From NCBI RefSeq assembly GCF_963921235.1, contig NC_086097.1, positions 98,334,001 to 98,398,000 on the forward strand: a stretch of 64,000 bases of DNA, in the 5' to 3' direction. The position numbers and the translations under genes were made by a program. Origin of the DNA: Mobula hypostoma (Eukaryota). The notes beneath the pieces are model-generated. The model did no database searches, had not been told where the DNA came from, and saw only the letters and a program-made list of their open reading frames with translations. The stretch's first letter is position 1. Each line of letters starts with the position of its first letter. Shown here one piece after another: positions 1 through 64,000 of this stretch.

Positions 1-112
1 AGCAAAACAAAGTGGACAGCTAAATTATAGACAACTAATAATCTGCAGAGCTTCAGAGATAAAGTCAGCAAATGGGGACAATGGAATTGTTCTCACTGCT
101 GGCACAGAACTG

Positions 113-866
113 ATGAACATAAGAATAAGGACGAGTAGGTCATCCGGCCCATCGAGCTTGCCCCGCCATTCAATAAGATCATGACTGATCCATCCGTAAA
201 CTCAGCTCCATCTACCTGCCTTTTCCCCATAACCCTTAATTCCCTCACTATGTAAAAATCTATCTAACTGTATCTTAAATATATTTAGTGAAGAAGCCTC
301 AACTGCTTCCCTGGGCAGAGAATTCCACAGATTCACCAATCTCTGGGAAAAACAGTTTCTCCTCATCTCCGTCCGAAATCTTCTTCCCTGAATCTTGAGG
401 CAATGTCCCTTAGTTCTAGTCTTACCTACCAATGGAAACAACTTTCCTACTTCTATCTTATCCATCCCTTTCAAATTTTTGAATGTTTCTGTAAGATCCC
501 CTCTCATTCTTCTGAACTCCAGAGAGAATAGTCCTCTCCTCAATCTCTCCTCAAAGGTTAACCCCTTCATCTCTGTAGTCAACCTGGTGAACCTCCTCTG
601 CACTGCCTCCAAAGCCAGTTTATCCTTCAAGTGTGGAGACCAGAACTGCGCACAGTACTCCAGGTGCGGCCACACCAGTACCCTGTACAGTTGCATCACG
701 ACCTCCCTGCTCTTGAATTCAATCCCTCTAGCAAAGAAGGCCAACATTTCATTTGCTTTCTTAATAACCTGTTGTACCTGCAAGCCAACTTATTGCGATT
801 CATGAACAAGCACTCCTAAGTCCCTCTGCACAACAGCATGCTGCAATCTTTCACCATTTAAATAAT
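113..866 (-). mobile_element. CR1 LINE 3' fragment (RT C-terminus + 3' UTR)
   Basis: ORF 202..783 has CR1 ORF2 C-terminal motifs (PHLEYCAQFWSP, VQRRFTRL, RGDLTETFK, FSQRLVNLWNSLP); 3' tail near 113-130. Confidence 0.9.
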
Positions 867-1367
867 AATGAGCCAAATGGTATCCTTTTGGTATGCTCCA
901 TCAATTCTACCATTCCAGTTCTTGACTTTCTCAACTAGTTTACCATGCTCGACTCTGTAACCTTTAAAAAAAAACTCATTTGAAAAATTAGTTTAATTAA
1001 ACTCAATTAATTTTTTTAAACTGCTGAGCAGTTATTTGTGTAAACCCTCCTACAGTTGTGATACAACACAAATCTAATTTCGAGCTTATGTCCTTGGCAT
1101 GCTACTTAGTTTCTACTTTGTATCCCACCTACCTTGAGATAGGAGTCAGAATTCTGTTAATCACTATAAAGCATTTTGTGTTTATCACACTGTACTTTGT
1201 GACTATTTTCACTCACAATATTGTAACTTTTCTTTCATAATTCCTAGTGGATAATATTTTTCATAAATAGAACATTTGCCAAAATATGCCACTTACAACC
1301 CCTCCCCCCCATTTAATTTGGTTCATTTTCTCGACAGCTAACAAAACTAAAACTGGTTTCGATGGTG

Positions 1368-2380
1368 ACACAAGACACAGCATATCACAAGACAAAGGAG
1401 AAGTAGGCCATTTGGCCCATCGAGTCTACTCCACCATGAGCTAAACTATTCTCCCATCTAGTTCCAATTTCCAGCTTTTTCGCCATATCCCTTGATACTC
1501 TAATTAGATACTTATCAATCTCCTCCTTAAACACCCTCAATGATTGGGCCTCCACAGCTGTATGTGGCAACGAATTCCATAAATCCACGACCCCCTGGCT
1601 AAAAAATTTCTCATCTCAGTCTTAAATGGGTATCCTTTAATTCTAAGACTGTGGCCTCTTATCCTGGACTCACCCACCAAGGGAAACAGTCTCTCCACAT
1701 CTACTCTGTCCAACCCTTTCAACATTCGAAATGTTTCTATGAGATCCCCTCTCATTCTTCTATACTCTAATGCATACAGTCCAAGAGCCGACAGACGCTC
1801 CTCATATGTTAGCCCCTGCATTCCAGGAATCATCCTCGTAAATCTTCTCTGAACTCTCTCCAACATCAGTACATCCCTTCTAAGATAGGGGCCCCAAAAG
1901 TGTACACAGTATTCCAAATGAGGTCTCACCAGTGCCCCATAGAGCCTCATCAACACTTCCTTACTCTTATTCACTATTCCTCTTGAAATGAATGCCAACA
2001 TAGCATTCACTTTCATTATTGCCAGTCCAACCTGTTGGTTAACCTTTAGGCTATTCTGCACGAGGACCCCCAAGTCCCTTTGCACTTCTGATTTTTGAAT
2101 TTTCTCCCCGTCTAAATAATAATCTGCCCGATTACTACTTCTTCCAAAATGTACAACTGTACACTTCTCAACATTGTATCTCATCTGCCATTTCTTTCCC
2201 CACTCTCCTAAACTGACCAAGTCTCTCTGCAACCTTTCCGTTTCTTCAACACTTCCTGCTCCTCCACCTATCTTGGTGTCATCTGCACACTCAGCCACAA
2301 AACCATTTAATTCATAATCTAAATCATCGATATACATTGTAAAAAGCAGCCCCAACACCAACCCCTGCGGAACACCACAG
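1368..2380 (-). mobile_element. CR1 LINE 3' fragment
   Basis: ORF 1537..2361 with ADDTKIGG, RPHLEYCVHFW, RGDLIETF; frameshifted near the C-terminus. Confidence 0.9.
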
Positions 2381-3349
2381 TATATGCTGTGATTTGATTG
2401 TTTTCACCCAAGGATTTGCAAGTGGCGCACAGTGGCCATTCATTCCCTTTACATTATTTTGGAATTGGAATCAAAGTGTGGAAAATATAAACTGTAACTT
2501 CAGGTCTGGCAAAAAATCTGTAGAGAACATGTCAAAGGAACTAGGAAAAAGCAGAAACAGTATGGTTTTAAGTTGCAGATCGGGGGAGAGGGGAAAACAG
2601 AGGGCATATCTGTGATAGGGTGGAGACCAGGACCTTTCAGGCTCTCTCTACTCTCTCCCTGCTTCAACTTAAAACAGAACTGTTTTCTCAGTTTTCAAGT
2701 TATGGACTCAAAATGTGAACACTATTTCACTCTCTAGACGTTGAATGACAACATTTTCTGCTTTTATACCCCAGTTTCAGATTTTTATTTGAAAAAGGAT
2801 TCACTTAGAATAGGAGGAGATAAATAGCAAAAAAAAAAGGAACTTCATGAAGCAGCCCATTTCGGTCTGCTTCATCACCTTACTTTTCTACCACCTGTCA
2901 TGACCCTGCTCTATTTCATTCTCCCTTTCCTATCTCACCAAATTACTCCTCAGTCTTGACTTTTCTCTGAATGGCATTGTAAAGATAATTCAGGTCACTG
3001 TCCTTCTTGACGCATCTGCAGCCTTCAACTTTGTTGACTACACCATCCTCTTCCAATGCCTCACCACTGTTTGCCAGGATCTAGTTCAATTTATGGATAA
3101 ACAAAATCACCAGCTACTTATTTTCTCCCTGGTTCTGAACCTACAGTTATCATCCTTGGCGCCCCTAATTTGCACGATGCTCCACATCTTCAGGAACACA
3201 GTGCTGTTTCCATCTGTATACGTGAAGTCATCCAGTTGTCTCAGCACCTCACTACTCGATCCCAAAGTAATCGAACAACGAACCTGCCTTCTTTGGACAT
3301 CACAAACTAGACACAGGCACTGATTCCTCTTCTGCTCCTTGCAACTTAT

Positions 3350-3616
3350 TTATTTGGTGATACAGTGTGGAACAGGCCATGGTGCCAAGCAACCCACTTA
3401 TTTAACCCTAGCTTAATCAAGGGACAATTTATAACGAGCAATTGACCTACTAACCAGTAGGCCTTTGGATTGTGGGAGGAAACTGGAGCACCTGGAGGAA
3501 AGTCACTTGGCCACAGGGAGAACGGACAAACTCTTTTGAGGTGGCATCGTAATTGAACTCTGATGCCCTGAGCTGTAATAGCATCACACTAACTGCCATG
3601 CTACCGTAGCCCCCCT
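3350..3616 (-). mobile_element. tRNA-derived V-SINE/HE1-like SINE
   Basis: Minus strand has a tRNA-like head followed by the V-domain-like TTTCCTCCAGGTGCTCCAGTTTCCTCCCAC. Confidence 0.65.
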
Positions 3617-4370
3617 GTATAACTGTACAAAACTGATCAAAATCTGTAATTACAGCATTTCCCTGCATTTCAGTTACCGTGCGGAGTGCACTCATACACC
3701 TTAGAGGGAAGTGTCTTTGAACCTCGGTAAAATATTGACCCCAGATGATGTTCAGAGCACATAATCAAGTCATCCTTAAAACCACTAAATTCACCTCAAT
3801 AGGTCTGCCCAATCTCATCCCAGTTTCAATTTAGCTATCATTAAATCAGTAATTGTTCTGTTCATAAACTGGAGGATACTTTACATTGTGCTTACTGACA
3901 AACTCTAGCTTCCAGTTTTAAAACTCCTTAATTTCAAATTAACTTATGGTTTCTAACTCCTCCTTCCCTTGATCTCCTCTTGCCCCAAAAAACAGAAATC
4001 AGCGCTTTAATTTTGACCTTTGGGTTTTTAAATTGCTCCTCCATCGGCAGCTATACCTTCAAAGTGACACAGCAGAGTGCTCAATTTCAGTCCCAGTCCT
4101 TAGCTCCACTAATACTTTTCATGGCACCGAGTAATTTAGTCAGTCTCTTGGTCAACTGCACCAGTACATTATGTGGCTCAATGTCATGTTTTGACATCCA
4201 GAGGACTTGGAGCTCTGAGGGGATGATGGTGTTCTGTGCATTGATCCCTGTCAACATTCACGTGAAGTATCTTTGGGCACTTTCCGCAAAAGGAAGTGTT
4301 TTTTTTTTGCAACACACATAAAAGTTGCTGGTGAACGCAGCAGGCCAGGCAGCATCTGTAGGAAGAGGTA

Positions 4371-4408
4371 CAGTCGACGTTTCAGGCCGAGACCCTTCGT
4401 CAGGACTA
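4371..4408 (-). ncRNA. Minimal type I hammerhead ribozyme motif (Penelope 3' region)
   Basis: Minus strand reads TAGTC-CTGACGA-AGGGTCTCGGCCT-GAAAC-GTC-GACTG: CUGANGA and GAAA cores, stem I AGTC/GACT, short stem II, GUC cleavage triplet. Confidence 0.8.
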
Positions 4409-6716
4409 ACTGAAGGAAGAGTGAGTAAGAGATTTGAAAGTGGGAGGGGGAGGGGGAGATCCAAAATGATACGAGAAGACAGGAGGGGGAGGGATGGAGC
4501 CAAGAGCTGGACAGATGATTGGCAAAAGGGATATGAGAGGATCATGGGACAGGAGGCCCAGTGCGAAAGACAAGGGGGGGGGACCCAGAGGATGGGCAAG
4601 GGGTATAGTCAGAGGGACAGAGGGAGAAAAAGGAAGGAGAGAAAAAGAATGTGTGTATATAAATAAATAACAGATGGGGTACGAGGGGGAGGTGGGGCAT
4701 TAGCGGAAGTTAGAGAAGTCAATGTTCATGCCATCAGGTTGGAGGCTACCAAGACGGAATATAAGGTGTTGTTCCTCCAACCTGAGTGTGGCTTCATCTT
4801 TACAGTAGAGGAGGCCGTGGATAGACATATCAGAATGGGAATGGGATGTGGAATTAAAATGTGTGGCCACTGGAAGATCCTGCTTTCTCTGGCAGACAGA
4901 GCGTAGGTGCTCAGCAAAGCGGTCTCCCAGTCTGCGTCGGGTCTCGCCAATATATAGAAGGCCACATCGGGAGCACCGGACGCAGTATATCACCCCAGTC
5001 GACTCACAGGTGAAGTGTTGCCTCACCTGGAAGGACTGTTTGGGGCCCTGAATGGTGGTAAGGGAGGAAGTGTAAGGGCATGTGTAGCACTTGTTCCGCT
5101 TACACGGATAAGTGCCAGGAGGGAGATCAGTGGGGAGGGATGGGGGGGACGAATGGACAAGGGAGTCGCGTAGGGAGTGATCCCTGCGGAATGCCGAGAG
5201 AAGAGGGGGAGGGAAAGATGTGCTTAGTGGTGGGATCCCGTTGGAGGTGGCGGAAGTTACGGAGAATAATATGTTGGACCCGGAGGCTGGTGGGGTGGTA
5301 GGTGAGGACCAGGGGAACCCTATTCCTAGTGGGGTGGCGGGAGGATGGAGTGAGAGCAGATGTACGTGAAATGGGGGAGATGCATTTAAGAGCAGAGTTG
5401 ATAGTGGAGGAAGGGAAGCCCCTTTCTTTAAAAAAGGAAGACATCTCCCTCGTCCTAGAATGAAAAGCCTCATCCTGAGAGCAGATGCGGTGGAGACGGA
5501 GGAATTGCGAGAAGGGGATGGCGTTTTTGCAAGAGACAGGGTGAGAAGAGGAATAGTCCAGATAGCTGTGAGAGTCAGTAGGCTTATAGTAGACATCAGT
5601 GGATAAGCTGTCTCCAGAGACAGAGACAGAAAGATCTAGAAAGGGGAGGGAGGTGTCGGAAATGGACCAGGTAAACTTGAGGGCAGGGTGAAAGTTGGAG
5701 GCAAAGTTAATAAAGTCAACGAGCTCTGCATGTGTGCAGGAAGCAGCACCAATGCAGTCGTCGATGTAGCAAAGGAAAAGTGAGGGGCAGATACCAGAAT
5801 AGGCACGGAACATAGATTGTTCTACAAAGCCAACGAAACGGCAGGCATAGCTAGGACCCATACGGGTGCCCATAGCTACACCTTTAGTTTGGAGGAAGTG
5901 GGAGGAGCCAAAGGAGAAATTATTAAGAGTAAGGACTAATTCCGCTAGACGGAGCAGAGTGGTGGTAGAGGGGAACTGATTAGGTCTGGAATCCAAAAAG
6001 CGTAGAGCTTCTTATCCGTGTAAGCAGAACAAGTGCTACACATGCCCTTACACTTCCTCCCTTACCACCATTCAGGGCCCCAAATAGTCCTTCCAGGTGA
6101 GGCGACACTTCACCTGTGAGTCGGCTGGGGTGATATACTGCGTCCGGTGCTCCCGATGTGGCCTTCTATATATTGGCGAGACCCGACGCAGACTGGGAGA
6201 TTGCTTTGCTGAGCACCTACGCTCTGTCCGCCAGAGAAAGCAGGATCTCCCAGTGGCCATGCATTTTAATTCCACATCCCATTCCCATTCTGACATGTCT
6301 ATCCACGGCCTCCTCTACTGTAAAGATGAAGCCACACTCAGGTTGGAGGAACAACAGCTTATATTCCATCTGGGTAGCCTCCAACCTGATGGCATGAACA
6401 TTGACTTCTCAAACTTCTGCTAATGCCCCACCTCCCCCTCGTACCCCATCTGTTATTTATTTTTATACACACATTCTTTCTCTCACTCGCCTTTTTCTCC
6501 CTCTGTCCCTCTGAATATACCTCTTGCCCATCCTCTGGGTTCCCCCCCCCTTGTCTTTCTTCCCGGACATCCTGTCCCATGATCCTCTCGTATCCCCTTT
6601 TGCCTATCACCTGTCCAGCTCTTGGCTCTATCCCTCCCCCTCCTGTCTTCTCCTATCATTTTGCATCTCCCCCTCCCCCTCCAACTTTCAAATCCCTTAC
6701 TCACTCTTCCTTCAGT

Positions 6717-6754
6717 TAGTCCTGACGAAGGGTCTCGGCCTGAAACGTCGACTG
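6717..6754 (+). ncRNA. Minimal type I hammerhead ribozyme motif
   Basis: CTGACGA 6722-6728, GAAAC 6742-6746, GTC 6747-6749; stem I AGTC (6718-6721) pairs with GACT (6750-6753). Confidence 0.8.
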
Positions 6755-6960
6755 CGCCTCTTCCTATAGATGCTGCTTGGCCTGCTGCGTTCACCAGCAA
6801 CTTTGATGTGTGTGGCTTGAATTTCCAGCATCTGCAGAATTCCTATTGTTTGTGTTTTTTTTTGCCGCGGCTACCCTACGCCCCACCACCCACCCTCAAT
6901 CACCACGGTCACACATCTCCAACTCCGGAGACTTCTCACAAGGCTTTCTAGCGTTCTCAC

Positions 6961-7084
6961 CTTGATCCAGAACGATAACATTCGTGGCAGTATCCACTTG
7001 CTGCAAACGCCCCGAATAAGTCCCGCACATCAGAGTGACTCTGACCCGCTTGCCGAATAGGCCCCGCAACCAGGCGGCATCCAT
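6961..7084 (-). CDS. EXD1: EXD1 (piRNA biogenesis exonuclease-domain protein), first coding exon, N-terminal Lsm-like segment
   Basis: MDAAWLRGLFGKRVRVTLMCGTYSGRLQQVDTATNVIVLDQ resembles the recalled vertebrate EXD1 N-terminus (..WKRVKLTLVCGVFEGVLQHVDPNKIVVLKK). It ends at a phase-1 donor CAAG|GTGAGA (GT at 6960-6959) and lies next to INO80, as in mammals. Later exons were not found in this window. Confidence 0.85.
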
Positions 7085-7599
7085 CGCGTCGCCGCCAAGC
7101 GCTCTTTTCCCTCCACAAGAGCACGTGCTGCTGCGCCGCGCCGGAAGGACCGCCCCTTTCCCTTAATGATTGACAGGTCAGGCAGTACAGTTTTCTTTTG
7201 AAATTTTCCGACCGTTAGCAGCGAGGACTGCGGGAGGATATCGCGAGATGATAAACCCCTCCTTTCTGCTATCTTTGGCACTCCGCCCCTCCTTTCCCGG
7301 AGCCGCACGAGGAACAAAAACCGCCCGCCTGATTGGTTGATCCTTGAGCCTGCTGTGTAACGTCACACTGACTTCGGCATTTTCCGTCGTTTTAGGCATG
7401 AGAGTTGATGATCGACTCGATCGATGACCTCTCTTCCACTTTCTTCGAATTCGCCCTTTTTCCGATCGAAATTTTCAGAAATAACCAAACCTAAAGGAAT
7501 AGGGGATCGACATTCCTCACAGCTATGTACCAAAGTTAGGACAGAGGAAGCGTGCGGTCTGTGTTCCCGACAAGTTGTCAGGGATGAAGCGGGTTGGCG

Positions 7600-7811
7600 C
7601 TCGGCTGCTTCGGCCTGGGTGGGCTGGAAGTAGAACCGCAATGGCGGTCGTCGGCGGCGGCGGCGCTCGGAGGGACTCAGGCAGAGCGGCTGCGAAACCG
7701 GCCGCCCCGCTCCCTCTGTCAGACATCGCAACCTCTGCCTCGCCAAAGCAAGCGCCATCTTGGCTGGGCGAGCGGAGCGGCGCGGCGAGGCAGACGCAGG
7801 GGCGAGCCGAG
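7600..7811 (+). other. INO80: Probable INO80 exon 1 (5' UTR; start approximate)
   Basis: GC-rich segment ending at a strong donor GAG|GTGAGC (GT 7812-7813). This is the only CpG island upstream of the INO80 ATG exon. TSS not determinable from sequence. Confidence 0.62.
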
Positions 7812-8839
7812 GTGAGCGGCTGTGTGTGAGTGAGTGAGTGTGTATGCGGCGGGGGGAGGAGGCGGGCGGCCCGCCGAGCGGGCGTTTGTGCCGATTATTT
7901 GGTGGGGAACGGCTCGGCGACTTGCGAGGACTTTACCCCCCCCTCGTGTGATAGATCCGGCGGAGGAAGGGAAGGAAGGAATAAACTCCAAGGCGGCTTC
8001 GACGTTTCGCCTCGTCTCACCCTCTGGCACATTCGCATTGGCCACCCCCCCCCCCTTTCCCCCCAAGTCCGCTCCTGTCTGCGAGAGGATCGGGGCCGTT
8101 TAAAGGGCCAGGCACCCTCCCTCCCCAACCCACACCCCCTCCCCCTCGCTACACGCAGCGCCTTCTCTTCCTCCTCGGGCCTAGTCGGCCTCTCAAACTT
8201 TATTCCCCCGCTCGCCCTCGCTTTCCAAACACATTGCCCAGGTGCGAGCCTAAATTGCCGGCTCCCAGCAACTTTTTCTCCCTCTTTCTCTTTTCGCATG
8301 TTCACTTTACAAACATTTTAAATGTGCGGCAATGAAAGGGGAGGGTTGTTGATTTAATTTTTGGGGTGGCTGCAGTGGTTTATTTAAAACATTATTTTTT
8401 ATCAGAACACTTCTACTTTGAAATTATAACCTGTTACCAGTAACTGACATCAAGGTTTTTTGATCCACGTGACTTTTTCCCCTCATTTATATTAAGCTTA
8501 AACTCGAGGTAGAAATTACTGAAAAATATACCGTTACCAATTATTTGTTACAAGAATGATATTTTAGGCCTTGCCAAGAACATTGCAAATAATTTTGACG
8601 AACCACATTTTACTAAAGTTAATTGTTTGGACAAATGTAGGATTCTTAGACTAACAGAATGAGGTCATTTATAACAATTAAAGTGAAGCATTTTAAAGAT
8701 TTGATGGTGTAATCAACTTGTTAAATCAAAGATTTACTGTAACTGACAGTTCTGTGTATGTTCTGTAAGACTTTTAGAAACTGCTACTTTGGAATACACT
8801 ATTTCTCACTTTTTGATTCCTGTGTTTTGAGATTGTCCA

Positions 8840-10975
8840 ATAGAACCATAGAAACTACAGCACAGAAACAGGCCCTTTGGCCCTTCTTGGCTGTGCCGAA
8901 CCATTTTCTGCCTAGTCCCACTGACCTGCACACGGACCATATCCCTCCATACACCTCCCATCCATGTATCTGCCCAAGTTATTCTTAAATGTTAAAAAAG
9001 AACCCGCATTTACCACCTTGTCTGGCAGCTCATTCCATACTCCCACCACTCTCCGTGTGAAGAAGCCCCCCCCTAATGTTCCCTTTAAACTTTTCCTCCC
9101 TCACCCTTAACCCATGTCCTCTGGTTTTTTTCTCCCCTTGCCTCAGTGGAAAAAGCTTGCTTGCATTCACTCTATCTATACCCATCATAATTTTATATAC
9201 CTGTATCAAATCTCCCTCATTCTTCTACACTCCAGGGAATAAAGTCCTAACCTATTCAACCTTTCTCTGTAACTGAGTTTCTCAAGTCCCGGCAACATCC
9301 TTGTAAACCTTCTCTGCACTCTTTCAACCTTATTCATATCCTTCCTGTAATTTGGTGACCAAAACTGAACACAATACTCCAGATTCGGCCTCACCAATGC
9401 TTTATACAACCTCATCATAACATTCCAGCTCTTATAGTCAATACTTCGATTAATAAAGGCCAATGTACCAAAAGCTCTCTTTACGACCCTATCTACCTGT
9501 GACGCCACTTTTAGGGAATTTTGTATCTGTATTCTCAGATCCCTCTGTTCCACTGCACTCCTCAGTGCCTTACCATTAACCCTGTTTGTTCTACGTTGGT
9601 TTGTCCTTCCAACGTGCAATACCTCACACTTGTCAGTATTAAACTCCATCTGCCATTTTTCAGCCCATTTTTCCAGCTGGTCCAAGTCCCTCTGCAGGCT
9701 CTGAAAACCTTCCTCACTGTCTACTACACCTCCAATCTTTGTTTCATCAGCAAACTTGCTGATCCAATTTACCACATTATCATCCAGATCATTGATATAG
9801 ATGACAAATAACAATGGACCCAGCACTGATCCCTGTGGCACACCACTAGTCACAGGCCTCCACTCAGAGAAGCAATTCTCTACCACCACTCTCTGGCTTC
9901 TTCCATCGAGCCAATGTCTAATCCAATTTACCACCTCTCCATGTATACCTAGCGACTGAATTTTCCTAACTAACCTCCCATGCGGGACCTTGTCAAAGGC
10001 CTTACTGAAGTCCATGTAGACAACATCCACTGCCTTCCCTTCATCCACTCCCCTGGTAACCTCCTCGAAAAACTCCAACAGATTGGTCAAACATGACCTA
10101 CCACGCACAAAGCCATGTTGACTCTCCCTAATAAGCCCCTGTCTATCCAAATGCTTGTAGATTCTGTCTCTTAGTACTCCCTCCAATAATTTACCTACTA
10201 CCGACATTAAACTCACCGGCCCATAATTTCCCAGATTACTTTTCGATCCTTTTTTAAACAACGGAACAACATGAGCCACTCTCCAATCCTCCGGCACTTC
10301 ACCCATAGACAGCGACATTTTAAATATTTCTGCCAGGGCCCCCGCAATTTCAGCACTAGTCTCCTTCAAGGTCCGAGGGAACACTCTGTCAGGTCCCGGG
10401 GATTTATCCACTTTAATTTTCCTCAAGACAGCAAGCACCTCCTCCTTTTCAATCTGTACAGTTTCCATGGTCTCACTACTTGATTCCCTCTATTCCATAG
10501 ATTTCATGCCAGCTTCCTTAGTAAATACAGACGCAAAAAACCTATTTAAGATCTCCCCCATTTCCTTTGGTACCGCACAAAGCCGACCACTCTGATCTTC
10601 AAGAGGACCAATTTTATCCCTTACAATCCTTTTGCTCTTAATATACTTGTAAAAGCTCTTTGGATTATCCTTCACTTTGACTGCCAAGGCAACCTCATGT
10701 CTTCCTTTAGCCCTCCTGATTTCTTTCTTAAGTATTTTCTTGCACTTCTCAAGCACCTGATTTACCCCTTGTTTCATACAACTCCCTCTTCTTCTTTATC
10801 AGAGTTGCAATATCCCTTGAGAACCAAGGTTCCTTATTTCTATTCAATTTGCCTTTAATCCTGACAGGAACATACAAACTCTGCACTCTCAAAATTTCCC
10901 CTTTGAAGGCTTCCCACCTACCAATCACATCTTTGCCAGAGAACAACCTGTCCCAATCCACGCTTTTTAGATCTT
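8840..10975 (-). mobile_element. CR1 LINE, 5'-truncated (ORF2 RT region)
   Basis: ORFs 9206..10468, 10490..10777 and 10749..10961 (KSPGPD, QHGFVRGRSC, DFSKAFDKVPH, GVPQGSVLGP). Confidence 0.93.
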
Positions 10976-12489
10976 ATGCGCTGCAAACGATGCTAACTTG
11001 TGTTTTTGGTGGGTTATTAGCTCTTTGGTGTCATTGAGTATATTTGATCACAAATTGGTTGCTATTAATATAATTTCACCAGAATCTCTTCTGACCTAAA
11101 TCATCGCCCTAAGGGTGCAGCAATCAAAATCAATGGAAGTGTTCTTCAGGCAATAACCTAGGAACAATATATTTAATTTAGTTGTTTTTCTGTAGTGGGT
11201 GCTGCTACCTAGCATCTGTAAATGATGGAATCTTGTTGTGATATGAAGGTGTTCACTGAATTCTAGTAAAATTTTTGAGTCTGGCATGATGTGACAGAAC
11301 TGACAGACCTTTGTGGTGGATGTTATAATGGAGAGCTCCCAAGTCATTTAAAATTGTTACTTTGGACATGTGCAGTGCATTTTGTACAGTTAGTTATTTA
11401 TGTCTTTCAGTGATAAGCTGTGCCGTTATATGAGAGAGAATTAGATTTAATCAAAAGGGAGTATTTCCTTGGCATGGCTCATTTTCATTTAATTGAAAAC
11501 CAGAGCCTGTTTATTAGTTGAATAGTTGAAATGAGAATAAAGCGGGGTGTTCAAACTAAATTTTTAAATATATTTTCAGCATAACTATATTTTAGACTGG
11601 TCAGAGAAAGGGATAAAGGAAAATGAGAATGGTCAGATTAAAGTACCACTAAGCTAAGAGACTTGGTGAGGCTGTCATTATATTAGTTCAGCATGGTAAA
11701 TTTGATGAGCCTGAATACTAAATAATTTAGAAAAGTTATGGTTAAATGCAGTGAGTATCTCAATTTGTCAACTTAGCTCGATCCCACTAGCACTATCAGT
11801 AATTCAGGACTGAATCTGTGTAAACTTTGATAATATTGCACACTAAGTTCTTAAGTATAATTTTAACATAAAAGCCAAGTTATGATGGCTTTGTAAAGAG
11901 TCTTATTACTTTTGGGGTTTTATATTTAAACAAGGTACAGTATAACTTGATTTGTCATACTTGGTTTAAACTTCAGAAATTGGTTGTTTCTGCCCCCAGG
12001 ATTATATTTTGGAAATATCAATTTGACTGTGTCACAGATACCTTAATTTTAATCCTTCATGTCTTTTATTTTGCTGAGAATTTTCCTATCTGCCTTCCCA
12101 AATTCATCCCCCAGGATCTATGAAGTCCAAAATGTCATGGGTTTTGCAAATATCCAGTGACACAATATTAATGTGCTCTCTTCAAATCTCTTTGCAATTC
12201 TGTATCTTCTAATTCATTGATCTCCATTCATGAGTTGTCTTCAGTACTTGGTCCTCCTAACTTTCTTTAAAAGTGGGAGCCACTACTTTTAACCTTATTG
12301 CTCTATTTAGTTCTTCGTTGTTCTGCAAAAGTCAGATATTTTTTCTGAATATAGTGTAGCTCAGTTTCAAGTCATTGTTAGTGGCATGATCAGGTTGCCT
12401 GATTAATAGTTTGAGGACTCACAAGGCAACCAGGGTGTTGTCTTCAGTTCTTCACCACATCACAAGTTATTTATTTTACAATAAGCGGC

Positions 12490-12815
12490 GTGAGTGACTT
12501 TGTTGCAGCTGCTGGAGCTGCTGCTTTGTTGCTCAAGTAACCTGGGTTCAATCCTGACGTCTGCTGTCTGTTTGGAGTTTGTCCATTTCTCAGTGATCAC
12601 AAGTTTACCCTGGATGTTCTTTACTCCAGTGTGCAGACCTGCAATTGGTAGGTTAATTAATTTCTGTAAGTAGAGGCATGCTGTGCAGATGAGTTGAGGG
12701 GAATGTTGGGAGGGGACAATAATATGAGATTCCTGTAAAGTTAGTGTAAGTAGGTACTTGAAAGTCAGCATGAACTTGGTGTGAAGAAGAGCCTGTTTCT
12801 GTGCTGTATATCTGT
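12490..12815 (+). mobile_element. V-SINE/HE1-like SINE (degenerate)
   Basis: B-box-like GGTTCAATCC, GGAGTTTG..TTCTC core and CR1-like 3' end GAAGAGCCTGTTTCTGTGCTGTAT. Confidence 0.6.
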
Positions 12816-13059
12816 CTTGCCCAAGCAACTATCTTTCTCGATTGAATCTGTATAATTTGGCTGTTTTATTGTAAAGCTATCACTGAAATATGTCACAATT
12901 ATATAAATCAATGGTTAGAAATGAAGGTCAGGTTTGTGGCTGGGGTAGGAACTGGCGTTGGAGGTTGGGAACGTGGGCTAGGTGTGCAGCCGGGCTCTGG
13001 ACCTGGTAACTAGGCGAGGGGCTCGGATGGAGGAGGTGGCTTTGAACAGCTTTGTCTGA

Positions 13060-13830
13060 AAATCAGAATCTGGTTTAATATCACTGGCATGTGTCATGAA
13101 ATGTGTTTTGCAGTAGCAGTACATAGCAATACATAATAAAAAAATTAAATTAAACAAAAATATATATTTAGTACAAAATGAGATCAAATGAAAGGAAAAA
13201 AATAGTGAGGTAGCATACATGGGTTCATTGACCATTCAGGTATCTGATGGTGCTGGGGCAGAAGCTGTTCCTGAAACGTTGAGTGCATGCCGTCAGACTG
13301 GTGTACTTTCTTGATGGTACAATGAGGAGAGAGTGATGGGGTGGTCCTTCATGATGGATGCTGCCTTTTTGAGATATCGCTTTTGAAATGTCTTCGATGT
13401 AGTGTCCAATGATGGAGCTGGTTGAGTTCACAACTTCCTGCAGCGTTTTCCAATCCTGTGCGGTAGTTCCTCCATACCAGATGGTGATGCAACCAGTTTG
13501 AATGCTCTTCATGGTATGTCTATGGAAATTTGTGAGCATCTTTGGTGATGTACCAAGTCTCCTCAAACTCTTAATGAAATATAGCTGCTGTTGTGCCTTC
13601 TTTGTTGGGCCCAGGAAAGATCTTCAGAGATGTTGCCACCCAGGAAATTGAAATTGCTCACCTTTCCACTGCTGATCGTATGATGAGGACTGGTGTGTTT
13701 TCCCTTGACTTCCCCTTCCTGAAGTCCACTATCAATTCTGTGGTCTTATTGAGACCACTCAACCAGCTGACTCATCTACGCCTTCTCGTCACCATTTGAA
13801 ATTCTGCCAACATTAGTGTCATGGACAAAT
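13060..13830 (-). mobile_element. Rex1/Babar-type LINE 3' fragment
   Basis: ORF 13225..13566 (LTNFHR..MKSIQTGCITIWYG, RFRNSFCPSTIRYLN); 3' tail near 13060. Confidence 0.75.
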
Positions 13831-14454
13831 GCACATGCCTGTGACAGAGCATGTGTTCACACATTGTGTGGGACTTGCATGTATACCTTCATGTTTGGTC
13901 ATGTATGTTCAGCAGAGCCTGGTCTCCAGTCTCCATGACCATGCTCAATGAAGTCTGTAGCGTCTGTGCAACAGCTATCCTGCATGTAACTTTCACTCTA
14001 TGTATCTGAAACCTGGGACCAGAAATGTCCGTGCACTCAAGGACAGTTCTGATGACAGCAGGTATAAACCCCACTGTGCTCTCACAGCTTGGGAACTTGG
14101 TCAGAGTCTCACAGCATGGAAATAGACCCTTGTATCCAAATGGTCCTTGCTAACCAAGATGCCCATTTGAGCTCTTAACTCATTTATCCATGTTTGGCCC
14201 ATATACCTTTTAACTTCTTCCTATTCACGTAGATGTCCAATTGTCGTTAAAATGTTGGAAATATTTCTACCTCAACTATCTATGCCCCTCATGATTTTAA
14301 ACAGTCTCTATTAGATTACCCCTCAATTTTCTACACTCCAATGAATAAAGTTACAACTTTCTCAATTGCTTTTTCTGTAACATGGTCCTTTGAGATATGG
14401 CAACATCCTCACATTTCTGTACTCTTTTCACCTTAATATCACCATATACTACTA

Positions 14455-14880
14455 TTAAGATTCATTTTCATGTGAGCATTCGCAGTAAATACAAAAAAAA
14501 AATCAAAATAAATATTGGGAAAGTGAGTTGAAGAGCTCATGAAAGTGAGTCCATAGTTTGTGGAATCAGTTCATTGTTGGAGTAAGTGAAGTTATCCTCT
14601 CTGGTTCAGAAGCCTGATGGTTGAGGGCTAATAACTGTTCCTGAACTTGATGGTGTGGGTCCTGAGGCTCCTATACCTTCCTGAAAGCAGCAGTGAGAGA
14701 AGAGCATGGTGTAGATGTTGGGGAACTTAATGATAGATGCTGCTTTCCTGTGACAGTGCTCTTTGCAGATGTGTTGATTGGTGGGGAGAGCTTTACCTGT
14801 GATGGACTGGGCTGTATCCACTGCTTTTTGTTGGCTTTTCTGTTCATGATTATTGGTCTTTCCATGCCAGTCCATGATGC
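14455..14880 (-). mobile_element. Rex1/Babar-type LINE fragment
   Basis: ORF 14606..14899 (QKAVDTAQSITGKALP..CHRKAASIIK). Confidence 0.7.
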
Positions 14881-15409
14881 ACTTGGTGCAGATGACCATA
14901 CCATGCTTTTGACAATTGCATTCTCAAAATCTTCATTTTCATTGTAACATTCAAGATGATTGCCGATAACTTCAAAGTAGTGCAATTGTTTCATTTTCGC
15001 TCATGGCTGTTTCTGAATTGTGTTAAGCTTATTTCTCACCGAGTATCAGTGATAAAAATCTCTGCTTTTTGTACATGTGCGTGCACACACACAGACATAC
15101 ACAACTGACACTATTTAAACACTTCACTTGAAGCATAGTGTAGTGTCCAATGGCCATATGACTGATGCTGGTTAGAAATTGTTTGGCTACAATCCCCTGT
15201 CCGTTGGTGAATCAGGGCAGCTGCTTATTTGGACAACACTTAAAGAACAAAGACTAATCAAGAAATTATCTGGGATTCCTTTCATTTTTTTTGGGATGCT
15301 ATGCTGCCTAATTAGTGCTAAGATCTGATAGTAAGTGAGAAATACACAGTAAGACAATTTAAACTATTCCTCTCATTGTGGTTTCAAGCAATCAAGCTTT
15401 GTTTCAGAA

Positions 15410-16195
15410 GCATAGAAGTAGGCTGTTCATGTCCATGCAGATACTATTTAAACTGCCTGAACCATAGCCCTCCATACTCCTACCATCCATGTGCCTATCA
15501 AAACTTCTTTAAAAATGTTGAAATCGATCTTGCATGCACCAGTTGCACTGGCAGCTCGTACCATACTCTTCTTGAGTGAAGAAGTTTCTCTTTGTGTTCC
15601 CCTTAAACTTTTCACCTTTCATCCTTTGCCCATGACCTGTAGTTGCAGTCTCTCCCGATGTCAGTGGAAAAAGCCTGCTTTCATTTACCCTATCGATAGC
15701 CATCATAATTTTTTATACCTCTATCAAATCTCACGTCAATCTTCTATATTCCATGGAATATAGCCAGCCTGTTCAATCTTGCCTTAAACTCAGGTCCTCC
15801 AGTCCTAGCAACATACTTGTAAATTTTTTCTACTCTTTCAATCTTATTTGAATCTTCCTTGTAGGTAGGTGACCAAAACTGCATACAATACTCCAAATTA
15901 GGCATCACCAATGTCTTATGCAACTTTAACATAACGTCCCCTCTCCTGTACTCAATACATTGATTTTTGAAGGCCAATATGCCAAAAGCTTTCATTACGA
16001 TCCTATCTACTTGTGATGCCACTTTCAATGAATTAAGGACCTGTATTCCCAGATCTCTTTGTTCTACCATACTCCTCAGTGCCCTATCGTTCACTGTGTA
16101 AGACCTACCCTGGTTGGTCCTACTGAAGTGCAACATTTTGCAATTGTCTGCATTAAATTCCATCTGCCATTTTTCCAGCTGGTCCAGGTCCTGCC
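15410..16195 (-). mobile_element. CR1 LINE 3' fragment
   Basis: ORFs 15744..16199 and 15509..15706 (WQMEFNADNC, PNLEYCMQFWSP). Confidence 0.85.
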
Positions 16196-16597
16196 ACATG
16201 TTGAACTGTATGATCTAACTAATTCTGGCTTCACTAGCATGTGGCACGGGTAGCAAACCTGATATCACAACCGTGGAAGTCCTGCCCTTTAACTTGGCAC
16301 CTAACTCCCTGAACTCACTTTACAGAAATTAGTCATTCTTTCTACCAATGTCATTAGTACCTACATGGACCATGATCTTTGGTTGTTCACCCTTAATGCT
16401 GAGGACTTGATCCGAGATGTCCTAGAACCTGGCACCTAGAAGGAAAACAATAAATATACTGGGGAGAGGGGTGAGCAGGAGCAGCACAACGTGCAGGTGT
16501 CCAACCTGGTGAGACAAAGGAGGTGCCAGGCCCAGAGTCACCGCATAGTGCCCGGAACCTGCAAGTGTTGCAAACTAATCCCTCTAACATCAAGTCT

Positions 16598-17010
16598 TAC
16601 AGGAGGCAGATCAAATGGCTGCAGCTAACATGACTTCACTGTGGAAGCAGTTTGATGAAGATGTCAAGCAGGCTGGATGGAGAGCGAAGTGTTTCCCAGT
16701 GGAGGTTGGATGTAGGGGATTTGCAGCCCGTTCTTTAGCCAGGGCCTTCAGCAATTTGGGCATCAAGGGAGAGAGGAAGAGAAGAGCCATCTGCAGTACC
16801 ACCAATGCAGCAGAGAGGGCCTCAAGATGGCTGTGGCTCAAAAGAGGAGAGCCATGGAGTCATAAGTAGCTAGCCATCTGGACACAAGCTGGGGTCTGAT
16901 CAGCCCTGGCTGGGTCACCTGGAGGAGGATGTATGATGTTGAAAGACCCAAAACACCCGATGATTCCAGGAACATCACTGAAGATGTGTGCAGAGGCATC
17001 AGGAAATGTA
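16598..17010 (+). mobile_element. Restriction-like-endonuclease non-LTR retrotransposon (HERO/NeSL-like) 3' end
   Basis: ORF 16615..16869 GWRAKCFPVEVGCRGF...AAERASRWLWLKR is the typical C-terminus of HERO-type elements; a short 3' UTR follows. Confidence 0.72.
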
Positions 17011-17299
17011 TGTACACAGCGGTGGGGGGGGGGCGCGGTTGGGGAAGAAAAATCTACCTACAACTTTTATGCCTTCTCTCACTGAAGCCTCACCTTGAAG
17101 TTTTGAAGAGCTAAAGCTTCAAAGTCCCCACTCTTAACACTGTATGTTTTTGTGTGTGTGTTAGTTATACCTTAAGCTTTTTCCATGCAATGGCTAATTG
17201 GGACAGCCATTTAATTGGGTCAAAATGTACCGGTTCCGATGTGTCTCAATTAACCAGAATCTTCTGTGTGTACGTATGTACAATACTGATAAACTGTCA

Positions 17300-18580
17300 G
17301 GTACGGGTAAATCAAAAATAATGGAATGAAATGTTTGTAAATATCAAATTACTATAAAGAGCTATAAACAGTTAAAAGAATTACGATAAACAGTTAAAAG
17401 AAATCAAATCAATGTTTGGTGTGACCACCCATTGCCTTTAAGACTACATGAATAGTCTAAGGTGCACTGTCGTACAGTTTTATAAGAAAATCAGCTGATG
17501 TGTTGTTCTGAGCATCTTGGAAAACTTGCCACAGTTCTTCTGCAGACATTGGTTGTCTTGCTTGCTCTGTCTCCAGGTAATCCCAGACAGCCTTGATGTT
17601 ATAATCGGGTCCGTGGAGGCCATACCATCTGTTGCAGAACTCATTGTTCATTTCTTTACTGTAGTTCTTTATGACCTTGGCCGTGTATTTAGGGTCATGG
17701 TCCTGATGCAGAATGAAATTGGGACCGATCAGACGCCTCCCTGATGGTATTGTGTGATGGATAGAAATCTGCTTGCACTGCTCAGGATTGATAATTCCAT
17801 TAATCCTGACCAGATCACGAACTCCATTTGCAGAAATGTAGCCCCAAACTTGCAGGGAACCTCTGCTATCTTTCACTGTTGACTGCAGGCACTCATCCAT
17901 GTAACATCTCCAGCTCTTTTATGGACAAACTACCTCCTGTTTGAGCTAGAATTTTCAAACTTTGACCCATCAGTGCAGAATACTTGCTGCCATTGGTCAG
18001 CACCCCCAGTGGTTGTGTTTTTGTGCATAGGTGAGTCTCATGACTTTGTTTCCACTTCAGCGGGCTGACGCTTTGGCAGCAACTCTTCCATGAAAACCAC
18101 TTCTCCGACTGTACTAGGGTTCCAGTGGTTTATGTGAGTGCTGGGCCTCTTCTGATTAGAAAGGATGTCAGGTCTCTCATGTGCTGCACACAGTTTCCGT
18201 GGTCTACCACTGTTTCTTATCCTTAACTTTGCCCGTGTCTTTGTGCTTCTTCAGAGGAGCCTGGATAGTGCATCTTCAAAACACCTGCCATGAAATTTTT
18301 GCCTGGAAAAGACCTTGCTGATGCAGGATTACCACCCTGTGTCTTGTTGTTATGTTCACTCTTTGTTTGATCATAAACTTATTATTTGAAAAGTGCTTTT
18401 TTTTTACCTAATATGTTACTTTTTTAACAAAACGCAAGAAAATCTTCAACATTTAATTTTTTGGAGATCTTAAAATTTGCTCTTTTCTACGACACTAATG
18501 CAGAAGGGGGAAAAAATCAACACCCAAAACAAAATTTATATTTAAAAATCTAGGATGTCTAAGATTTTGCACATAACTGT
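17300..18580 (-). mobile_element. Tc1/mariner DNA transposon remnant
   Basis: ORF 17457..17900 (VK..RGSLQVWG, LHQDHDPKYTAK, PDYNIKAVWDYLE) is the DD34E region; TIR-like end near 18550-18580. Confidence 0.8.
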
Positions 18581-19368
18581 GTGTATGTATTTGTTACTGG
18601 TGTGTGTTTTTTGAGTATATAGGTGTGCGCGCGTCTGTGCATGTGTGTCTGCGCTCAAATGTGTATATATACAGTGGATTCTGGTTAATTTGAATACATC
18701 AGGACCAGTACGTTTTGGCCCAGTTAAGTGGCCACCCGTATTAATAAAATGTTTACGGGTATATTTAAAGTATTTTAAAAAAATTACCATTTAACTGTAC
18801 AAATTATGTATTCAAATGAAATGCAGGACAATTAGAACACTGCCAATATTAGTACTATACAACAAAACTGTTAATTTATAATGCTTACCAGTGGAGGAAT
18901 TCATTGAGTGTACATTGGCATTGTAATCAATTAGTAGATTATCCATTCTTAGACCCAGACTTAAAGCATTGAGGTTTAACGTTTTTTTCAATAACCAACA
19001 ATTTCTTTTTATCAGTTCCTGACATATTTTCACAGCACGACACAATTATGCGATCCATTGCTTTCTTTGAACCTGATCATTTTGCATGTTTGTAGCAAAG
19101 GGAACCGTCCGGTGATTTAAAAAAAAGCCTGTTTCATCAGCATCGTAGATATTGTCTGCACAAAATTTTTGAAGCAAGTCTGGGAGTTTTATAGATTTCT
19201 ATATTTCTGCACTTGCAGCATCAGCACTGTCTTTCTTGCCATGTGCTTTCTTGAATTTAATGTGGTGCCCACATTTCCATCAAGGCAACCAGGCATCTGT
19301 TGTTTTAAAATCTTCGTGACAAAGCTTCTTTGCTAGGTCCTCTAACTTGTTTTTTCACATTGGACCAC

Positions 19369-19389
19369 TGACAGACAGACAGACAGACA

Positions 19390-19428
<39 letters not shown>
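19369..19428. repeat. Compound microsatellite (ACAG)n(AC)n
   Basis: Directly visible tandem repeats inside the Tigger-like coding remnant. Confidence 0.95.
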
Positions 19429-19430
<2 letters not shown>

Positions 19431-19562
19431 CGTCCAGTTATAGTGGAAAACTTGATCGAGGGCCTCTTCAACAATCCTTAAATTTGTGCTTTCGTTTTTG
19501 GAATATTCCCTGTTGTTCTTTACATAATGTCCATTCTTCTTGCAATTTATCTTGCTTATTTA

Positions 19563-21142
19563 CAGTGTCTTGTAAAAGTATTCAGCCCAACCCTTTGTTC
19601 ACATAAATGAGTATTCCAGCTCTGGATTTTGATTCATTTAACTGAGAATGTTTATTTGTGAATCACATGCTCCTTTTTTCATTGTAGACCCCCTCTAAAA
19701 ACAGGGGAAATTGTAAAGCATGAAAAACTAAAAATTCAAAAACTGAAATTTTAGCAGTTCAAAAGTATTCATCCCCTTTTGCTCAGTACTTAGTTGAACC
19801 ACCTCTCACAGTTATTACAGCCAGTGGTCTGTTGGAATAAGTTTCTATCTGCTGTGCAATGTGATGGAGCACGATTTTCCCATTCTTCTTTGCAAAATTG
19901 TTCAATCTGTGCTAAGTTAGTAGGGGAGTGGCGGTGGATAACAATCTTAAGGTCTTGTCAGAGATGTTCAATTGGGCTACTGCTGTTGTAAACTTCTTTC
20001 GATCTACCCGATGCAAAGACACCACGTACTACGGTGAATGTAACTTTAACTCTTTATTAGTAAGTTACCAGAGAGACCCCTTCTTAAGCACTCTCTTGGG
20101 CTACTCCGGGGGGTCTCTGGCTTCTGAAGCAAATACAGTGCTTTTTGTACATATGCAGTCACGTACACAGATATAGGTGGGTTCTCCCCCTTAGTTTCTG
20201 TACAGATGAGTGTTGTTTAACTTATCAGTCATAAATTGTTCGTGTAACAGCTTAACTACCCTTATGTCTGGGAACAGCCAGACATAGGCTTACCCCTCAG
20301 AGCTTCCCACCCTTATAATGCTTACCTAGCAAGCGCTATGTTTCTTACAGCGGTTAATCAAACAATGGGACAAGTTGTTCTTAAGCAAGGACTGAAGTTA
20401 CAGGGTCGCATACCAAGAATAATATCACCCGCTCAGCTTATCTTGTGAGAAACTCTTGTGCTTCTGTGCTTTTTATCGAAGTCTTAGCCACTATGACCCT
20501 TACAAAATAGCCAGGGTTACAAGAGGCCTGTGAGATGCTAACTTCTAACATTACATTACAAGAAGCCTGCGAGATGTTAACTTCTTAACATTATATTACA
20601 CTGCCATACTTTATGGCAGGTATGGTGTTACCTGGCTGATGTGCAGAATTAGATTTATGCTACACGTATTGCTTCGTGTTGAGGCCAAAAAGTTCCACTT
20701 CAATCACATCAGACCGTAAGACCTTCCCCAGATTTGTGTTTCTCTATTATTTTCCTAACTTACCTTAACTTCCCTATCTTTTGTCTTCATTTTGGTTTAG
20801 CTTTTTGGAACTTACAGAAAGGGGCATTTATTCTTATGAATTCATTGAAAGTAGGTGATCCTCCTTTTTTACATCAACAACAAATTGGGTGACTTTGTAA
20901 ATTATTATACAGTATTGTACCTGAGAAAAGTAATTTCAAAGGGGGTGAATACTTTTTTGGTGTCTCAATTTTGGTTTTTAGTTTTTAGTAAATTGCTGAC
21001 AGGTTTTGGAAATTTTCTGTTGATACACAATGCTTCGTAGATTAACTCAAAAACATCTTACTGGAATATATTTTAAGGCCAGAAAATTAGACAGTAAAAT
21101 GTGAAAATAGTTGTCGGGGCTGAATGCTTTTTCTAGGCACTG
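19563..21142. mobile_element. Tc1-like element (IR/DR type), internally deleted
   Basis: TIRs CAGTGTCTTGTAAAAGTATTCAGCCC / GGGCTGAATGCTTTTTCTAGGCACTG with TA TSD (19561-62, 21143-44); inner repeats near 19761 and 20941. Confidence 0.85.
19984..20600 (-). mobile_element. Solo LTR
   Basis: TG...CA termini, 4-bp TSD CTGC (19980-83, 20601-04), minus-strand AATAAA at 20053-20058. Confidence 0.75.
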
Positions 21143-21504
21143 TATCAAGCATGCAATGGTGGATCTTGGCACTCCAGTTATCTCTGACAGTTAATGATGA
21201 GTGTGTTAGGTAGATGTCTTTTAAGTTGGTCTGGTAGGGTAATTTTTTTTTGGCTAGTGTCAATTCTTTTTCATGGCAAGGGTCTCAAATAATTTTTTAA
21301 AGTCAAAATAGAAAACAAAATGATCAAAAATTGCTGCTGTTTGAATTGACGTCCAAATGGATATCATAATACAAGAACATGTAATTGACATGGCTGGTCG
21401 CTTTAAGTCCTGTGTAGTGTCTAAATTCCACACGTCTCCTGTCCCAATTAAGCAGAACAGCGTCCCAAATAAGTGAAGGGAATCCTGGCTATTTCCTCAA
21501 TTAG

Positions 21505-22912
21505 CCTCAACTATCTCGACTGTACCTCTTCCCACCCTGCCACATGTGCCGAAGGTGCCGCGCCCCAGAGGCCTCAATGACTACAGACCAGTGGCATTGA
21601 CCTCCCACATCATGAAGACCCTGGAGAGACTTGTTCTGGAGCTGCTCCAGCCTATGGTCAGGCCACACTTGGATCCCCTCCAGTTCGCCTACCAGCCCCG
21701 ACTAGGAGTTGAGGATGCCATCGTCTACCTGCTGAACCGTGTCTGCGCCCACCTGGACAAGCCAGCGAGCACTGTGAGGGTCATGTTTTTTGACTTCTCC
21801 AGTGCGTTCAACACCATCCGCCCTGCTCTGCTGGGGGAGAAGCTGACAGCGATGCAGGTGGATGCTTTCCTGGTGTCATGGATTCTTGATTACCTGACTG
21901 GCAGACCACAGTACGTGTGCTTGCAACACTGTGTGTCCGACAGAGTGATCAGCAGCACTGGGGCTACACAGGGGACTGTCTTGTCTCCCTTTCTCTTCAC
22001 CATTTACACCTCGGACTTCAACTACTGCACAGAGTCTTGTCTTCTTCAGAAGTTTTCTGATGACTCTGCCGTAGTTGGATGCATCAGCAAGGGAGATGAG
22101 GCTGAGTACAGGGCCACGGTAGGAAACTTTGTCATATGGTGTGAGCAGAATTATCTGCAGCTTAATGTGAAAAAGACTAAGGAGCTGGTGGTAGACCTGA
22201 GGAGAGCCAAGGTACCAGTGACCCCTGTTTCCATCCAGGGGGTCAGTGTGGACATGGTGGAGGATTACAAATACCTGGGGATATGAATTGACAATAAACT
22301 GGACTGGTCAAAGAACACTGAGGCTGTCTACAAGAAGGGTCAGAGCCGTCTCTATTTCCTGAGGAGACTGAGGTCCCTTAACATCTGCTGGACAATGCTG
22401 AGGATGTTCTACGAGTCTGTGGTGGCCAGTGCGATCATGTTTGCTGTTGTGTGCTGGGGCAGCAGGCTGAGGGTAGCAGACACCAACAGAATCAACACAC
22501 TCATTTGTAAGGCCAGTGATGTTGTGGGGATGGAACTGGACTCTCTGACGGTGGTGTCTGAAAAGAGGATGCTGTCTAAGTTGCATGCCATCTTGGACAA
22601 TGTCTCCCATCCACTACATAATGTACTGGTTGGGCACAGGAGTACATTCAGCCAGAGACTTATTCCACCGAGACGCAACACCGAGAGTGTCATAGGAAGT
22701 CATTCCTTCCTGTGGCCATCAAACTTTACAACTCCTCCCTGAGGGTCAGACACCCTGAGCCAATAGGCTGGTCCTCGACTTATTTCCTGGCATAATTTAC
22801 ATATTACTATTTAACTATTCATGGTTCTATTAATATTTAATTATTTATGGTGCAACTGTAACAAAAACCGATTTCCCCCGGGTTCAGTAGAGTATGACTA
22901 TGACTACTGTAA
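21505..22912 (+). mobile_element. Rex1/Babar LINE, 5'-truncated
   Basis: ORF 21546..22286 (NDYRPVALTS, DFSSAFNTI, FSDD) and 22395..22742; (TATGAC)n-like tail near 22893-22907. Confidence 0.9.
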
Positions 22913-22916
22913 CTGT

Positions 22917-24130
22917 GACATGCAAAAATGCCATTCCCTGTTCCCAGTTCCTCCGTCTCCGTTGCATCTGCTCCCAGGATGAGACTTTCCGTTCTAGGAC
23001 ATCTCAAGTGTCCTTTTTCTTTAAGGATCGTGGTTTCCCTTCTGCCGTCATCAATGATGCCCTCACCCGCATCTCCTCCATTTCCCTCAGCTCGGCCCTC
23101 ACCCCATCCTCCCGCCACCACAACAGGGACAGAGTTCCCCTTGTCCTCACCTCCCACCCCACCAGCCTCTGGATCCAGCACATTATCCTCCGCAACTTCC
23201 GCCACCTTCAACAGGACCCCACCACTAAGCACATCTTTCCCTCTCCACCCCTCTCTGCTTTCCGCAGGGATCGGTTCCTCCGCGGCTCCCTGATCCACAC
23301 GTCCCTCCCCACGGATCTCCCACCTGGCACTTATCCCTGTAAGCGTAAGTGCTACACCTGTCCCTACACCACCTCTCTTGCCACCATTTAGGGCCCCAAA
23401 CAGTCCTTCCAGGTGAGGCAACACTTCACTTGTGAGTCTGTTAGGGTCATCTGTTGCATCCGGTGCTCCCGGTGCGGCCTCCTCTACATCGGTGAAACCC
23501 GACTCAGGTTGGGGGACCGCTTCGTTGAGCACCTCTGCTCCGTCCGCCACAACAGACAGGATCTCCCGGTTGCCACCCACTTTAACTCTGCTTCCCATTC
23601 CCATTCGGATATGTCCATACATGGCCTCCTCTACTGCCATGATGAGGCTAAGCTCAGGTTGGAGGAGCAACACCTCCTATAGGCTAGGTAGTCTCCAGCC
23701 CCTTGGTATGAACATAGAATTCTTCAACTTCCGGTGATTCACTCCCCTTCCTTTCCCCTATCCCTATTTCACTCTGCACCTTCCCCTAGCTGCCTATCAC
23801 CTCCCTCATGGTTTTGCCACCTCCTACTACCCAATGTGTTTTCCCCTATTCCTTCTTCACCTTTCCTGCCTATCACCTCCCTGCCTCCCCTCCCCCACCC
23901 CTTTATCTTTCCCCTCACTGGTTTTTCACCAGGAACCTACCAGCCTTCTCCTTCCCACCCTCCCCCTACCTTCTTTATAGGGCCTCTGCCCCTTCCCTCG
24001 ACAGTCCTGACGAAGGGTTCCGGCCCGTAACGTTGACTGATCGTTTCCACAGATGCTGCCCAACCTGCTGAGTTCCTCCAGCGTGTTGTGAGTGTTACTT
24101 TGAGCCCAGCATCTGCAGAGTATTTTGTGT
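22917..24130 (+). mobile_element. Penelope-like element 3' fragment with degenerate hammerhead (24003-24039)
   Basis: ORFs 22894..23391 and 23413..23682 (GIY-YIG); CTGACGA..GTAACGTTGACTG with mutated GAAA core. Confidence 0.88.
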
Positions 24131-24639
24131 TAACTGAGTAACAAGTTGTGTATTTAAATGAAATACAGAACAAACTTGCACGCTCAATACTACTGCTGTA
24201 CAATAAAACTGTGACTGCCACTGTGGCGTTCTTTTGACTGTAAATAAAAACAATACAGGCGCCTTGTGCAGATAGTGGACTGCCTTCAACCATTACATCC
24301 TCCAACTGTTCGTTATAATTGTAACATTCAAGATGATTGCAGATGTCTTAATTCTTCATAGTTCCTAACTTGTTAGTGATCTCTTGTCTTTTCTGGCCTC
24401 TTCAAGCCTGTATGTTTGAAACTGGAGTGAGTAACTCACAATTTTGTGTGACTCCACAAAATCTTAGTCTTCCCCACCCAGAAACCTTAGATGAACCATG
24501 AGATCAGCAATCTGCTCAGGGCCAGACCAGTGGTATTCAAGTCCAACGGCCAAGTAAGAGTTACAAGAGGTCCAGCTGTGAGCTCCCGAAAGCCATCTCA
24601 TTTGCAAAGTGGCAATATTGCACCAATCTTGAATCACTG

Positions 24640-26447
24640 AAGGATTCTTGACAGGTGTGGCAGGGCTTGTAAAGCAACATAGGTGACAACAAGGCTTCAC
24701 TCCAGGATGAGCTTCATGCCTTCTATGCTCACTGTGGCAGTCAAAACATGGCGAAACACTCATGAACTCCCACAGCCACCAGTGACTCAATGACTTCAGT
24801 CTCTGAGGCTGAAGTGAGAGTATTCTCCAGGATCGTAAATGCATGGAAAGCATCTGGCCCTGGCAGAGTGCTAAAGACCTGTGCTGATCAACTGGCTGGA
24901 GTGTTAACTGAGATTTTCAACTCTGGCTTCCACAGTCTGAGGCACCCATCTGCTTCAAGCAGTCTTCAATTATATCGGTGCCTAAGAAGAACTGATAACC
25001 TGCCTCAGTGACTAAGGTCCAGAAGCACTTAAATCCACTGTGATGAAGTGCTTTGAGTGGTTGGTAATGAAACATGTTAAATCTGGCCCGAGAAGCAACT
25101 TGTGTCCACTCTGATTTGCCTACCGACACAACAGGTCCACACCAGTTGCCATTTCATTGGCTCTTCACTCAACCCTGGAACACCTGAACAGCAAAGATGC
25201 ATACATCAGGATGCTTGTTATCAGTCATAGCTCAGCATTCAATACTACCATCCCCTTAAAGCTAATTAGTAAGCTTTAAGACCTTGGCCTCAATATCTCT
25301 TTGTGTAGTCGAATCCTCTATTTCCTTACTTGCAGACCCTGGTCAGTTCAGATTGGCAACAGCATCTCTACAATCTTCATCCACACAAGTGCACTCCAAG
25401 GCTGTGTGCTTAGCCCCCTACTCTACTAGCTTCACATTTATGACTGTGAGGCGAAGCACAGGTCCAATGTAATATTTAAGCTTGCTGATGACATCACTGT
25501 TGTTGGTCGAGTCAAAGGTAATGATGAATCAGCATACAGGAGGGGGATCAAAAATATGGCTGAGTGGAATCACAACAGCATCCTCTCACTTGATGTCAGC
25601 AAGACTAAAGAACTGATTATTGACTTCAGGAGGAAGAAACCGGAGGTCTAGGAACCAGTTATCATTGTGGGATCAGAAGTGGAGAGAGTCAGCAACAACG
25701 TTCCCTCTAATTTGTAATGACTGGTGTGCGCAAAAATGTTGTGCTGTGCAATTTTTTTTGCCCAGTGACAACGTGCACTCTGAATATAAAAATAGAATAA
25801 ATAATCCATTTCTAAAATCTGCAGACAAATCATCCTATACTCCATATTGTCAACACCGTCTGCATCAGAAACTGGAAAAGGAAATGTGATTATGTGCGAG
25901 TAGCAAAAGATGCACACCTTAGAGGGAATGTTGGTCAGCAACTTTATTCCTCAGTGTTATGACCTTGGAGGATCTCCCCTGGGTCCCAGCATGCATGTGC
26001 AATTACGAAAGAAGTACAGCAGAGCCTCTACTTTGCAAAGTTTGCGAAGATTCTGCATGACTTCAAAAATTTTGATAAACTTGTGTATAGATGTGTGGTG
26101 GACAGTATATTGACTGGCTACATCACAATGCCCTTGAACGAAAAATCCTGCAAAAAGTAGTGGATATGACGCAGTACATATTGGATAAAGCCCTCCCCAT
26201 CTTTAAGGAGTGCTATTGCAGGAAAGCAGCATCCATTATCAAGGACCCTTTCCAACCAGGATATGCTTTCCTCTCCCTGCCGCCATCAGGAAGAAGGTAC
26301 AGGAGCCTCAGGACTCAACAGTTATTACCCCTCAACCATCAGGCTCTTGAACTATTGAAGATAACTTCACTTGCCCATCACTGAGATGTTTCCACATATG
26401 GACTCACTTTCAAAGACTCTTCATCTCATGTTCTCAATTATTTATTG
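24640..26447 (+). mobile_element. Degenerate Rex1/Babar LINE
   Basis: Fragments LKTCADQLAGVLTEIFN and LQKVVDMTQYI..RKAASIIKDP; its 3' UTR resumes after 27335. Confidence 0.75.
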
Positions 26448-27334
26448 CAGGTTTCCCCCGCCATCCAAAGGTACAGCGTTCCTATGAAACGGTTCGTAAG
26501 CTGGAATGTCATAAAGTGAAGAAGCAATTACCATTTATTTATATGGGAAAAATTTGTGAGCGTTCGCAGACCCAAAAAATAACCTACCAAATCATGCCAA
26601 ATAACACATAAAACCTAAAATAACAGTAACATATAGTAAAAGCAGGAATGATATCATAAACACACAGCCTATATAAAGTAGAAATACTTTTCTACAATCA
26701 TTGCTGCACTGTCCACCGTAGCGAAAATCTCACGCAAATGCACTTGGCAGAAACACTCTGTCCAGTAACATTTAAGCTATGAAGCTGCCAAGTCATACCA
26801 AATAACACATAAAAATACACAGCCTATATATAGTAGAAATAATGTATGTACAGTGTAGTATCACTTACCGGAATCGGAAAGATAGCGCCGAGCACACTGA
26901 TGATGGTGTGTTAAGCTGAGTCGTCAGAGGCTGGGGTGGTGCAGTGGTCCCCAACCTGCGGGCTGCCGACCGATACCGATCCACGAAGCATGCAGTGGTG
27001 CAGCGGTAGCCAGGATGCACCCAGCACATGTTTTTTAAAAAAGCCAAAATAAACAAGCTAATTAATTAGGTGCCGCTCAGCACGTAAATGTCAGCCCAGA
27101 TCTTAGGCGACGCAGCTCAAAATAAATGGACATAAAGTACAGATGCTCACAGGCATGTGTTTAAGCAATGCTGGCTAGAATGCGGTTCCGGGGGAGGAGC
27201 TTGGCTGCTCGGGGCACGCGCTGCCTTTTTTCGTAACAGTGAAAACACCTGTTAGCGAAAACAGGTAATTAATGTAGGTCTTTCGTAACAGCGAGGTGTC
27301 GAAAAGCAAATGTTCAAAAAGCGGGGGACACCTG
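26448..27334. mobile_element. Non-autonomous TIR element (Tc1/pogo-like MITE)
   Basis: 14-bp TIR CAGGTTTCCCCCGC / GCGGGGGACACCTG (1 mismatch), TA on the right, internal direct repeats; interrupts a Rex1 3' UTR. Confidence 0.7.
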
Positions 27335-28139
27335 TATTATTTTTTTCTTTTGTATTTGCACAGTTTGTCTTTTGCACGTAGGTTGTTTACCTGTTGAGTG
27401 CAAACTTTCATTTGGCTCAATTACCTTTTTACTGTGAGTACTCACAAGAAAATGAATCTCAGGATTGTATGTGATGACATGTTACTGTGGACTTTATGCA
27501 GAACAGTTCAGAATTGCCTTACTCTTTATTGTTCCCCAGCCGTCAGTGACAGAATTTGCCGCAGTTTGACACAAATGTGCAAGCTATTTAAATATTGTTT
27601 GTTCTAAGCATGGTGTAGTGTCTGATGGCCACACGATGTGCATGCAATTGACAGTAATTAGACAATGTTCGGCTACAGTCTCATGTCCCAATTAAATGGC
27701 ATTAAGGCAATCCTGGCTGTTTTCCAGTTGTTCTTGCTCATAAAGAATTGTCGCAAATAAGTAGATGACCCAATTAAATGGTTTCCACTGTATGTGTATA
27801 GTAGTGCAGAAAGAAAGTAGAAATAGTGTCATTGACTGTTTAGAAACCCGATGTCTGAGGGGAGGAAGTTGTACCTGAAACATTGAGTGCATATCTTGGG
27901 CTCCTGTATCTCCTTGATGGTAAAAATGTGAAGAGGGCATGTCCTGGGTGGTGGGGGTCCTTAATAATGGCGCCGCTTTTTTGAGCATCACTTTTTGAAG
28001 ATGTCCTTGATCGTTGGGAGGCGCATGATCATTCTTCAACCAAAATCACAAATTCATATTAAAAAAATTACAAAAAGCAGGGGTCTTAGAACAGACATCT
28101 GTGGAACACCACTTCTCACCTTGGATAATCACTGGCTTA

Positions 28140-29108
28140 GGCTACGTCCACACTACGCCGGGTAATTTTGAAAACAAAGCCGTTTTTCTTCGTTTTGACC
28201 CTCTATCCACACTAAAACGGCGTTTTCATCCCCCGAAAACAGAGATGTTCAGAAACGGTCTCCAGAGTGAATAAATCTGAAAACCTAATATCCGTTGCAG
28301 TGTGCGGGGTAACCAGAGCTTTTTAAAACCGCTGTCATGACGTGCCGGAACAAATGGCAACAGCGCGGCATTTCATTGTTTTCTTATTATTACTATTACT
28401 ACCTTATTGTTGTCAAACAATTGATACTAGAGCGTACAATCATCACAGCGATATTTGATTCTGCGCTTCGCAGAACCTAACAATTTCAGAACAGACGGCA
28501 ACGAGACTGAAGCCAGAAGAGTTAGAAATGTACTCACCAAATACTTTGACCCATAGCTTACTGAATAAGTAAGTATTCTCACTTTGCCTTGTTTTCTGTC
28601 CTTGCTTGTATGAAGGTAGTTTACCTATTTATGCAAGTACTTCTTTGACAATAGATGTGTAACAGCCTAATGTAACGTTGTATGGAAATACAAGATAACA
28701 CTGATGCAGACATGTTTTATACATTTAACAAGGTGCTTTATTAATGCAAGTGTTAGTCAGTTTTTCAATGTTCGTCGTCAGCTGGGTCATACTGTCCGTG
28801 AACTCCCTGTTGGTTGCCTCCATACGCTCCAGTATTTGTTTTTTTTAGTTTTAAGTCCTCCTGTGCAAGAGCCAAGAGCAATTCCTTTTAAGTTTTTCTA
28901 CTCTGTAACTGGACAAACGTGCACCAAGTATACCGTTTCCTCTTCACTTGTTTTCTGTGTATCCTGCGCATGCCCAGTAGGAGGAGATTCGCCCAAATAT
29001 CCGTCTAATGTGGACAGAGATATTTTGAAAAACGCTAAATGTGGATGCCTATCGTTTTTACTCGAAACTGGCGTTTTCAAAATTATCCGGCATAGTGTGG
29101 ACGTAGCC
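28140..29108. mobile_element. PIF/Harbinger non-autonomous element
   Basis: 36-bp TIR GGCTACGTCCACACTA..AATTTTGAAAAC at both ends; 3-bp TSD TTA (28137-39, 29109-11). Confidence 0.88.
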
Positions 29109-29649
29109 TTACTTGGCTAAAGAATTGCAAGTATGGAAGTTGTATCTTTTACCTCAGACTCCTGCTGCTCAGCCTTTAAGGCATTAGAAGCATTAACTAT
29201 GTTTGGGATGGGGGTGGTGGTAAGAGCAAAGAAAGGAGAAGAGGTGTGAAAGGAGTCGCGAGGAACTGGGACTGGTGACTGACTACACACTTGTTCTTAC
29301 AAATATGGGCCAGATGTCAACCAGCCTAATATCCTTACTTTTCTTACTCCTTCCCTCAACCCTTATGATTCTGACAAACTATATCATAATACGTCAGTAT
29401 TGCAATCAAAGAAGTCAGTATTGCAGAGGAGATTCTAAGGTGTTGGCAAGCTCGCAACGGCTCTTGATCAATTACATTATTAGAGGTTAGAGCATAGAAT
29501 TTTCATTTTACTTTTCCAAATTAAACAAAATGTGTTTACCATTGGTTATTCAAGTATATTGATATTCCATTCTTGTTTAATTGTGCAATTTAATTTCTTA
29601 TACACTGGGACATGTTTAAAGAATGTTTCCCCTCTTCCCATCAGCGGAA

Positions 29650-30560
29650 CAGCAGTGGAAACTGAGAAGTTTCAAACTCCTTTGCTCATTGCAGCCAAAA
29701 AGTTCTATTTTAACTTAATCAGTCCACAGGACTTGTTTCCAAAATGCATCAGGTTTGTTTAGATGTTCCTTTGCAAACTTCTGACACTGAATTTTGGCCG
29801 CAATGAGCAAAGGTATGTTTGGAGGAAAAATGGTGCAGAATTTCATGAAAAGAACACCTCTCCAACTGTTAAGTACAGGGGTGGATCAATCATGCTTTGG
29901 GCTTGTGTTGCAGCCAGTGGCACGGGGAACATTTCACTGGTAGAGGGAAGAATGAATTCAATTAAATACCAGCAAATTCTGGAAGCAAACATCACACCGT
30001 CTGTAAAAAAAAAGACCTGACGATGAAAAGAGGATGGCTTCCACAACAGGATAATGATCCTAAACACACCTCAAAATCCACAATGGGCTACCTCAAGAGA
30101 CGCAAGCTGAAGGTTTTGCCATGGTCCTCACAGTCCCCTGACCTGAACATCATCGAGAATCCGTGGATAGACCTTAAAAGAGCAGTGCATGCAAGACGGC
30201 CCAAGAATCTCACAGCACTAGAAGCCTTTTTCATGGAAGAATGGGTGAAAGTCCCCCAACCAAGAGTTGAAAGACTCTTAGCTGGCTACAAAAAGCATTT
30301 ACAAGCTGTGATACTTGCCAAAAGGGGTGTTATTAAGTACTGACCATGCAGGGTGCCCAAACTTTTGCTTCAGGCCCTTTTCCTTTTCTGTTATTTTGAA
30401 ACTGTAAAAGATGGAAATAAAGTAATCTTGCTTCAAATATTAAAGGAATGTGTCATCTTTAACTTTTATGCCTTTTGGAAATCAGGTCATCTTTTACTCA
30501 CTTAGCTATTCACAGTAACAGAAATTTTGACCGGGGTGCCCAAACTTTTGCATGCCACTG
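29650..30560 (+). mobile_element. Tc1-like transposon 3' part (DDE remnant, IR/DR end)
   Basis: ORFs 29763..30020 and 30023..30343 (VKYRGGSIMLW, QQDNDPKHTS, SPDLNIIEN); GGGTGCCCAAACTTTTGC near 30351 and 30534; ends CACTG|TA. Confidence 0.88.
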
Positions 30561-31386
30561 TATATCAAACAAATTCCAATGGCGGTTTCTCAGTAGATAA
30601 AGTAGTGGATAACCAAGTTGCAATAAAGAGCATTGGATCAAAAACAATTATTAAAACCAAAAAGTATTACTAGTTAAACAAATGGAAGCAGGGGATGACT
30701 AATTCCCTGAACCACCAAATGACTTGAAATGAAATGTTGCAGAAGATACCATCTTCTAAAATTGTTTAATATTTACATTAGTAGGTGGGTATGGAAAATG
30801 TAATTATTTGGTCATGTTGGATATTACTTTTATACTCAAACAGGGCTGTAGTGGAAGCTAGAGGTGTTGGTTCATTAGAATTTCCAAAAATTGTTTGATA
30901 ATCTGCCACAGAACGGGTTCTTGTGTTGAGAATGACATACGTATTACAGAGGATACAAGATTAGTTGAAGGAAAATCTGCATGGGGATAAACAGTTTAGT
31001 TTCAGGTTGGGAAGCTCTAACTAATTGGGTGCTTTGGGAATTAGTGCTGAAGCCTTAAATATGAATTAGTGGCATGAGTGGGCCTTTTGGTCCCAACCAC
31101 CTGCTGCATCATTTAAAAGCATGGCTGATCTCAACTTTACATTCCTGTTTACCCATGGTAACCTTTCACCCCACTGCTTATGTATCTGGCTCCCTCTGCC
31201 ATAAAACATTCAAAATAGTTTTCAACACTGTTGAGAAAAAGTTCCAAAGACCCATGACACTCTTGTATGGGGGAAAGAGCCTCATCTGGGTGTGCTGCGA
31301 GGTTGAGAATCTCCTACAAAAGGATATGTCTTGTCCAACATTACCTCAGAAGACAACCTGCCCATTTCAGGCATCAGTCTATTAAA

Positions 31387-31527
31387 AATGCAAACACGAG
31401 GAAATCTGCAGATGCTGGAATTTCAAGCAACACACATAAAAGTTGCTGGTGAATGCAGCAGGCCAGGCAGCATCTCTAGGAAGAGGTACAGTCGACGTTT
31501 CGGGCCGAGACCCTTCGTCAGGACTAA
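31387..31527 (-). mobile_element. 141-bp Penelope-derived mini-element (hammerhead + tail)
   Basis: 14-bp TSD ATCAGTCTATTAAA (31373-86, 31528-41); intact hammerhead 31489-31526. Confidence 0.85.
31489..31526 (-). ncRNA. Minimal type I hammerhead ribozyme motif
   Basis: Minus strand TAGTC-CTGACGA-AGGGTCTCGGCCC-GAAAC-GTC-GACTG with a perfect GGG/CCC stem II. Confidence 0.8.
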
Positions 31528-31767
31528 ATCAGTCTATTAAACCACCCCTTAAATGCTTCCACTCATTAACACACTCTATTAAATAAAATCAATTTTTACG
31601 TTACTATCGACGTGATCTCATCCACCTGTTTTGTTCAGTTCAGTTGTTCAATAGGTATACTTTTTTTTTGTTCAGTTCCTCTAGCAACGTGGTAATGTTC
31701 TGTTAGTTTCCCGAATTGCTATAGTACCTGCAAACTGATTTTCTTAGGTACTGTACTAGGACACTCA

Positions 31768-33891
31768 GGCTACGTCCACACTAGGCCGGATAAATCTGTA
31801 ACCGAAGCTTTTGCTCTTTGTTTTGACCCTCCGTCCACACTGAAACAGTGTTTTCCTCCCCCGAAAACGGAGCTTTTCAAAAATGCTGTCCAGAGTGAAT
31901 AAATCTGAAAACGACTAATGGCCGGTGTAGTGTGTACGGGGTAACCGGCTCTTTTTAAAAACCGCTGTCATGACGTGCCGGAACAGATGGTGGCGGCAGC
32001 GTGGCATTTCATTGTTTTCTTAAACACAACCTCCAACACAACAACAATGGCGGACGGCTTCATGTGTGTGTTGTTTACTTTATTGTTTACATTAATTACA
32101 GCCCCCCCACACAACCTAACAATTTCAGAACAGACGGCAATGAGACTGAAGCCAGAAGAGTTAGAAATGTACTCACCAAATACTCTGACCCATAACTTAC
32201 TGAATACTGAATAAATAAGTATACTCACTTTGGCCTGTTTTCTGTCCTTGCTTGTATGGAGGTGGTTTAGCTATTTATGCAAGTACTTCTCTGACAGTAG
32301 ATGTATAACAGCCTCATGCTTAATGTAACATTGTATGGAAATGCAAGATAACACTAATGCAGACATGTTTTATACATTTAACATGGTGCTTTATTAATGT
32401 ATTTCTAGTGCAAACAATCAGTAGATGTAATTGTCACTACTTCCAAAATGTTATTTTTAAGTCGTAGCTTATGTTTGGCATCGACATGAAAATGTTAAGG
32501 CCAAAAAAGGAAAATTGTAAGTTTCAGTTTTACTCAGGTAAAAATAAAATCGCTTTTGCCCAGTAACTTGTTTTATTGCACATGTTAAATACAGCAAAAT
32601 AATACAGAAAGACATTGCAAAAGTAAAGGCAAACAAATGAGGTAACAGCAAATTTCACTTAGCATCTCCCAGTGGCCGCACATTTTAATTCCACATCCCA
32701 TTCCCATTCTGATATGTCTATCCACGGCCTCCTCTACTGTAAAGATGAAGCCACAGTCAGGTTGGAGGAACAACACCTTATATTCCATCTGGGTAGCCTC
32801 CAATCTGATGGCATGAACATTGACTTCTCTAACTTCCACTAATGCCCCACCTCCCCCTCGTACCCCATCCGTTATTTATTTATATACACACATTCTTTCT
32901 CTCTCTCTCCTTTTTCTCCCTCTGTCCCTCTCACTATACCCCTTGCCCATCCTCTGGGTTTTTTCCCCTCCCTCCCCCTTTTCCTTCTCCTTGGGCCTCC
33001 TGTCCCATGATCCTCTCATATCCCTTTTGCCAATCACCTGTCCAGCTCTTGGATCTCCCCCTCCCCCTCCCATTTTCAAATCTCTTACTAGTTCTTCCTT
33101 CAGTTCGTCCTGACAAAGGGTCTTAGCCTGAAACGTCAATTGTACCTCTTCCTAGAGATGCTGCCTGGCCTGGTGCATTCACCAGCAACTTTGATGTGTG
33201 AAGCCTTATTGTATTTAGTTGTAGTTGTTGTCCCTTTCATCGGTGAAGAGACTATGGCTGTAGGAAATGTTTCCAGGGTGACCCCTCTGTGGGAGTGGGG
33301 AAGATGTTGGTGGGGCCACCCGGGGGTCTGTGTGTCCATATGTGTAGCTATTGTAGTGGCTGTGAGGCTGGTATTGTGGCGGTGAAAAGTACTGGAGGGA
33401 GCCAACATATTCCTCATCATTGCAAATCCCTCTGCAACAGAGTTGGTCAGTTTTTCAATGTTTGTCGTCAACCAGGTCATACTGTCCATGAACTCCCTGT
33501 TGGTTGCCTCCATACGCTCCAGTATTTGTTTTTTCAGTTTTAAGTCCTCCTGCATGAGAACCAACGGCGGTCCGTCGTTTGGCAATTTCCTTTTAAGTTT
33601 TTCTAGTCTGTAACTGGACAAATGCGCACCAAGTCTTTCATGGCGAGATTCTACACCAAACATGTCATAGCCATCACCTGTTGCTTGGTCCAAACTGTCA
33701 GAGTTGGGCGTACTCGTCAACGCGGGTGAATTCTGTAGATGTATCCTGCGCATGCCCAGTAGGACGAGATTCGCCCAAATACCCGTTTTAATGTGGATGG
33801 AGGTATTTTCAAAAACTCCTTGTGTGGACGCCTATCGTTTTTACGCAAAACCGGCATTTTCAAAATTACCCGGTCTAGTGTGGACGTAGCC
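31768..33891. mobile_element. PIF/Harbinger deletion derivative (same family as 28140-29108)
   Basis: TIR GGCTACGTCCACACTAG / CTAGTGTGGACGTAGCC; TSD TCA (31765-67, 33892-94); coiled-coil ORF remnant within 33136..33753. Confidence 0.87.
32662..33200 (+). mobile_element. Penelope 3' fragment nested in Harbinger (degenerate hammerhead ~33105-33143)
   Basis: Near-identical to the end of the GIY-YIG ORF and 3' UTR of the 4311-6851 element. Confidence 0.88.
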
Positions 33892-35399
33892 TCAGATCCT
33901 TTCCATAATCTCTGCAGTAATATGTGGTGCTTTGATAGATTTTTATTTAGCCAAAATGAACAATTTTGCTTTTTTTCCACATTGTGCTCCTATTTGTGCT
34001 CCTATTTGCCAAAGTGATCTTTGATTACTCACATTTTTGTACTTTTTTGAATCTCTTTGTGCACTGTTTGCAACTTATTTTTCCATCTTATTTTAGCAAA
34101 TCTAGTAATGATATTTGCAGTGCCTACATCCCAAGTGTTTATATAAATTGAAAAAAGTTGAGACTCTGAACAGATCCCCTGTGGCATAACACCCATATTG
34201 TACCTGTTTCTTATCAGCCAGTTAACCTTTTACTGGCACTATAATGTTGTCACCTAATATGCACTGTAATTTTGTGTAATAACTTTTCAGTGATGCAAAA
34301 TCGAATGCCTTTTTACTGCATCTCTTCCTTTCCACTTCAACCATAGTACATTTTACTCCAAAGAGCACTGATGAAATCAGTCAAATATGGTTTTCCTTTT
34401 ACAAAACTTTTGGCTTTGTCTTGTATCTTTTAAGTGCCATGCTATAACTTTACTATCAGTTTCTGATGCTTTTGCTATGATAGGTTATACTAACTAGTCA
34501 GTTGCCTTCTCATTAATGAATAAAGGAGTTACACTTGCTATTTTCCAATCTGATGAAAGTTTCACGACAATTTCCTATCTATATTAATGAACAGAACAAA
34601 TGTCTCATTGAAGTTTGATATAAAAATTTGAGAATGAAAGTGGCAAAGGCAGCGGTGTTGGAAAAGGGATGTAAATGATAATGTGAAGTAGAATGTAGAT
34701 GCAGAGGGTGTAAGAAAAATGAGGTTATCCATTTTGTTAGGAAGAATATGAATGCAAGTTCTCATTTAATCAGGCTTTGAAATTGTGGTCCACAGAAATT
34801 TTGATCATGAAGAATGAACACAATTTAGCATTTGCAGATAGAGCAACTAACTGAGAAGGCAGTTGTTGCAGTTAATGCAATCATTTTACAACACCAGTGA
34901 GAAGCAATGGGGGTTTAATTTCTCCTTTTGTCTGTAAGTTCTTGATATGTTTTCCTCGTGACAATGTGGGTTTCCTCCCGCGTTCTAACGACATGTTGTT
35001 AGGGTTCTTAGGTTGTGGACATACACTGGAAATATGCTGGCACTTGTGGGCTGCCTCACCACAATCTTCGTTGATTTGATTTTCACTGTCTATTTTGATG
35101 TATGTGTGACAAATGAAGTTGATCTTAAATCCTTTTGGGTTTCCTTTGTTGCATTTGAAATGGGGGTACTGGACTAAGCCTTACTACAGCTGTCTTGGGC
35201 TTTATTGCAACATTAGGAGTACTGTTCAATTTTGGCTGCATCATAGAGTGAAAATCAACCGTGTAGAAAAGGCCCTTCAGACCTATTCATCTGTACTGAC
35301 CATTGTGCCTATTTATGCTAATTCCACTTGCCTGCATTAGTTCCATGCTCCTCCCTGCTCTGCTCATTCAAGGTGCGAGCATGTATTTACTGTGGAGAG

Positions 35400-36910
35400 G
35401 AACATGGAAGCTAGTGAGTCCAAGGGAGGTAATAGCAATATCCTGGAGCATATCAGTGTTACAAATAGAGGTATTGGAGGTCTTGATAAGCATAAAGGTG
35501 GATGAACCCCCAGAATCTGACCAGATGTATGCGAGGATGCTGGGGGAAGCAAGAAGAGATTTCTCAGGCCCCGGCAGAGATTTATCACCTTTCGAGGTGA
35601 GGTACTGGAAGGCTGCATGTTAGTTAATATTATACCTTTAGAGATGAACAGCAGGGATAATCTAGGGAACTACTGGTCCATGAGCCTTGCACCAATGGTA
35701 GAAAAGTTATAGAAAGGATTCTGACAGACCAGGTTTATTCACGTTTGAAAAGGACTGATTGTGGATCATTGGCATGGTTTTGTGCATGGGCCATTATGTT
35801 GTATTCATAAAGGTGGAATACAAAGGTAAGTTAGCTAATAATATTACACAAGATGCTAAAAGTTTCTTCAGATATAGTTAAAGAAAGGTGAGGATAGATA
35901 TCAGACTGCTGGAAAATGATGCTAGAGATGTAGTATTGAGGGGCAAGGAAATGGGGGATGGACCGAATATATATTTTGCATCAGGCATCACTGTGGGAGA
36001 TGATAGCAGTATGTCGGAAGTTCAGGAGTATCGGGGCAAGAGTGTGTGAAGTTGCCATTACTAGAGAGAAGGTGCTTGGTAAACTGAAAGATCTGAAGGT
36101 AGATAAATAACCTGGACCAGATGGTCTACACCCCAGGGTTCTGAAAGAGGTGGCTAAAGAGATTGTGAAGGCACTAGTAAAGATCTTTCAAGAAACAATA
36201 GATTCTGGCCTGATTCAGAAGGACTGGAAAATTGCGTACGTCACTACAATCTTCAAGAAAGAAAAGAGACAGTAGAAAAGAAAGTATGGGCCAGTTAGTC
36301 TGACCTGTGGCTGGGAAGGTGGTGGAATTGATATTAAGGATGTGGTATCAGGGTACTTGGCTGCACCTGATAAAATTTGGCCGAAGTTAGCATGGTCTCC
36401 TGAAGGGAAAATCTTGCCTGACAAATCTGTTACAATTCTTTGAAGAAATAACAAGCAGGATAAAGAAAGGGGAATTGGTGGACGTTGTATACTTGTATCT
36501 TTAGAAGACCTATGACAAGATGCCACACATGAGACTGCTTAACAAGATAAGAGAACATGATATTACAGAAAAGACCATTGGCTGATTGACTTCAGGCAGG
36601 AGGCAAAAAGTGGGATTAAAGGGAGCCTCTTCTGGTGGGTTTCTGGTGACTAGTGGCATTTTACAGGGGTCTGTGTTGGGACCACTTTTTGTGTTTCTAT
36701 GCCAATGATTTGGATGACAGTTGATGGCTTTGTGGCCAAGTTTGCAGACAATACAAAGATGGGGGATGGGGCAGGTAGTGCTGAGGAAGTAGAGAGGCTG
36801 CAGAAGAACTCAGGTTAGGAGAATGGGCAGAGGAGTGACAGATGGAATACAGTGTCGGGAAGTGTCTGGTCATGACTTAGAAGAAATAAAAGCATAGACT
36901 ATTTTCTAAA
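35400..36910 (+). mobile_element. Degenerate CR1 LINE fragments
   Basis: Decayed ORF2 motifs (PGPDGLHPRVLKEVA, FDK.PH, FAD.TK.G). Confidence 0.75.
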
Positions 36911-36917
36911 TGGAGAG

Positions 36918-38262
36918 AAGTTTGACGTCAGTGGTGGGTAAATTGATGGAAAGTATTCTGAGAGATGGTATATATAATTATCTGAATAGACAGTGTCTGA
37001 TTAGGAACAGTCAACATGGATTTGTGCGTGGAAGGTCATGTTTGACAAATCTTACTGAATCTTTTGAAGAGGTTACCAAGAAAATTGACGAGGGTAAAGC
37101 GATGGATGTTGCCGATATGGACTTCAGTAAGGCCTTTGACAAGGTTCCACATGGAAGGTTAGTTAGGAAGGTTCGATCATTAGGTACTAATATTGAAGTA
37201 GTAAAATGGATTCAACAGTGGCATAACTGTTTGTCAGGTTGGAGGCCGGTGACTTGGTGTGCCTCAGGGATCTGTACTGGGTCCAATGTTGTTTGTCGTA
37301 GATATTAGTGATCTGGATGATGGGGTGGTAAATTGGATCAGTAAGTATGCAGATGATACTAAAATAGGTGGCGTTGTGGATAATGAAGTAAGTTTTCAAA
37401 GCTTGCAGAGAGATTTAGGCCAGTTAGAAGAGTGGGCTGAAAGATGGCAGATGGAGTTTAATGCTGATAAGTGTGAGGTGCTACATTTTGGTAGGACTAA
37501 TCAAAATAGGGCATGCATGGTAAATGGTAGGGCATTGAGGAATGCAGTAGAACAGAGGGATCTAGGAATAATGGTGCATAGTTCCCTGAAGGTGGAATCT
37601 CATGTGGATAGGGTGGCGAAGAAAGCTTTTGGTATGCTGGCCTTTATAAATCAGAGCATTGAGTATAGGAGTTGGGATGTAATGTTAAAATTGTACAAGG
37701 CATTGATAAGGCCAAATTTGCAGTATTGTGTACATTTCTGGTCACCGTATTATAGGAAAGATGTCAACAAAATAGAGAGAGTACAGAGGAGATTTACCAG
37801 AATGTTACCTGGGTTTCAGCACCTAAGTTACAGAGAAAGGTTGAACAAGTTGGGTCTTTATTCTTTGGAGCGTGGAAGGTTGGGGGGGATTTGATTAGAG
37901 GTATTTAAAATTATGAGGGGGATAGGTAGAGTTGACGTGGATAGGCTTTGTCCATTGAGAGTAGGGGAGATTCAAACAAGAGGACATGAGTTAAGAGTTA
38001 AAGGGCAAAAGTTTAGGGGTAACACGAGGGGGAACTTCTTTACTCAGAGAGTGGTAGCTGTGTGGAACGAGCTTCCAGTAGAAGTGGTAGAGGCAGGTTT
38101 GATTTTGTCATTTAAAAAAAATTGGATAGGTAAATGGACAGGAAAGGAATGGAGGGTTATGGGCTGAGTGCAGATCGTTGGGACTAGGTGAGAGTAAGCG
38201 TTCGGCACAGTCTAGAAGGGCCAAGATGGCCTGTTTCTGTGCTGTAATTGTTATATGGTTAA
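36918..38262 (+). mobile_element. CR1 LINE 3' fragment
   Basis: ORFs 36910..37308, 37259..37894 and 37913..38167 (YADDTKIGG, FFTQRVVAVWNELP). Confidence 0.9.
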
Positions 38263-38269
38263 GAAGAAA

Positions 38270-39372
38270 GAATAAAAAATAAGTTGCCATTAACAGTCTC
38301 ACAGGAGGGGGGTCATAATTTCTCCCACTATAGTTGACTCATTATGGAGCTTAATGGCTAAGGGTAAGAATGACCTCGTACAGAGCTCTTTGGAGCAGCT
38401 CAGTTGTCTTAGTCTATTACTAAACGTGTTCCTCATACCAAGGTGGCACGCAGAGGGTGAGAAACATTGTCCGGAATTGCCAGGATTTTCTGTAGGGTCC
38501 TTTGTTCTGCCACAGCCTCCACTGTGTCCAATATAACAGAGAGAGCCTTTCTAATCAGTTTATTGAGCCTGTTGGTATCACCCACGTTGATGCCATTACC
38601 CCAGCACACCACCGCATGGAAGATTGTACTGGCGACAACAGACTGGTAGAACATGTCAAGGAGGGGCCTGCATCCTCCAAAGGACTCCTGTCTCCTGAGG
38701 AAGTAGAGGTGACTCTGGCCCTTCTTGTACACAGCCTCTGTGTTGGTGCTCCACTCAAGTCTGTCATCCAGGTGCACCACCAGGTACTTGTAGGTCCTCA
38801 TGACAATCATGTCTTCACTATCAATAGTAACAGAGAGCAGTGCAGGCTACATCTCTCTGAAGTCCATCTCCTTTGTCTTACTGATGTTGAGCTACAGATG
38901 ATTCAGCTTGCACCATTTGACAAAGTCCTCCACCAGAGCCCTGTATTCATCCTCCCGTCCTCCCTTTATACACCCAACAATTGCTGAGTCATCAGATTTC
39001 TGCAGATGACATGACTCAGTGTTATATCTAAAGTCCAACGTATACAGGGTAAACAAGAAGGGAACCAATACAGTTCCCTGTGGGGCCGCAGTGCTGCTTA
39101 TAGCCATGTTTGACACACACCTCTGAGGCTGCACAAACTGTGGTCCGTCATCAGGTAGTCCTTCCAGGATACAATGGAAGTGTCAACCTCCATTGAACAA
39201 AGCTTTTCCCCCAGCAATGAGGGGTGTGTGGTATTGAAGATACTCGAGAAATCGAAAAACATGACCCTCACAGTGCTGCCCTGCTTATCCAAACGTGAGT
39301 AGACTTTGTTCAGCAGGTAGATAACAGCGTCGTTGACTACAGTGCAGTCCTGGTGAACAAACTGCAAGGGAT
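38270..39372 (-). mobile_element. Rex1/Babar LINE fragment
   Basis: ORFs 39098..39418, 38892..39134 and 38433..38810 (VRVMFFDFSS, APQGTVL.PFLFTLYT). Confidence 0.85.
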
Positions 39373-41885
39373 TGAGGGCTGATCCGACCAACATGGATAT
39401 AAAAGTACATAAAAGCAAGGATGTAATGTTGAGGCTTTATAAAGCTCTGGCGATGCCTCACTTGGAGTATTGTGAACAGTTTTGTGCCCCTTATCTAAGA
39501 AAGGATGTGCTGATATTCTGGAGGTTTCAAAGGAGTTTCACAAAGATTATTCCGGAATTGAAAGGCTCATCATATGAGGAGTGATTGATGGCTCTGGGCC
39601 TCTACTCACTGGAATTCAGATAAATGTGGGGGGGGGGTCATTGAAATGTATCGAACATTGAGAGGCCTCAGAGTGGATGTGGACAGGTTGTTTTCTATGG
39701 TGATAGTCTCAGAACAGCCTCAGACCAGAAGTGACAATGTCAGAATAGAGGGACGTCCATTTAGAACAGATGAGGAAGAATTTCTTTAGCCAGAGAGTGG
39801 TGAGTCTGTGGAATTTGTTGCCACGGGCGGTTGTGAAGACCAAGTCATTGGGTATATTTAAGGCAGAGGTTGATAGATTCTTGATTAGTCAAGATATGAA
39901 GGGATATGGGGAGAAGGCAGGAGGTAGAGGCTAAGAGGGAAATGGATCAGCCATGATAAAATGGCAGAGCAAACTCGATGGGCCAAATGGCCTAGTTCTA
40001 CTCCGATATCTTATGGTTTTACAACAGGTTTAAGGAACCTTGGTTTTTGAAGGATATTGAGGCCCTGGTCAGGAGGAGGGGGTGCATAGCTGGTATCGAT
40101 AGGAAGGAGCATATGAAGTACTTGGAGTGTAAGAAATGCTGGAGAACACTTAGAAGGAAATCAGGAAGGATGAAAGAAGGCATGAGGTTGCCCTAGCAGA
40201 CAAGGTAAAGAAGAATCCCAAGAGCTTATACAGATATATTAAGAGCAAAAGGACAGCAAGGGACAACATTCGTCCTCTGGAAGATCAGAGTGGTCATCTG
40301 TGCATGGTGCCAAGAGATGTGGGAGATTTTTTTTGCTGCTGTATTTACTCGGGAGATGGACACAGCGACTATTGGAAGTGAGGCATAGCAGCAGTGAGGT
40401 CATGGACCATATATGGATTACAGAGGAGGAAGTGTTCACTGTTTTGAGGCAAGTTATAGTGGATATATCCTTTAGGGCTTGATAATATGTTCCCTTGTAC
40501 CCTGTGGGAGGCTTGTGCAGAAATTACAGGAATGTTAGCTGAGATTTTTAAAATATCCTTGGCCACAGGTGAGGTGCGAAGGGTTGGAGCATATATATGT
40601 TATGGGTTGTTTAAGAAAGGATCTTCAGGAAGGGTAAGATGAAGGAACACATACCAATCCTCGTAGTGGGATCAGAAATAGAGAGAGTGAGCAGTTTCAA
40701 GTTCCTGGGTGTCAAGATCTCTGAGGACCTAACCTGTTCTCAACATATCGATGCAGCTATAAAGAAGGCAAGACAGTGATTGTACTTCATTAGGAGTTTG
40801 AAGAGATTTGGTATATCAACAAAAACACTCAAAAACTTCTAAGATGTACTGTGGAGAGAGCATTCTGACAGGCTGCATCACTCTCTGGTATGGTGGGGGG
40901 GGGGTGGGCTACTGCACAGGACCGAAAGAAGTTGCAGAGGGTCGTAAATTTAGTCTGCTCTAACTAGGGTACGAGCTACAAAGTGCCCAGGACATCTTGA
41001 AGGAGTGGTGTCTCAGAAAGGCAGCATCCATTATTGAGGACCCCCAGCACATATGCCCTTCTATCATTGCTACCATCAGGTAGGAGGTACAGAAGCCTGA
41101 AGGCACACACTCAGTGATTCAGGAACAGCTTCTTCCCCTCTGCCATCCAACTCCTAAATGGACATTGAACCTGTGAACACTACCTTACTTTTTTAATATG
41201 TATTATTTCTGGGGTTTTTTTTGCACGATTTTTAATCTATCCAATATATGTATACTGTAGGGTCAATCTTGCATGGGGAGTGGTAGAGCACTGAGAAGTG
41301 CAGTCAAACAGGGATATGAGAATACATGTCCATAATTAATTGAAAATAGCGTCACAGGTAGATAGGTTCATAAATAAAGCTTCTGGTACTTCAGCATTTA
41401 TAGATCAGAGCAGTGAGTAAGGATATTATGTTGAAGTTGTATAAGATGGTGAGGCCTAATTTGGAGTACTGTGTGCAGTTTTGGTCACCTACCTACAGAA
41501 ATGATGTTAATAAGATTGAATGAGTGCAGAGAAAAGTTACAAAGGTGTTGGAAAGATGTTGAGGACCTGAGTTATAGGGAAAGGTTGAATAAGTTAGGAC
41601 TTTAATTCCCTAAAGTGTAAGAGAATGAGGGTAAATTGATAAAGGTATACAAAATTATGAGGGGTTATATATGTAAGTGTAAGCAGGCTTTTTCCAGTGA
41701 GGTTGGGTTAGCACATAATATTAAAGAGGACTTCAGAGAAATTCAGATAGATACATGAATGGGAGGGATATGGCGGGCTTTGGTCCGGGTTTGGGTCGAT
41801 GGGACTAGGTAGGTTAAATAGTTCAGCACGTACAAGGTGTGCCGAAGGGCCTGTTCTGTTTCTGTGCTAGAGTGTTTTATGACTG
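39373..41885 (+). mobile_element. Cluster of degenerate CR1 fragments with a nested Rex1 piece (~40620-41260)
   Basis: CR1 motifs (PHLEYCEQF, 3' UTRs near 40020 and 41880) and Rex1 motifs (FKFLGV, RNSFFPSA). Confidence 0.75.
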
Positions 41886-44492
41886 ACATTAATATTCTCT
41901 TTAAAACAGAATGTTTATGTTATGATCAATGTTCTTGTGAAGTGCAAGAAATGCTATAAAGAAATGGTAAGTTATCAATGTGTGGAAAGAGCTGGATACC
42001 AGAACTTATTACAGGTTCTCCCCAGCTTATGAGTACCTAATCATGTACAATGTGTATGTACGAGTATTTACAAATCATTTAAGTTTCACATAAAAGGATT
42101 TTGGTAAAAAACAAAGTCCACAGAATTGGTAATTAATGATATATGCAAATAAAGCCAGAAAGTGGAGATGAAGAGCCATTTGTGATATTTTTACTTAGTA
42201 TTGTGAATCTTAAGTTTGCAGAGGCAACTTTATAAATGGGGGAATTCTAAAAAGGGAAACTTAAGGTCATCTACTTTTGAACCTGAGTCTAATAGAACAT
42301 TTTCTTGAAAGTTGTGGAAGATCAATGATTTGAGGGGGTTAGTGATACATAGGAATGAAATCATTAGTGAGCAAATGGAATTTGATCTTGCAATTGAGAT
42401 ACACAAATGAAAGGAAATTACAGAAATTTGAACAGAGGAGGCCATTGACCAGTTGTGACTGTGCTGGCATAGTTTTGAGCAGTCTTGTCACTTTCATGCT
42501 CTCTGGTATTAATCCTCGTGCTTAACCAATTTCAATTTGAAGCAACCCATTGATTTTTGTTTCTGTCATCAATACCTGAATTCTAAACCATATCATTATG
42601 TTAAAATAAAAAAAAGACTCATTCTTTAGTCTTGGTCTATCCTTTACCTGGAATACCCTCACTAGTTTGGACATGAAATTTTCAAAATGGATTCAAGGTG
42701 CATTCGTGAAAATTAAACCATCTTAAAGAATTAACATTTGGCCACAGGTTGCATAAGAATGTTTTGTATTTCCTTGTTTAGAAGATTAGAAGGAGACCAA
42801 ATCAAAATATACAGATTTAGTATAAAGGACGAAGTGGAGCTGATGAACATTTTCACAGGATGGGAGAATTCACTTGAGGAGGACACTGACACATATGTAA
42901 CATCATGGTTCAGTGTGAATCTGTTCTGGCCTGAATATCACTTGGATGTAGTACTGAAAACCAGGAGTTGTGAAAGTTTTTTTCCCTCTATGTAACTCAC
43001 TGATCCGATTGTAGCAGTCCTTTTATTTCCCCAAATGATTGTTAATTCATCACCAAGTTCATTGCTTGGAGGCAAACATTTCTTTAAAGAAAGCAGTTGC
43101 CTCAATTGCATACAGTTTTACTTGATCTGTAAAATAAAATAACTCTGAAGGATGAGCAAGATTTATTCTGGCCTTGCATGTCACCTGATTATTTTGCCTC
43201 AGGCTTCTGTCACTTGGCCTCAAGACCAACTGGGCTGGCAAAATTGACCTATCAAAATCAGAGAAAATATTAGACAAAATATTGTGTGTGGGTGAGGGGG
43301 CCTTGGGAAATCCAGTCACTTCTCACTATCAGTAATAAGGTTCATCAAACTCTTGTGGTGCAAGCTGGCAGCCTGAGATGCTGTTGTTCACTCATGGTGT
43401 TTGAAAGGTCTGTTCTCTGTTCAGTGCATTTCCTAGTGGCTCAACACCGTAGTTATCAAATTACCACGTCTACTGGAAGTAATATTGGTTAATATTGCCA
43501 GTTGAAGTACCCATTGGCAGTCATAATTTTGCTGGAAAGGAAAGGATCTCTTGATCCTTGGATCTTGAATTACACCATTTCTGTCATAGTTGTATTTTGA
43601 GAAGCCTTCCGGCAGGTGTAATAAGAAGGCTCCAGGCAGAAGGGGCTATCATCTATAGACACCTAACCATCTCTTGTTATGATTGAAAATGTCTCTTGCT
43701 TTTGCAGAGGTGGTGAGATCTGAAAGTTTGATCACTTTCCTTTCTCCACCTATTATTCTGTAACATGTATATTATTTGAATATTTTTCCTTATCCTATTT
43801 GGAAATTCAGCTCCATTTTGCTCTTTTAATCTAAATATAAGTTATATCAATTGAGTGTAGCTAATTCAGAGTTGTAGTTGCTTGCAATAGATGTCTATAC
43901 TTGGTGGCATAATGCTTCTCAACAATTTAGATCACTTTGCACTGTGTATTGTACACTGATGTGAGAGAGGCAGGCCTGTTACTGAAAGCATCGAGGGGAC
44001 TAGAAAGCCTGTCAAATTATCTTGCTAGTCAACACCTGGTTTTGCTGGGCATGCAATGTTTGCTGCAGCAATGTTCAAATCAAGGGGGTGGGGGAAAGAG
44101 TGTGGGTGGAGAGAGTGGCTGGTGAGTCCCCTTCCCTGTACCCTGCTTTTGCATATTCACTGTAGTTTGTATTGGAGCATAATCATAGAACCGGTCAGCA
44201 CAGTACAGTCCCTGTGTAGCTAATTATGGGGAGGGAAGAAAGGGGCTTGTTTAGCTGTTGTTGTGTTGCTTCTCTGATCTGCTGAGCTTTGTGGGAATGC
44301 TGTGTTGGCACTGGAATATGTGGCAGTAGTTGAGGGCTGCCCCAGCACAACTCTAGTTGTGATGTTGTTAAACACAAATGATGCACGTCAAAACACAAGG
44401 TAAAATGCATGTGATAAATCTGACCCCTCCTTCCAACACAGCCTATAACCCTCCATTTTTCTTGCATCCGTGTGCCAATCTTTCTTAAATGT

Positions 44493-44587
44493 TCCCTGAT
44501 AAAGAGTCTTGGCCAAAATGTTGACTGTTTATTCCTCTCCATTGATGCTGCCAACTTGCTGAGTTCCTCCAATATTTGGTGTGTTGC
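44493..44587 (+). mobile_element. 95-bp Penelope-derived mini-element (degenerate hammerhead + tail)
   Basis: 10-bp TSD TCTTAAATGT (44483-92, 44588-97); begins TCCCTGATAAAGAGTCTTGGCCAAAATGTTGACTG and ends in the GATGCTGCC..TGTGTTGC tail. Confidence 0.75.
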
Positions 44588-44779
44588 TCTTAAATGTCTC
44601 TATTATATCAGCCTCTACCACCTCCTCTGACAGTATGTTCCAGGCACATACTGCTTTCCATCTGTAAGAAAAAAAAACTACTCCTTGACATCTGCTTTAA
44701 GCTTTCCTTTGCTCACCTTAAATTGTATTGGCCATTGGCAACCTGAGAGAAAGACACTGTCCACTCTGTAAATGTCTCT

Positions 44780-45170
44780 CGTCTGAAAATACCTCTATTC
44801 AAGTTGCTTCTCAACCTACACTTCTAAGAGTGAAGCCCGAGCTCACTGAACTGTTCATCATAAGACATGTTATCTAATCCTGGCAAATCTCCTTTGCACC
44901 CTGAATTTCTGACACTTTTTTTATGAGATAACCAGAATTGAACGTCATATGTGTGGTCTAACTGGAGTTTTTGGGACTGCAACATTACCTTGTGGCTCTT
45001 GAACTCAATCCCCTGACTAATGAAGTCCAACACACCATAGGCCTTCTTATTTAAATTGAGATGGCACCTTTGAGGGATCTATTGACTTGTATTCCCAAAA
45101 TCCTGCTGTTCTTCCCTACTAGTAAGAATACTGTATTTAACTTTGTACTCTGTCTTCAATTTTGACATTG
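44780..45170 (-). mobile_element. Degenerate CR1 fragment
   Basis: ORF 44824..45033 (FISQGIEFKSHKVMLQ..VQFW). Confidence 0.65.
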
Positions 45171-45322
45171 TTTGAAGAAATCCTTGCCCAATTAACCATC
45201 ATCATATAACCTGTAGCTTCAGAGGTCCTAACACACTAGACCACTGTTATACTAAGATGAGGAATGCCTATCATGCCATGTCTAGACTGCATTTCAGCAA
45301 AATGCCAAAGGGCAGGACAACA

Positions 45323-45415
45323 GAGGAACACTCACAACATGCTGGAGAAACTCAGGTCGGGCAGCATCCGTGGAAAAGATGAGTCGATGTTTCGGGCCGG
45401 AACCTTCGTCAGGAC
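45323..45415 (-). mobile_element. ~90-bp Penelope-derived mini-element (hammerhead + tail)
   Basis: Direct repeat CAGGACAACA (45313-22, 45410-19); minus strand GTC-CTGACGA-AGGTTCCGGCCC-GAAAC-ATC-GAC followed by the GATGCTGCC tail. Confidence 0.75.
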
Positions 45416-45439
45416 AACAAAGGTGTTCGTGGAAGGCAG

Positions 45440-46510
45440 TGGAGCAGCTAAAGGATTGCTTCAAGTTTGACGACTGGGCTGTGTTCAAGGACTGATGTCT
45501 GGATCTGAATGAATACACCACGGTTGTTATGGACTTTATTTAAAACAGTTATTAGATGAGGGTGTCCCCACAAAATCATTCAGGGTCTTCCCCAATCAGA
45601 AGCCCTGAATGATCCGTGAGATCCACATCTGCTGAGGACCAAATCAGAGGCGTTCAAATCCGATGACTAAGAAAATTACAAGAGTTCCAGGTACAACTTC
45701 CAGAAACCAGCTCACAGTTGAAGTGGCAATTCCGGACTAAACTTGAATCGACAAAGCTTGCATGACAGTTGCGATGGGGCTTGAATACTATCACCTCTTA
45801 TAAAGTTAAATCAAGTGACATAGGTGACCATGGGGCTTTGCTTCCTGATAAGCTCAATGCCTTCTATGCTCACATTGACCGTCAAAACATGGAGGAACCA
45901 TCACACGGTCCCACAGCCTCTGATGATCCGGTGATTTCAGTCTGAGGTCAACATGTGAGTAGCTTTCAGGAGGGCCCAGACAGGGTACCTGGCCAAGTAC
46001 TAAAGACCTGGAGTATTCACTGAGATCTTTAACCTCTCGCTTTGGCAGCCTGAGGTACCTACCTGCTTTAAGCAGGCTTCACTTCTACTGATGCCTAAGA
46101 AGAATGTGGTGACCTGCCATAATGACTATCATCCAGTAGCATGTGTCCACAGTGATGAAGTGGTTTGCGAGGTTGTTGATTATACATATCAATTCCTGTC
46201 TGAGAAGCGATTTTGATCTGCTCCCAATTTGCCTACTGCAGCAACAGGTCCATAGCGGATGATTTCCCATTAGCTCTTGTCTCATAGCAACAACCTTGAT
46301 GTTTAATACTTGTATATTTATTATTATTATTTCTTTCTTTTTGTATTTGCACAGTTTGTTGTCTTTTGCACACTGGTTGAAGGCCCAAGTTGGTGCGGTC
46401 TTTCGTTAATTCTGTTATGGTTATTATTCTGTTATGGATTTATTGAGTATGCCTGCAAGAAAATGAGTCTCTGGGTTGTATAGGGTGACATATATATACT
46501 TTGATAATTT
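45440..46510 (+). mobile_element. Degenerate Rex1/Babar LINE
   Basis: FPNQKPW, LNAFYA and NDY.PVA-like motifs; Rex1-type 3' UTR at 46300-46510. Confidence 0.7.
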
Positions 46511-46749
46511 TAAGTTTGGATCTTTCAAAGTGTATCATTCATTCTTTTGCAGATTGACTTCCTTTTGTTGTTTCTCCACTCAGCTCTATATTTGCCTTTG
46601 TAACCTACAACAGCTTTTATACTATCCACAGCACCATCAATCTTTGTGTCATCCACAAAATTACTAACTCACTGGTTCACTTCCTCATCTAAATCTTTTA
46701 TAAAAATTGCAGAGTTAGGGTCCCAGAACATTCAATGGCCTTGAAGTAG

Positions 46750-49700
46750 AATACATAGAAACATAGAAAATAGGTACAGGAGTAGGCCATTCGGCCCTTC
46801 GAGCCTGCACCGCCATTTATTATGATCATGGCTGATCATCCAACTCAGAACCCCGCCCCAGCCTTCCCTCCATACCCCCTGATCCCCGTAGCCACAAGGG
46901 CCATATCTAACTCCCTCTTAAATATAGCCAATGAACTGGCCTCAACTGTTTCCTGTGGCAGAGAATTCCACAGATTCACCACTCTCTGTGTGAAGAAGTT
47001 TTTCCTCATCTCAGTCCTAAAAGGCTTTCCCTTTGTCGTTAAACTGTGACCCCTTGTTCTGGACCTCCCCAACATTGGGAACAGTCTTCCTACATCTAGC
47101 CTGTCCAATCCCTTTAGAATTTTATACATTTCATTAAGATCCCCCCTCAATCTTCTAAATTCCAGAGAGTATAAATCTAGTCGATCCAGTTTTTCATCAT
47201 ATGAAAGTCCTGCCATCCGAGGAATCAATCTGGTGAACCTTCTTCGTACTCCCTCTATGGCAAGGATGTCTTTCCTCAGATTAGGTGACCAAAACTGCAC
47301 ACAATATTCCTGGTGTGGTCTCACCAAGGCCTTGTACAACTGCAGTAGTACCTCCCTGCTCCTGTACTCGAATCCTCTCGCTATAAATACCAGCATACCA
47401 TTTGTCTTTTTCACCGCCTGCTGTACCTGCATGCCCACTTTCAATGACTGGTGTATAATGACACCCAGGTCTCGTTGCACCTCCCCTTTTCCTAATCGGC
47501 CACCATTCAGATAATAATCTGTTTTCCTATTTTTGCCACCAAAGTGGATAACTTCACATTTATCCACATTAAATTGCATCTGCCATGAATTTGCCCACTC
47601 ACCCAACCTATCCAAGTCACCCTGCATCCTCTTAGCATCCTCCTCACAGCTAACACTGCCACCCAGCTTTGTGTCATCCGCAAACTTGGAGATGCTGCAT
47701 TTAATTCCCTCATCCAAGTCATTAATATATATTGTAAACAACTGGGGTCCCAGCACTGAGCCTTGCAGTACCCCACTAGTCACTGCCTGCCATTCTGAAA
47801 AGGTCCCGTTTATTCCCACTCTTTGCTTCCTGTCTGCTAACCAATTCTCCATCCACATCAATACCTTACCCCCAATACTGTGTGCTTTAAGTTTGCACAC
47901 TAATCTCCTGTGTGGGACCTTGTCAAAAGCCTTTTGAAAATCCAAATATACCACATCCACTGGTTCTTCCCTATCCACTCTACTAGTTACATCCTCAAAA
48001 AATTCTATGCTGACTTTGTCCGATGATTTCACCGCTTTCCAAATGTGCTGTCATCACATCTTTGATAACTGACTCCAGCAGTTTCCCCACCACCGACGTT
48101 AGGCTAACCGGTCTATAATTCCCCGGTTTCTCTCTCCCTCCTTTTTTAAAAAGTGGGGTTACATTAGCCACCCTCCAATCCTCAGGAACTAGTCCAGAAT
48201 CTAACGAGTTTTGAAAAATTATTACTAATGCATCCACTATTTCTTGGGCTACTTCCTTAAGCACTCTAGGATGCAGACCATCTGGCCCTGGGGATTTATC
48301 TGCCTTCAATCCCTTCAATTTACCTAACACCACTTCCCTACTAACATGTATTTCGCTCAGTTCCTCCATCTCACTGGACCCTCTGTCCCCTACTATTTCT
48401 GGAAGATTATTTATGTCCTCCTTAGTGAAGACAGAACCAAAGTAATTATTCAATTGGTCTGCCATGTCCTTGCTCCCCATAATCAATTCAGCTGTTTCTG
48501 TCTGTAGGGGACCTACATTTGTCTTTACCAGTCTTTTCCTTTTTACATATCTATAAAAGCTTTTACAGTCAGTTTTTATGTTCCCTGCCAGTTTTCTCTC
48601 ATAATCTTTTTTCTCCTTCCTAATTAAGCCCTTTGTCCTCCTCTGCTGAACTCTGAATTTCTCCCAGTCCTCAGGTGAGCCACTTTCTCTGGCTAATTTG
48701 TATGCTTCTTCTTTGGAATTGATACTATCCCTAATTTCTCTTGTCAGCCACGGGTGCACTACCTTCCTTGATTTATTCTTTTGCCAAACTGGGATAAACA
48801 ATTGTTGTAGTTCATCCATGCAACCTTTAAATGCTTGCCATTGCATATCCACCATCAATCCTTTAAGTGTCATTTGCCAGTCTATCTTAGCTAATTCACG
48901 TCTCATACCTTCAAAGTTACCCCTCTTTAAGTTCAGAACCTTTGTTTCTGTATTAACTATGTCACTCTCCATCTTAATGAAGAATTCCACCATATTATGG
49001 TCACTCTTACCCAAGGGGCCTCTCACGACAAGATTGCTAATTAACCCTTCCTCATTGCTGAAAACCCAGTCCAGAATAGCCTGCTCTCTAGTTGGTTCCT
49101 CGACATGTTGGTTCAAAAAACCATCCCGCATACATTCCAAGAAATCCTCTTCCTCAGCACCTTTACCAATTTGGTTCACCCCAATCTACATGTAGATTGA
49201 AGTCACCCATTATAACTGCTGTTCCTTTATTGCACACATTTCTAATTTCCTGTTTAATACCATCTCCGACCTCACTACTACTGTTAGGTGGCCTGTACAC
49301 AACTCCCACCAGCGTCTTCTGCCCCTTAGTGTTACGCAGCTCTACCCATATCGACTCCACATCTTCCCGGCTTATGTCCTTCCTTTCTATTGCGTTAATC
49401 TCTTCTTTAACCAGCAATGCCACCCCACCTCCCCTTCCTTCATGTCTATCCCTCCTGAATATTGAATATCCCTGAACGTTGAGCTCCCATCCTTGGTCAC
49501 CCTGGAGCCATGTCTCTGTGATCCCAACTATATCATAATCATTAATAACAATCTACACTTTCAATTCATCCACCTTATTACGAATGCTCCTTGCATTGAC
49601 ACACAAAGCCTTCAGGCGCTCTTTTACAACTCTGTAAGCCCTTATACAATTATGTTGAAAAGTGGCCCTTTTTAATGCTTGCCCTGGATTTGTCGGCCTG

Positions 49701-50930
49701 CCACTTTTACTCTTCTCCTTAGTACTTTTTGCTTCTACCCTCACTTTACACCCCTCTGTCTCTCTGCACTGGTTCCCATCCCCCTGTTGTGAACTAACCT
49801 CCTCTCGCCTAGCCTCTTTAATTTGATTCCCACCCCCCAACCATTCTAGTTTAAAGTCACCTCAGTAGCCCTCACTAATCTCCCTGCCAGGATATTGGTC
49901 CCCCCAGGATTCAAGTGTAACCCGTCCTTTTTGTACAGGTCACGCCTGCGCCAAAAGAGGTCCCAATGATCCAAAAACTTGAATCCCTGCCCCCTGCTCC
50001 AATCCCTCAGCCACGCATTTATCCTCCACCTCATCGCATTCCTACTCTCACTGTTGCGTGGCACAGGCAGTAATCCCGAGATTACTACCTTTGCGGTCCT
50101 TTTTCTCAACTCCCTTCCTAGCTTCCTATATTCTCCTTTCAGGACCTCATCCCTTTTCCTACCTATGTCATTGGTACCTATATGTACCACGACCTCTGGC
50201 TCCTCACCCTCCCACTTCAGGATATCTTGGACACGATCAGAAATATCCCGGACCCTGGCACCAGGGAGGCAAACTACCATACGGGTCTCTGGACTGCGTC
50301 CACAGAATCGCCTATCTGACCCCTTTACTATCGAGTCCCCTATCACAACTGCCCTCCTCTTCCTTGCCCTACCCTTCTGAGCTACAGGGCCAGACTCTGT
50401 GCCAGAGGCACGGCCACTGTCGCTTCCCCCGGGTAAGCTGTCCCCCCCAACAGTACTCAAACAGGAGTACCTATTGTTAAGGGGCACAGCCACCGGGGTA
50501 CTCCCTATTACCTGACTCTTCCCTTTCCCCCTCCTAACCGTGACCCACTTGTCTGCCTCCCGTGGCCCCGGCGTGACCACCTGCCTGCAACTCCTCTCTA
50601 TCAACTCCTCACTCTCCCTGACCAGACGAAGGTCATCGAGCTGCAGCTCCAGTTCCGTAACGCGTTCCCTTAGGAGCTGCATCTCGATGCACTTGGCGCA
50701 GATGTAGACGTCCGGGAGGCTTGGAGACTCCAGGGCCTCCCACATCCGACACCAAGAACAGCAAACTGCTCTCACACTCATACTGCCCCTCTCCTCAAAT
50801 AACAACGGAAAATGAATGCCAAACCTTCCTCGCCTCGCCCGTTTCCGCCGAAGCCCTTAAGTCTTCACTCTGCTCCCGGCTCACTCCGCCGCCCGCAAAC
50901 TACGCTGCCCGCTGTATGAGGCTCTGTTCC
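46750..50930 (-). mobile_element. Near full-length CR1 LINE (ORF1 + frameshifted APE-RT ORF2)
   Basis: ORF1 49846..50805; ORF2 pieces 49553..49840 (LCVNARSIRNK), 49163..49423 (GVVYRPP, MGDFN), 47995..49179 and 46845..48032 (FADDTK); TTCTATGT-type tail near 46750-46770. Confidence 0.93.
49846..50805 (-). CDS. CR1 ORF1p (Cys zinc finger/leucine zipper + SGNH esterase)
   Basis: Open 319-aa frame: CSWC..CAKC, heptad LELQLDDL, VIGDSIV, HIGTNDIG, DGLHLN. Confidence 0.85.
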   Translation of the reverse strand: MLFEERGSMSVRAVCCSWCRMWEALESPSLPDVYICAKCIEMQLLRERVTELELQLDDLRLVRESEELIERSCRQVVTPGPREADKWVTVRRGKGKSQVIGSTPVAVPLNNRYSCLSTVGGDSLPGGSDSGRASGTESGPVAQKGRARKRRAVVIGDSIVKGSDRRFCGRSPETRMVVCLPGARVRDISDRVQDILKWEGEEPEVVVHIGTNDIGRKRDEVLKGEYRKLGRELRKRTAKVVISGLLPVPRNSESRNAMRWRINAWLRDWSRGQGFKFLDHWDLFWRRRDLYKKDGLHLNPGGTNILAGRLVRATEVTLN

Positions 50931-51654
50931 TTAATTAATACACTTCATTAACTATCACCCTTTGGCCTTTGTGGGCAAGCCAATTCTGAATTCGTGCAGC
51001 CAAGTTTCCATGGATCCTATGCCTCATGACTTTCTGAATGAGCTGTATGATATTACATGATTTATTTTAAAGTACTAGCTTAAAAAAACTTTATTTTAAT
51101 GAATGGCTACTGGTTCCATATTATTCCATTAATGAGTTAAGCAAGTCTTTGGGTATGAAAAGACTTTCAGTGATGAAATAGGCAGTATGGAAAATTGTGC
51201 TACCTCAGGTACAATGTTTGCTGTAACATGATGAAAGTCAGTTATACAGAATGAGTATTACCTGTTGTAACTAAATGTTATAATTATGTGGTTTTTGTTA
51301 GTTTTTAAATTGGTTTGTCATGTGTTTCTGTGATACCATTCTGGGAAAACATTGTATCATTTCTTAATGCATGCATTACTAAATAACAATAAAAGAGGAC
51401 TGCGTGTCCTCATAATCTAATCTAAACAGATTAAACTGTACTTGAATGTGGCATAAGGCTGCATACATTGCATTTAACATTGTGAATGCAGATACAGAAA
51501 TTTTGGTCCACTACATTTTTAATGGCAGCCTGAGCCTAAAGATGAATTTGAGCAGAAGGGCGTTAGGAATTGGTTGTCCAGGAAGTGCACAGAGGACATA
51601 TTTTATGGAGATACAATTCATTAATAAGCATTAAATTTCGACCTCCAGACACAG

Positions 51655-51960
51655 TGTGGAAGTTAGTGTAAGGCTTTACAGCACCAGCAATTGAAAGATC
51701 GGGACTCAATATCCGCTGCAGCCTTATGAGGTTGTACACTCTCTCCGTGACATGAGCTTGTGGGTCCTCTGGTTTCCTCCCACCTTATAAAAGATATAAG
51801 AGTTAGGATTACTAAATTGTGGTCACACTATGCTGGTTCTGAAAGCATGGCGATATTTGCCAGCTGCCCCCAGTACATTTTCAGATTCTGGTTGTTGGTA
51901 CAAGTGATGCATTTTACTGTTCTGATGTAAATTTGACAAATACAGCTGATCTCTTTAATC
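51655..51960 (+). mobile_element. V-SINE-like SINE
   Basis: tRNA-like head and CCTCTGGTTTCCTCCCAC V-domain-like motif. Confidence 0.6.
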
Positions 51961-52584
51961 TTAAAGTTATTTGTAATGCTATATTAGAACAGCAGATCAA
52001 CATTGGCTTCTGGCAGCCTGAATATATTGAACCCTCTTTCTTTTCTGGAACAGAGCAGGCAGAGACATGAAGTTAGGAATCCCCTTGTGTTTCGCGCATT
52101 CTCTGGTATGGTAGTATCCTTATAAAAGCCTTTTGTGACTAGTTTCCTGGTTTTTATTCTACCCTGTTTCTTGGAAAATTGTTGATCCTTAGTGAGTTAT
52201 TACAATTCACTTGTACAGTATACTTAAGCTTAATAAAAAAGGTCTGGAGAAGATTTCAAGCTCAATGTTCTCATATTGGAACATCAGAATAACAATTACT
52301 AATTGGTGATTGCAATTGTCAGATTAGCAGTAGGCTAGGAGGATTCCTTTTCTAAATACGATCTTCCCTGTAAGGCTATGAGACAGTGAAATCAATTGTT
52401 TAAATGTAAACAACCGAAGTTCAAGTTCTTTTTTTAACAGTGGAAGGGTCAAAGTATGTTTAATCAATAAAGTACACTGCAGCTCATTGAATTCAGAAGT
52501 GTATAATTTGACAAATAAAACTACTGCTGAACACTTTTGTTGAGATCATCAAAAAGAGACATGAGACAGTTGCAGAATACTTGC

Positions 52585-53490
52585 AACACATACAAAATGC
52601 TGGAGGAGCTCAGCAGGCCAGGCAGTGTCTATGGGAAATGCGTAAATAGTTGATGTTTCGGGTCAAGACCCTTCATCAGGACTGCAAAAAAAAAGATGAG
52701 CAAGAAGGTGGAGGGAAGGGAGGAAGAAGTACAAAGCGGTAGGTGATGGGTGAAACTGGGAGAGGGGGAGGGTGAAGTAAAGAGCTGGGAAATTGGTTGA
52801 TGAAAGAGATAAAGGGCTGGAGGAGGGGGAATCTGATAGAGGGTAGAAGACCATGGAAGAAAGGGAAGGGGAGGAGCACCAGAAGGAGGTGATGGACAGG
52901 TAAGGAGATAAGGTGAGAGATAGAACCAGGAATAGGAATGGTAAACGGGGTGAGGGGCAATTACCAGAAGTTTGAGAAATTGATGTTCATGCCATCGGGT
53001 TGAAGGCTCCCTAGATGGAATATAAGGTGTTGCTGGTTAATCCTGCATGTGGCCTCATTGCAACAGTAGAGGAGACAACAGACTGACATGTTGGAATGGG
53101 AAGTAGAATTAAAATGGGAGGCCACTGGATAATCCCACTGTTCCTGGCAGATGGAGTGTAGATGATTGGCGAAGCGGTCTCCCAGTCTACATCAGGTCTC
53201 ACCAATATACAGGAGGCCACACCGGGAGCACAGGATACAGTAGATGAGCCCAACAGACTCATAGGTGAAGTGCTGCCTCATCTGGAAGGATTGTTTTGGG
53301 CCCTGAACGCTAGTGAGGGAGGTGGTGTAGGTGTAACACTTGTTTGACCTGCAAGGATAAGTACCAGAAGGGAGTTTGGGGAGGGGGGGGCAGCATTGAA
53401 TGGACAAGGGAGTCACACGGAGCGATCCTTGCGGAAAGTGGTGAGGTGGGAGGGAAAAGATTGGTGGTGGGATCCTGTTGGAGATGAGTG
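52585..53490 (-). mobile_element. Older Penelope 3' fragment with degenerate hammerhead (~52648-52685)
   Basis: ORF 53192..53416 (GTYPCRSNKCY, CGLLYIGET); minus strand CTGATGAAGGGTCTTGACCCGAAACATC. Confidence 0.85.
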
Positions 53491-53758
53491 AATCACAATC
53501 CCTGACAATTTTTCAGTTGCTGGCACTCTTAACTTGAATCTGAAAGTTGTGGGTACAAGGTTCAAGGGTTTGACACATGATCTGAACTGTCACTGCTGTA
53601 CATTTGAGGAAGTAATTGTTTTGCATCAGAAATGAACTGTTGAAACAGTATGTAAGCTGAAGAACAACAGGAATTCTGCAGATGCTGGAAATTCAAGCAA
53701 CATACATCAAAGTTGCTGGTGAACGCAGCAGGCCAAGCAGCATCTGTAGGAAGAGGTG

Positions 53759-53796
53759 CAGTTGACGTTTCAGGCCGAGACCCTTCGTCAGGACTA
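53759..53796 (-). ncRNA. Minimal hammerhead motif (one stem I mismatch)
   Basis: Minus strand CTGACGA..GAAACGTCAACTG. Confidence 0.65.
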
Positions 53797-56180
53797 ACTG
53801 AAGGAAGAGTGAGTAAGGGATTTGAAAGTTGGAGGGGGAGGGGGAGATCCAAAATGATAGGAGAAGACAGGAGGGGGAGGGATGGAGCCAAGAGCTGGAC
53901 AGGTGATAGGCAAAAGGGGATACGAGAGGATCATGGGACAGGAGGTCCAGGAAGAAAGACAAGGGGGGGGGTGACCCAGAGGATGGGCAAGAGGTATATT
54001 CAGAGGGACAGAGGGAGAAAAAAGAGAGTGAGAGAAAGAACGTGTGCATAAAAATGAGTAACAGATGGGGTACGAGGGGAAGGTGGGGCCTTAGCGGAAG
54101 TTAGAGAAGTCGATGTTCATGCCATCAGGTTGGAGGCTACCCAGATGGAATATAAGGTGTTGTTCCTCCAACCTGAGTGTGGCTTCATCTTTACAGTAGA
54201 GGAGGCCGTGGATAGACATGTCAGAATGGGAATGGGAAGTGGAATTAAAATGTGTGGCCACTGGGAGATCCTGCTTTCTCTGGCGGACAGAGCGTAGATG
54301 TTCAGCAAAGTGGTCTCCCAGTCTGCGTTGGGTCTCGCCAATATATAAAAGGCCACATCGGGAGCACCGGACGCAGTATATCACCCCAGCCGACTCACAG
54401 GTGAAGTGATGCCTCACCTGGAAGGACTGTTTGGGGCCCTGAATGGTGGTAAGGGAGGAAGTGTAAGGGCATGTGACACTTCTCACACTCTTAAACTTTT
54501 CGATGATTTTAAGTTCCCTGGCCCCCACCGCTTTATTTTCACCATGGATGTCCAGTCCTTATATACTTCCATCCCCCATCAGGAAGGTCTCAAAGCTCTA
54601 CGCTTTTTGGATTCCAGACCTAATCAGTTCCCCTCTACCACCACCCTGCTCTGTCTAGCGGAATTAGTCCTTACTCTTAATAATTTCACCTTTGGCTCCT
54701 CCCACTTCCTCCAAACTGAAGGTGTAGCTATGGGCACCCGTATGGGTCCTAGCTATGCCTGCCTTTTTGTTGGGTTTGTGGAACAATCTATGTTCCGTGC
54801 CTATTCTGGTATCTGTCCCCCACTTTTCCTTCGCTACATCGACGACTGCATTGGCGCTGCTTCCTGCACGCATGCAGAACTCGTTGACTTTATTAACTTT
54901 GCCTCCAACTTTCACCCTGCCCTCAAGTTTACCTGGTCCATTTCCGACACCTCCCTCCCCTTTCTAGATCTTCCTGTCTCTGTCTCTGGAGACAGCTTAT
55001 CCACTGATGTCTACTATAAGCCTACTGACTCTCACAGCTATCTGGACTATTCCTCTTCTCACCCTGTCTCTTGCAAAAACGCCATCCCCTTCTCGCAATT
55101 CCTCCGTCTCCGCCACATCTGCTCTGAGGATGAAGCTTTTCATTCTAGGATGAGGGAGATGTCTTCCTTTTTTAAAGAAAGGGGCTTCCCTTCCTCCACT
55201 ATCAACTCTGCTCTTAAACGCATCTCCCCCATTTCACGTACATCTCTCACTCCATCCTCCCACCACCCCACTAGGAATAGGGTTCCCCTGGTCCTCACCT
55301 ACCATCCCACCAGCCTCCGGGTCCAACATATTATTCTCCGTAACTTCCGCCACCTCCAACGGGATCCCACCACTAAGCACATCTTTCCCTCCCCCCCGCC
55401 CCTCTGCTTTCTGCAGGGATCGCTCCCTACGTGACTCCCTTGTCCATTCGTCCCCACTGATCTCCCTCCTGGCACTTATCCGTGTAAGCGGAACAAGTGC
55501 TACACATGCCCTTACACTTCCTCCCTTACCACCATTCAGGGCCCCAAACAGTCCTTCCAGGTGAGGCATCACTTCACCTGTGAGTCGACTGGGGTGATAT
55601 ACTGCGTCTGGTGCTCCCGATGTGGCCTTTTATATATTGGCGAGACCCAACGCAGACTGGGAGACCGCTTTGCTGAACATCTACGCTCTGTCCGCCAGAG
55701 AAAGCAGGATCTCCCAGTGGCCACACATTTTAATTCCACATCCCATTCCCATTCTGACATGTCTATCCACGGCCTCCTCTACTGTAAAGATGAAGCCACA
55801 CTCAGGTTGGAGGAACAACACCTTATATTCCATCTGGGTAGCCTCCAACCTGATGGCATGAACATTGACTTCTCTAACTTCCGCTAAGGCCCCACCTCCC
55901 CCTCGTACCCCATCTGTTACCCATCTTTATGCACACGTTCTTTCTCTCACTCTCCTTTTTCTCCCTCTGTCCCTCTGAATATACCTCTTGCCCATCCTCT
56001 GGGTCACCCCCCCCTTGTCTTTCTTCCCGGATCTCCTGTCCCATGATCCTCTCGTATCCCCTTTTGCCTATCACCTGTCCAGCTCTCGGCTCTATCCCTC
56101 CCCCTCCTGTCTTCTCCTATCATTTTGGATCTCCCCCTCCCCCTCCAACTTTCAAATCCCTTACTCACTCTTCCTTCAGT

Positions 56181-56218
56181 TAGTCCTGACGAAGGGTCTC
56201 GGCCTGAAACGTCGACTG
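56181..56218 (+). ncRNA. Minimal type I hammerhead ribozyme motif, sense to INO80 pre-mRNA
   Basis: CTGACGA 56186-92, GAAAC 56206-10, GTC 56211-13, stem I AGTC/GACT. Confidence 0.8.
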
Positions 56219-57303
56219 TACCTCTTCCTACAGATGCTGCCTGGCCTGCTGCGTTCACCAGCAACTTTGATGTATGTAAGCTGAAGCTTGTTTATGCAGT
56301 CAAATCTGCATGATAAAGACTGCTTGAAGACCAGTGAATTCTGACTGGATTTTCCTGTTTAGTTTAGAGGGCAGAGACTGATACTTGAAATCCAAAAGGC
56401 ATTAAACTGGATATCAGTAATGCAAATGCACTAAGTGCTTCTGTACACATTGATAAAATTGTACAGTGCTCCACACTGCAAAAAAAGTCAATAATTTCAA
56501 GAAAAATGTCTGTATAGACTTAAAGTGAAATGAATCCTGTGAAATGAAACTTCACAATCTGAAATGAATCCCACAGAAACATTCTGTAATGTTTCCCAGC
56601 TGATACCTCCTTGAACCTCTGTTTTTTTGAATAAGAATTCCAAATATTCATTGCTCTCACACTTCATCTAACGGCCCTCTATTTTTAATCGCTCACCCCT
56701 AGATGTACATCCTCTTGTAAGAGGAATGGTGGGTATAATAATGGTGGTGGTCATAGTTGGAGTAACAAAATCAAATAGCATTTGTATTCAATAAGATAAG
56801 TCGGCAACATATTGATGAATTTACATCAGCGTAACGCTCAGGTGTACTGGCATTCGTGATGGTAAATAAAATAAAACATGTATTCAATTTGGTGTTATTT
56901 AACTACCTCTAGTGTTCCAAATGCTCATTTTTGTCTAATGGCATACTAAGTAACAATGAAAATAAGTAATATCAGGAAAAAAAGGAATATAAGTTACATC
57001 AGGCCCTCCTGTCCCAAATATCTGCTATTATGTCTTTTATTAAAATTACAGTTGATCTTGTACCTGAATGCCATTTTCCCATACCAACCCCACCCCCCCC
57101 CCCGGCCCCAATTAACAATTTCCTTAATATCCAGTAATCTGCATTGTCTTGTAAGTGATTTGGCTGAATAGTAAACATTAGTCAGAACGTTTGAACTCTT
57201 GTTAGAATGTACCTTTAGTACTGGGAAAGTTTGATGACATGCTCCCCTGTTCTCTATAGAACCAACAAAAGGCCCAGATTTTCCTGTATAAGAGGACCTT
57301 TCT

Positions 57304-57446
57304 ATGGCAGCAGACCTACTTCAAAGTGAGAATGGGAGTGGTGCAGAGCTGGCAAAGCCTCTACATCTGCAGTACCTGGAACGTGCACTACGACTTGACC
57401 CCTTCCTGCGCCAAGCTGCAAATGTATTCAACAGACCTATTTCTAG
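57304..57446 (+). CDS. INO80: INO80 chromatin-remodelling ATPase, first coding exon (exon spans 57260-57446)
   Basis: MAADLLQSENGSGAELAKPLHLQYLERALRLDPFLRQAANVFNRPIS matches the recalled INO80 N-terminus (ELAKPLYLQYLERALRLDHFLRQTSAIFNRNIS). Acceptor TTCTCTATAG| ends at 57259; phase-2 donor AG|GTAAGT at 57447. Too short for the ORF track. Confidence 0.95.
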
Positions 57447-58184
57447 GTAAGTCCACCACTCACTAAACGTGGGGTGATGCAGTGTTTTGATTCTGTTGCT
57501 GAATGGAATAGTTTATCAGAGGTGGCCTAAGCTATTGGCTCATGAAGCCACATATGATATTGAATCAGAATTGGGTTTATTATCACTGGCATGTGTTGTG
57601 AAATTTGTTAACTTGTTAATTGAGATGCAAGGCAACCTTCACTGCCAATCTTATTATAAATAATAAATCCATACTTAAACACTATGGCGAAATACTGATG
57701 AGTCTTCCATTTGTAAGTCTTCAGAAAGCCACTGATTTGTTGTTGAAGTGGAAGTTGAACTTGAGTTTGACTGTCAGATATCATTGCAAGCTCAGAGGCT
57801 GTAAAGGTATATAATGTTTATGGTTACAAATTTCACAATGTAGGTTGTGTGAAAATTGAAATGAGTCACACACTGTTCATGAGTCGAGGATGCCTCTTTC
57901 TGGCCCTGAGTTCCACAATTCAGTTGTGCATTGAGATTCATGCATCATCTTTAGAGCCAAATCATTTGGAGTTCCATTAATTCTATTAATTTCTGCAGTG
58001 GGTGTTTCTGTTGCTGCTTTCTTGGGAGTTGGGCAAGCTTTGAATCACATCAATTGTAAATGAGTGTTTTTACAGAAAAAAGCACCACTTCCACTTCTGT
58101 AAGTCTTCAATTTGCCCTAAAAGTAATTGTGCAGTCCTTTTAATTTTTTATTTAAGCTTGTGATCATGAATTTCTGCTTAATAT

Positions 58185-59570
58185 CTTTATTTCTTTTTAA
58201 ATCTTTTTATTAATTTTCCAAAATTATAAACAGAATAACAATATTGATACAGAGAGATTGGAATAATCTTATTGTTGATAAACATGTACAAAAAAGATTT
58301 CAAATAATACAGGTATAATAGACTTCCAAACTCTTAATATAATTAACCATAGAGAAAAAAGAAATAAAAAGAAAAAAAATGCAAAGAAAACCCCCCCAAA
58401 AGAAACCACAAAAAAAACTAAATACTAAACCCCAAAAAAAAGCAAATGGAACATAACAAGGCTGGACCAATATCTTAAATCGAGCAGGTTCAATAATGTC
58501 GTCAACTCCGCTCTTCTATTCATATATTTGAAGTTAATAAGAAGGATTCAGAAAGGTCAAATTACATCATATGAAAATGATGAATAAATGGTTTCCAAGT
58601 TTCTTCAAATTTAACCGAAGGATCAAAAATGTCACTTCTGATTTTTCTAAATTTAAACATGATATCGTTTGGGAAAACCATTGAAATGTGGTAGGAGGAT
58701 TGGTCTCCTTCCAGTTCAATAAAATGGATCTTCTGGCCACTAAAGTAATAAATGCGATCATCTGACAGGCTGAAGAGGATAAACATCTATGTTCTATCAT
58801 TGGCAAAGCAAAATTTGCTGTAATAGGATGGGGTTGTAAGTCAAAACGCAAAACTGTTAAGATAATATCAAAAATATTTTTCCAGAAGAGATCAGGACCA
58901 AAACATACGTTAAGGAAGCCACCTCAGAGTGACATCTGTCACAGATAGGGTTTATATGGGAATAAAAACGGGCTAATTTATCTTTAGATATATGGGCCCT
59001 ATGCGCTACTTTAAGTTGTATTAGCGTATGTTTGGCACATATAGAGGAAGAACTAACTGAAAAATTTTAAGCCATTTCTCTATAGGTAGGCAAAGTTGAA
59101 GTTCCTTTTCCCATTCATTTTTAATTTTATCAGATATACCTGGCTGTAATTTCATAATTATATCATAAATAGATGCTATTAATCCCTTCTGAAAGGGATT
59201 TAAACCTAAAATTTTATCGATAATATTAGTAGGGTATGAAATCGGGAAGGTAGGCAGCGTGGTATTTAAAAAATTTCTTATTTGTAAATATCTAAAAAAA
59301 AATAGGATCTGAACAAATTAAATTTATTAGATAACTGTTCAAAAGACATGAAACAGTTATTCAGAAATAAGTCACGAAAGCATGTTATACCTTTCCTTTT
59401 CCATCTCAAAAAGGCTTGATCCATAACCGAGGGTTGAAAAAAAATTTAGATCTGATAGGGCTTGATAATATAAATTTGTTCAAACCAAAAAATTTCCGAA
59501 ATTGAAACCATATTCGTAATGTATATTTAATTGTTGGATTAACCATTTGTTTATTCAATTTAGATAATGC
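58185..59570 (-). mobile_element. L1-clade LINE 3' fragment
   Basis: Minus-strand CDRCHSEVASLT..FWS zinc-knuckle-like segment and ARRSILLNWKETNPPT..KFEETWKPFI C-terminus; A-rich tail at 58185-58215. Confidence 0.75.
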
Positions 59571-59604
59571 TTAATACCTACTGTACTATTGAGGTGAGTA
59601 ATGA

Positions 59605-61100
59605 GTACATAAGAAGAAAATAAGTAAGAGCAAGAATAGGCCATCTAGCCCGTCGAGCCTGCTTTGCCATTCAATAAGATCATAGCTGATCAGGCCATGG
59701 ACTCATCTTTACCTACCTGCCTTTTCCCCATAACCTTTAATACCCTACTGTATAAAAATCTATCCAACCCTCTCTTAAATATATCCACTGCTTCATTGGA
59801 CAGAGAATTCCACAGATTCACCACTCTCTGGGAAAAGCAGTTAGTTCCTCCTCATTTCTGTCCTAAATCTACTTCCCTGAATTTTGAGGCTATGTCCTCT
59901 AGTTATAGTCTTAATTACCAGTGGAAACAACTTCTCTGCCTCTATCCCTTTCTTAATTTTATATGTTTCTATAAGATCTCTCCTCCTTCTGAGTTCCAGT
60001 GAGTACAGTCCCAGGCAACCCAATCTCTCCTCATAGCTTAACCCCTTCATCTCTGGAATCAACCTGGTGAACCTCCTCTGCACCGCCTCCAAAGCCAGTA
60101 TATCCTTCCTCAAGTAAGGAGACCAGAACTGCACGCAGTACTCCAGATGCAGTCTCAACGTTACCCTAGACAGTTGCAAACTAAACTCCTTGCTCTTAAA
60201 TTCAAACTCTCTAGTAATGAAGGCCAACATTCCATTTGACTTCCTCTGAGTTTGCAGGGCCTCTGCAGGTCAGATAAGATGTCTCGAACCTGGGCATCAG
60301 GCAGGCAACACATCCTTCAGCTCTAACCTGACGACCAAGAACTGTCTATTCCCCTGACTATACTATCCCCAATTACCACTGCATTTCCCTTCTCTCCCCT
60401 CTCTTGAATGGCTCCCTGAAATACGGTGCCACAGTTAGGTTGCTTGCTCATCCTTCCTACAGCCCCACTCTCATCCACACAGGAAGCAAGAATCTCAGAC
60501 CTGTTGGACAAGGTCAAGTGCTGAGGGTCCTCCAGCACTGTCTCTTGAATCCCTCTACCCACCTCACTTGCAGTCACACCCTGTTTGGCCCCTGACCACA
60601 GACTGAATTTGAGGCAGCTGATCTAATGGGTGTGAGTACATCCTGAAACACAGAATCCAGGTAACTCTCTCCCTCACTGACGTGCAGCAGTGTTTGAAGC
60701 TGAGATTCCAGGACATCAGCTTTGAGCCTGAGTTCTTCAAGCAGCCAACACTTGCTGCAGATGTGGTCACCAGAAACCACAATGGGTCTACCAGCTTCCA
60801 CATCATGCAGCTACAGCACATCATCTAATCCTGCATCATCCCTTTATTTAATTAGCTGTAACTTAGTGACATTTTATTCAACCAGTACAAAAGCCTTACC
60901 TGCTACTTACCTGTGCCCCCTTGCCAAAATCTCAAGTTCCCACTCCTACACTGGTCCACTCACTCAATGGCCGCTCTGCTTTACTTTTATTTGCTCCTGC
61001 TAATAAATCGCGAATCGATTGGTCCGCCGCTAATGTGCTGAGCCCTGCGAAACATTCTTTTAAATTCTTCTCCCTGACCTGTGCGAATTGGTTGGTCCAC
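59605..61100 (-). mobile_element. Internally deleted CR1 (5' UTR/ORF1 start joined to ORF2 C-terminus and 3' UTR)
   Basis: ORF1-like CCSCMMW, ICSKCWLLEELRL and AVVIGDSIVRG (60323-60824), then RT C-terminus (59841..60230) on the same strand. Confidence 0.75.
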
Positions 61101-61272
61101 CACTAATGCCAAGAATATTCTCTTGACAAATCTCATTGCTGCAGCTTTAAGTTATCCCAAGGACTTGTTTGAGTAAAATTTAATCGTCTTGGATTGCCAA
61201 GTTTGGGGTTTGCAGATGTCCTGTAATATCACTACAACCATTGTGATAATAATGTGACAGGTCCTCTATCTG

Positions 61273-61779
61273 CACTCAGTGACCACTTTATTAGGTACAG
61301 GAGTGGAACCCCTGTGTGATATGCTACTGTCCCCCATCCACTTCAAGGTTCGACCAGAGTTCCTCTACTACACACCACTATTGTAACATGGTTATGAGTT
61401 ACTGTTGCCTTCCTGTCAGCTTAAAGCAGTCTGACCATTCTCCTCTGACCTCATTAACAAGGCATTTTTGCTCACAGAACTGCAGCTCACTGGATGTGTT
61501 TTTGTTTTTCACGCCATTCTCAGTAAACTCTAGAGACTTTTGTGTGTGAAAATCCCAGGAGATGAGCAGTTTAGAGATGGTTGAACCACTCCGTCTGGCA
61601 AATGCAAGCATTTCACTGTCAAAGTCACTTTTCTTCCCCATTCTGATATTTGGGTTGAAGAGCAACCGAACCTCTTGACCATGATGCGTGTTTTTATGCA
61701 CTGAGTTGCTGCCACATGTTTGGCTGATTAGATATTTGCATTAATGAGCAGGTGTACCTAATGACGAGGCCATTGACTG
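61273..61779. mobile_element. Tc1-derived non-autonomous element
   Basis: Imperfect TIRs CACTCAGTGACCACTTTATTAGGTACA / TGTACCTAATGACGAGGCCATTGACTG; minus-strand N-terminal Tc1 remnant MGKKSDFD. Confidence 0.65.
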
Positions 61780-62794
61780 AATTTCCCAAGTTTTGGATAG
61801 GAACCTTTCCCTTCAAGTAAAATAATGAACAATTTCATCAACTTCAAACCTATCTAAGACATCGTTGGTTGACAACCACTTCAGTCCATTAGTTGAATTC
61901 CTTTGAATAGATGTAATAATTTGAACTTGATGCTTTTCATTTGAACAGTTAAAATGAATAATTTCTATGACAGTGTTCAAAACATTTTTGTTTCACTGAT
62001 CTATGTGTGAGGTGTTTGAGTTAAATGACAGTGACAGAAATTTCAAGGACTTGGGATAGGGTTTCAGGTCTGATGGGGCTCCATTTTTATTTATTGTGGG
62101 TGCTGCAGTTGTTGCACCAACAAAGGATTTGTAGAGAAATGCATGTTCAAGTGTGTTCTTTGCTAATACGATGGGTTGCTTCTTTTAGCTGATTTTTTTT
62201 TTCATAGTTTCATCTTCAACTTTCATCTTTGCTAGTTATAGCTTATCTCATATACTGTACATAGATATGGCAGGAGCAAGGCTGAGCATAAAAGAATTTT
62301 GTAGACTGTTGTGCATCTTGTTTCAAACATTTGAAATATCTGGGAGGCATCGAATGTAGCACAGAATTGGAATTTGTATTAGTATTCACTGTGGTTGAGT
62401 ATTACTTGAATATGAAATTATAACCGTCCTCAATATTTGTAAGAAGTTCTCCATGATATGGCCGTTAAGTGGGAGTGACATTTCGTAACTAGCAGACTTT
62501 TATTTCTTTATTGTTTCAGCTTCCTTTCTGATGCCAGAGTTTTATAAAGAATTTTTATGCAGCTGGTTATTTTCAATTTTGATGAGGAAGATATTTGAGA
62601 TGAAAACTCTTTATGACATGAAGGGGGTTATTTTGCCCATAAGAGCTTTTAAGAGAAGAATCTTATAAGTTCCACTCTCCAACCTCTTACCTTTGTATTC
62701 CTACAAATTATTCTCTTTGACAATGAACTTTTTCTACTTGGGGTGTGGGGTGGTTAACCAACCTGTATATCATTGGGACATAAGAGGAGATCTC

Positions 62795-63830
62795 AAGGTT
62801 CAGAGTACATGTCAGCACATAAGATTTGTTTTCTTGACAGGCATATACAGTAACTCCAAGAAACACAATAGAATCAATGATACACTGCACCTAACAGGAC
62901 AACAAACTCTGCAAATACAGAAAAGGAAAAAAGGAAATAATCATAATAAATAAATAAATAAGCAATAAATATCAAGAACATGAGATGAGTCTTTGAAAGT
63001 GAGTCCACTGGTTGTGAGAACAGTTCAGTGATGGGGTGAGTCAAGTTATTCCCACTGTTTCAAGAGCCTGATGGCTGAGGGGTAGGAACTGTTCCTGAAC
63101 TGGGTGGTGTGAGACCTGATGCTCTTGTACTACCTTCCTGATGGCAGAGTGAGAAGAGGCATGGCCTGGGTGGCGGGGTCCCTGATGATGAATGCTGCTT
63201 TCCTGCGACAGCGCTCTGTGCGTATGTGCTCAACTGTAGGGAGGGCTTTGCCTAGCTGGCTAGTATCCACTACTTTTTGTTGGATTTTCTGTTCAAGGGC
63301 ATTGGTATTTCCATACCAGGTTGTGAAGCAACTAGTCAATATACTCTCCACTGCACATCAGTAGAAGCTTGTCAGAGCTTTAGATATCACGCAGAATCTT
63401 CAGCACTCCGAAGGAACTGGAGGCGCTGTTGTACTTTCTTTGTAATTGCACTTGTGCACTGCGCCCAAGACAGATACTTCGGAGTGATAACACCATGGAA
63501 TTTAAAGTTGCTGTCCCCCTCCATCTCTGCTCCCCTAATGATCAACACTAGAACACTGGTGCACCTCAGGGGTGTGTGCTCAGCCCACTGCTCTACTATC
63601 TATATACACATGACTGTGTGGCTAGGCATAGCTCAAATACCATCTATAAATTTGCTGATGATGCAACCATTGTTGGTAGAATCTCAGATGATGACGAGAG
63701 GGTGTACAGGAGTGAGATATGCCAACTAGTGGAGTGGTGCCGCAGCAACAATCTGGCACTCAACGTCAGTAAGACAAAAGAGCTGGTTGTGGACTTCAGG
63801 AAGGGTCAGACGAAGGAACACATACAGATT
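62795..63830. mobile_element. Rex1/Babar LINE with 5' inversion (minus 62795-~63540, plus ~63545-63830)
   Basis: Minus ORF 63130..63351 (C-terminus) and plus ORF 63576..63842 (KFADD..LVVDFRKG). Confidence 0.8.
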
Positions 63831-64000
63831 GAATCTTGGTAGAAACCTGTACAGTCACATGAAGACACAGGCATAATTATGATCACAATTGAACCCGGGT
63901 CTCTGAAGCTGAGGCAGTTCATTTCTGCAGAACCAGAAATGTTGTGGTTCATTTCATAGTGATGTTTCAATATGCTTACTGTGGTTTGTACAAAAGGCAG

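What the first reader, a model, noticed from the sequence alone, without database searches (positions are those of the whole stretch)
31373..31541. Ribozyme-only mini retroelement: 141 bp of hammerhead plus tail with a perfect 14-bp TSD
Seen: the insert begins 6 nt before the CUGACGA core and contains only an intact hammerhead and the structured Penelope tail. Two further independent inserts (44493-44587, 45323-45415) also start at the ribozyme 5' edge. Random 5' truncation would rarely stop at the same point three times in 64 kb. Inference: either a non-autonomous Penelope-mobilised hammerhead SINE-like (retrozyme-like) family, or a strong RT stop or RNA-processing site at the ribozyme.
Basis: partly seen in the sequence, partly recalled or inferred. 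Interest (0 to 1): 0.72.

Follow-up and report, generated by a model that had tools for sequence, protein, structure and literature searches.

The report
Penelope stub starting at hammerhead edge
This 141-base insert is a real, cut-short copy of the end piece of a very abundant Penelope-type jumping gene, probably not a mini-element family of its own, and many sister copies appear to begin at the same edge of its hammerhead motif, likely because the element's RNA starts there and the copying enzyme runs off its front end.

Summary
Confirmed: 31387-31527 (minus strand) lies between exact 14-bp repeats, and a related species has the empty site with one repeat. The insert is the minimal type I hammerhead plus tail of a Neptune/Nematis-type Penelope-like element, 96.9% identical to a long coding copy in the window. 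The three short copies fit three subfamilies and are rejected as one clade (p-AU 9e-5), so a single SINE/retrozyme family is not supported. The shared 5' edge looks real: 3 of 10 copies start within 10 nt, and public contigs pile up at the stem-I foot in 4 of 4 runs, partly confounded by sister subfamilies that diverge there. Self-cleavage cannot make this edge: the predicted cut lies 34 nt inside. Best reading (about 0.5, inferred): reverse transcription starts inside the tail and runs off an RNA 5' end just before the ribozyme, a strong-stop-like product. Rivals: hairpin-guided junction, splice acceptor, random truncation. The scan noted this pattern before in this and other genomes, and I took the run-off idea from those notes; my paper searches did not find the pile-up in print.

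The parts
31373..31386 (.). Target-site duplication, tail-side copy (14 bp); its last 5 nt (31382-31386) also match the element's continuing tail sequence
   Evidence: single copy in the empty site of X10 and pile of contigs matching through 31382 in 4 of 4 runs
31387..31527 (-). 141-nt insert: minimal hammerhead plus long form of the Penelope tail
   Evidence: 96.9% identical to long copy at 4403 over the shared ~98 nt
31489..31526 (-). Minimal type I hammerhead: stem I 5' strand 31526-31522, core CUGACGA 31521-31515, extra A 31514, stem II 31513-31502, GAAA 31501-31498, palindromic ACGU without loop III, stem I 3' strand 31493-31489
   Evidence: sequence; features as described for min-HHR in PMC4209133; no Rfam match
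31493..31494 (-). Predicted self-cleavage site (after GUC), 34 nt inside the insert
   Evidence: activity not tested
31525..31525 (-). A of AGTC: position where 5' ends of family contigs pile up; candidate RNA start (TTAGTCC fits an initiator consensus recalled from memory)
   Evidence: (equivalent place 6718); start site inferred
31387..31426 (-). Optional ~40-nt tail extension beyond the short 3' end used by other copies
   Evidence: 3' ends at 86-96 nt (5 of 8 measured) or 129-135 nt (3 of 8) from the core
31528..31541 (.). Target-site duplication, ribozyme-side copy (14 bp)
44483..44597 (+). Second short copy (44493-44587) of another subfamily, decayed core, 10-bp TSD
45313..45423 (-). Third short copy, 14-bp TSD with one mismatch overlapping the ribozyme start by 6 nt (microhomology); sister of the long copy at 24007
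4296..6865 (.). Two-armed (head-to-head) long insertion of the same subfamily, RT/GIY-YIG remnants, ~14-bp TSD; one short-tail and one long-tail arm
53648..56286 (.). Two-armed long insertion of the same subfamily, RT (PF00078) and GIY-YIG (PF01541) with CX4CxxC linker, 15-bp TSD
32661..33200 (+). 540-bp 5'-truncated copy of the same subfamily (shares TAGAG and GCATT variants with the insert)
22891..24130 (+). Long copy of a second subfamily (approximate ends)
52583..53486 (-). Long, older copy of a third subfamily

Best explanation
The insert is a real, target-site-duplicated stub of a Neptune/Nematis-type Penelope-like retrotransposon, likely made when the element's enzyme cut the target, began copying inside the tail of an RNA that likely starts a few bases before the hammerhead, and ran off that RNA's front end. 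Shown: insertion with a 14-bp duplication, identity to the end of coding copies, two alternative 3' ends, 5 nt of match between target and tail at the priming side, short copies arising in several subfamilies, a pile of 5' ends at the stem-I foot. From papers: PLE transcripts start inside the pLTR, the tail is the beginning of the next unit, and PLE reverse transcriptase initiates internally at the two tail boundaries on uncleaved RNA. Inferred: the RNA start lies at about 31525; priming at the RNA's 5'-proximal tail gives 85-140-nt run-off copies, priming at the 3'-proximal tail (or a jump to it) gives the long, variably truncated copies. The solitary ribozyme is predicted to be inactive as a monomer and is a passenger; the stub lacks the upstream sequence and is probably dead on arrival.
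For: Empty site and TSD. Family TSDs of 14, ~14, 15, 14 and 10 bp in 5 of 8 insertion events, none found for 3 of 8. Short copies not a clade, p-AU 9.3e-5. 3 of 10 copies start within 10 nt: P 7.5e-5 to 2.2e-3 for a pre-set window, 0.008-0.10 post hoc. With the long-copy reference the largest listed upstream loose-end pile is at the stem-I A (468 and 365 contigs, agreement 0.40); with the insert as reference the same base has 64/47/61/55 contigs in 4 of 4 runs, agreement 0.35-0.41 like unique flanks, median loose length 192 in X1, apart from the long-copy pile 2 nt further (72/66/60/52, agreement 0.54-0.67, median 11-14). No pile at the cleavage site among listed rows (most rows hidden). One untemplated G before the start in 2 of 3 listed joints leaving 31524-31526, and as first consensus letter of the 21-contig pile at 31524 in X10; such G marks capped RNA in L1 and SVA (PMC4859970). 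Internal initiation at tail ends, shorter product from 5'-shortened template, cleavage not needed (PMC11167929). Start site in pLTR (PMC2377424, PMC8557442); pLTR plus tail carry the start of the ORF (PMC3846280).
Against: No RNA 5'-end data: all runs were contigs. Other subfamilies share the ribozyme and diverge exactly upstream of the same A, and their upstream sequence shows in the pile consensus (medians only 68-108 nt in 3 of 4 runs), so the pile is inflated by an unknown share; it fell from 468 to 64 contigs in X1 between the 85% and 92% layouts (different references). The commonest loose letter at the main pile is C on the element strand, not G, in 4 of 4 runs. None of the 3 window stubs starts exactly at the A or shows a clear extra G; the third G joint is explained by a common variant at 31454. 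No tandem copy in the window shows the tail continuing into the ORF, and tail translations match no N-terminus among 120 homologues. In D. virilis the start lies 46 nt plus an intron upstream of the ribozyme, not at its edge.
Confidence: 0.5

Rival explanations
1. Hairpin-guided junction: long cDNAs are made, but the enzyme lets go, or the cDNA end is trimmed, at the foot of the hairpin that stem I closes, so junctions gather there without an RNA end.
For: The pile base is the foot of a -13.5 kcal/mol RNA hairpin; palindromes at inverted junctions are reported for PLEs (PMC3846280); starts scatter from -2 to +7.
Against: As DNA the hairpin is weak (-4.2 kcal/mol); a stall on RNA structure is expected on the 3' side; untemplated G joints (2 of 3) are not predicted.
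Confidence: 0.15
2. Ordinary random 5' truncation; the three stubs coincide by chance and the contig pile reflects where subfamilies stop aligning.
For: Heavy 5' truncation is typical of PLEs (PMC8557442); post hoc P is up to 0.10; a sister subfamily's upstream sequence is visible in the pile consensus; third stub joined by 6-nt microhomology.
Against: Pre-set-window P at most 2.2e-3; no copy truncated inside the ribozyme or tail was found (nhmmer: 10 strong hits, next E 0.85 and not a copy); X1 pile has agreement 0.35 and median 192 nt, as unique flanks do.
Confidence: 0.15
3. The edge is a 3' splice site: the stretch before the ribozyme is an intron-like polypyrimidine tract ending in AG, and stubs derive from a spliced or splice-cleaved RNA.
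For: This insert starts exactly after CAG; the 44493 copy starts at TCC right after the AG position; the third is compatible. The 298-nt upstream segment is 79% pyrimidine with 3 AG. In D. virilis an intron ends at helix I (PMC4209133). A joint from the ORF end (6410) to 6718 occurs in two RNA-like runs at depth 46 and 237, and in one of two DNA runs at 10.6.
Against: The contig pile includes the AG (31525, 31524), no pile at 31523 is listed. A GT donor at the ORF stop is present in 2 of 3 subfamilies but not in this insert's (0 of 5 copies). The AG is also stem I. No upstream exon bases lie in the insert, and no known step gives a free 3' exon. The letters inside the 6410-6718 joint are not known.
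Confidence: 0.1
4. Self-propagating non-autonomous hammerhead SINE or retrozyme monomer with an internal promoter, mobilised in trans, possibly through circles.
For: Monomeric retrozyme derivatives related to pLTRs are widespread in vertebrates including a chondrichthyan (bioRxiv 10.64898/2026.07.22.740005); a tail-to-ribozyme tandem joint exists in X5 at depth 310 against about 45 for single copy; pLTR sequence suffices in trans (PMC3846280).
Against: Short copies are not a clade and sit with long copies; the insert is a monomer with a minimal ribozyme, which showed no cleavage as a single motif in S. mansoni; ends do not match the cleavage site; no family-specific sequence is added.
Confidence: 0.1

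Closest known systems
5'-truncated copies and solo pLTRs of EN+ Penelope-like elements, Neptune/Nematis type (PMC8557442, PMC3846280; passages read)
   Same: RT plus C-terminal GIY-YIG with CX2-5CxxC linker in the parent, hammerhead in the end repeat, optional 30-40-nt tail, head-to-head arms, TSDs, microhomology junctions
   Different: A fixed 5' start at the ribozyme foot is not described in the passages read; solo pLTRs there are often without TSD and ascribed to recombination or deletion
PAc (Poseidon of Anolis) internal initiation of reverse transcription (PMC11167929; main text read)
   Same: Two 3' ends about 40 nt apart, AT-rich target, uncleaved RNA copied, ribozyme near the unit's start
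   Different: Other clade; PAc initiation reported without target homology whereas this insert has a 5-nt match; in PAc the ORF starts inside the ribozyme, not shown here; run-off copies in genomes not analysed
Minimal type I hammerheads of metazoan PLEs (PMC4209133; parts 1-2 of 4 read)
   Same: Extra nucleotide between 9 and 10.1, G10.1-C11.1, palindromic stem III, mostly solitary and 'probably related to truncated PLEs'
   Different: Stem II is 4 bp here; no cleavage assay for this sequence
Non-LTR retrozymes (PMC7229834 passages; bioRxiv 10.64898/2026.07.22.740005 parts 1-3 of 5)
   Same: Non-coding, hammerhead-bearing, pLTR-related, long TSD, dispersed monomers exist
   Different: Retrozymes are tandem units with at least two ribozymes (canonical motif in PMC7229834) giving cut monomers and circles; this is a single unit with a minimal motif, no own lineage shown
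Minus-strand strong-stop DNA of LTR retroelements (own knowledge)
   Same: Proposed run-off to the RNA 5' end from an internal priming site
   Different: Primer would be cut target DNA, not tRNA; analogy only, untested

Membership tests
EN+ Penelope-like element, Neptune/Nematis type | Parent ORF with RT and C-terminal GIY-YIG | tested here: met
   PF00078 E 2.5e-5 (below curated cut-off) and PF01541 E 5.2e-5 (above) in the 54349-55884 copy; 2 of 4 fragments scanned had no family; 230 long homologues at E<=1e-30
EN+ Penelope-like element, Neptune/Nematis type | CX2-5CxxC linker before the endonuclease | tested here: met
   CKRNKCYTC in the window ORF; definition in PMC8557442
EN+ Penelope-like element, Neptune/Nematis type | Insert homologous to the parent's end repeat with hammerhead and optional tail | tested here: met
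   91.5-96.9% identity to five long arms; two 3' end classes
EN+ Penelope-like element, Neptune/Nematis type | RT phylogeny separating Neptune from Nematis | not tested
   no named reference set was fetched
Minimal type I hammerhead (min-HHR) | CUGANGA and GAAA cores, extra base before G10.1-C11.1, palindromic stem III, NUH site, stem I | tested here: met
   sequence; Rfam gave no match
Minimal type I hammerhead (min-HHR) | Self-cleavage (as dimer or with protein) | not testable with these tools
   needs an assay; MFE folds of monomer and dimer are not the catalytic fold
Non-LTR retrozyme | Tandem repeat with at least two ribozyme-bearing units | tested here: not met
   single unit between TSDs
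Non-LTR retrozyme | Expressed as cleaved monomer and circular RNA | not testable with these tools
   only assembled contigs were available
SINE-like non-autonomous family | Short copies form their own lineage | tested here: not met
   3 short of 10 copies, one clade rejected p-AU 9.3e-5; lineages inside a subfamily not tested
SINE-like non-autonomous family | Own internal promoter or unrelated head sequence | tested here: inconclusive
   all 141 nt align to the parent, so no foreign head; promoter activity untested
Run-off (strong-stop-like) product | 5' ends of copies peak at one position | tested here: inconclusive
   peak in window and contigs but confounded by sister subfamilies
Run-off (strong-stop-like) product | Peak equals the capped RNA start; untemplated G at junctions | tested here: inconclusive
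   G in 2 of 3 listed joints and one pile, not at the main pile nor in the 3 window stubs; no RNA end data

The most novel reading that the evidence does not exclude
The stubs are fossils of a defined first step of Penelope replication: the hammerhead and tail form the capped 5' tip of the RNA, the enzyme primes on cut target DNA inside the tail and makes a ~90-140-nt strong-stop cDNA, which either integrates alone (these stubs) or jumps to the RNA's 3' region and so builds pseudo-LTRs, tandems and two-armed insertions. Any solo end repeat with its promoter could then seed such stubs in trans.
Probability: 0.4. Interest if true: 0.62.

Novelty: new member of a known kind. Interest (0 to 1): 0.35.

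Why it matters
The insert itself is an ordinary product of a known retrotransposon class. Its value is as a clean, species-polymorphic example of a short class whose fixed 5' edge bears on an open question: how Penelope-like elements copy themselves and what their hammerhead does (called unclear in PMC8557442). If the edge is the RNA start, genomic stubs map transcript starts and replication intermediates for free, the ribozyme is copied uncut, and many 'solo hammerhead' or 'retrozyme monomer' annotations in vertebrate genomes would be by-products rather than families.

Tried and rejected
No genome is held for this window, so no TSD-anchored genome census was possible. Rfam at E<=1: 0 matches in the window. 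Pattern scans for the ribozyme found 0 loci in viral contigs, metagenome contigs and prokaryote genomes. No RNA holder listed; X9, X17 are only guessed to be RNA, so expression is not addressed. Depth step of roughly 1.3-2x at the ribozyme not used: contig depth is no copy number and other subfamilies add to it. Variant tables omit positions known to vary in the window, so I drew no short-versus-long haplotype conclusion from them. Weak nhmmer hit 40833-40882 (E 0.85) inspected: not a copy. Tail translations against 120 homologues: only chance matches, E>=0.59. Self-cleavage as the cause of the edge rejected by position. One of three extra-G joints dropped because the common 31454 variant explains it; joints leaving 31527 not counted because the next element base is G. 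TATA-like words about 25-30 nt upstream seen in 2 of 3 window subfamilies but not tested against chance, not used. Look-up of earlier notes by sequence: nothing. Luense et al. (PMC5785218) is not held, known only through a review; one search opened an unrelated paper.

Full report
Observation. The two 14-mers at 31373-31386 and 31528-31541 are identical and enclose 141 nt; chance is about 2e-6. Laying public contigs on 31100-31760 (4 of the 24 runs listed) gave an independent test: in X10 (organism C, 9 differences in 272 nt and 18 in 218) one contig runs from 31386 into 31542, i.e. it lacks 155 nt and has one copy of the 14-mer (arithmetic). X1 (organism A) has both junctions with no difference; X5 (organism B) shows the tail-side junction; X11 barely covers the flanks. 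So this is a true insertion with a target-site duplication, younger than the split from C and probably older than the A/B split.

What it is. On the minus strand the insert reads stem I, CUGACGA, one extra A, a 4-bp stem II, GAAA, a loopless palindromic ACGU, the GUC site and the other stem I strand, then a structured tail. This is the minimal type I hammerhead described for metazoan Penelope-like elements (PMC4209133, parts 1-2 of 4 read); Rfam has no match. [quoted passage not shown] The closest named homologues are bamboo-shark proteins at 65-68% identity, so the host is likely a cartilaginous fish (inference). TSDs were found for 5 of 8 events: 14, about 14, 15, 14 (one mismatch) and 10 bp. 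3' ends fall in two classes, 86-96 nt (5 of 8 measured) and 129-135 nt (3 of 8) from the core, and both two-armed insertions have one of each, matching the optional tail and the two internal initiation sites of PAc (PMC11167929, parts 1-2 of 4 read). Family contigs match through 31382 in 4 of 4 runs (95/90/56/92 contigs), so the element continues with the same 5 letters that end the target: priming probably used a 5-nt match inside a longer RNA (AT-rich, so chance is possible).

A family of its own? The three short copies are 63-74% identical to each other; this insert is 96.9% identical to the long copy at 4403 and the 45412 copy 89.9% to the long copy at 24007; the 44496 copy has no close partner (at most 71.4%) and a long branch. 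Holding the three together is rejected (p-AU 9.3e-5, 99 columns). All 141 nt derive from the parent; there is no tandem. Retrozymes are defined as tandem units with at least two ribozymes (PMC7229834 passages; bioRxiv 10.64898/2026.07.22.740005 parts 1-3 of 5), so membership fails, though that preprint counts dispersed monomers among their derivatives. Short lineages inside one subfamily were not tested.

Is the 5' edge non-random? In the window 3 of 10 copies start within 10 nt (-2, about +2, +1 to +7 from the stem-I A). Under exponential truncation with mean 300-1200 nt this has P 2.2e-3 to 7.5e-5 for a pre-set window and 0.10 to 0.008 post hoc (arm lengths are approximate and four arms end at fold-back joints). 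In public contigs laid on a long copy, the largest listed upstream loose-end pile is at that A (468 in X1, 365 in X5, agreement 0.40; 21 at the next base in X17; none listed there for X9; 24 rows shown, 3466 hidden). Laid on the insert at 92%, the same base has 64, 47, 61 and 55 contigs with agreement 0.35-0.41, as for unique flanks at the 3' end (0.39-0.42), separate from the long-copy pile at 31527 (agreement 0.54-0.67, median 11-14 nt) (24 rows shown, 758 hidden). Against this: other subfamilies share the ribozyme and diverge right before the same A, their upstream letters show in the consensus, and median loose lengths are 192 in X1 but only 68-108 in the other three. I therefore take the peak as probable, not measured. 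Earlier notes of the scan report such a peak from whole-genome counts; these are unchecked AI notes and not evidence.

Mechanism. Self-cleavage would cut 34 nt inside the insert and no pile is listed there; single minimal motifs did not cleave in S. mansoni, and PAc inserts uncleaved RNA. A stall at RNA structure should occur on the 3' side of the hairpin (inference). What fits is run-off at an RNA 5' end. PLE transcripts start in the pLTR (PMC2377424 passages; PMC8557442; review PMC6765202 passages), the pLTR and tail carry the start of the next unit (PMC3846280 passages), and shortening the PAc template at its 5' end shortens the product. An RNA that begins near the A therefore has a tail 90-140 nt from its start; priming there yields stubs like this one, priming at the downstream tail yields long copies. 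I took this reading from earlier notes and tested it only in part. Cap evidence is mixed: one untemplated G in 2 of 3 listed joints leaving 31524-31526 (12 shown, 62 hidden) and at the head of a 21-contig pile in X10, as known for capped L1/SVA RNAs (PMC4859970 passages), but not at the main pile and not in the 3 window stubs. Confidence 0.5.

Rivals. The peak base is also the foot of the stem-I hairpin (RNA -13.5, DNA only -4.2 kcal/mol). It is also next to a splice-acceptor-like site: the upstream 298 nt are 79% pyrimidine, this insert starts exactly after CAG and the 44493 copy right after the AG position, and in D. virilis an intron ends at helix I; but the donor-like GT at the ORF stop is missing in this subfamily (0 of 5 copies; present in the 2 other subfamilies) and the contig peak includes the AG. 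Random truncation plus alignment artefact and a self-propagating short family remain at 0.15 and 0.1.

Novelty. The insert is a new member of a known kind. A fixed 5' start at the hammerhead foot was not found in six searches of the held library or in the passages read; subscription papers, Luense et al. (not held) and supplements were not seen. The scan has noted the same pattern often (189 findings hold my search words). Interest 0.35: a well-supported ordinary insertion that serves as a clean example for a testable, still unproven clue to Penelope replication.

Noticed in passing
run X5, window-equivalent joint 31525->31415 (6828->6718): Head-to-tail joint of tail to ribozyme start with one extra G, depth 310 against about 45 for single copy: a small tandem (retrozyme-like) array of ~111-nt units may exist in organism B
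   Followed up: no
window 6410-6718 (table 5): Joint from the ORF end straight to the ribozyme start in X9 (46), X17 (237.5) and X1 (10.6), absent in X5; could be a spliced form or another subfamily; letters between not known
   Followed up: partly
window 55887-56185 and equivalents: The ~300-nt segment between ORF stop and ribozyme diverges between subfamilies, is 79% pyrimidine and ends in a YAG; intron-like, with GT at the stop in 2 of 3 subfamilies
   Followed up: partly
window 4296-6865 and 53648-56286: Two head-to-head insertions, each with one long-tail and one short-tail arm and a 14-15-bp TSD that partly matches the element end
   Followed up: partly
window 31764-33895 and 28136-29109: Two copies of a DNA-transposon-like element with terminal inverted repeats (Harbinger-like by recalled motif); the 32661-33200 Penelope copy sits inside the first
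   Followed up: no
window 7300-8300: GC-rich CpG-island-like stretch that looks like a host promoter and first exon with a splice donor near 7812; the inserts may lie in that gene's intron
   Followed up: no
window 45270-46200: The third short copy sits inside a decayed LINE-like fragment (66% match to 24448-25083)
   Followed up: no
window 202-2403, 9206-10489, 15744-16214, 37253-37894, 46845-50856: Many decayed CR1-like LINE ORF fragments (family name recalled, not scanned)
   Followed up: no
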